From: an uncultured virus (IMG/VR IMGVR_UViG_3300029889_000001)
Lineage: Duplodnaviria > Heunggongvirae > Uroviricota > Caudoviricetes
Length of the DNA stretch: 20,000 nucleotides
Reading direction: 5' to 3' (one strand)
Virus record (IMG/VR): IMGVR_UViG_3300029889_000001
Span: 53,459-73,458 of that record
In this document: positions 1 through 20,000 of the stretch, one piece after another
Position numbering within the stretch: position 1 is the stretch's first letter
Layout of the letters: each line of letters begins with the position of its first letter
The notes under the pieces: generated by a model
The model's input: only the letters and a program-made list of their open reading frames with translations
Database searches by the model: none
What the model was told of the DNA's origin: nothing
Translations under genes and position numbers: made by a program

Positions 1-2
1 AA

Positions 3-1745
3 GGGACGAATATCCTCACCAAGCTCCTGCATTTCGTCAATGACTACCAACCTGATTCCTGCGGCGATAGATACAGCGCACTGGAAAGCCGCCTTGAAGA
101 TATGTTCCTCCGCGCCTGAGATTTCCTTGACCGGGCCAACGTATCCGCGTGCGGTTTTAACCTCAAAGCGAAGGTCTTCCGACAAAGAGGATTCGTACCC
201 AAAGGCGCTCATAACCTCACAGAGCTTCGATTCAAAACCACCGATATATTCCTCAATCAAGGTTTTCTTCACGCCGTCTTTGTCGAAATACTTGACTAGG
301 GAATCCAGCGTTGCCGCTTTCTTTTGCAGCTTCGTCAACTGCTCTGTCAGTCGTGTCCTTTCCGCCGCTCTCTCCTCAGCCGCAATGACAGGACGTAGCT
401 GCTCGTTAACCTTATCTTCCTCAGCCTGTAGGGTAGCCAGAGGGTCGTTGAACGGGAGCGTGGCGTTGACTGCCTCTGGTAGTGCCTCCAGTTCGGCCTT
501 GGTTGCCTTACCCGCCTTGACCGTCTCTGTCAAAGACGCTTCAAGTGTGATCTTTTCCTTGACCGCCGCTTCATGCTTTCTGAGTGATTCCTTTGCTGCT
601 CCGATGTCTCCTATCGCCTCGATCTGTTTGTCTACATATTGAATCTCTCGATCTGAATCGGCAACCTCTTTTTGAAGATCGCTAATCATGGCTTCTAGTT
701 TGGTAGCGTCTATGTCCTGTTCGCACATAGGGCACTTGGCTTGATCGCCTAATAATCCTTTGAGTTTTTCTATCTGCTCATTGGATACTTGGATACCACC
801 AAGCCAACTAGCGTGATTTTTGTTGAGTTCGGCTAATTCTTGAGCCTTTGCAGCGGTCGCAGTAAATCCTTTTACCTGTTCCGCGCTGAGGATTTCCGTC
901 TCTAGCTGCTCTAGTCTCGCCTTTCCCTTACCTAGCTCCGCTCTCAGACCCTCGATCTTGGTCTGTAATTTGCCGCGCTTGACCTCGATATTGTTAGCCG
1001 TTGCAACCGCTGTATCCCGCTCCAGTTGCAGGTTGTGGCGCTTTGCTTTAATCTCAGTCAACTTGGTTTGGAGAGATTCTGAGTCTACTCCTCTCGGCGT
1101 AGGTAAGGCGTCAGGAATTACGAAGTCCTTTACCTGTCGATTGGTCGTTTCACGCTCCTTGTGGAGCAACTTATACGCACCTGTAATCACAGTGAAAGGC
1201 TCTGCGTCGAAGTCAACCTTTCCTTCGCCTAACATCTCCTCCACGGCATCCGTCTTGTCCTTTGGAAAGTCGTAGTGCGGCGGAAGAACCAGCTTGGCTA
1301 ATAGGTCTGTCTGAGCCTTTTCATCTAGACGTGAGAAGTAGTCTGTCGCCGTGGCAATCAACATCGCTGCTTTCCTGTCGGCAAGGAAGTTCTTGAATCC
1401 ATTCACAATTTTGCTATTATCGGGATCATCCAAGCACTCAGTATTCACGGTGCGACCGCTCGAATTAGTATTGAGCGTTACAATATTTCGCAACAGATGT
1501 GTGCCCTGAATCTCCGCTGTGATTATTGCCTTGCTCTCGCCTTGCCGAATCTTCTTTTGGAATCCTTTACCATCACTGGAAAGGGATACAGTTGTCTGCG
1601 CAAGATTCATCGACAAAGCTTCCGCGAAACTCGTCTTGCCGCTCATGTTCTTACCGCGAAGGATTACGAAAGAGGCGTCTCCGCAGTCGAGCGTGGAGTT
1701 TTCATGAATCCTATAGTCCTTGAGTGTCAGTTTCTTCAGACGCAT
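3..1745 (-). CDS. Rad50/SbcC-like SMC-family ATPase (3' end runs off the window)
   Basis: Absent from the ORF track; translated by hand from ATG 1745: MRLKKLTLKDYRIHEN...Walker A GKNMSGKTS, coiled coil, zinc hook CPMC (723-734), coiled coil, signature ISGAE, Walker B LVVIDE. Frame stays open to the left edge (581 codons). Confidence 0.9.
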   Translation of the reverse strand, partial: MRLKKLTLKDYRIHENSTLDCGDASFVILRGKNMSGKTSFAEALSMNLAQTTVSLSSDGKGFQKKIRQGESKAIITAEIQGTHLLRNIVTLNTNSSGRTVNTECLDDPDNSKIVNGFKNFLADRKAAMLIATATDYFSRLDEKAQTDLLAKLVLPPHYDFPKDKTDAVEEMLGEGKVDFDAEPFTVITGAYKLLHKERETTNRQVKDFVIPDALPTPRGVDSESLQTKLTEIKAKRHNLQLERDTAVATANNIEVKRGKLQTKIEGLRAELGKGKARLEQLETEILSAEQVKGFTATAAKAQELAELNKNHASWLGGIQVSNEQIEKLKGLLGDQAKCPMCEQDIDATKLEAMISDLQKEVADSDREIQYVDKQIEAIGDIGAAKESLRKHEAAVKEKITLEASLTETVKAGKATKAELEALPEAVNATLPFNDPLATLQAEEDKVNEQLRPVIAAEERAAERTRLTEQLTKLQKKAATLDSLVKYFDKDGVKKTLIEEYIGGFESKLCEVMSAFGYESSLSEDLRFEVKTARGYVGPVKEISGAEEHIFKAAFQCAVSIAAGIRLVVIDEMQELGEDIRP

Positions 1746-1914
1746 CTTCTCTCTCCCATCCGCAAGTGTTACAGGTTAAAACCACGTCCATGCACGATCC
1801 GCACGGCGCACTCTTAAAGCATGTGCAGTTCTCCGATGGAGGATAGATCATCCTTCCTTCGCATCCATCTATAGGGCACGGATCGCCTTCGTCTACCTCA
1901 GAACTCATCTTCAT
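1711..1914 (-). CDS. Small Cys-rich (zinc-finger-like) hypothetical protein
   Basis: 67 aa with CPIDGC, CTC, CGSC and CNTC. Overlaps both neighbours in the same operon. Confidence 0.65.
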   Translation of the reverse strand: MKMSSEVDEGDPCPIDGCEGRMIYPPSENCTCFKSAPCGSCMDVVLTCNTCGWEREDASEETDTQGL

Positions 1915-3283
1915 CTCCCCATCCTTCCCCTTCGCTGTCCTCTTCCTGCTCCTCGTCAGGAACCGCGTCCAAAGGCTTGCTCACCTTGAGCGTTGCCTTC
2001 GTTACCTTGTCTGCGGTGTCCTGACAGGCTTGGTCAAGAAACGCCCTCTTTTTTGTTCCCAAATAGCTATTGAGCTTGGTTGAAGAGATAACCAGTTTTC
2101 CCATCCATGCCGTATCGCCTGTATTACCGAAAGCGTAATCTTCTACGATCAAATCCGCAATCGGCATTATCGGCCTGACTCTTCCTTCCTTACATTTTGG
2201 GCATAGTCCATTTTCAGGAACATAGTCGAATTGTTTTCCGCAGTCACACCTAGTTGCGATACTTTCTCCTGTTGTCCTGAAAAGAGGATACACGCTAGAT
2301 TCACTCTCGACGGGTCCGAAGACGTAAGCCTTCCCGTTGTAGTCTTTGAGAACTACTCTCTTTCCTGTCCCGTTAACATAATCGCGCAGCGTCTTGCTGT
2401 TGACCTTTGAAAAAGCACTGTACCAAAGCAGATAGCGGAGCCTATCAACTGGCTCTAGTTGCATTTGAGGGTTCCATTGGCTAATGGGGCACTCACGGTT
2501 GGAAAGAAGAGGGCAGTAGACACATTGAGCGCCTGAGATTGCTTCAATTTCCTTGCCGCCGTCGAAACTCACATGGATGGTTTTCTGGCGCTCTCTCGCA
2601 GCCTTCGCTTCCTCAATCAACTTAGGAACGTCTTGGCGCGTGTATTCCACCGTCCTAGTCATATTTTTGTAACGGACGAAAGTCAAACGGAATACAACAG
2701 TCTCCACCCATGTAAAGTGTTGATAAATAAAAAGCGCGTACATCTTAGCCTGCATTGTTTCGCTTGGCTCAAAAGCGCGAGCGTGTGATTTGAAGTCATC
2801 CACTAGAATCTTGTTTTCTGTGCGGAAGACGTACACGCCGTCAAGTGTTCCCTGATAGCATGGAGGCAACCCACTGTCTCCGCTTATCCCTTCTACCTCC
2901 GTTGCCACATCGGTAGGCTGAAAATGCTCATCAAGAGCCATGCCTAGTTCTGTAGCAAATAAATGTTCGTGGTCAACTACAAATCCATCGCGGAGTCCTG
3001 ATAGAATCCTAGCCGCTTGTGGCCCTGCGCCATGACTGAAAGATTCAAAGGCATCCAAGTCCATCCCTACCGATTTACGGGCGCAGTGGGAGAGATAAAG
3101 CGCCATTGTCTTGTGGATTTCAGTTCCACGCGCCGCCTCAAGTCCTCCCGGTGGTTTATTTCCTTTAATGAATACTTCCGTATAGAAACGAGGACAGGCC
3201 ATCGTTTCCTGAGTGGACTGCCTGAGTGGTGGGATAGGACTCTTCTGAATTTGAACCAACTCGGTAGATTTTCTCTTAGGCAT
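1898..3283 (-). CDS. PD-(D/E)xK exonuclease, Cas4/RecB/AddB-like, with extra C-terminal Zn ribbon and acidic tail
   Basis: N-terminal CPR, then RGTEIH, GTLD, DFKS, QAKMYA (QxxxY), and C-terminal CVYCP-x6-C (1+3 Cys Fe-S staple pattern). Additional CDC...CPKC motif. Confidence 0.88.
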   Translation of the reverse strand: MPKRKSTELVQIQKSPIPPLRQSTQETMACPRFYTEVFIKGNKPPGGLEAARGTEIHKTMALYLSHCARKSVGMDLDAFESFSHGAGPQAARILSGLRDGFVVDHEHLFATELGMALDEHFQPTDVATEVEGISGDSGLPPCYQGTLDGVYVFRTENKILVDDFKSHARAFEPSETMQAKMYALFIYQHFTWVETVVFRLTFVRYKNMTRTVEYTRQDVPKLIEEAKAARERQKTIHVSFDGGKEIEAISGAQCVYCPLLSNRECPISQWNPQMQLEPVDRLRYLLWYSAFSKVNSKTLRDYVNGTGKRVVLKDYNGKAYVFGPVESESSVYPLFRTTGESIATRCDCGKQFDYVPENGLCPKCKEGRVRPIMPIADLIVEDYAFGNTGDTAWMGKLVISSTKLNSYLGTKKRAFLDQACQDTADKVTKATLKVSKPLDAVPDEEQEEDSEGEGWGDEDEF

Positions 3284-3833
3284 TCAGTCCTTTCTGTGTG
3301 CAGTCAAAAACCATTAACCTGTCGATGTAACTCTTTGCCGCGTCGTATCCGTGAGCATGAATTACATGGTCGTACTGCGTTGTCTCGTATCCCGGCCACG
3401 CTTCTTCCTTCGGAAAGATTTCAGATGCATCAGCTTTTATTTCGGAATCCGTCCACTCAAGATGGATGACACTCTTTCTCCATCCAATCTTAATCCTTCC
3501 CTTCGGAGTTGCCACGATAAACCAAGGGTAAAAAGCGCAGCATCCACGACTACAATAGCCGTTAGGAATCTCTTCCATATATAGAGCGTGACGACCAAAA
3601 CATTCAAGAATCTTCGCCTTGTCGCAAGCGGCTTTCTCGTGCGTCTTTGGGTTGGCTCCTGTCTCTCCCTTCAGGAGAGCGTCGTCAATCGAATCTCGCG
3701 CTCTATCAATCGCAAACTTTTCATCTTCGGTAAACTCCCGCTCTATGCCTTGTATCTGAATACGAATCGCATAGCCGCCCATGTGCTGCACACTAGTTAC
3801 GTTTTTGAATTCCTGCTCGACTGCTATAGTCAC
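3276..3833 (-). CDS. Hypothetical phage protein
   Basis: 185-aa ORF, coupled to neighbours (GTGA overlap at 3830-3833). Contains YCSRGCC and IKIGWRKSVI. Confidence 0.75.
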   Translation of the reverse strand: MTIAVEQEFKNVTSVQHMGGYAIRIQIQGIEREFTEDEKFAIDRARDSIDDALLKGETGANPKTHEKAACDKAKILECFGRHALYMEEIPNGYCSRGCCAFYPWFIVATPKGRIKIGWRKSVIHLEWTDSEIKADASEIFPKEEAWPGYETTQYDHVIHAHGYDAAKSYIDRLMVFDCTQKGLNA

Positions 3834-4045
3834 GCAACCCTCCTAATCTTCTTTATCTCGCCCCATGAAATCGTAGCCAGTCTCCGGTCCTTGTGCGACA
3901 CGGAAAACGCATCCACACGCTCACGTATGTTTCCATAGGTGCGTGACGTGCAGAGCAATTCCTCTCCAGCCCATAGGCTCTTGAGCGCAAGAGTTAGTAT
4001 ATCCTTCGGCTTACGAAATGTACGCCGCTTCTTTACGAATACCAT
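3830..4045 (-). CDS. Small basic hypothetical protein
   Basis: 71 aa, strong SD (AGGAGG) upstream of ATG 4045. Confidence 0.7.
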   Translation of the reverse strand: MVFVKKRRTFRKPKDILTLALKSLWAGEELLCTSRTYGNIRERVDAFSVSHKDRRLATISWGEIKKIRRVA

Positions 4046-4056
4046 GCTGGTACCTC

Positions 4057-4248
4057 CTAAAATAGTCCTAATCTGGCAAACTCACGTCGGGTAAATTCCG
4101 CCGTCTTCGGGTCCAACTTCGCCATCAACTTGTGACGGTTGTTCGATTGCTCTATCTTTTCGTTAAGGATACGTGCCTCACCTATCCTTCTCAAGTCTTC
4201 AACCGTTTTGATGGCACCGCTCTTGCCTTTATTCTTTCCTCTCTTCAT
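4057..4248 (-). CDS. Small basic hypothetical protein
   Basis: 63 aa. ATGA overlap with the PurA-like stop; GGAGG SD inside the upstream gene. Confidence 0.65.
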   Translation of the reverse strand: MKRGKNKGKSGAIKTVEDLRRIGEARILNEKIEQSNNRHKLMAKLDPKTAEFTRREFARLGLF

Positions 4249-5366
4249 GCCGTTACCTCCATATTGATTGTCCTGTGCGCCGCTGTCGGGCCTCTCCCTT
4301 GCATAACAACAGGAGCGAGTTCACTGACCCGATCAATAAACACTCGTTCCTGCCATCCTAAGCGGGGTAGGTAGTCGAGATGACTCAAAGCCAATACATC
4401 CACCCCGCCAACAATGCTTAGTGCTTGTTTAGCCAAAGTGAAGTCAAAGCGTCCTACGCGGAACTTACCTTGGAATCCGTCGTTTCCATTGTGCGGCTCA
4501 GGAAGATCAAGAGTGTTATCTTCGGTCGGAAATGGTCCTACTCCGTGACGAGTGTAGTACGTTCTCAGGCATCCAATCCTCATTCTGTCCGTACAACCGA
4601 TCTCGTCAAGCAGCGTATCGGCGTTCTCAAAGGTAGTGTTCGTCCATGTGTTGTGCGGAGCAGTACCGTGCTTTTCGTCCAGCATTACTCCCTGCGCTCC
4701 CTCGAAAACCATGCACCTCGATTCGCCAATGATTGAACTGTCCTCCGGTACTAAACGAACAAATGCCTTCCAGCGATCATACCCAACCTTTATATCTTCA
4801 ATATTTAGATCAGAGGTAGCCTCTACTCCCATTTCTTTTTGAACAAGGTTTTTCTGAAATTTCAATTTCTCTCGCAGGTCCACCCAATCGTAAATATCCT
4901 CCGCGCAGAGCACATTATCGCGCCCGTATTTCAATTCAAACTCTCGCGCCACCCCAACTCCCATCCCACAACTTCCATGCCGTCCCGTACCACGCGCCGT
5001 CTCTCTAAGCCGGTTGAGACGCTTGTGAAAAGGTGTAATAACAACACATCTGGCGGATATGGTCAATCTTCTCCACCAGCCAGGAGTTTTCTTGGCTAAC
5101 TCATCCGCCTCGTTCAACATGGTAATTGGATCGATAAGCATAAAACGTGATAAATGCGTCCTAACTTGATCGTTCGCCATCATTCCAGAGCCGAACTGGG
5201 AAAAGGTATGATGTACGCCTTCGGGGGTAATCACGTTATGAGCGCATTGCGATCCACCCCCATGCCGCACGATTAAGTCCACTGGAAGGCTACGGCAGAG
5301 TGCATCCACCGTAGCCCCTTTGGACTCGTCGCCGAAACCTAACCCGGCTACAGAGATTGCTCTCAC
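4245..5366 (-). CDS. purA: Divergent adenylosuccinate synthetase-family (PurA-fold) ligase
   Basis: GFGDESKG (cf. GDEGKG), GGSQCAHN (cf. GGHNAGHT), GSCGMGVG, FEGAQG-x2-LD, TRHGVGPFPTE, SHLD, GRGP. 373 aa. Family call is firm; canonical activity is doubtful. Confidence 0.9.
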   Translation of the reverse strand: MRAISVAGLGFGDESKGATVDALCRSLPVDLIVRHGGGSQCAHNVITPEGVHHTFSQFGSGMMANDQVRTHLSRFMLIDPITMLNEADELAKKTPGWWRRLTISARCVVITPFHKRLNRLRETARGTGRHGSCGMGVGVAREFELKYGRDNVLCAEDIYDWVDLREKLKFQKNLVQKEMGVEATSDLNIEDIKVGYDRWKAFVRLVPEDSSIIGESRCMVFEGAQGVMLDEKHGTAPHNTWTNTTFENADTLLDEIGCTDRMRIGCLRTYYTRHGVGPFPTEDNTLDLPEPHNGNDGFQGKFRVGRFDFTLAKQALSIVGGVDVLALSHLDYLPRLGWQERVFIDRVSELAPVVMQGRGPTAAHRTINMEVTA

Positions 5367-6307
5367 AGCCTTGCCGCCTTCCCCGCTCCAGACGTAGCCA
5401 GTGAGTCAGTGGTAACATGCTTCATTGACTTGACTAGAGCCTTGGCTTCGCTATCTCCTACGCCGATAGCCACAAGGTCAGTGACCACCGACGCCGGAGT
5501 TGCCTTGGACTCATACAGGCCAATAGTCGAAGCAATCAACTCGCAAAGCAGATTTGGATGCTGGCTGGTTAGCACAGATTCCTCGCCAAACAGTCTGACG
5601 TACTGCTCACGAGCATGACGGTATCCACCATCCGGCCAGATCACGAAGATATTGAAGTTCCTGCGGGCCTCTTCGATGATCTCCGCGATAGGAATATCTT
5701 TTTCGATGGTATCGCCGAAGATCGCCTTCACTTCCTTCGCTTGAACATGGGTGAAGATTGGCTCATCGGCATACAGGAACATATAGCCCTTTTTCCCACG
5801 TTTCTCGACAGAATCAAGCACCATCTTCCGCGCTGCCGCGTAGAGCAGCAGATCGTAAGACTCACCATCATTGCCGCCTCCAAGACAGACCAGATAGATG
5901 TTGCGAATGTGATCGTCTACGCGGTTGTCACTCTCGAAGTCTGAAAGCTGAACACAGTTGGACCCCGCATAGTTGTAGTCATCATTCGCCGCAACCGCAA
6001 CTTGCGGATCAGTCAGGTACTTGTTGAGCAGTTCCATCAGGTTAGGCAAACGCTTCTGCGCGTCCACTGCTCGCTCATAGTTCGAGCCTGTCACGTCAAA
6101 GCAAACTAGTACAGGGTTGGATTGTGGATGCTCTGTCGAGTCACGCGCTTCGAGTTTTCCGAAAGGCTTGCTATTGATCCTCAGCGGGTCAAGGTTCGTG
6201 TGAACTGACGTTGCTGTTTTGGTATAGGCAAAATCGGCTACGCCGGTTGCCTTACGAGTGGTTGCTGACGAATGATATGCACCGCTATCCCAGGCTCCCC
6301 CGCCCAT
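5363..6307 (-). CDS. von Willebrand factor A (vWA) domain protein
   Basis: MIDAS-like DVTGS after a hydrophobic strand (VLVCF), GGGNDGESY, FLYADE. N-terminus MGGGAW. SD AAGGAG; GTGA-coupled to the PurA-like gene. Confidence 0.85.
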   Translation of the reverse strand: MGGGAWDSGAYHSSATTRKATGVADFAYTKTATSVHTNLDPLRINSKPFGKLEARDSTEHPQSNPVLVCFDVTGSNYERAVDAQKRLPNLMELLNKYLTDPQVAVAANDDYNYAGSNCVQLSDFESDNRVDDHIRNIYLVCLGGGNDGESYDLLLYAAARKMVLDSVEKRGKKGYMFLYADEPIFTHVQAKEVKAIFGDTIEKDIPIAEIIEEARRNFNIFVIWPDGGYRHAREQYVRLFGEESVLTSQHPNLLCELIASTIGLYESKATPASVVTDLVAIGVGDSEAKALVKSMKHVTTDSLATSGAGKAARL

Positions 6308-6324
6308 CGTTTGTCTCCTTTTCT

Positions 6325-7374
6325 TTACGGCAAGTTAAATTCAACCCACTTAGGGGAGCCGTACCCCTTAGCAGCAGCTTGCTTCCAATCCTCAAGAACA
6401 TCACCGGCTTTCTGGTAACGCTTATCTGGATTTTCATCAAGACACTTCGATAGAACTTTTCCTAACTCCGGCAGCCACAAGGTTCCGCACAGATATGTCA
6501 TTAACCGCGCTGCCATGTAGATGTCGGATGGTGGCCCAATGTACTTCTTTGAAAGCAATTCTGGAGCATAGTGATCTTGCCACGCAGGAACCCACGAAGA
6601 AAGTCTCGTCCTCTGGGTATAGTCAACACTATAGCACCAATCCACGAGCCTGATCGAATGTTTTCTTGAGTCTTTTGTTATCGTGTTTCCGTCATTGTCT
6701 GGATAAAATAAAACGTGAGGCGGAAGGATGGCTCCATGAATGATCTTGAAATGATGAACCCAGGTAAGAAGAGTTAGGATTCTCTTAAACATCCACACTC
6801 CAGTCTTCTTCTCTACTGTGTTGTCTCCAAACTTTGCATGAACTTCCTGAGCCGTCACGAACCCAGGGAAGCGAGTAATAACATTCGCCTCTCGCTTCCA
6901 CAGTCCCTCTACCCAAAAGTTGCCTACCAACTCAGGAACACCGTCTCGGACAGGACCATCAATCTTTGCCAGAATCTTGAGCGCATTGACTTCTGCGCGT
7001 AGAAGATCATTGTCGTCGTGAGAGCGAGCAACCTTTACCAGAATCTTTCCGCCTTCAACCGTGTAAAGGTCTGCTATGTCTCCTATATGCGGATGAGGCT
7101 TGGCTTTGTACTTGCCGATCTCCAGAGGGACACAGTGAGGTAAAGGTACTCTCTTGCCCCATATTCCTTTCCTCACTCTCTCATCGGCTATTTGCTTGAG
7201 TTCGTTGAGTTTTTGAAAAGCCTTCTTTGCGATAGGCTCCGTAGGATTGTGATCTGGATGGCAAGCACGAGCAAGTTTACGAAAGACTATTGCTGGATCG
7301 TCGCCAGAACCAAACACATCCTCTGGGCAGCAGGCTCCGTCTAGCTTGTCGTAGATGAGTTGTAGTTCGCTCAC
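6325..7374 (-). CDS. J-domain-like (HPD) N-terminus fused to an atypical Ser/Thr-kinase fold (probable pseudokinase)
   Basis: FRKLARACHPDHN...AFQKL J-like segment. Kinase landmarks LVKVA, alphaC E, IIHGAILPPHV (HRD position = HGA), LVDWC (DFG position), YAPE, SDIY, CLDENPDKR. Confidence 0.85.
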   Translation of the reverse strand: MSELQLIYDKLDGACCPEDVFGSGDDPAIVFRKLARACHPDHNPTEPIAKKAFQKLNELKQIADERVRKGIWGKRVPLPHCVPLEIGKYKAKPHPHIGDIADLYTVEGGKILVKVARSHDDNDLLRAEVNALKILAKIDGPVRDGVPELVGNFWVEGLWKREANVITRFPGFVTAQEVHAKFGDNTVEKKTGVWMFKRILTLLTWVHHFKIIHGAILPPHVLFYPDNDGNTITKDSRKHSIRLVDWCYSVDYTQRTRLSSWVPAWQDHYAPELLSKKYIGPPSDIYMAARLMTYLCGTLWLPELGKVLSKCLDENPDKRYQKAGDVLEDWKQAAAKGYGSPKWVEFNLP

Positions 7375-7673
7375 TCAGAAGTCTCCGTTCCCTCTACCTT
7401 CGGTTCCTCAATCAAAGGCTCAATCATGTCGAGTCCTACCAGAATAGCCTTGAGCGTGGCACGAAGACTCTCAACCTCACTCTTACGTTGGTTATTGCGG
7501 TGAATCTGATCGAAGGCTTTGACGATATTGAAGGTCGTTCCGGTTTGAATCTTACGGTCGCTTGAGTAGTACCCTTGCTGTGAACCTACTGTTCGACCTG
7601 CTAGGTAGTCAATCTCTCGAAAAGTCGCCTCAACGAGAAAATTCCCGTCTCCTATAGTTCCGATGATTTTCAT
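7371..7673 (-). CDS. Hypothetical protein, first gene of the kinase-vWA-PurA unit
   Basis: 100 aa, SD GGGAGAGGG, GTGA-coupled to the kinase gene. Confidence 0.7.
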   Translation of the reverse strand: MKIIGTIGDGNFLVEATFREIDYLAGRTVGSQQGYYSSDRKIQTGTTFNIVKAFDQIHRNNQRKSEVESLRATLKAILVGLDMIEPLIEEPKVEGTETSE

Positions 7674-7796
7674 TGTCCCTCTCCCAATGTGTTGATGCGC
7701 GGCGCTCGGATGCTGAGACTTCGCCCGGACGCGACCCGATGTGCCTTAGAGGGACACGCCGCGCACTCTCGACAACTCCCCTAGCTGCCGAAAGGT
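7674..7796 (-). ncRNA. Putative structured cis-regulatory RNA (three-way junction with anti-RBS pairing)
   Basis: Perfect 9-bp stems 7757-7765/7696-7704 and 7748-7756/7674-7682, the latter covering the RBS. Inner hairpin UCGGGU(C)GC...GCAUCCGA. GC-rich intergenic spacer in an otherwise gap-free arm. Confidence 0.5.
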
Positions 7797-8978
7797 CTAA
7801 AATTCCAAGTTCAACGTCTTCGGTCGCCCTGGTTCCGCTTGCTGTGCCGGTTTCTCGTCCTGCGCGGGCTTGGTTTCTTGTGTTTCCTGTTGCGGCTCAG
7901 GCTTCTCCTCTGGCGCTGAGTCGATCTTCTTTGGCCGTCCACGACCGCGCTTCACTTCCGTTTCCTGCGGCGTCTCGGTCTTTGCTTGCTCAGTCTTGAC
8001 CTCTGCTTGCGATGCTTGCTGTGTTGCTTGCTCCGCTGGCTTCTCAGTTGCCTTCGTTTCCGTCTTGGCTACTGTCTGTCCTGTCGGCGCTAGGCGTCCA
8101 CGTAGGTACTCAAGCAACTCCTTCGCCCGTCCCATGTATGAGTTCTTGAGAAGACGCTTCTCTGTCTCGTTCTTGCCGAGTTGAGTAAACAGAGATTCAA
8201 TCTCCTTGTCAAATGGAGAACCGAATACCTCTTCAATCGTCCTGACGCCCTTCTTAATCTCCTCACAGAGAGCTTTCAGGGTGACAAGGTGGTCGATCTC
8301 CAGTTCCTTTGGCGAAGTGACTCCTACCGCGTTCATGATCTGCCACTCGCTCACGCCCAGCTTCGTCAGGTACTCCATAGCCGCGTCGATGCGCTGTGAA
8401 TGGCTTACAGCTTGTCCTACGGCGGTCAGCTTCGCTTGTTGGTAGGCTGGGTCCCAAAGAGCCATCGGAACGCCGCCTTTGAGAACTGCATCGCGGTAAG
8501 CAATGCTCAACGCAGCCTTTCCGGTCGTTAGGATCATATCGGCATTGAACTTCCGGCCTTCTTTGTCTGTGATCCGGCGAGGAACCTCTTTGGCGTTCTT
8601 GTTATTAAACTCGTAGTCAAGAAACACGCCTTGCGCGGTAATAGTGTCGTCTGTGCTTCCAAAAATCCTTGTTGCTGTGGACGTGTTTCTCCATGTTGGA
8701 GCCACAATCTCAGCAAAGCGAACTCCTGGTCCGACAATCTGCTTTCCTGCGCGGGGAAGCGTATAAAACATGCTCAGTGCAACAGGCTGAGAATGGGTTG
8801 CGTAGGACATGAGTTGCTTTTGAAAAGTGGTAATGTTTCTCCTGTTCGCTGGAAGGTTTGCTGTGGCAACCATGGCCGCATATTCCGACTGTGTGATAAT
8901 CGCTAATGTCGAAGGAGATGAGTCAATAATCTCCAAATTTGATTCATTCTCTGGTGGAAGGTATTCCTCGTTCGCCAT
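7797..8978 (-). CDS. Putative phage recombination / single-strand-annealing protein with low-complexity C-terminal tail
   Basis: Start at ATG 8978 with SD AAGGAG (not 9014). FYTLPR...IVGPGVRFAE...WRN core resembles proteins I recall next to phage Cas4-like exonucleases. Q/E/K/P/T-rich tail with AT-hook-like KRGRGRPKK. Function inferred from context. Confidence 0.55.
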   Translation of the reverse strand: MANEEYLPPENESNLEIIDSSPSTLAIITQSEYAAMVATANLPANRRNITTFQKQLMSYATHSQPVALSMFYTLPRAGKQIVGPGVRFAEIVAPTWRNTSTATRIFGSTDDTITAQGVFLDYEFNNKNAKEVPRRITDKEGRKFNADMILTTGKAALSIAYRDAVLKGGVPMALWDPAYQQAKLTAVGQAVSHSQRIDAAMEYLTKLGVSEWQIMNAVGVTSPKELEIDHLVTLKALCEEIKKGVRTIEEVFGSPFDKEIESLFTQLGKNETEKRLLKNSYMGRAKELLEYLRGRLAPTGQTVAKTETKATEKPAEQATQQASQAEVKTEQAKTETPQETEVKRGRGRPKKIDSAPEEKPEPQQETQETKPAQDEKPAQQAEPGRPKTLNLEF

Positions 8979-9023
8979 GCTGCTCCTTTTCCGGTTCTCC
9001 CGGTGTGGTTTCAAAATGTTCCA

Positions 9024-9293
9024 CTACTCCTGCTCTAATTGCCTTAATTTCTCACTTGCGGCCCATCCTCTTGGATTGCCGGGTTTGTCTTCCCGAATAG
9101 TCGATGGACCGCCTAAAGGCATATCAATAATCGCCGTTCTCGTACACCGCTTTCTCCCAAAATATAGGTAAACGGCTACGCTTGCGTCATCATCCATCCC
9201 CATAGGCCCAAAGATTTTGAAATCCCAAGGTGCTCTGTCAAACTGCTTCATCAGATTGGGATGTTGGAACCTCAAGTGATCTAATAGTGTCAT
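9024..9293 (-). CDS. Hypothetical protein
   Basis: 89-aa ORF in the co-oriented array; purine-rich SD upstream. Confidence 0.55.
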   Translation of the reverse strand: MTLLDHLRFQHPNLMKQFDRAPWDFKIFGPMGMDDDASVAVYLYFGRKRCTRTAIIDMPLGGPSTIREDKPGNPRGWAASEKLRQLEQE

Positions 9294-9609
9294 TCTCTTT
9301 CTCTCCCGTCGTTTCCTGTTCCTTGGCTGCTGGTACGGTCCCTTCCCTAGTCAGCGGCGGCTTTAATTCCAAAGTCGATTCCCGATTTGCCACGGTTGTG
9401 TCAGGCGTCATCAGGTTGCTCACCGTCTGCATCATGTGTCCTATCCCGCATAAATGCTTTCCCTCTTTCATTGCCTTTTGAGGACACTCATCCCAGTGGT
9501 ACACATGAACGCCAGAGGATTCAGGAAGGACTACATACCAATTATTTACCTCTCGGCGCTGGGCTGTGCAACCGGGGAAATCACACGTAGGTGCTGATCC
9601 TAATCCCAT
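9238..9609 (-). CDS. Hypothetical Zn-binding protein
   Basis: CDFPGC...NNW...HLCGIGH pattern; SD GAGG. Confidence 0.7.
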   Translation of the reverse strand: MGLGSAPTCDFPGCTAQRREVNNWYVVLPESSGVHVYHWDECPQKAMKEGKHLCGIGHMMQTVSNLMTPDTTVANRESTLELKPPLTREGTVPAAKEQETTGEKENDTIRSLEVPTSQSDEAV

Positions 9610-9613
9610 GCAG

Positions 9614-9919
9614 TTATTTTACCTCTCCTCGCGCTTTAGCCAACGCTTTTATTGCCATGGCTACGCCGCAAGGATTTCCAAGGTTATGCGCTTGACAGTT
9701 TCCATGGTGATCGTACTGGCATGGTTCGTCGTCAATTAACTGCTCAAGAGCAACGTACATATCCGGTCCTGCGGCGATAAGGTGAGCGTTGGCTTCATCG
9801 TTGCCTTGAGATGTGATAGCGATAAAATGGAACCTCTCGCCAGCGACAGATATTTCCCATTGGCAACCGTTGTGATCTTTTGCCACCCACGGCCCTTGTG
9901 TGAACTTAGGTTCGCTCAT
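9614..9919 (-). CDS. Conserved phage hypothetical protein (TPGPW...ANAxLIAAAP type)
   Basis: FTQGPW, ANAHLIAAGPDM, ALAKARGE. Start at ATG 9919 by ATGA coupling. Confidence 0.8.
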   Translation of the reverse strand: MSEPKFTQGPWVAKDHNGCQWEISVAGERFHFIAITSQGNDEANAHLIAAGPDMYVALEQLIDDEPCQYDHHGNCQAHNLGNPCGVAMAIKALAKARGEVK

Positions 9920-10254
9920 GCCGTCACCGCCTCCCAAAATCCCTCACCGTAGACCACAGCGCCGTTCACTGAATGGAATACCAGCATATCCCCGCCGTCG
10001 CAGACTTTCACTTCGAGTCCTTTGGCTATATAAGCATCAGAACGCCGTTTAGCTTCGGACAGTGTGATTTCCTCGTCAGGATATTTCATCGGTCCTTTGC
10101 GAAACCACATGCCTCCGCTGTGATAACCGTCACGTTGGTAACAGTAGATTTTCCACGGTCCTTCACCGATCTCCGCGTACTGGAGTTCGGTAAGCGTGTG
10201 AACTTCCGCTAATCCTGCCGCCTCTTGGCTCTTTGCCCACTCTCCGAAATTCAT
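9916..10254 (-). CDS. Hypothetical protein
   Basis: ATG 10254 preceded by GGAGG; ~112 aa. Confidence 0.7.
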   Translation of the reverse strand: MNFGEWAKSQEAAGLAEVHTLTELQYAEIGEGPWKIYCYQRDGYHSGGMWFRKGPMKYPDEEITLSEAKRRSDAYIAKGLEVKVCDGGDMLVFHSVNGAVVYGEGFWEAVTA

Positions 10255-10268
10255 GCCGTCAACCTCCG

Positions 10269-10712
10269 TCACCACGAAATCGTGAATACCTGTTTGCCTT
10301 TGTTTGCTTCCAAGAACGGGAGTACGTCTTTTTCCGCTGCTACGCCGTAATGCTCATGCTCCTTTGCTGCTGCATAAATCGCACGAACCTTGTCCAGAAA
10401 ATCATCGTCGATGACTGGCAAATCCTCACCGATTAGTTCGTTGATTTTCCCTACTACGTCAGGAATAAATGATTCATTGTCTCCTGTTAGTTTTGCCTTG
10501 AGCCAGCTAACCTCTCCTACCCAAACGTTAGGAGTATCAGTGATGCGTTGATGGACAGACCCCGGACCAAACTGTTCCTCGTAAGTCCTTTTTCCACGAG
10601 GTATCAGTCCAAACCCAGCAAACCACTTTGACCCTATGACATTGGAATTGAAGTCTGCTAGATCGGCTTCCGTGATTCCCTCGTAGATGTGAATATGTAA
10701 ATCAGCGGCCAT
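10269..10712 (-). CDS. Hypothetical phage protein
   Basis: 147 aa, SD GGAGG; MAADLHIH...VWVGEVSWLKA...FTISW. Confidence 0.8.
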   Translation of the reverse strand: MAADLHIHIYEGITEADLADFNSNVIGSKWFAGFGLIPRGKRTYEEQFGPGSVHQRITDTPNVWVGEVSWLKAKLTGDNESFIPDVVGKINELIGEDLPVIDDDFLDKVRAIYAAAKEHEHYGVAAEKDVLPFLEANKGKQVFTISW

Positions 10713-11034
10713 CGGTCAACCTCCGTCTCAGTTCTGCCCACTCAGCAGGCGTAAGGCGGTCAAGAGGATGGCTGTTAGGTTCCATCCACTCAAGAATGTC
10801 GTGGATTGCTTTGGCATCCTTATAATCCTGCCGCTCCTCAAATTTCGCCCGCAGAACACGATCTTGCTCTCGTTTCGCCCGCTTCGCCTTTTCTTCTGTG
10901 ATCTCAACCTTGGTTGCCGGACGCGGCGGCTGGCTGAATCCTGTGCGTGGACGCGGCTCTGTGCTTAATTGAGTGACCCGCATTACAGACCCACTCCACT
11001 CCCGCTCATAAGTAAGCCATTCTTCCTTTGGCAT
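10702..11034 (-). CDS. Hypothetical protein
   Basis: 110 aa, purine-rich SD (GGGGAG...GAGG). Confidence 0.7.
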   Translation of the reverse strand: MPKEEWLTYEREWSGSVMRVTQLSTEPRPRTGFSQPPRPATKVEITEEKAKRAKREQDRVLRAKFEERQDYKDAKAIHDILEWMEPNSHPLDRLTPAEWAELRRRLTDGR

Positions 11035-11052
11035 CCTCGTTCTCCCCTACTA

Positions 11053-11223
11053 TTACCCCAGCGCGATTTTCTCGCTAAACGGCACTTCTTCCGGCTGCGC
11101 GATAGGAGCTACCACTTCGATCATCTCTCCTACCGCATTAGGGTTTCCGTCAAACCACAGCCACACCTCATCCGCCTGCTCCGGCGTCAGGCCCGATAGA
11201 AACGCTTTCAGGTATTCTGGCAT
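11053..11223 (-). CDS. Small acidic hypothetical protein, first gene of the leftward arm
   Basis: ATG 11223 preceded by GGGAGGGAG. The longer ORF-track start (11283) lies upstream of the predicted promoter. Confidence 0.65.
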   Translation of the reverse strand: MPEYLKAFLSGLTPEQADEVWLWFDGNPNAVGEMIEVVAPIAQPEEVPFSEKIALG

Positions 11224-11250
11224 TTCTCTCCCTCCCGGTCGATTGTGATT

Positions 11251-11279
11251 ACGGTATACCCTGTTTCCGCCTTTGTCAA
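11251..11279 (-). promoter_or_regulatory. Leftward sigma70-type promoter
   Basis: TTGACA (11279-11274), 17-bp spacer, TACCGT (11256-11251), then SD and ATG 11223. Confidence 0.75.
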
Positions 11280-11439
11280 GCATGGAATTGAATTATTTTT
11301 ATCATCCTTTGTTTTCTATGGTTTGCGAAAATCAATTACACCTACAAAAACGATATTCCTAGCGGCGCTTACAGAACGCATAAAGGCGCAGGAATATGAA
11401 AGCAAAAGACTTGTGAGAAATTTTGCGCAAAAAAAGTTC

Positions 11440-11468
11440 TTGACAAACCGCAGAGGATTCGATAGGGT
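11440..11468 (+). promoter_or_regulatory. Rightward sigma70-type promoter
   Basis: TTGACA (11440-11445), 17-bp spacer, TAGGGT (11463-11468); A-tract upstream. Confidence 0.7.
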
Positions 11469-11473
11469 GGTGA

Positions 11474-11640
11474 TGTCCGGGGTAGCTCCCTTGGATGCCC
11501 TCTATCCGAACAGGTCTGGGGGCCGGTTGCCCAGACTGGCCCCAACCACCTTCAAGATAGAACGGCGCTGTTCGGATACCTTTTCAACGGCTGCGGAATT
11601 TTGGCTATGAGGATTTCCCTGTCATTAGGGAAAAGGGGGA
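11474..11640 (+). ncRNA. Putative structured 5' leader / small RNA upstream of the replication initiator
   Basis: 5' hairpin 11474-11497. Perfect 11-bp stem 11503-11513/11568-11578 enclosing two mutually exclusive hairpins. Hairpin 11614-11620/11627-11633 next to the SD. Confidence 0.5.
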
Positions 11641-11645
11641 ATATT

Positions 11646-12440
11646 TTGTCCGCAAAATGGCAACAATGGATGCCGCTCCATATTGACCGCTTCTTAGGTA
11701 GTCCTGCTGTTCAAGCCATGTCTCCATCCGCCCAGATGGGATACCTTCGCCTTTTGATGGCTTCATGGCAAAGCGAAGATTGTACGATTTCTTCCGATCC
11801 TCTCGATTTAGCAGAAACTAGCGGACTTGGCGATGATCTTTGGGAAAAATGCGGCGCTCGTATTTTGCGTAAATTTTTTCCTGTAAGCGGCAATGGAAGA
11901 TTGCGGAATAGCGTCTGCTATGAAGAATGGAGAGAAGCAAAAAGAATATTTGAAGCAAGAAAGGCTGCGGCAATAAAAACCACAGAAATACGGTCACCGC
12001 GTTTATTTTCTACAGTCACCGAAGACAATCAAGACGGTGACCATACGGTGACTAATGGCACACCGTCACGCTCTGCCAACACAATAACAGGTACATTAAC
12101 AAATACAAAAAAACAAACAGCATCTACAGGCGAAGAAATTGATGCTCTTTATAAAGCCTACCCCCGTCACACCGCTCCAAAAGCAGCGCGTAAGGCAATC
12201 GAAAAGGCATTAAAAGAAAAACCTTTTGATGTACTCCTTCCCATCGTACAGGCTTACGCTGCTCAGACGGCAAAGAGAATTGCTGATGGAAAACTAGAAA
12301 AGGAATTTATTCCTCACCCGGCTACTTGGTTTAATCAAGGGCGATACGAAGATGACGATTTGAAGCCGCCGCCGCAATACGACATTGTGGAAGTTTCGCC
12401 ACAGGAGTTCTGGAAAGACACAGGGATTCATGTCTCTTAG
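11646..12440 (+). CDS. Phage replication initiator / replisome organizer (DUF1376/YdaU-like N-terminus)
   Basis: WMPLHIDRFLGS...MS...GYLRLLMASW N-domain, low-complexity linker, C-domain LYKAYPR...KAARKA...FIPHPATWFNQGRYED. Probable TTG start 11646 after AGGGGGA. Confidence 0.85.
   Translation: MSAKWQQWMPLHIDRFLGSPAVQAMSPSAQMGYLRLLMASWQSEDCTISSDPLDLAETSGLGDDLWEKCGARILRKFFPVSGNGRLRNSVCYEEWREAKRIFEARKAAAIKTTEIRSPRLFSTVTEDNQDGDHTVTNGTPSRSANTITGTLTNTKKQTASTGEEIDALYKAYPRHTAPKAARKAIEKALKEKPFDVLLPIVQAYAAQTAKRIADGKLEKEFIPHPATWFNQGRYEDDDLKPPPQYDIVEVSPQEFWKDTGIHVS
11989..12120. repeat. Candidate replication origin: iteron-like GTCACCG repeats plus A-rich tract inside the initiator gene
   Basis: GTCACCG at 11993 and 12015; inverted CGGTGAC at 12035 and 12046; A-rich segment ~12078-12120. 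Confidence 0.65.
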
Positions 12441-14307
12441 TCAGTTTACTCAATCCGAAATCGAGCAGTATTACCGCATCCGGCTTGACCGTGCAGGATT
12501 TCATCACGTCAAGGGAAACGAGTGGAGGTCGCGGTGTATCCTGCATGGCGGGGATAATCCTAATTCGCTTTGGGTAGATATTGCGACTGGAGGGTTTTGT
12601 TGTTTTTCATGCCAAGAAAAAGGCGGAGGGATTTATTCTTTTGAACAGGTACTTCTCCGCCATGAAAGCAATTCAGGTCAAGCGCCGGAGGCAGGGAAGG
12701 TCACTGAGTCGATTCATACGGTGCTAGGAACACCGTTCGTCAGCAGGGTTTACCAAGAAGACATTCCGAATAAGGCAAAAGGAACCGGATGGGATCGCAA
12801 GCAAGCGCAGGATTACTACGTTTATCAAGATGAACTAGGAAGGGAATTGTATCGCGTTTGGAGGTTCGTAGACCGCAGCGGGAATAAGGTAACGCCGCCA
12901 GATCACGCCTGTGCTTGCCAAAGGAATCCTGACGCCGAATGTGAGGCTGGTTGCGTGGATGGTAGGGTATGGGGTGCCAAGGATGTTCGGAGAGTCCTGT
13001 ACAGGCTTCCAGACATTATCCAGTCTAGTTTCTGCTTTGTGGTAGAAGGCGAGAAAGACGTAAATAACCTGAGCCGTGCGTTGGCGCTCTACATCTCACG
13101 CACAAACGGTTTTAAGATTGCAAACCTACTTCTTGACCGCGTAGGTGTTACAACGAACATGGGAGGTTCGTCAGGATGGAAGCTGGAATACGAATACGGA
13201 AAATACTTCACCGGGAAAGTGGTAGTTAAACTCGGCGATAACGATGCTCCTGGTCGCCTACATGACGCCGCTGTATGCAAAGACGTTGCCAAGTATGCTC
13301 TGCAACTCTACACGCTAGAATTACCTGTTGGAGAGAAAGAGGACATTTCAGATTATCTCAAAGATCACACGATAGAAGATTTGATTAAACTGATGGAGAC
13401 TAGCTTAAAGAAGTGGGAGGTTGCGAAACCAAAGGAAACAAAAGTAGGAGACAGGAACGAACCTCGTGTGGTGTTAGTTCATCCTGTCGAGCTAACAGGA
13501 AGAGAAACAAAGCCACAGGTTGATTGGCTAGTAGATGGGTTGATTGAGCGTGGGCAACGCGGCTTGGTTGTTGCTCCGCCGAAGGTTGGGAAGTCGCTTC
13601 TATTCCTCGATATGTGTGTGTCCCTTGCATCGCAAACTAGATTCCTTGGTGTAGAGCCTTCCAATCATCCAATCAGGACGGCTATTATCAGCAGAGAGGA
13701 TGGGCCAGAGTTAGTCAAGAGAAGACTTACACAACTTGCGGCAGGTAGAGGTTTGAGTCTTGAGCAAGTAAATCCGTACATCCTTGTGAATACCGTGAAA
13801 CAGTCTTCCAGTTTTCATATTGACTCACAAAAAGAACTTGAGGAGATGGCGCAATGGTTAAAGGCGGGAAGAGTAGAATTCTGTGTAGTCGATGTGTTGA
13901 ATAGGCTGCATTTCCAAAATGAAAATTCTACTGACGATATGACCAAAGTGATGATAAAATTTGATGAACTGGCAGCATTGTCTGGTTCTCAGATATGTGT
14001 TATTCATCACCTTGGGCGTACAGGAAACTCGCGTGGTTCTACAACGATTGAGGGTTGGGCAGACTTCATCTGTAAACTCGAACAAGACCCCATAGATGAA
14101 TCTTTGAAGACAGTGACCATAAAAACCAAAGCTCAGGGGTTAATAGCTCCACGCTCAGTGAAGTATTGGCAATCGGACGACAAAAATCAATCCCGGATTC
14201 TATTGGTAGAGAAAATCGAGAGGCATAATAATGGCAATGGAAATGGTAACGGGCGCGTTAAATCTTCAACTGAGGTTCAACCGCGAATGCCTTACAACAA
14301 CGATTAG
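12430..14307 (+). CDS. Primase-helicase fusion (CHC2 Zn finger + TOPRIM + RepA/AAA_25-type helicase)
   Basis: CILH...CFSC Zn finger; VEGEKD, GDNDAPG, EDISDY TOPRIM motifs; Walker A APPKVGKS, Walker B CVVD, IHH, SRGS. ATG 12430 overlaps the initiator stop. Confidence 0.9.
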   Translation: MSLSQFTQSEIEQYYRIRLDRAGFHHVKGNEWRSRCILHGGDNPNSLWVDIATGGFCCFSCQEKGGGIYSFEQVLLRHESNSGQAPEAGKVTESIHTVLGTPFVSRVYQEDIPNKAKGTGWDRKQAQDYYVYQDELGRELYRVWRFVDRSGNKVTPPDHACACQRNPDAECEAGCVDGRVWGAKDVRRVLYRLPDIIQSSFCFVVEGEKDVNNLSRALALYISRTNGFKIANLLLDRVGVTTNMGGSSGWKLEYEYGKYFTGKVVVKLGDNDAPGRLHDAAVCKDVAKYALQLYTLELPVGEKEDISDYLKDHTIEDLIKLMETSLKKWEVAKPKETKVGDRNEPRVVLVHPVELTGRETKPQVDWLVDGLIERGQRGLVVAPPKVGKSLLFLDMCVSLASQTRFLGVEPSNHPIRTAIISREDGPELVKRRLTQLAAGRGLSLEQVNPYILVNTVKQSSSFHIDSQKELEEMAQWLKAGRVEFCVVDVLNRLHFQNENSTDDMTKVMIKFDELAALSGSQICVIHHLGRTGNSRGSTTIEGWADFICKLEQDPIDESLKTVTIKTKAQGLIAPRSVKYWQSDDKNQSRILLVEKIERHNNGNGNGNGRVKSSTEVQPRMPYNND

Positions 14308-14316
14308 GAGCGCACA

Positions 14317-14523
14317 TTGAGACATTCCGCACTATGCACAGACGAAGAAGGAATCAACGAGTTTAATGCACGTATGGACCGAGAGGATTTAGAAGCACTT
14401 TCTGTAGCCTGTCCGCTCAAATCCTGCGGTGCTGAGGTAGGGGAGCATTGCTGCACGGATTCGGGACAGCGGAGAATACGTCACTGCCGCAGACTTTTAG
14501 AAGCGAGGAAACAGAATGGGTGA
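14317..14523 (+). CDS. Small Zn-finger protein
   Basis: VACP-x2-SCGAEVGEHC...RHCRR; SD AGGAG before TTG. Confidence 0.65.
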   Translation: MRHSALCTDEEGINEFNARMDREDLEALSVACPLKSCGAEVGEHCCTDSGQRRIRHCRRLLEARKQNG

Positions 14524-15265
14524 AAAAACTGGTATAAGTTGGACGACGCACACGATGAATCCGTGGCATGGTTGTACTGAGGTATCTCCTGGCTGCGACA
14601 ATTGCTATGCCCGTGTCCTTGACGCACGTTGGGGCGGCGATCCGCACTGGGGAAAGGGCGTATCCCGTAAGGTAATGAGTGATGCGTATTGGAGGCAACC
14701 TTTGCGGTGGAACGCTAACGCCGAAAAGGAAGGAGTCAAGCATAAAGTATTCTGTGCATCGATGGCCGATGTGATGGACGACGAAGCTCCTGCTGGTCAG
14801 CGGGAAAGGTTATGGGAGTTGATTGACAACACTCCTAATCTTATTTGGCAACTGCTAACCAAGCGACCACAGCGGTACATGCGCTACCTGCCGAAAGAGT
14901 TCAAGTATTGTAATGTGTGGCTTGGCATGAGTGCTGAGAACCAAAAGAATTTCGAGATTCGTGCCGATCATTTAATTGACGCGAGTATTGATCGCGGGAC
15001 GGTTGCATTTATCAGCTACGAACCTGCTCTTGGACCCCTAACTTTAAGCACTCGTCCAAACTGGCAACTTGATTGGTTGATTTGTGGTGCGGAAAGCGGT
15101 GCAAATCGTAGACCCATGGAGAAATATTGGGTTGAAAACATTCAAAAGGAATGTGCAGAGCGTGGAACGAAGTTTTTCATGAAGCAGTTCGGGGCACGAA
15201 CTCCAGAAGAAGGTGCAAGGTTAATCCCAGCCGAATTACTAATCCGCGAGTTTCCAGGGGAGTAA
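14516..15265 (+). CDS. DUF5131 / phage Gp37-Gp68 family protein (three-Cys, radical-SAM-like)
   Basis: TGISWT...NPWHGCTEVSPGCDNCYA, VFCASMAD, LLTKRP, NVWLGMSAENQ, SYEPALG, WLICGAESG, FFMKQ. Confidence 0.92.
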   Translation: MGEKTGISWTTHTMNPWHGCTEVSPGCDNCYARVLDARWGGDPHWGKGVSRKVMSDAYWRQPLRWNANAEKEGVKHKVFCASMADVMDDEAPAGQRERLWELIDNTPNLIWQLLTKRPQRYMRYLPKEFKYCNVWLGMSAENQKNFEIRADHLIDASIDRGTVAFISYEPALGPLTLSTRPNWQLDWLICGAESGANRRPMEKYWVENIQKECAERGTKFFMKQFGARTPEEGARLIPAELLIREFPGE

Positions 15266-15267
15266 AG

Positions 15268-15720
15268 ATGCGCCCAGCACGAACGATTTTGCTCGTAGGT
15301 GAGAACGACGACACACTCGGTCCTCTCCGCTATGTCCTGTCCAATTCACAGCCAGAGCCGCTGGATAAGAAAGGGCGCGTCTATACTGTTACCTCAGCAA
15401 ACACAGCACAAGAGGCGCTAGGATGGCTCAGGAGGAACCAATACGACTTGATGCTCTGTCAGTGTCCTGTCGCGTCCCTGGAATCGCTCCTAAGCCATGC
15501 AAAGGCTATTGACGATAGGATGCCGACAGTAGTCCTATACGATAAAGGAGCAGATGTGACAGGATGTTTAGCCGATGCAGTGATGCATAAACCATCAATG
15601 GCTGATTTGCTTGAGCGCATCAGGATTATGGTCCAGCGGCGACGTGGGCCGCACAAGGGATGGAAGAAGGGCGTAGCGCCGGAGCGTCTTGTGGTGCAAG
15701 AAATGGAGGTAGTAGCATGA
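15268..15720 (+). CDS. Atypical (pseudo-)receiver domain protein with basic AT-hook-like tail
   Basis: ILLV strand, VTSANTAQEAL, YDLMLCQ, PTVVL, ADAVMHKP, LLERIR, then RRRGPHKG. The phospho-acceptor Asp position is Q. Start ATG 15268. Confidence 0.75.
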   Translation: MRPARTILLVGENDDTLGPLRYVLSNSQPEPLDKKGRVYTVTSANTAQEALGWLRRNQYDLMLCQCPVASLESLLSHAKAIDDRMPTVVLYDKGADVTGCLADAVMHKPSMADLLERIRIMVQRRRGPHKGWKKGVAPERLVVQEMEVVA

Positions 15721-16022
15721 GCAGATATGGATGGGGTTCAGATTATGCTCAAGGTCAACGTGACTTTGAAAGACGCGGGCATAGGGATTATAACCGTGAT
15801 CGTTACGCATCATCCTATACGCCTGATGGGGATTACATGGACGGCTATAGGCAAGCCGAACGCGAAGAGGAGCGCCGCCGCGAGGAAAAAGAAGAACAGG
15901 AACGCGAGGAACGCCGTCAGGAAGAAGCCAGAGCCGAACGTAGGCGGCAGGAGTATTGGGAGATGGAAAGATTGAGAGACGAAGAACAGTATCAAGAGGA
16001 TGAGGAAGAGGTAGTGGAATGA
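15717..16022 (+). CDS. Highly charged Arg/Glu-rich hypothetical protein
   Basis: ATGA-coupled at both ends, SD GGAGG; 101 aa. Confidence 0.7.
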   Translation: MSRYGWGSDYAQGQRDFERRGHRDYNRDRYASSYTPDGDYMDGYRQAEREEERRREEKEEQEREERRQEEARAERRRQEYWEMERLRDEEQYQEDEEEVVE

Positions 16023-16210
16023 GAAACTGTCCGCATAATGTCATACGCCGTAAACGTAAGAGTGATGAGCATGATGAACAGTTCTACGTCTGCGGTTCCT
16101 GCGCAAAACTATTTGAGGTTAAGGAGATTACAGTTGATCCTCCTACACCTCACAACGAACCTATGTTCGACAGACGCCCTCCGTGGGGATTTAGAGAAAG
16201 GCAAGCATGA
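16019..16210 (+). CDS. Small Zn-ribbon-like protein
   Basis: CPH...YVCGSC; ATGA-coupled. Confidence 0.65.
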   Translation: MRNCPHNVIRRKRKSDEHDEQFYVCGSCAKLFEVKEITVDPPTPHNEPMFDRRPPWGFRERQA

Positions 16211-16431
16211 GCACAGTGATGTTTCATTCCGTTTGCGATAAGTGCGGTAAGGAATCAGTCGAATATACCGCCTATGCGTGGTGTAAAGAATGTGGTGACG
16301 ATGTTTGTCCTGATTGCATGGATAAACCTAGTTACGACCCTGAAACCTGTATCGCGTTATGTATTCCTTGCGCGGAAGAGTTGAGGAAAGAAGAGGCTGC
16401 AAGCAACAGCCAGTTTGGAGTTGGAGCATGA
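16207..16431 (+). CDS. Small Cys-rich protein (four CxxC)
   Basis: CDKC, CKEC, CPDC, CIPC; ATGA-coupled. Confidence 0.7.
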   Translation: MSTVMFHSVCDKCGKESVEYTAYAWCKECGDDVCPDCMDKPSYDPETCIALCIPCAEELRKEEAASNSQFGVGA

Positions 16432-16628
16432 GCGATGAAAGCATAACAGGTCTTCTCCTTCGCGCCCACGCGCAAGTAGCAGCGCAAGCACATGGAGAAG
16501 AATTCATTCACAATAACATCTCCGCTAAATGTTTCTACGAAAACGCTCTTCAATCTATCCATTCGGCTATTCAGTCCGTTGCGATGGCACAGGCTTACGT
16601 TTATGGAGATAAGAAACCGAGAGAGTGA
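16428..16628 (+). CDS. Hypothetical protein
   Basis: ATG 16428 by ATGA coupling, SD GGAG; 66 aa. Confidence 0.55.
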   Translation: MSDESITGLLLRAHAQVAAQAHGEEFIHNNISAKCFYENALQSIHSAIQSVAMAQAYVYGDKKPRE

Positions 16629-16629
16629 C

Positions 16630-17016
16630 ATGAAGCGTGGCGGCTACATCAAGCGTAAACCACCTAAGCCTCCTGTTGAGAGGATACCTCTAGCAATTCC
16701 GAGGCCATGTGAAGTGAAAAAAGAGATTGAAGTTGAGCATACCTTCCGAGATGGGAGAACGAAAATCAATCAGAATTGCAAGGAAGGCCGTGATCTTTAC
16801 CAGCAGCGTAAGCGCATCGCATGGGAAAAACAAGGGAAACTGTGCTCTATTTGCCACCTTCACTTAAACTGGGCAGACTCTACAGTAGACCATATCCGAG
16901 TCCGTGGCATGGGAGCCGGGTCTATAGACGACCGCCAGGAAAACATTGCGGCTGCACACGCCACTTGCAACGCTGCTCGTGGAAGTAGAACTCACGGATT
17001 TTATGGGGTTGCATGA
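16630..17016 (+). CDS. HNH endonuclease
   Basis: CSIC...TVDHI...ENIAAAHATCNAARG. Start ATG 16630 just after the upstream stop; ATGA-coupled to the MTase. Confidence 0.85.
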   Translation: MKRGGYIKRKPPKPPVERIPLAIPRPCEVKKEIEVEHTFRDGRTKINQNCKEGRDLYQQRKRIAWEKQGKLCSICHLHLNWADSTVDHIRVRGMGAGSIDDRQENIAAAHATCNAARGSRTHGFYGVA

Positions 17017-18737
17017 GATACCTTTCGGTTTGCTCAGGATTAGGTGGTGCGGAGTTAGCATTTACTTCTCTAGGATGGGAGTGTGCGGCTGTATGCGAAA
17101 TAGATTCCTCTGCTTGCGCTGTGCTTAAAGCAAGATTTCCAGACGTACCTAACTTGGGAGATTTTACAAAGATCGGAGTTGAAGATGTCGGAACAATCGA
17201 CCTTTTGGTCGGAGGAACACCTTGTCAAGATTTCTCAGTCGCCGGTCTCAGAGCAGGAATGGACGGAGATCGTGGTCAACTCACAATCGAGTTCGCTAGG
17301 GTTGCTGAGAGACTCAGGCCCAGATGGTTGGTCTGGGAGAACGTTCCCGGTGTGCTGTCGGTTGACGGAGGACGAGCGTTTGGAACCTTTCTCCGAATCT
17401 TGGGGCAATTCGGGTATGGGTTCGCTTACAGAATTCTTGACGCTCAATACTGCGGAGTTCCACAGCGAAGGCGTAGGGTCTTCGTTGTCGGATATCTTGG
17501 AGACTGGCGTCGTGCCGCAGCGGTACTATTTGAGCGCCAAAGCCTGTCAGGGTATCCTGCGCCGCGCAGAGAAGCGGGGAAAGGCGTTGCCGGATGCCTT
17601 AAAGGTGGCTCTGGAGAGCGTGGCTGGCCCGATCCCTCTGATGGAAACGGAGGAGGACTCATTGAAGTCGCTGGAACTCTGGGAGGAGGAAGCGGAGAAC
17701 GAGGATGGCAGAACCATGACGGAGCAGGGGCATTTGTTCCTGTAGGCCCAACTGGAAGCGGTAAGGATACATTTCCGTGTCTCTGTGCAAACTACGGAGA
17801 TAAGTGGGGGTTAGGCGATCAGGAAGCATTCAAAGGGGATCATCACATACTAACATCCAAGCCTATTTATGCAACCGATGGACAGGTTAACGCTGCTTTT
17901 GCGGAAGATCAAGCCTTGGCTCTTAACGCCACACATGAGCAACCGTATATAGTCGGCACTATGGCTTGCAATACAGGACCAAACGGGCACGACGCAGGGA
18001 ACTTCCAAAGTAATCAAGGGGTAGACTCTGGATATGTTATTCCAGTCGCCTTCACTCAAAACTCAAGAGATGAAGTTAGAGTAATAGGCGATGAAGGAGA
18101 GGTTTCAGGATCGCTCTCAGCGGAAACAGGAACACATCAGACCACTTATCTTGCCTATCGTACAAATGCGGCTGGACAGGTTGATCCTCAAGGAGATAAA
18201 TCCGATGCACTGACATCAAATACCGATCCTTGCACACAAATCCTTGCCTTTGACACGACACAAGTAACCAGCAAAACAAACCGTTCCAATCCGCAAGTAG
18301 GCGATCCATGTCATACACTCGCCAAAGGTTCGGATGCGCCAACGATTGCGTTTAGGACGAATCAAACATCTGCTCAAGGTCCAATTCATTCCGAAGAAGT
18401 AACGGATAGTTTGGCGCAAGATCATCCTCCCGCTGTTGCCTTTGCGTTACAGGGTGGGGGGAAGACTTCACAGAATTCGCAAGGAAGTACAATCAAAGAA
18501 GACTGCTCATTTACCTTAAACGTAACTGATGTGCATGGCATATCCACTGGGATGCAAGTACGCCGTCTTACTCCTACAGAGTGTGAGCGGTTACAAGGCA
18601 TACCTGACGGTTGGACAAAGATTACGGAGAAGTCATCAGATGGACCGCGATACCGAATGATCGGAAACGGCTTCGCTGTTCCTTGCGTGGCGTGGATAGG
18701 AAAAAGGATTCAAATGGTAGAGGATATGCTCAAATGA
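17013..18737 (+). CDS. dcm: DNA (cytosine-5)-methyltransferase with greatly expanded variable region
   Basis: Motif I CSGLGG, II CEID, IV GGTPCQDFS, VI ENVPG, VIII QRRRRVF, IX RRLTPTECERLQG, X IGNGFAVP. Confidence 0.95.
   Translation: MRYLSVCSGLGGAELAFTSLGWECAAVCEIDSSACAVLKARFPDVPNLGDFTKIGVEDVGTIDLLVGGTPCQDFSVAGLRAGMDGDRGQLTIEFARVAERLRPRWLVWENVPGVLSVDGGRAFGTFLRILGQFGYGFAYRILDAQYCGVPQRRRRVFVVGYLGDWRRAAAVLFERQSLSGYPAPRREAGKGVAGCLKGGSGERGWPDPSDGNGGGLIEVAGTLGGGSGERGWQNHDGAGAFVPVGPTGSGKDTFPCLCANYGDKWGLGDQEAFKGDHHILTSKPIYATDGQVNAAFAEDQALALNATHEQPYIVGTMACNTGPNGHDAGNFQSNQGVDSGYVIPVAFTQNSRDEVRVIGDEGEVSGSLSAETGTHQTTYLAYRTNAAGQVDPQGDKSDALTSNTDPCTQILAFDTTQVTSKTNRSNPQVGDPCHTLAKGSDAPTIAFRTNQTSAQGPIHSEEVTDSLAQDHPPAVAFALQGGGKTSQNSQGSTIKEDCSFTLNVTDVHGISTGMQVRRLTPTECERLQGIPDGWTKITEKSSDGPRYRMIGNGFAVPCVAWIGKRIQMVEDMLK
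17185..17745 (+). CDS. Nested +1-frame gene inside the C5-MTase (M.EcoHK31I beta-polypeptide-like)
   Basis: 186-codon same-strand ORF with its own GGAG SD 6 nt before ATG 17185. Contains SLSDILE...PQRYYLSAKACQGILRRAEKRGKALP. Confidence 0.65.
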   Translation: MSEQSTFWSEEHLVKISQSPVSEQEWTEIVVNSQSSSLGLLRDSGPDGWSGRTFPVCCRLTEDERLEPFSESWGNSGMGSLTEFLTLNTAEFHSEGVGSSLSDILETGVVPQRYYLSAKACQGILRRAEKRGKALPDALKVALESVAGPIPLMETEEDSLKSLELWEEEAENEDGRTMTEQGHLFL

Positions 18738-18937
18738 CACCCGATCTATGCCCATATTGCAGCCGCCCCATGCACGTTGGCGTACAGCCAGCGAACCGAA
18801 GGATATGTTCTCTATGCGGTATGCCAATTCGCAAAAGGCATAAGTGGCAGATCGGAAGTGATGGTAGAATTAGACACAAGGATTGTCATAATCCGACAGG
18901 AAATACAGACACAAAGGAATCGAAGGGATTATTTTAG
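18734..18937 (+). CDS. Small Cys/His-rich protein
   Basis: CPYC, CSLC, HKDC; ATGA-coupled to the MTase. Confidence 0.65.
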   Translation: MTPDLCPYCSRPMHVGVQPANRRICSLCGMPIRKRHKWQIGSDGRIRHKDCHNPTGNTDTKESKGLF

Positions 18938-18939
18938 TC

Positions 18940-19323
18940 ATGGGAAATCAGTTTAGTCCGTGGTCTGACTTTGAACTCAACCAACTCAAGGAACTCGCCG
19001 GTCACTTCTCTGCGCCGTACATCAGCACCCAGATCGGACGCTCTACCGAAGGCGTTAGGAAACAAATCAAGAAACTAGGACTGACAAGCTGGGTCAGTAC
19101 ACCGCCTAAACCGCGTCCTGCGGCCTCCAGGACGCCCCCAGAGCGCAAGGAGAAGCCAAAGCCTGTTGACCCCTATCACAAGCCTCTAGCGGTCAGAGAG
19201 GCACGAGTAAAGCACATCAGCTATCCGCCGCTGGAATACTGCATGAACTGCCACTCGCCTGTCTCATCGTGGCAAGATCACGAGTCCAGGATGGGATGGA
19301 ATGGTTGCAAGAGGCCAGCATGA
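18940..19323 (+). CDS. Putative transcription regulator with GcrA/Myb-like N-terminal HTH and C-terminal Zn motif
   Basis: WSDFELNQLKEL...ISTQIGRSTEGVRKQIKKLGL, Pro/Lys linker, CMNC...H...C. Confidence 0.65.
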   Translation: MGNQFSPWSDFELNQLKELAGHFSAPYISTQIGRSTEGVRKQIKKLGLTSWVSTPPKPRPAASRTPPERKEKPKPVDPYHKPLAVREARVKHISYPPLEYCMNCHSPVSSWQDHESRMGWNGCKRPA

Positions 19324-19496
19324 AGTGTAATCACTGCCAATACCTCGAACTAGAGGAAATCACCTGTCGCCGCATCGCCAAGTCATGCAACGAAGGCACC
19401 CAGTGCGCTGAGGAATGGGAAAGAACCGCTCAGATGCTCCTACAGAGGCGGCGAGAACACCTGAAAGTCTGCCGGGAATGCGGATGCAAGCAGTAA
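19320..19496 (+). CDS. Small Cys-rich protein
   Basis: CNHC...H-x3-CREC; ATGA-coupled. Confidence 0.6.
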   Translation: MKCNHCQYLELEEITCRRIAKSCNEGTQCAEEWERTAQMLLQRRREHLKVCRECGCKQ

Positions 19497-19533
19497 GAAT
19501 CCTTACTTTTCTGTAAGCATTTCGTTAAAATGC

Positions 19534-19562
19534 TTGACATTTACAAAAAATCCTTGCATACT
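19534..19562 (+). promoter_or_regulatory. Sigma70-type promoter for a leaderless gene; -35 overlapped by an inverted repeat
   Basis: TTGACA 19534-19539, 17 bp, CATACT 19557-19562, ATG 7 nt later. AAGCATTT/AAATGCTT inverted repeat at 19515-19535. Confidence 0.75.
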
Positions 19563-19569
19563 GCTTGCA

Positions 19570-19791
19570 ATGGACGCAAGGATCAATCTCGGCGATAGAG
19601 TGTACCTAAAGATTGCGGTAGCTGGCGATCCTGGGTGCGTTATCGGCTTTGACCGCTCCGGCAAGGCAATAGTCGAGTGGTACGATCTCGACCTTGGTCA
19701 TCCTACTCGCCACGATCCCGATATGCTCATCCTTGACGAAGGCTTCCGTGTATCCCAACTCGGCTTCGACTTTGACGAGATCGCCGCGTAA
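19570..19791 (+). CDS. Small SH3/KOW-like beta-barrel hypothetical protein
   Basis: INLGDRVYLK...GCVIGF...AIVEW pattern. The ORF-track TTG start at 19534 is the -35 box; ATG 19570 is preferred. Confidence 0.65.
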   Translation: MDARINLGDRVYLKIAVAGDPGCVIGFDRSGKAIVEWYDLDLGHPTRHDPDMLILDEGFRVSQLGFDFDEIAA

Positions 19792-19809
19792 ATTCCTGCA
19801 CTTTTCCGC

Positions 19810-19838
19810 TTGACAACTTTCCAGACAAGGCGCAGAAT
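19810..19838 (+). promoter_or_regulatory. Sigma70-type promoter for a leaderless gene
   Basis: TTGACA 19810-19815, 17 bp, CAGAAT 19833-19838, ATG at 19845. Confidence 0.7.
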
Positions 19839-19844
19839 TATTCC

Positions 19845-20000
19845 ATGCTTAGGAAACCAAAGAAGTCATCATTATTTTGCAAACGAGGCCACCGGAAAAG
19901 CGGCAAGAACCTCATCACACGCATCCGAGACGGCAAGAAGATACTTGAATGCCGAACCTGCGCTAACGCATCCCTGCAAGCACGGCGAGAGGCTAGGAAG
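19845..20000 (+). CDS. Basic Zn-finger protein (CKRGH...CRTC), truncated by window edge
   Basis: Hand translation: MLRKPKKSSLFCKRGHRKSGKNLITRIRDGKKILECRTCANASLQARREARK. This motif is typical of the Zn finger attached to phage HNH proteins. Confidence 0.65.
   Translation, partial: MLRKPKKSSLFCKRGHRKSGKNLITRIRDGKKILECRTCANASLQARREARK

Follow-up and report, generated by a model that had tools for sequence, protein, structure and literature searches.

A J-domain pseudokinase, a vWA-fold protein and a divergent PurA-family enzyme are encoded as a recurrent three-gene unit in large phages and soil bacteria

The genes encoding a kinase-fold protein, a vWA-fold protein and a PurA-like enzyme form a translationally coupled unit of three genes; hundreds of large phages carry it, as do soil bacteria. 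The unit was analysed in a stretch of 20,000 nucleotides from an uncultured Caudoviricetes virus (IMG/VR record IMGVR_UViG_3300029889_000001, positions 53,459 to 73,458), referred to below as the window. We put at roughly 50% the probability that its enzyme is a GTP-driven ligase for a non-canonical pair of substrates, that its two partners are non-catalytic and that the system is linked to NAD/ADP-ribose stress. No description of the module's function was found in the literature searched. The features discussed are listed in Table 1.

Table 1. Genes, flanking elements and sequence motifs of the module region (positions in the window).
Feature	Position	Strand	Basis
Intergenic leader, 123 nt, upstream of orf100	7674..7796	(-)	predicted hairpins
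100-aa ORF (orf100)	7371..7673	(-)	gene call
J-domain and Hanks-type pseudokinase, 349 aa	6325..7374	(-)	gene call, DnaJ/Pkinase fragments, phrog_3043
HPD tripeptide of J domain, aa 39-41	7252..7260	(-)	family alignment
Degenerate catalytic loop HGAILPPH, aa 213-220, replacing HRDxKxxN	6715..6738	(-)	family alignment
17-nt spacer with AAGGAG Shine-Dalgarno, kinase stop to vWA start	6308..6324	(-)	sequence
vWA-fold protein, 314 aa, unnamed family phrog_2971	5363..6307	(-)	gene call, model, Foldseek
vWA N-terminus MGGGAW (family pattern M-G-[G/S]-[G/S]-x-W)	6290..6307	(-)	family alignment
MIDAS-like motif D71-V-T73-G74-S75, DxTxS variant of DxSxS	6083..6097	(-)	family alignment
PurA-family enzyme, 373 aa, distinct subfamily	4245..5366	(-)	gene call, PF00709
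P-loop G12-D13-E14-S15-K16-G17, catalytic Asp13 and Lys16 kept	5316..5333	(-)	family alignment
His274 in place of E. coli Val273, subfamily-specific	4545..4547	(-)	alignment
Remodelled aspartate loop F298-Q299-G300-K301-F302-R303	4458..4475	(-)	alignment to E. coli PurA
63-aa ORF	4057..4248	(-)	ATGA overlap with PurA-like gene

The initial annotation described four co-oriented genes at 4245-7673 joined by GTGA overlaps or a 17-nt gap. Its gene calls and junctions prove exact, and the four genes all lie on the minus strand; the GTGA overlaps, read from the sequence, join orf100 to the kinase gene and the vWA gene to the PurA-like gene. The 63-aa ORF linked to the PurA-like gene was absent from that description; it is matched in one of 83 related loci and is not conserved alongside the module. 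The 100-aa ORF had been counted as a member of the cassette, an assignment that we abandon: no relative was found in any of the 83 loci, Pfam, PHROG and NCBIfam searches all ended without a match, and the ORF is otherwise seen in the near-identical contig L005. It is lineage-specific and lies outside the conserved module. The cassette had also been credited with a structured leader of its own. The hairpins reach -50.9 kcal/mol but with a z of -1.73, 10 of 200 shuffles being equally good, and the segment has no Rfam match and no reported sigma-70-like site inside. They are thus statistically indistinct from those of shuffled sequences, and the leader is not part of the module.

Conservation was assessed across 83 phage loci that had been collected with the vWA gene as seed: 80 from IMG/VR, retained out of 448 confirmed among 587 matched stretches, plus phages Rizal, phiTY18 and RHph_TM3_3_6. 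The PurA-like gene adjoins the vWA gene in 79 of them and the kinase gene does so in 61. The order kinase-vWA-PurA prevails (52 loci), followed by vWA-PurA (19) and vWA-PurA-kinase (6), while kinase-vWA (3), PurA-vWA (2) and vWA alone (1) are rarer. Mycobacterium phage Rizal shows the identical gene order (gp250-253), and among cultured phages a PurA-like gene is present in 235 records, a vWA-like gene in 219 and the kinase gene in 202. The suggestion that similar triads exist in bacteria was borne out, as 576 of 599 matched bacterial stretches encode a relative; among the best 80 actinobacterial loci, the vWA gene is found in 80, the PurA-like gene in 79 and the kinase gene in 62. The three genes thus co-occur elsewhere, in phages and in actinobacteria, far above chance, and the proposal that their products act as one unit is sustained by adjacency (79 of 83 loci in phages, 79 of 80 in bacteria). 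The distribution of the module is sporadic: no vWA-like gene (E 1e-10) was found in 200 other genomes sampled from the phylum of one actinobacterial carrier.

The PurA-like protein shares fold and family with PurA (EC 6.3.4.4; PF00709, TIGR00184; structures 3HID and 1ADE). It matches PF00709 at 4e-51 and, in the PDB, its best sequence match is the bacterial PurA 3hid (E 1.7e-26). It remains, however, under every NCBIfam PurA equivalog cut-off (127-137 bits vs 395-402; for TIGR00184, 127 bits vs 395.55). Its subfamily keeps G12, D13, K16, G17, H41, Q224 and D333, the P-loop residues G12, D13, K16 and G17 being present in 77/77 phage and 75/76 bacterial module copies. The residues D13, K16, H41 and Q224, with which PurA transfers a phosphoryl group from GTP to a 6-oxopurine, and the guanine-specifying D333 are retained, and so, mostly, is the SxGP motif that binds guanine at the C-terminus. 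The ligands of L-aspartate and of the IMP 5'-phosphate, on the other hand, have been replaced family-wide. The PurA loop TTGRRRR (T300-T301-G302-R303-R304-R305-R306 in E. coli) reads [W/F/Y]-Q-G-x-[F/W/L]-R; it is one residue shorter in all copies and one of the four arginines survives. Its first position is aromatic in 70/77 phage copies and W or Y in 76/76 bacterial ones, and its second is Gln in 69/77 and 76/76, respectively. The substitutions V273H (77/77 phage, 76/76 bacterial), N38Q (76/77, 76/76) and T129C (65/77, 74/76) are accompanied by T128S, K331H and the loss of R143. Another difference from PurA is that the subfamily is paired with a vWA gene and coexists with canonical purA in bacteria: all five complete actinobacterial chromosomes encode a canonical PurA (546-564 bits) beside the module copy (≤125 bits). 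The alignments and scores give the enzyme a branch of its own within the PurA family: in agreement with the initial annotation it is not housekeeping PurA, and it is not PurZ either.

The kinase gene product yields a DnaJ fragment match just under threshold (E 3e-6, 27.7 bits vs cut-off 27.8), a weak Pkinase match and a match to phrog_3043 'kinase' at 1.7e-31. In Foldseek its AlphaFold model (pLDDT 94.4) matches best a DnaJ-PKA chimera (4wb7), then PknB. HPD is the motif by which J proteins stimulate Hsp70/DnaK; in the family (n=62) its residues are found in 51 (H), 49 (P) and 50 (D) members, with a gap in nine. The catalytic Asp is replaced by Ala in 53/62 members (Asp in 1/62) and the Mg-binding Asn by His in 51/62 (Asn in 8/62). 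The β3 Lys and the αC Glu are each retained in 58/62, and the DFG position, DWC in this protein, has an Asp in 45/62. The kinase-fold protein is accordingly predicted to be catalytically dead across its family. The altered active sites reported for both this protein and the PurA-like protein are seen family-wide.

The vWA-fold protein is recognized mainly by its structure: its AlphaFold model has a pLDDT of 94.6, and the Foldseek PDB matches listed are vWA or integrin I-like domains (best E 1.3e-5). It matches phrog_2971 at 5.5e-49, and its relatives number 648 in the 90% database and 1225 as representatives at 50% identity; Pfam (including the VWA models), NCBIfam and PADLOC searches were without match. 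D71 and D181 are invariant among 81 aligned members and T73, G74 and S75 are found in at least 90%, which suggests a near-complete MIDAS metal-ion site. At the N-terminus M1 is invariant, G2 is present in at least 90% and MG opens 80 of the 81 sequences.

Our preferred reading brings these features together. The PurA-like enzyme would have stayed active as a GTP-dependent ligase and would activate a carbonyl of the 6-oxopurine type, the electrophile being assigned to this class because D13, H41 and Q224 are retained; its nucleotide and its amine would be forms other than IMP and aspartate. The pseudokinase and the vWA protein would be non-catalytic partners, the J domain recruiting host DnaK and the MIDAS site clamping an acidic peptide, and together they may hold, regulate or present the substrate to the enzyme.

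The context of the reaction is suggested by the neighbourhood. In 73 of the 80 bacterial loci the module has a co-oriented neighbour that is NrtR-like by a jackhmmer profile, and in 48 this gene lies directly upstream. Pfam confirmed Nudix and NrtR_WHD domains for bacterial loci L110 and L096, and gave no match for the downstream-type gene tested (L165:9247-9948). NrtR is described in the available text of PMC9503650 as sensing ADP-ribose, a product of NAD+ breakdown. In phage loci NAMPT is the commonest extra neighbour (5/83); others include NrtR, NADAR and an NMNAT-like protein. Seven NAMPT genes score above the cut-off in 49 module-bearing viral records, five of them within ~8 kb of the module, a proximity to be read with the caveat that genes are densely packed where large phages carry their auxiliary genes; genomes with NAMPT near the module measure 131-417 kb. 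Since NrtR-like neighbours are found in bacteria and NAMPT stands beside the module in some phages, the reaction probably serves nucleotide homeostasis during NAD+ destruction. A NAMPT-family match is present in only 8 of the 49 viral records, and the NAD link is therefore a minority feature in phages; NAMPT, NMNAT-like and Nudix genes are absent from the present record and from its 100%-complete 136-kb relative. We know of no NAD-pathway intermediate of the 6-oxopurine type, and the retained D13, H41 and Q224 count against an NAD reading. This NrtR and NAMPT association had been overlooked initially and is the strongest functional lead.

Two groups of described systems come close in this respect. 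The phage NAD+ reconstitution pathways NARP1, NARP2 and NARP3 (PMC13464706) resemble the module in that, in the accessible part of that article, phage nucleotide enzymes are thought to offset NAD+ destruction, and the module adjoins NAMPT, NMNAT-like and NrtR genes in some phages; it contains, however, none of the defining NARP enzymes given there. No paper joining 'NAD+ reconstitution' with 'adenylosuccinate' was found in the literature searched. Iyer et al. (2022; PMC9503650) describe NrtR-/WYL-regulated ADP-ribosylglycohydrolase systems with vWA 'peptide-binding chaperones', bacterial operons in which, likewise, a vWA protein is encoded together with an ADP-ribose sensor of the NrtR type. 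Those systems are centred on the ADP-ribosylglycohydrolase and phosphatases, and 'PurA' and 'pseudokinase' have 0 occurrences in the text available. If our reading is correct, the phage module would keep the infected cell productive despite NAD-depleting immunity.

The initial annotation put forward three hypothetical roles: ligation of nucleotides to proteins, production of an unusual purine signal, and counter-defence. Of the explanations other than our preferred one, nucleotide-to-protein ligation survives best, though we consider it unlikely. The enzyme would join the C6 of a purine nucleotide to a protein amine, the likeliest acceptor being the free N-terminal glycine of the vWA partner (MG in 80/81 members, usually MG(G/S)(G/S)xW), while handling of the protein substrate would fall to the J-pseudokinase together with DnaK. 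The constancy of the vWA/PurA-like pair, the peptide-binding or chaperone type of two of the three proteins, and the exchange of the aspartate-carboxylate arginines for hydrophobic or aromatic side chains, a change that would accommodate the amine of a peptide, all favour it. No fused vWA-PurA form was found, the one longer relative (594 aa) being without PF00709, and this reading alone leaves the NrtR and NAMPT neighbourhood unexplained.

An ordinary auxiliary metabolic gene, in which a phage PurA boosts AMP synthesis and the neighbours are unrelated or merely regulatory, is improbable. The PF00709 match, the intact D13, K16, H41, Q224 and D333 and the database label of the relatives ('PurA-like adenylosuccinate synthetase') agree with it. 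The equivalog scores, the replacement of the aspartate loop and of the IMP-phosphate ligands across 77 phage and 76 bacterial copies, the canonical purA kept by 5/5 module-bearing chromosomes and the tight linkage with the vWA gene in genomes that differ widely argue against it.

We give little credence to a counter to deaminase immunity of the RADAR/Kongming type, in which re-amination of IMP, dIMP, ITP or dITP would restore adenine nucleotides or remove a signal. The gene is carried by phages, an immune signal based on dITP appears in the accessible part of a preprint (bioRxiv 10.1101/2024.12.20.629578), and the kept 6-oxopurine-activating residues together with changes in the phosphate-end ligands N38, T129 and R143 would fit a di-/triphosphate or deoxy substrate. 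Another nitrogen donor would nevertheless be needed after loss of the aspartate site, and the NrtR-like genes of 73/80 actinobacterial loci point to NAD/ADP-ribose rather than inosine stress.

The TerY-P triad consists of the vWA protein TerY, a Ser/Thr kinase and a PP2C phosphatase. A stress or defence signalling triad of this kind with the PurA-like protein as effector is very improbable, although a vWA-fold gene does lie beside a Hanks-type kinase-fold gene and the kinase alone gives weak matches to the PADLOC PD-T4-6, MkoA and mad6 models. Defining features are lacking: the module kinase is apparently dead (catalytic Asp missing in 61/62) and bears a J domain, the third member is of the PurA family, and the phosphatase is missing from the window, as had been noted at first. 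Across the 83 phage loci neither a phosphatase nor any other conserved partner recurs (next commonest real neighbour family, 5/83). Neither the vWA-fold protein nor the PurA-like one has a match in PADLOC, the former also lacking a Pfam VWA match. No defence-island context was seen. The bacterial neighbours checked by Pfam are ordinary metabolic genes.

A PurZ-type enzyme, as in phages with a 2-aminoadenine (Z) genome, is hardly credible: it would account for the phrog_1211 match (1.8e-60, '2-aminooxy adenylosuccinate synthetase'), a label found also on RefSeq copies in Bixzunavirus genomes, but the NCBIfam PurZ model (NF038379) gives 30.1 bits vs a cut-off of 300 and Asp13 is present in 77/77 copies instead of the PurZ-defining Ser. 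None of the 22 PDB sequence matches is a PurZ structure, although the PDB contains such structures, and the DNA_pol_A, MazG and HD_3 families, as well as DatZ-, MazZ- and DpoZ-type families, are absent here, the first three also from the complete 136-kb relative. PurZ, the succino-amino-deoxyadenylate synthase, nonetheless shares with the subfamily phage carriage, membership in the PurA family, phrog_1211 and a changed substrate specificity. The available text of a PurZ preprint (bioRxiv 10.1101/2025.10.22.683976), which places Ser at the PurA Asp13 position, mentions no vWA or pseudokinase partner ('vWA' 0 occurrences, 'kinase' 1).

Two flanking genes complete the picture. The ORF at 7797-9014, taken at first for an annealing protein, matches only phrog_3657, of unknown function, without a PDB sequence match, and we withdraw that name. 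The Cas4-like nuclease reported nearby is not the adjacent 185-aa ORF; it is the 461-aa ORF at 1898-3283, which matches the exonuclease family phrog_69 and, weakly, TIGR00372.

The genes studied here lie on the minus strand of the window, which forms the terminal 20 kb of a 73,458-bp IMG/VR record (estimated completeness 72%); a near-identical contig of 136 kb (L005/G206) is rated 100% complete. The initial annotation described four coupled genes preceded by a structured leader, and its gene coordinates and junctions were exact when checked on the sequence. The PurA-like gene is in turn coupled through ATGA to a 63-aa ORF, so the leftward transcription unit runs on past it.

Genes of the module region, in window coordinates, with junctions read directly from the sequence
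Gene	Position	Strand	Product	Junction with the following gene
orf100	7673–7371	minus	100 aa	GTGA overlap
kinase-like gene	7374–6325	minus	349 aa	17-nt spacer containing AAGGAG
vWA gene	6307–5363	minus	314 aa	GTGA overlap
PurA-like gene	5366–4245	minus	373 aa	ATGA overlap with the 63-aa ORF

Two elements of the proposed cassette were abandoned. The 123-nt leader upstream of orf100 (7674–7796) has a folding z-score of −1.73, equalled by 10 of 200 shuffled sequences, and belongs to no Rfam family; no Rfam family was found anywhere within window positions 3500–9500, and scans for promoters and terminators gave no excess over shuffles (3 versus 4.3 and 7 versus 4.8, respectively). As to orf100, counted initially as a member of the cassette, it has no homologue across 83 related phage loci. 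The 63-aa ORF has a homologue in one of them.

The association of the three remaining genes is real, and was found by neighbourhood analysis in cultured phages, uncultured viral contigs and bacterial genomes. By tblastn, 235 records of cultured phages encode the PurA-like protein, 219 the vWA-like protein and 202 the kinase, each tally including 201 Mycobacterium records; Rhizobium (10) and Vibrio (6) records appear only in the vWA and PurA-like tallies. Mycobacterium phage Rizal encodes the kinase (gp250), the vWA homologue (gp251), a small gp252 and the PurA-like protein (gp253), while Rhizobium phage RHph_TM3_3_6 and Vibrio phage phiTY18 carry the vWA and PurA-like pair. A profile scan of viral sequences matched at least 587 stretches, at least 448 of which encode a relative, and 80 kept loci were analysed together with the three cultured phages. 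The PurA-like gene is adjacent to the vWA gene in 79 of these 83 loci and the kinase gene in 61. The order kinase-vWA-PurA predominates (52 loci), followed by vWA-PurA (19), vWA-PurA-kinase (6), kinase-vWA (3), PurA-vWA (2) and vWA alone (1). Sequence ends about 1 kb or less past the vWA gene in two of the loci lacking a PurA-like gene (L018, L057); in the two others (L071, L060) the sequence continues for 2.8 kb or more without one. Apart from the module families and an antisense shadow ORF that overlies them, no neighbour cluster covers more than 5 of the 83 loci.

For bacteria, a 12-row alignment (A3) was used as profile against a one-genome-per-species collection, where at least 576 of at least 599 matched stretches encode a relative. 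The best 80 loci all belong to Actinomycetota with the exception of one Anaerolineae MAG, and contain the vWA gene in 80 cases, the PurA-like gene in 79 and the kinase gene in 62. When 201 genomes were sampled from the phylum of one carrier, a vWA-like gene was detected (E 1e-10) in a single genome, the carrier itself. The module is thus sporadic and not a core function.

Several phage loci are interrupted. In a related 134-kb phage (L015:6968-11756, a contig shared with L007) the vWA gene is split into parts coding residues 1–282 and 278–314, separated by about 2.6 kb; foreign DNA lies between the two parts and ahead of the PurA-like gene. Insertions of 0.7–4 kb separate the vWA and PurA-like genes in L012, L017, L020, L021 and L053; the insert of L012 carries, on the opposite strand (7942–8601, minus), a gene for an Endonuclease VII-type protein, and the insert of L020 carries genes for a PspA/IM30-like protein and for one of 432 aa. 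The vWA/PurA-like junction looks like a hotspot of homing or mobile genes.

The PurA-like protein matches PF00709 (4e-51) and bacterial PurA structures (E 1e-26). It falls far below the PurA equivalog cut-offs (127.0 versus 395.55 bits for TIGR00184; 137.4 versus 402 for NF002223). In E. coli PurA, whose residue numbers are used here for the enzyme, D13, H41, K16 and Q224 drive phosphoryl transfer onto IMP O6, with D13, H41 and Q224 acting on purine N1/O6; D333 determines guanine specificity, N38, T129 and R143 bind the IMP phosphate, and T300, T301 and R303 bind aspartate. Alignment of 77 phage and 76 bacterial module copies to the E. coli K-12 protein revealed one common residue signature. 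Residues G12, D13, K16, G17, H41, Q224, G274 and D333 are retained in 75–77 of 76–77 copies (the window protein has D13, K16, H41, Q224 and D333), and the C-terminal S/G-x-G-P motif is mostly retained. Other positions are replaced: N38 by Gln (76/77 phage and 76/76 bacterial copies), T128-T129 by Ser-Cys (65/77 and 74/76), V273 by His (77/77 and 76/76), T300 by Trp, Phe or Tyr (70/77 and 76/76) and T301 by Gln (69/77 and 76/76). K331 is changed to His or Cys. R143 is not conserved, and the set of IMP 5′-phosphate ligands of PurA (N38, T129, R143) is not preserved. The aspartate loop T300-T301-G-R303-R304-R305 reads F-Q-G-K-F-R in the window protein; the Arg run 303–306 is reduced to one Arg, and every copy has a loop shortened by one residue. 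By the residue roles given above, the catalytic engine is intact and both sites of substrate specificity have been rebuilt. A canonical purA (546–564 bits) is present elsewhere in all five complete actinobacterial chromosomes inspected, where the module copy scores at most 125 bits. The PurA-like gene is therefore a paralogue of the housekeeping gene and has another job.

In Pfam the kinase-like protein gives a weak Pkinase match and matches a DnaJ fragment that includes the HPD motif; the DnaJ score (PF00226) is borderline, at 27.7 for a cut-off of 27.8. It also matches phrog_3043, annotated “kinase” (1.7e-31). The HPD tripeptide occupies residues 39–41 and is kept in about 50 of 62 family members. 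In the AlphaFold model (pLDDT 94.4) the helices of the J region span residues 3–13, 27–38 and 47–69, and Foldseek retrieved the DnaJ-PKA chimera 4wb7 first, followed by PknB-type Hanks kinases. The protein thus has both the HPD tripeptide and the four-helix fold of a J domain. In the alignment of the 62 members, the β3 Lys and the αC Glu are each retained in 58. The HRD Asp is lost (HGA in the window protein; Ala in 53 members, Asp in one), the catalytic-loop Asn is His in 51, DFG reads D-W-C, and the glycine loop has become an acidic G-D-x-[A/C]-D-x-Y. Judged from these residues, the protein is a pseudokinase with a J domain, conserved rather than decaying.

The middle protein has no match in Pfam (including the VWA models), NCBIfam or PADLOC, its sole hit being phrog_2971 (unknown function). 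The vWA (Rossmann-like) fold is found in its predicted structure: the AlphaFold model has a pLDDT of 94.6, and the Foldseek matches listed are vWA/integrin I-like domains throughout (probability 1.00, best E 1.3e-5). In the ESM Atlas only unnamed clusters score 0.97; the nearest named ones, vWA, score 0.82–0.83, which amounts to a lead. In an 81-member alignment D71, T73, G74 and S75, which would form a DxTxS variant of the MIDAS motif, are invariant or kept in at least 90% of members, as is D181. The family is large: the 90% database contains 648 relatives, and clustering at 50% identity leaves 1225 representatives. A conserved C-terminal G-x-x-R-L follows a low-confidence tail in most members (window 5363–5390, ending GKAARL) and may be a docking motif.

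In bacteria the genomic surroundings point to NAD and ADP-ribose. The commonest neighbour cluster in the 80 best actinobacterial loci is a Nudix protein with an NrtR_WHD domain (confirmed by Pfam for loci L110 and L096). A jackhmmer profile seeded on this protein located an NrtR-like gene on the module strand in 73 of the 80 best bacterial loci. In 48 it immediately precedes the module and in 33 it follows closely on the PurA-like gene, the downstream subset being less certain because one representative lacks a Pfam match. NrtR-type regulators are described as ADP-ribose sensors in the survey PMC9503650. NAMPT (5 loci), NrtR, an NMNAT-like protein and NADAR recur among the phage neighbours. 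A NAMPT-family match is present in 8 of 49 module-bearing viral records (7 above cut-off) and missing from the other 41. Of the seven genes above cut-off, five are no more than about 8 kb away from the module, the genomes measuring 131–417 kb, a proximity unlikely to arise by chance (order of 1e-4, a rough estimate). The large phages of L044, L050, L059 and L065 (145–417 kb where the contig is long) have the order vWA-PurA-kinase and also encode an NrtR-like protein themselves, with NAMPT nearby in three of them (L044, L050 and L065); this arrangement looks like a bacterial-style NAD regulon carried by a phage. Genes of RNA-repair type (Ro60/TROVE, RtcB with an intein-like Hint domain, T4-type RNA ligase, Thg1, RlaP) also recur near the module, in phiTY18 (L002), L021, L026, L072 and L079, and phiTY18 has a NADAR protein nearby.

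The window phage itself has no NAMPT, NMNAT-like or Nudix match (PF04095, PF01467, PF00293) in its record or in the complete 136-kb relative, and Pfam found no NAD genes in the 73-kb record. By these three Pfam models it differs from phages with NARP1 (Adps + Namat) or NARP2 (NAMPT + NMNAT).

We propose that the PurA-like enzyme would use GTP to activate a carbonyl of 6-oxopurine type, which an amine would then displace, with substrates other than IMP and aspartate. The vWA protein and the J-pseudokinase would be its scaffold, regulator or substrate-presenting partners and would engage DnaK. The reaction would be called on during NAD+ breakdown and, in the phage, would aid survival of NAD-depleting immunity. 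To this whole package (GTP-driven non-canonical ligase, non-catalytic partners, role in NAD+ stress) we assign a probability of roughly 0.5.

The alternative that survives best, although unlikely, is ligation directed at a protein, with the conserved glycine at the N-terminus of the vWA protein as acceptor: MG begins 80 of 81 members, mostly as MG(G/S)(G/S)xW. Complex prediction of the PurA-like and vWA proteins, both entered as alignments, scored 0.00 for a mark of 0.32 and counts neither for nor against their pairing. Fusions are a weak type of evidence, and the single longer vWA relative (594 aa, no Pfam match) provides no Rosetta-stone support. In a broader version, GTP-activated C6 of a 6-oxopurine nucleotide would be joined to the vWA N-terminal glycine or to a client delivered by the vWA protein, the J-pseudokinase and DnaK; the reaction would serve bacteria during ADP-ribose/NAD stress and would have been acquired by large phages. 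This version seems to us quite improbable. If true, ligation to protein would yield an adduct of protein-N6-adenylate type, a post-translational modification without precedent. Plain AMP synthesis agrees with the intact catalytic residues; the rebuilt binding sites and the separate canonical purA leave it little credit. Re-amination of inosine nucleotides generated by defence would likewise make use of a 6-oxopurine, for which the invariant D13, H41 and Q224 argue, and the changed IMP phosphate ligands would suit a deoxy form or a di- or triphosphate; we hold it to be very unlikely. These three residues were also the reason for setting aside a re-ligation of ADP-ribose and nicotinamide through a phosphorylated anomeric OH attacked by nicotinamide.

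A signalling triad resembling TerY-P would fit the pairing of vWA and kinase folds, and is highly improbable. TerY-P requires an active Ser/Thr kinase, whereas the module kinase lacks the HRD Asp; its cluster includes a PP2C phosphatase, whereas no ORF of 70 aa or more in the window record has a phosphatase match in Pfam and no extra neighbour recurs in the 83 loci. PADLOC returned nothing for the vWA, PurA-like and orf100 proteins and only weak kinase-fold matches. PurZ, a PurA relative, is rejected: the protein scores 30.1 bits for a cut-off of 300 (NF038379), keeps Asp, as do 77/77 relatives, where PurZ has the hallmark Ser in place of PurA Asp13 (S14 of phiVC8 PurZ, 10.1101/2025.10.22.683976), and no HD_3, MazG or DNA_pol_A match (PF13023, PF03819, PF00476, for the Z-cluster partners DatZ, MazZ and DpoZ) occurs in the 73-kb record, among its ORFs of at least 70 aa, or in the complete 136-kb relative.

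Because the module lacks features that define PurA proper, PurZ, TerY-P and the NARP pathways, we rate it a new kind of system. We found no description of the triad in the full-text literature searched, a scope without most subscription journals, nor, on targeted reading, in the preprint on PurZ association (10.1101/2025.10.22.683976), the survey of viral NAD and ADPr genes (PMC9503650) and the NrtR regulon paper.

PurZ showed that a minor alteration of a PurA homologue in a phage is enough to change the chemistry of DNA. The module enzyme is a third and clearly delimited branch of this family, with the catalytic core kept and both canonical substrate sites lost; it is tied to two partners that are probably non-catalytic, and it reaches about 200 cultured Mycobacterium phages, at least 448 uncultured viral stretches and at least 576 bacterial ones. 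Its product could be a new nucleotide, a new NAD/ADP-ribose stress route or a new protein modification. The presence of the module in easily handled systems (Bixzunavirus on M. smegmatis; Streptomyces) makes the question directly testable. The signature Q38, S128-C129, H273, [W/F/Y]300-Q301 and H331 permits clean annotation, which matters because databases mislabel the genes as PurA or as PurZ-type “2-aminooxy adenylosuccinate synthetase”; public phage records carry the labels “serine/threonine kinase”, “hypothetical protein” and “PurA-like adenylosuccinate synthetase” or a PurZ-type one.

Other genes of this phage were also recorded. Just left of the window (G000:C1:49124-53302, in the coordinates of the whole record) is a serine recombinase (Resolvase + Recombinase) that may point to a temperate or invertible element, along with RusA, a cold-shock-domain protein and a Fic/DOC protein. 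Divergent plus-strand genes at window 11601–15265 and 17013–18737 code a DUF1376 protein, a 640-aa AAA_25 (DnaB/RepA-like) protein, a DUF5131 protein (1e-63) and a C-5 cytosine DNA methylase. Another vWA system, unrelated to the module, lies on the plus strand at G000:C1:33257-36445 (L010:15257-18445), and consists of an AAA-type ATPase (weak AAA_16), a 298-aa ORF, and a DUF2201_N metallopeptidase with DUF2201 vWA-like protein.

Follow-up and report, generated by a model that had tools for sequence, protein, structure and literature searches.

The window, a stretch of 20,000 nucleotides from an uncultured virus (IMG/VR IMGVR_UViG_3300029889_000001), lies within a 73-kb phage record and carries on one strand a PurA-like gene, a gene for a vWA-fold protein and a gene for a J-domain protein with a kinase fold (Table 1). 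The GTG start of the PurA-like gene overlaps the stop codon of the vWA gene, and an identical PurA-like protein occurs in a 136-kb record. The module is flanked by ordinary phage replication and recombination genes. The 100-aa ORF at its upstream side is not among the recurring neighbours listed and probably lies outside the conserved module. PADLOC returned nothing for the PurA-like protein, the vWA protein or this ORF and only generic kinase matches for the kinase protein, which in the ESM Atlas also falls in generic kinase clusters. A scan for promoters and terminators gave hits at chance level only.

Table 1. Genes and sites in the window (positions counted from its first nucleotide; residue numbers 13, 129 and 273 refer to E. 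coli PurA)
Feature	Position	Strand	Remarks
PurA-like enzyme, vWA-coupled clade	4245..5366	-	373 aa; short form, most of the segment after E. coli ~335 missing
Catalytic Asp13 codon	5328..5330	-	D in 124/124 family and 30/30 PurA; S in 3/3 PurZ
GSCG (131-134), in place of the IMP-phosphate GTT(G) motif	4965..4976	-	T129 to C in 117/124
His274, in place of ribose-facing Val273	4545..4547	-	H in 124/124 family and 4/4 divergent; V in 30/30 PurA and 3/3 PurZ
Remodelled former aspartate loop, H292-R303	4458..4493	-	family consensus H-N-x4-[WF]-Q-G-x-F-R
vWA-fold protein	5363..6307	-	314 aa; DxTGS metal site; Met-Gly N-terminus; phrog_2971, E 5.5e-49
vWA Gly2 codon, candidate amine acceptor after Met removal	6302..6304	-	Gly after the start codon in 120/121
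J-domain and pseudokinase protein	6325..7374	-	349 aa; DnaJ, E 3e-6; Pkinase, E 6e-5
ORF coupled to the kinase start	7371..7673	-	100 aa; no Pfam, NCBIfam, PHROG or PADLOC match
Flank: SbcC-like ATPase	3-1745	-	same strand as the module
Flank: Cas4-like exonuclease	1898-3283	-	same strand as the module
Flank: phrog_3657	7797-9014	-	same strand as the module
DUF5131 gene	14516-15265
C5 cytosine methyltransferase	17013-18737		574 aa; Pfam match split around a long insertion

Active site and relationships of the PurA-like enzyme

The PurA-like ORF matches PF00709 (E 4e-51), and falls far below the cut-offs of both functional models, scoring 127 against 395.55 bits for TIGR00184 (the PurA equivalog) and 30 against 300 for NF038379 (PurZ). 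An AF2 model of the protein (pLDDT 93.3) resembles E. coli PurA (1cg4) with a VIA Z of 42.8, an rmsd of 2.3 over 357 residues and a TM of 0.84; its best structural matches are PurA (Z up to 43.6), with PurZ lower (Z 28-34.5). The predicted fold is thus that of PurA. No fused or longer form of the PurA-like protein was found in a search that covered only 901-2570 aa and is a weak negative, as is the similar failure to find fused or longer forms of the vWA protein.

Residues are numbered after E. coli PurA (NC_000913.3) and were compared in an alignment of 161 unique sequences, namely 124 of the family, four divergent sequences, 30 canonical PurA and three PurZ (S-2L, Archimedes and an Acinetobacter phage), with three short or motif-less ORFs left out. 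The mapping comes from sequence and profile alignments (MAFFT, HHalign). The window enzyme keeps D13, K16, H43 (=H41), Q225 (=Q224), T240 (=T239), GPFPTE, D331 (=D333) and Arg306, so that the catalytic residues named as retained in an earlier note on this DNA (Asp13, His41, Gln224, Thr239, GPFPTE and Asp333) are borne out by the alignment. Across the family D13, K16, H41, R272 and R306 are invariant (124/124), and Q224, D311 and D333 (123/124 each) and T239 (120/124) nearly so; all of these, with the fold, are shared with canonical PurA (EC 6.3.4.4; PF00709, TIGR00184; 1cg4, 1ade). The unchanged first-step residues point to NTP-driven phosphorylation of a bound nucleotide, and the retained D333 suggests that the NTP would be GTP. 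D333 is likewise present in Archimedes PurZ0, with Q or N at the site in the other two PurZ; PurZ0 uses GTP.

Exactly as the note had claimed, N38 is replaced in the window enzyme by Q40, GTTG by GSCG, V273 by H274 and K331 by H329, R143 is absent, and the aspartate loop GATTGRRRR of E. coli PurA gives way to HNGNDGFQGKFR. Beyond these, R305 has become F, S240 W and I126 H. The changes hold family-wide: N38Q and V273H occur in all 124 sequences, T129C in 117, S240W in 114, I126H in 115, T301W/F/Y in 117, R303G in 111 (Arg stays in 4), R305F in 96 and K331H in 100. Arg is outside the four commonest family residues at the R305 site, which we take to be part of the aspartate loop, and R143 is unconserved. 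A further 65 metagenome sequences have the same pattern, with the catalytic core invariant in 65/65 and Arg at position 303 in 5.

Could the aspartate ligands persist at shifted positions? The loop motif T-[GSKN]-[RKL]-x-R is present in 30/30 PurA and 3/3 PurZ and in 0/124 family and 0/4 divergent sequences. MAFFT and HHalign differ by a one-residue shift inside the loop and agree on F302=R305 and R303=R306, and no shifted ligands were found in either register. With the aspartate loop lost, the amine should be one that lacks carboxylates. The loop that replaces it is itself strongly conserved (N295 in 123/124, Q302 in 118/124, with H273 in 124/124), suggesting a defined new ligand. It is also conceivable that no ligation takes place and that the enzyme holds or hydrolyses a 6-phospho-nucleotide, thereby sensing nucleotides and controlling the vWA protein and the pseudokinase. 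Invariance of the first-half-reaction residues beside a replaced acceptor loop is in keeping with such a phosphotransfer switch, as are the typical regulatory folds of the partners. However, the strong conservation of the new loop speaks against it, and we regard it as unlikely.

The available part of a study of H. pylori AdSS gives the IMP contacts as Arg135', Asn37, Gly119, Thr121, Thr230, Val264 and Arg294, and also describes the GDP contacts and the Asp loop (PMC11276676); the roles of R303 and of the ribose-facing Val, and the function of the aspartate loop, are treated in the accessible portion of another (PMC8342488). With these contacts carried over to E. coli numbering by our own mapping, five of the seven are altered (N38Q, T129C, R143 lost, V273H, R303G), and the ring-side residues D13, Q224 and T239 are unaltered. 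The nucleotide site has therefore been rebuilt as well as the amine site. Phosphorylation of a purine nucleotide, as proposed in the note, is a reasonable inference from the conservation of D13, K16, H41 and Q224, but the substrate may not be plain IMP, since the ribose and 5'-phosphate contacts are rebuilt too.

In a quick IQ-TREE phylogeny of 46 of the 124 family rows, the four divergent sequences, 30 PurA and three PurZ, with archaeal short-type PurA left out, the family and divergent rows share a single branch (SH-aLRT 100, length 1.74), separate from PurA and PurZ. Bacterial carriers belong to Actinomycetota, Chloroflexota, Planctomycetota, Verrucomicrobiota, Myxococcota, Patescibacteria and Pseudomonadota, and 33 of 38 such genomes also bear a canonical purA above the TIGR00184 cut-off. 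An ordinary, divergent adenylosuccinate synthetase serving as an auxiliary metabolic gene would explain the shared fold and is how databases annotate the protein. This reading is rejected as highly improbable, given the missing aspartate-loop motif, the score below the equivalog cut-off, the separate clade, the co-resident purA and the tight coupling to non-purine genes.

PurZ and PurZ0 (S-2L, Archimedes; 7odx, 7vf6, 6fm1; Z 33-34.5 to the model) offer a close parallel, as phage-borne PurA paralogues with altered specificity. Unlike the family, PurZ keeps a Thr/Arg aspartate loop (3/3), has DatZ/MazZ partners and carries Ser at position 13, as the note had stated; the part consulted of a recent survey reports Ser at this site in 147/147 phage PurZ (PMC12884076). 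An enzyme making a precursor for a modified virion-DNA base, Z-like or N6-glycyl adenine, might be expected from the PHROG and RefSeq label '2-aminooxy adenylosuccinate synthetase' and from the frequency of the gene in large phages. Against this stand Asp13 in every family member, the separate clade and the lack of any YfbR/DatZ-like gene in five of five carrier phage records (DatZ as PF12917; two of the records are 100% complete). The same module moreover sits beside NrtR in bacterial chromosomes, and the NrtR and NAD-salvage context described below makes virion-DNA modification unlikely. PurZ and Z-DNA are rejected on these grounds, and a virion-base role of any kind has very little probability, in line with the note's view that this is not the Z-genome enzyme. 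RefSeq records of cluster C phages carry the PurZ label despite Asp13, a propagated mis-annotation.

The description 'neither PurA nor PurZ' has thus held up against the tree, both family models and the purA paralogues, and we are confident that the protein is neither an AMP synthetase nor PurZ. Its best explanation is that, within the PurA family, it represents a third clade with a function of its own, which works with a dedicated vWA protein and in most cases also with a pseudokinase bearing a J-domain.

A three-gene module with a glycine-led vWA protein

The vWA gene lies within the PurA-like locus in 81/84 phage and 46/51 bacterial cases (127/135 overall) and in 0/28 canonical purA loci, counts that include many close kin and so are not independent events. 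The three phage loci without it all lie at contig ends, as do three of the five bacterial misses, two of which have a vWA gene elsewhere in the genome. No vWA match was obtained for the remaining three, L118, L126 and L101. Among metagenome loci with at least 1.5 kb upstream, 49/55 have the vWA gene and 6 lack it. Conversely, 76 of 80 viral loci anchored on the vWA gene have an adjoining PurA-like gene, and isolate phages carry both in equal numbers (201 Mycobacterium phage records, 10 of Rhizobium and 6 of Vibrio phages). The kinase gene is present in 64/84 phage and 34/51 bacterial loci. The trio is also that of Bxz1 (cluster C), whose gp247, gp248 and gp250, at 36% identity, are annotated as a serine/threonine kinase, a hypothetical protein and a PurA-like adenylosuccinate synthetase. 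Bxz1 is known by annotation, and the labels 'kinase' and '2-aminooxy adenylosuccinate synthetase' are unsupported by the residues.

Some loci depart from this arrangement. In one subtype a pyruvate-kinase-barrel-like gene stands beside the vWA and PurA-like genes (L121:7081-7989, L132:5669-6628, L255:854-1762), with a uridine-kinase/CYTH gene also downstream in L255. In another locus a zinc-ribbon and SPFH/Band-7 protein is encoded directly upstream of the PurA-like gene, in the place of the vWA gene (L264:1347-3740).

In the kinase-fold partner (n=94) the Lys and Glu of a kinase are retained (K114 in 90/94, E128 in 93/94), and the J-domain HPD is present in 75/94. The HRD motif reads HGA, with Ala at the Asp position in 79/94 and Asp outside the four commonest residues. 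An active Ser/Thr kinase is rejected on the replacement of this catalytic-loop Asp, and the partner is taken to be a pseudokinase, since it keeps Lys and Glu and has HGA for HRD. The TerY-P triad consists of the vWA protein TerY, a PP2C and a Ser/Thr kinase. By description it resembles the present module as a trio with vWA and kinase-fold genes, and differs from it in that a PurA-like enzyme replaces PP2C, the kinase lacks the catalytic Asp and the vWA protein has a conserved Met-Gly extension; no PP2C was found among the neighbours scanned.

The vWA protein has no Pfam match, and the ESM Atlas places it in unnamed clusters only. Its AF2 model (pLDDT 93) resembles integrin beta-I and other vWA domains (VIA Z 15.6, rmsd 3.1 over 198 residues), and D71, T73, D110, E125, E149 and D181 are invariant in 98 sequences. 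The predicted structure is a Rossmann-type vWA fold with a DxSxS-like metal site.

The start of the protein was examined by listing, for 121 unique vWA genes, all starts 45-130 codons upstream of the metal motif. Met-Gly-x(2-5)-aromatic was found in 113/121, with a Shine-Dalgarno-like motif in 102 of these. The eight genes missed by the pattern comprise five that begin Met-Gly on inspection, two with ATC-Gly and one with Met-Arg, from Saccharibacteria, whose two closest relatives start Met-Gly. Gly thus directly follows all starts but one, and Ala or Ser never takes its place, though either would likewise permit Met removal. By a lenient pattern Met-Gly was found in 52/52, and Gly comes second in only 10/126 PurA-like starts. 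An ordered N-terminus is predicted, with a mean pLDDT of 86 over residues 1-10 and of 96 over residues 11-20, so that Gly2 may be structural, or else a target of the pseudokinase.

Several vWA genes have features of their own. Loci L029, L106 and L131 each carry two paralogues, all starting Met-Gly. The ATC apparent starts lie at approximately L019:4798 and L081:4020 and were assigned because the conserved Gly-led N-terminus follows that codon. In the mycobacteriophage Quasimodo, gp264 (NC_054721.1; L249:2465-4282) is annotated as an HNH endonuclease and is a vWA gene with an apparent intein of ~250 aa, which starts with Cys, ends in Asn/Cys and gives a weak Hint match (E 0.0015). It lies in a conserved KGY|xF motif just before the GDE metal ligand. 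Among the phage vWA matches listed, 16/60 end at the same residue, 185. Eleven inteins have been reported in an unnamed C1 hypothetical protein (PMC5050341), which may be this vWA protein.

NAD-stress context and candidate reactions

The note had missed the three-gene module itself, which is tied to NrtR and NAD-salvage genes. NrtR is encoded at 30/51 bacterial loci (all 30 in Actinomycetota, where it mostly opens the operon), 8/84 phage loci and 17/80 metagenome loci, and phage loci also have NAMPT (9/84), NADAR (4/84) and NMNAT (2/84); none of the four occurs at the 28 control purA loci. L025 reads NrtR, NAMPT, vWA, PurA-like, kinase, NMNAT, NADAR, and L075 is a further example of the module joined with NAD-salvage genes. 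NADAR lies upstream in Vibrio phage Va1, and at a Sungbacteria locus an NAD synthetase gene follows downstream. As far as the source could be consulted, NrtR senses ADP-ribose (PMC2330246). The module thereby shares operons with the NrtR, NAMPT, NMNAT and NADAR of known NrtR regulons and phage NAD-salvage loci (PMC2330246, PMC9503650), from which the window phage differs in having no NAMPT or NUDIX genes. NAMPT/NAPRTase, NUDIX (including nrtR) and DatZ-like genes were each found in 0/5 of the window phage, three relatives and Bxz1, so that the NAD link is a property of the family and not of the window locus. A scan for the GT-N7-AC operator matched 1/6 loci (shuffle mean 0.29; only six loci entered) and gave nothing upstream of the window module. 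A phage-borne nrtR (L069:325-1041) has two near-identical GT-N7-AC palindromes just upstream. The best explanation of these associations is that in many hosts and phages the module belongs to an ADP-ribose/NAD-stress operon.

RNA-repair genes (TROVE/Ro60, RtcB, 2H phosphoesterase, polynucleotide kinase) are found close to the module in several phages (L008, L012, L017, L167, L293 and L004), a neighbourhood that, by analogy, resembles counter-defence islands.

What would the enzyme join to its nucleotide? Our best, still tentative, guess from the sequences is that it uses GTP to couple a 6-oxopurine nucleotide to the glycine at the N-terminus of the vWA protein. In a first step GTP/Mg2+ with Asp13, Lys16 and His41 would phosphorylate a 6-oxopurine nucleotide at O6, and this nucleotide would differ from IMP at its ribose or 5'-phosphate end. 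An amine without carboxylate groups would then displace the phosphate, the likeliest single acceptor being the alpha-amine of the vWA N-terminal Gly, exposed once Met is removed, and the product would link the N-terminus of a protein to a purine nucleotide at C6. More speculatively, this tag might switch the vWA protein and be read or reset by the pseudokinase with its DnaK-recruiting J-domain, and the module might serve the phage in handling nucleotide/NAD stress in the infected host. A C6-linked purine on the vWA glycine that acts as a sensor or switch in ADP-ribose/NAD stress, with the J-domain pseudokinase as reader, is possible but doubtful.

A peptide N-terminal Gly has neither a side chain nor a free carboxylate and is compatible with the lost aspartate loop. 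The note had already put forward this acceptor, which stays a candidate, circumstantially favoured by the near-invariant Gly2 and the almost constant presence of the partner. Several observations count against it: the ordered vWA N-terminus, the Met-Arg Saccharibacteria protein, the enzyme-bearing genomes L118 and L126 and the six metagenome loci without vWA, and a Met-Gly vWA gene at L231, a 149-kb, 75%-complete record without a PurA-like match. With bulky W/F and His inside it, the pocket might admit nothing larger than ammonia, and the NAD-salvage context suits small-molecule chemistry.

Alternatively, the enzyme may be a small-molecule aminase that uses ammonia or a small amine to re-aminate a hypoxanthine nucleotide directly, without aspartate or PurB. 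The substrate would be IMP/dIMP or a 5'-substituted nucleotide (IDP-ribose, deamino-NAD or (d)ITP, for example) generated by deaminase defences of the host; the vWA protein and pseudokinase would be regulatory or scaffold subunits, and Gly2 structural. PurA accepts hydroxylamine, and deaminase-based defences exist (RADAR, Kongming). Changed IMP contacts around unaltered ring-side residues, the ordered vWA N-terminus and the operons that unite the module with NrtR, NAMPT, NMNAT and NADAR (L025, L075) all favour direct amination, which we hold to be a close rival, nearly as likely as coupling to glycine. However, it leaves a near-obligate vWA partner with a Gly-only second position unexplained, and no glutaminase that could supply ammonia recurs among the neighbours scanned: Pfam found neither a glutaminase nor a lyase among 217 neighbour ORFs, and the only amidotransferase seen nearby, at one locus, is a nitrilase domain within an NAD synthetase.

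The NAD-salvage neighbours, and the NAD synthetase adjoining that one locus, also raise the idea of a pyridine substrate, with NaMN (or NaAD) amidated via an acyl-phosphate by a new NMN/NAD synthetase. Counted in bonds, the carboxyl oxygen of NaMN would be as far from the glycosidic nitrogen as is O6 in IMP. Retention of D13, Q224 and T239 and the lack of NAPRTase/NAMPT genes in the window phage and its relatives argue against this, and it seems even less probable than the phosphotransfer switch.

Precedent and significance

No description of the module was found in the literature searched, whose coverage excludes subscription journals. The consulted part of PMC12884076 counts 481 phage PurA homologues, of which only the PurZ group is characterised, and from its counts ~365 of 767 tree sequences fall outside both named groups; its Supplementary Fig. 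S8, a PurA tree, may show this clade unlabelled. In the portions available, PMC9476963 lists the annotation only, PMC7824862 does not mention PurA or adenylosuccinate and bioRxiv 2025.10.22.683976 does not mention vWA; the main texts of PMC9503650 and PMC2330246, as far as accessible, contain neither purA nor adenylosuccinate. The PurA-family variant is real, family-wide and part of a hitherto undescribed module.

Some 200 records of cluster C mycobacteriophages and many bacterial genomes at present give the clade the name PurA or PurZ, and its genes are no evidence for Z-DNA or for auxiliary metabolism in AMP synthesis. PurZ is a precedent for new nucleotide chemistry concealed in a PurA paralogue of phages, and the present family is a second, larger clade of this kind. 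Enzymology would gain something new from each leading outcome, be it nucleotidylation of an N-terminus through the base, direct re-amination of deaminated nucleotides or a new step in NAD salvage, and Bxz1 in M. smegmatis offers a culturable case in which they can be tested. Should the acceptor turn out to be the N-terminus of a protein, the finding would be new in kind: C6-linked N-terminal nucleotidylation would, if true, be an undescribed protein modification, present in bacteria and in hundreds of large phages.

Follow-up and report, generated by a model that had tools for sequence, protein, structure and literature searches.

A J-domain/kinase-fold protein without the canonical catalytic base is encoded in a conserved gene trio of phages and bacteria

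Results

A tightly packed gene trio

The window analysed here is a stretch of 20,000 nucleotides from an uncultured virus of the Caudoviricetes, in which three genes are tightly packed on the minus strand with 4-nt overlaps; the features described below for the three genes all lie on this strand. The gene at 6325-7374 has a GTG start codon, overlaps the stop of an upstream 100-aa ORF by 4 nt, and encodes a protein of 349 aa that matches PHROG 3043 ("kinase"; E 1.7e-31) and for which the AlphaFold2 model has a mean pLDDT of 95.7. Its conserved partner genes encode a vWA-fold protein of 314 aa (5363-6307; PHROG 2971) and a PurA-like ligase of 373 aa (4245-5366), and these two overlap by 4 nt. 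Scans of positions 1-12000 for promoters (12 sites versus 9.7 in shuffled sequences) and terminators (14 versus 11.4) gave no excess.

The same three genes are found together at 37 of 42 viral loci, at 73 of 80 cellular loci and in mycobacteriophage Colt. They remain linked in relatives with as little as 23-30% identity, the gene order being one of two, and the trio occurs in bacteria from five or more phyla as well as in many large phages. The 405-aa protein encoded upstream (7797-9014) was detected by tblastn at 2 of the other 41 viral loci and at one cellular locus, and because it is present at so few loci, we place it outside the module; its feature scores against Sak/Rad52/RecT clusters, 0.77-0.79, point to a weak likeness and are too low to be trusted. 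To describe conservation, we used 59 homologues, 42 viral ORFs, a cellular set of 80 ORFs (window included) and the best 150 representatives of a family that comprises about 1331 clusters (50% identity) at E<=1e-30.

The N-terminus is a J-domain in most, and absent or altered in some, relatives

The J-domain core spans residues 17-70 (7165-7326) and consists of helix II, the HPD loop and a long helix III. These residues translate to PEDVFG...FRKLARACHPDHNP...AFQKLNELK, and the HPD tripeptide corresponds to H39, P40 and D41 (7252-7260), as a preliminary description made from the DNA letters had it. In the AlphaFold2 model, helices are formed by residues 3-13, 18-21, 27-38 and 47-69, with the HPD loop between the last two, and helix III continues into the linker without a separate helix IV. 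Pfam DnaJ (PF00226) is matched with 27.7 bits (E 3e-6) against a gathering cut-off of 27.8, over profile positions 21-52 of 63. The family profile matches solved J-domains in the PDB with a best E of 2.8e-6, the others being weaker, and the first 80 residues alone match 26 PDB sequences, all 26 of which are J-domain proteins (best E 1.4e-4). Together with the Foldseek matches given below, the model and the PDB matches thus predict a J-domain at the N-terminus, in line with the preliminary description, and the assignment is more than a chance HPD.

The HPD tripeptide is present in 56 of the 59 homologues (the other three are gapped at this position), in 31/42 viral ORFs and in 66/80 ORFs of the cellular set. 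Conversely, 11/42 viral ORFs and 14/80 ORFs of the cellular set lack the J-domain: relatives in Myxococcota and Planctomycetota have a CxxC...CxxC segment instead, while some jumbo phages have nothing in its place. Altered tripeptides (HED, YPD and HAD) also occur among relatives, and HED, with Glu in the middle position, is found in 17 of the best 150 representatives. Altogether, some 20-25% of relatives have no J-domain, a replacement or an altered form of it. Among 65 ORFs scanned in loci lacking the J-domain, there was no AAA+ or other chaperone gene that could substitute for it. The phage record that contains the window lacks an HSP70 gene, and the partner of the J-domain would therefore be the DnaK of the host.

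A kinase fold in which the catalytic loop is replaced

Residues ~84-340 (6355-7125) adopt a Hanks-type protein-kinase fold. VIA-align superimposes residues 83-338 of the model on PknB (1MRU) with Z 23.6 and rmsd 2.5 over 223 aligned residues, and 323 chains reach Z>=8. By Foldseek, the best-scoring structure is the DNAJB1-PKA chimera 4WB7 (E 6.4e-11), and PknB, PKR and Aurora A (E about 1e-10) as well as GAK kinase domains are also matched. By contrast, Pfam Pkinase (PF00069) scores 23.0 bits, under its gathering cut-off of 31.7.

As previously noted from the sequence, the β3 Lys (K114; 7033-7035), the αC Glu (E128; 6991-6993), the Mg-binding Asp (D245 in DWC, which replaces DFG; 6634-6642) and the APE motif (A270-P271-E272) are all present, while the catalytic loop, residues 213-220 (6715-6738), translates to HGAILPPH instead of HRDxKxxN. 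The profile of the 59 homologues matches StkP (E 3.8e-10), placing HGAilPpH opposite HRDLKPQN and DWC opposite DFG. Because the two are otherwise alignable as kinases, the changes of the catalytic Asp to Ala, of the catalytic-loop Lys to Leu and of Asn to His (A215, L217 and H220 in the window protein) are real substitutions. The translation, the model and the profile alignment thus all support the earlier claim that a J-domain is joined to a kinase fold in which the catalytic base is missing. The glycine-rich loop is also degenerate: it reads H-I-G98-D-I-A-D-L-Y rather than GxGxxG, and G98 is its sole conserved glycine.

The altered loop is a property of the family. Homologues carrying mostly HRD or HGD would have marked the window protein as a decayed copy, and the opposite was found: Asp is present at the position of the catalytic base in 0/150 best representatives, 0/80 of the cellular set and 0/42 viral ORFs, and Ala in 58/59 homologues, 40/42 viral ORFs, 80/80 of the cellular set and 142/150 best representatives. 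In other words, none of the >300 sequences examined has a catalytic base at the canonical position. At position 220, 135 of the best 150 representatives have His and the other 15 have Asn, and the loop of the Colt homologue reads HGAITPDN.

The remaining core shows the conservation expected of a protein that folds and is under selection. K114 and E128 occur in 59/59 homologues and, like H213, W194 and H239, in 150/150 best representatives; in the cellular set, K114 is kept in 78/80 and E128 in 79/80. D284 (147/150) and R319 (149/150) are nearly as constant in the best representatives. In the same 150 sequences, conservation extends to D123 (134) and N122 (117) of a D121-N122-D123 patch at the start of αC, and to G98 (144), D99 (120) and D102 (89) in the glycine-rich loop. 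D245 is found in 56/59 homologues, 137/150 best representatives and 68/80 of the cellular set, with a retention of 85-91% in the last two; it is replaced by Gly in 12/80 of the cellular set, 12/150 best representatives and two viral loci, and lineages with this replacement retain the HGAxxPxH loop.

The partner proteins

The vWA protein has no Pfam match and no PDB sequence match and was identified by fold search alone. Its model (pLDDT 90.2) matches integrin beta I-like, NorD and Ku80 vWA domains by Foldseek with E 1e-5 to 1e-4. The protein contains a MIDAS-like D71-V-T-G-S75 motif (6083-6097), and all 30 of 30 sequences share its MIDAS-type residues D71, T73, G74 and S75. A Met-Gly at the N-terminus of the vWA protein is invariant as well.

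The PurA-like protein matches PF00709 (E 4.1e-51), and its best solved relatives are bacterial PurA proteins (E 1.7e-26). Asp13, Lys16 and the equivalents of His41 and Gln224 are kept in 108-109 of 109 proteins of the module. The alignment ends near residue 336 of the 432 residues of PurA, and the Thr300-Thr301-Gly-Arg303-x-Arg305 stretch of PurA, which we take to have a role in aspartate binding, corresponds to F-Q-G-K-F-gap. In addition, C133, H274, W241 and Q299 are invariants specific to the PurA-like family. The fold search and the Pfam and PDB matches agree with the vWA and PurA-like neighbors named in the preliminary description.

NAD-related genes beside the trio

At a subset of loci, the trio is accompanied by genes of NAD metabolism. 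In some jumbo phages that have a J-less trio (L033 and L037), the trio lies inside an NAD-salvage operon with the gene order NrtR-NAMPT-vWA-PurA-like-kinase-like-NMNAT-like; NrtR or NAMPT is beside the trio at L024 and L035, and NrtR, PncA-like, NAPRTase, NAMPT or Tpt1 at L106, L046, L068 and L073. Overall, such a link is present at 4/13 cellular loci and 5/7 J-less viral loci examined; the Pfam neighborhood scans cover loci other than eight high-GC actinobacterial and myxobacterial ones, at which length-based ORF picking had chosen antisense frames. No NAPRTase-family gene is present in the 73,458-bp phage record (72% complete), and neither NAPRTase-family nor NrtR_WHD matches were obtained in Colt or in four close relatives, of which three are complete. 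In the loci scanned, no phosphatase or AAA+ gene adjoins the trio. PADLOC returned weak generic kinase similarity alone (PD-T4-6, 8e-6; MkoA, 1.7e-4) and no match for the partner genes; we did not regard either match as meaningful.

Discussion

Based on the data reported here, we favor, at somewhat better than even chances, a model in which the J-kinase is a pseudokinase adaptor that binds a ligand and uses its J-domain to bring DnaK to the vWA/PurA-like trio. In this model, the J-kinase would be one subunit of a three-gene unit in physical association with its other members, the MIDAS-containing vWA protein and a PurA-like ligase that has been re-tooled. In this phage, the N-terminal HPD J-domain would recruit host DnaK/Hsp70 to this unit, which would then be assembled or remodelled, or have its state linked to the chaperone. 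Because the Lys-Glu pair and, in this phage, the metal-binding Asp are kept, the kinase fold probably still binds nucleotide or a related ligand; because the Asp, the loop Lys and the Asn are replaced and the glycine-rich loop has been reduced to one Gly with acidic flanks, it would not carry out ordinary phosphotransfer. As a sizeable minority of relatives have no J-domain or a replaced or altered one, DnaK recruitment would be an accessory function. The pathway served by such a unit would most likely be NAD/ADP-ribose-linked nucleotide metabolism during infection. Counting against the model are the dispensability of the J-domain, its Pfam score just under the cut-off, and the restriction of NAD-related genes to a subset of the loci examined, with no NAPRTase-family gene in the phage record, its four close relatives or Colt.

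The main competitor, which we consider possible and clearly less probable, is that the protein is an active non-canonical enzyme built on a kinase scaffold that modifies the vWA protein, the PurA-like enzyme, DnaK or a small molecule. SelO and SidJ are precedents for unusual chemistry on this scaffold. Such an enzyme would use a K114/E128/H220/D245 pocket, perhaps together with the acidic D121-N122-D123 patch. The conservation of K114, E128, H220, D245, D123, N122 and G98 exceeds that of many scaffold pseudokinases, and a nucleotide-using ligase is among the partners; judged from sequence, the invariance of K114 and E128, the retention of D245 and a His at the Mg site would fit an unusual active enzyme equally well. 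However, the canonical base is absent throughout the sequences examined, the glycine-rich loop is degenerate and acidic, and the metal-binding Asp has given way to Gly in several independent lineages whose module is otherwise retained. This last replacement argues against a family-wide Mg-ATP-dependent transferase, and its occurrence with the HGAxxPxH loop intact would fit a non-catalytic role. The substitutions also weigh against a conventional Ser/Thr protein kinase with which the phage would take over its host, a function that we regard as very unlikely. This function is suggested by 202 phage records, all from cluster C mycobacteriophages, that annotate "serine/threonine kinase" or "kinase", as well as by the PHROG label and by PknB being the closest fold. 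Yet these annotations are homology labels, the Pkinase score falls short of its cut-off, and all three catalytic-loop residues are replaced, with Colt itself carrying the HGA loop. Since no examined sequence would be capable of standard phosphotransfer, the kinase labels in the cluster C records are probably wrong. At the other extreme, the loss of canonical catalytic residues could mark a decaying, functionless kinase copy, but this is hardly credible for a protein with an intact frame, a family of the size found here, an altered loop that is itself conserved, and synteny that is kept across phyla and phages.

Two further readings concern the trio as a whole. The PurA-like gene matches PHROG 1211 with the label "2-aminooxy adenylosuccinate synthetase" (E 1.8e-60), as would be expected if the trio were a variant of the Z-genome (2-aminoadenine) pathway with this gene as PurZ. 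In the published analysis of 147 phage sequences (PMC12884076), PurZ proteins invariably have Ser at the Asp13 position, while the window protein reads GDESKG with Asp13 in place, Asp is found in 108/109 PurA-like proteins of the module, and none of the scanned ORFs of the window gave a DatZ/MazZ-type match. With Asp13 where PurZ has Ser, the PurA-like protein is not PurZ; we rejected this reading, whose probability we put very low, slightly below that of the ordinary kinase. In the second reading, the trio would constitute a new nucleotide pathway tied to NAD/ADP-ribose and distinct from the published phage routes of NAD reconstitution (NARP1, NARP2 and NARP3), an idea that we hold to be improbable, albeit less so than either of these two. 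Here, the PurA-like enzyme would keep GTP-dependent phosphoryl activation (Asp13, Lys16, His and Gln) and act on a substrate other than IMP and aspartate; it might, for instance, regenerate NAD or adenylate from what NAD-degrading defence systems leave behind. The kinase fold would be a ligand sensor gating the complex, and J-bearing versions would use host DnaK as the motor of the switch. In the accessible, term-searched text of the NARP1/2 preprint and the NARP3 paper, PurA, vWA and NrtR are absent.

The favored adaptor model has partial parallels in known systems. PknB and StkP have the fold in common with the phage protein, which keeps equivalents of their β3 Lys, αC Glu, DFG Asp, APE Glu, αF Asp and αH-I Arg; it differs from them by HGAxLPxH in place of HRDLKPxN, the one-Gly loop and the N-terminal J-domain. 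The pseudokinase STK40 (kinase-homology domain, 5L2Q) ranks second in the structural comparison (Z 22.8, rmsd 2.4, 223 aligned residues), but with 19% identity the relation is one of fold only, the loop replacement is different and the context of STK40 is eukaryotic signalling. The DNAJB1-PRKACA chimera (4WB7) and GAK likewise combine a J-domain and a kinase fold in one polypeptide, with the J-domain of full-length GAK being C-terminal. However, both kinases are active and without vWA or PurA-like partner, and DNAJB1-PRKACA is an accidental oncogenic fusion. The TerY-P triad (vWA, kinase and phosphatase) and MoxR-vWA systems genetically couple a MIDAS vWA protein with a kinase-fold protein or with an ATPase that remodels proteins; the trio described here differs from these in having no adjoining phosphatase or AAA+ gene in the scanned loci, a base-less kinase fold and a PurA-like third member. 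For the use of a phage J-domain, there is precedent in Rki of phage RB43, which engages host DnaK as proposed here; as described in the accessible part of that report, Rki is an ORFan without a kinase fold that acts on sigma32 and lies outside any three-gene module (PMC3486835).

The trio is widespread, and in the accessible portions of the literature no paper on a combination of J-domain, kinase fold and PurA-like gene was found; Barriot et al. may list the architecture. The occurrence of the trio suggests that phages bring a nucleotide or NAD-related activity of an unstudied kind into the cell, and the J-kinase suggests a new viral route to harness the Hsp70 system of the host. The cluster C phages of the laboratory strain Mycobacterium smegmatis provide a tractable system in which the trio can be tested.

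Domain architecture of the J-kinase

The J-kinase gene (6325-7374, minus strand) has a GTG start and encodes a protein of 349 amino acids. The preliminary description had read this protein as a J-domain fused to a kinase fold without a catalytic base, and both parts of this reading hold. The HPD tripeptide lies where it had been placed, at 7260-7252 (minus strand), and corresponds to residues 39-41. The first 80 residues alone match 26 PDB sequences, 26/26 of which are J-domain proteins (best E 1.4e-4). In the AlphaFold2 model, which was built from a 59-sequence alignment (mean pLDDT 95.7, pTM 0.87), the N-terminus comprises a helix (residues 27-38), the HPD loop and a long helix (47-69); no distinct helix IV can be made out. 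The Pfam matches are sub-threshold for DnaJ (27.7 bits vs a cut-off of 27.8) as well as for Pkinase (23.0 bits vs 31.7), and the protein matches PHROG 3043 "kinase" (1.7e-31). When the model was compared exhaustively with 48,161 solved chains, M. tuberculosis PknB ranked first (Z 23.6, rmsd 2.5, 223 residues aligned, model residues 83-338) and the pseudokinase STK40 second (Z 22.8). On this ranking, the predicted fold is an ordinary Hanks-type core rather than a variant of APH, RIO or SelO-like type. The top match in Foldseek is the DNAJB1-PKA chimera 4WB7 in which, as in the J-kinase, a J-domain is followed by a kinase.

In a profile of 59 homologues, the catalytic loop HGAILPPH (6738-6715, minus strand; residues 213-220) aligns with HRDLKPQN of StkP, a kinase of solved structure, and DWC aligns with DFG. 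Thus, the catalytic loop has exchanged three residues, with Ala in place of the catalytic Asp, Leu in place of Lys and His in place of Asn. Still present are K114 (beta3 Lys), E128 (alphaC Glu), D245 and E272 (Glu of the APE motif).

Constant and variable elements of the family

The HGA and PxH residues to which the preliminary description had drawn attention are essentially fixed. Among the 59 homologues (34-87% identity), H213, G214, P218, H220, K114 and E128 are invariant, and A215 is present in 58/59, the lone exception having Gly. Ala occupies the third position of the loop in 40 of the ORFs at the 42 viral loci with homologues (Cys and Ser in one each) and in 80/80 sequences of a set comprising the window and 79 ORFs of cellular genomes, from which L123, a cellular locus with an ORF without a stop, was left out. 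Searching 1.84 billion representatives with a profile gave 1331 proteins at E<=1e-30; in the best 150 of these, the catalytic-base position is occupied by Ala in 142, Gly in four, Ser in two, Asn in one, His in one and Asp in none, and the structural core is maintained (W194 and H239 150/150 each, D284 147/150, R319 149/150). Gp251 of the cluster C mycobacteriophage Colt, annotated as "serine/threonine kinase", has the loop HGAITPDN and an HPD. Conservation across the homologue, viral, cellular and representative sets rules out that the altered loop is a product of decay.

Of the viral ORFs, 11/42 lack the J-domain or have it in altered form (YPD in L011, HAD in L028, no J-like segment in nine), as do 14/80 sequences of the window-plus-cellular set, and HED replaces HPD in 17 of the best 150 of the 1331 representatives; such HED versions may no longer activate DnaK. 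The J-less jumbo-phage proteins L033, L037 and L038 start 20 residues ahead of the kinase core, while J-less relatives from Myxococcota and Planctomycetota have a CxxC...CxxC segment in place of the J-domain. With the J-domain often missing or altered and the loop fixed, these sequences identify the kinase-fold core and its HGAxxPxH loop as the constant element of the family and the J-domain as a frequent accessory. The metal-binding Asp245 is also variable, being Gly in 12/80 of the window-plus-cellular set, in 12 of the best 150 representatives and in the viral loci L032 and L041. The CxxC...CxxC segment is zinc-ribbon-like and stands at the start of the kinase-like ORFs L109, L111, L115, L116 and L118-L122, and in these proteins the DFG-position Asp is Gly.

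Gene neighbourhood and partner proteins

The J-kinase gene is part of a leftward array in which all genes are on the minus strand. Small ORFs are followed by the gene for a 405-aa PHROG 3657 protein (7797-9014), a 100-aa ORF, the stop of which overlaps the J-kinase GTG start by 4 nt (7371-7374), the J-kinase gene and, directly after it, the gene for a 314-aa PHROG 2971 (vWA) protein (5363-6307). The latter overlaps the PurA-like gene (4245-5366) by 4 nt (5363-5366), and the array continues with small ORFs and then SbcD- and SbcC-like nucleases. The two 4-nt overlaps suggest translational coupling inside the array. The 405-aa protein shares its array with the SbcCD-like nucleases and is kept in the closest relatives only; its features resemble those of single-strand-annealing proteins no more than weakly (0.77-0.79).

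In the rightward half of the window, the genes code for proteins of replication and DNA modification (DUF1376, primase-helicase, DUF5131, HNH endonuclease, C5 methyltransferase). The C5-cytosine DNA methyltransferase has 574 aa (17013-18737, plus strand), and a 390-nt stretch of its gene (17191-17581) is 77.8% identical to the Caulobacter phage DMCA methyltransferase gene, the sole match at the nucleotide level between the window and cultured phages. The window makes up the final 20 kb of a virus record of 73,458 bp with an estimated completeness of 72%, and an identical J-kinase gene is present on a complete 136-kb viral contig (L002).

The PHROG 2971 protein has no match in Pfam or among PDB sequences; its model (pLDDT 90.2) matches the vWA domains of integrin beta subunits, NorD and Ku80, and its D71-x-T73-G74-S75 motif is invariant in 30/30 sequences. 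A Met-Gly start (at 6307; MGGGxW or MGSxxY type) is found in 30/30 aligned homologues, and Y11 is likewise invariant. Such a strictly conserved, exposed N-terminal Gly is unusual and could be relevant to processing or to the partner ligase.

The PurA-like protein matches PF00709 (4.1e-51) and bacterial PurA structures (1.7e-26), the latter only to about residue 336 of 432; the final ~100 residues of PurA are missing. Among 109 PurA-like proteins of the module, D13 and K16 are each kept in 108, and the equivalents of His41 and Gln224 in 109, residues that we take to be those of PurA phosphotransfer. The family has its own invariants, namely C133 (107), H274 (109), W241 (104) and Q299 (109), at which E. 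coli PurA has Thr129, Val273, Ser240 and Thr301 in the alignment; R303 also belongs to this set. Presumably, these five residues fall where PurA binds IMP and aspartate. The protein retains GDESKG including Asp13, while PurZ has Ser at this position in 147/147 phage sequences analysed in PMC12884076; on that basis, the PurA-like protein is not PurZ.

Linkage of the three genes

By tblastn with the window's proteins, the kinase-like, vWA and PurA-like genes occur together in 37/42 viral loci. Of the others, the DNA ends at L008, L013 and L040, the PurA-like gene is missing from L034, and the kinase gene stands alone at L042. The L042 kinase-like member (7674-8678) has no vWA or PurA-like gene within 8 kb on each side. 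In Colt, the trio is adjacent (genes 251-253), and it is together in 73/80 cellular loci (Micromonosporaceae, Chloroflexota, Planctomycetota, Myxococcota and candidate-phyla bacteria). The commonest order is kinase, vWA, PurA-like, with vWA, PurA-like, kinase in one jumbo-phage group. Because the kinase-like protein at many linked loci is down to 23-30% identical to that of the window, the linkage is ancient and selected.

NAD-related neighbours were sought with Pfam among flanking ORFs at 13 cellular loci (105 ORFs) and seven J-less viral loci. They are present at 4/13 cellular loci, with NrtR directly upstream at L106; NrtR, an isochorismatase-family (PncA-like) protein, a Nudix protein and NAPRTase around the trio at L046; NAMPT at L068; and the NAD-using Tpt1/KptA directly upstream at L073. 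Nothing NAD-related was found among the flanking ORFs at the other nine. Five of the seven J-less viral loci have such neighbours. In the jumbo-phage operon of L033 (2848-9985) and L037 (2937-9981), NrtR, NAMPT, vWA, PurA-like, J-less kinase-like and cytidylyltransferase-family (NMNAT-like) genes lie together, i.e. the trio is embedded in a predicted NAD-salvage (NARP2-like) gene set. NrtR adjoins the vWA gene at L024, NAMPT is upstream at L035, and at L042 the kinase-like gene lies downstream of a deoxyribosyltransferase-Nudix fusion and upstream of a weak match to CinA; the flanking ORFs at L029 and L034 gave no NAD-related match. The NAPRTase family has no match in the window's own 73,458-bp record, and neither it nor NrtR_WHD is found in four close relatives (three complete) or Colt. 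Thus, the NAD association, as judged from gene content, is real in some lineages and not seen in the window's phage. In a term search of the NARP1/2 preprint and the NARP3 paper, the trio genes are not part of the published phage NAD-reconstitution routes NARP1, NARP2 and NARP3.

Discussion

The most economical reading is that the J-kinase is a pseudokinase. Its fully folded and selected core retains a putative ligand pocket, formed by the Lys-Glu pair, in most cases the Asp, and a His that stands in for the Mg-binding Asn. The catalytic base and the catalytic-loop Lys are missing, as is a proper glycine-rich loop. A serious rival is that the protein is an unusual active enzyme: among the best 150 of the 1331 representatives, K114, E128 and H220 show strong conservation, as does an acidic patch, D121-N122-D123. 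However, Asp245 has been lost repeatedly in lineages that keep the module, which argues against a Mg-ATP-dependent transfer reaction across the family. For a pseudokinase, we suggest that the pocket would bind a ligand and that the J-domain of the window's phage, with its canonical HPD, would recruit host DnaK to whatever the kinase fold holds and probably stimulate it; no HSP70 gene is present in the window's virus record. Gene linkage points to the vWA protein and the PurA-like ligase as the most likely binding partners of the kinase fold, with which it would associate physically.

The individual domains are familiar, and eukaryotes have kinase-plus-J-domain proteins. A literature search turned up neither the architecture nor the trio, and the review of bacterial and phage J-proteins by Barriot et al. 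(2020) could mention them. What appears to be undescribed is a large family with a fixed HGAxxPxH loop that is firmly tied to a vWA protein and a modified PurA-like enzyme. The chemistry of this module is potentially the larger question.
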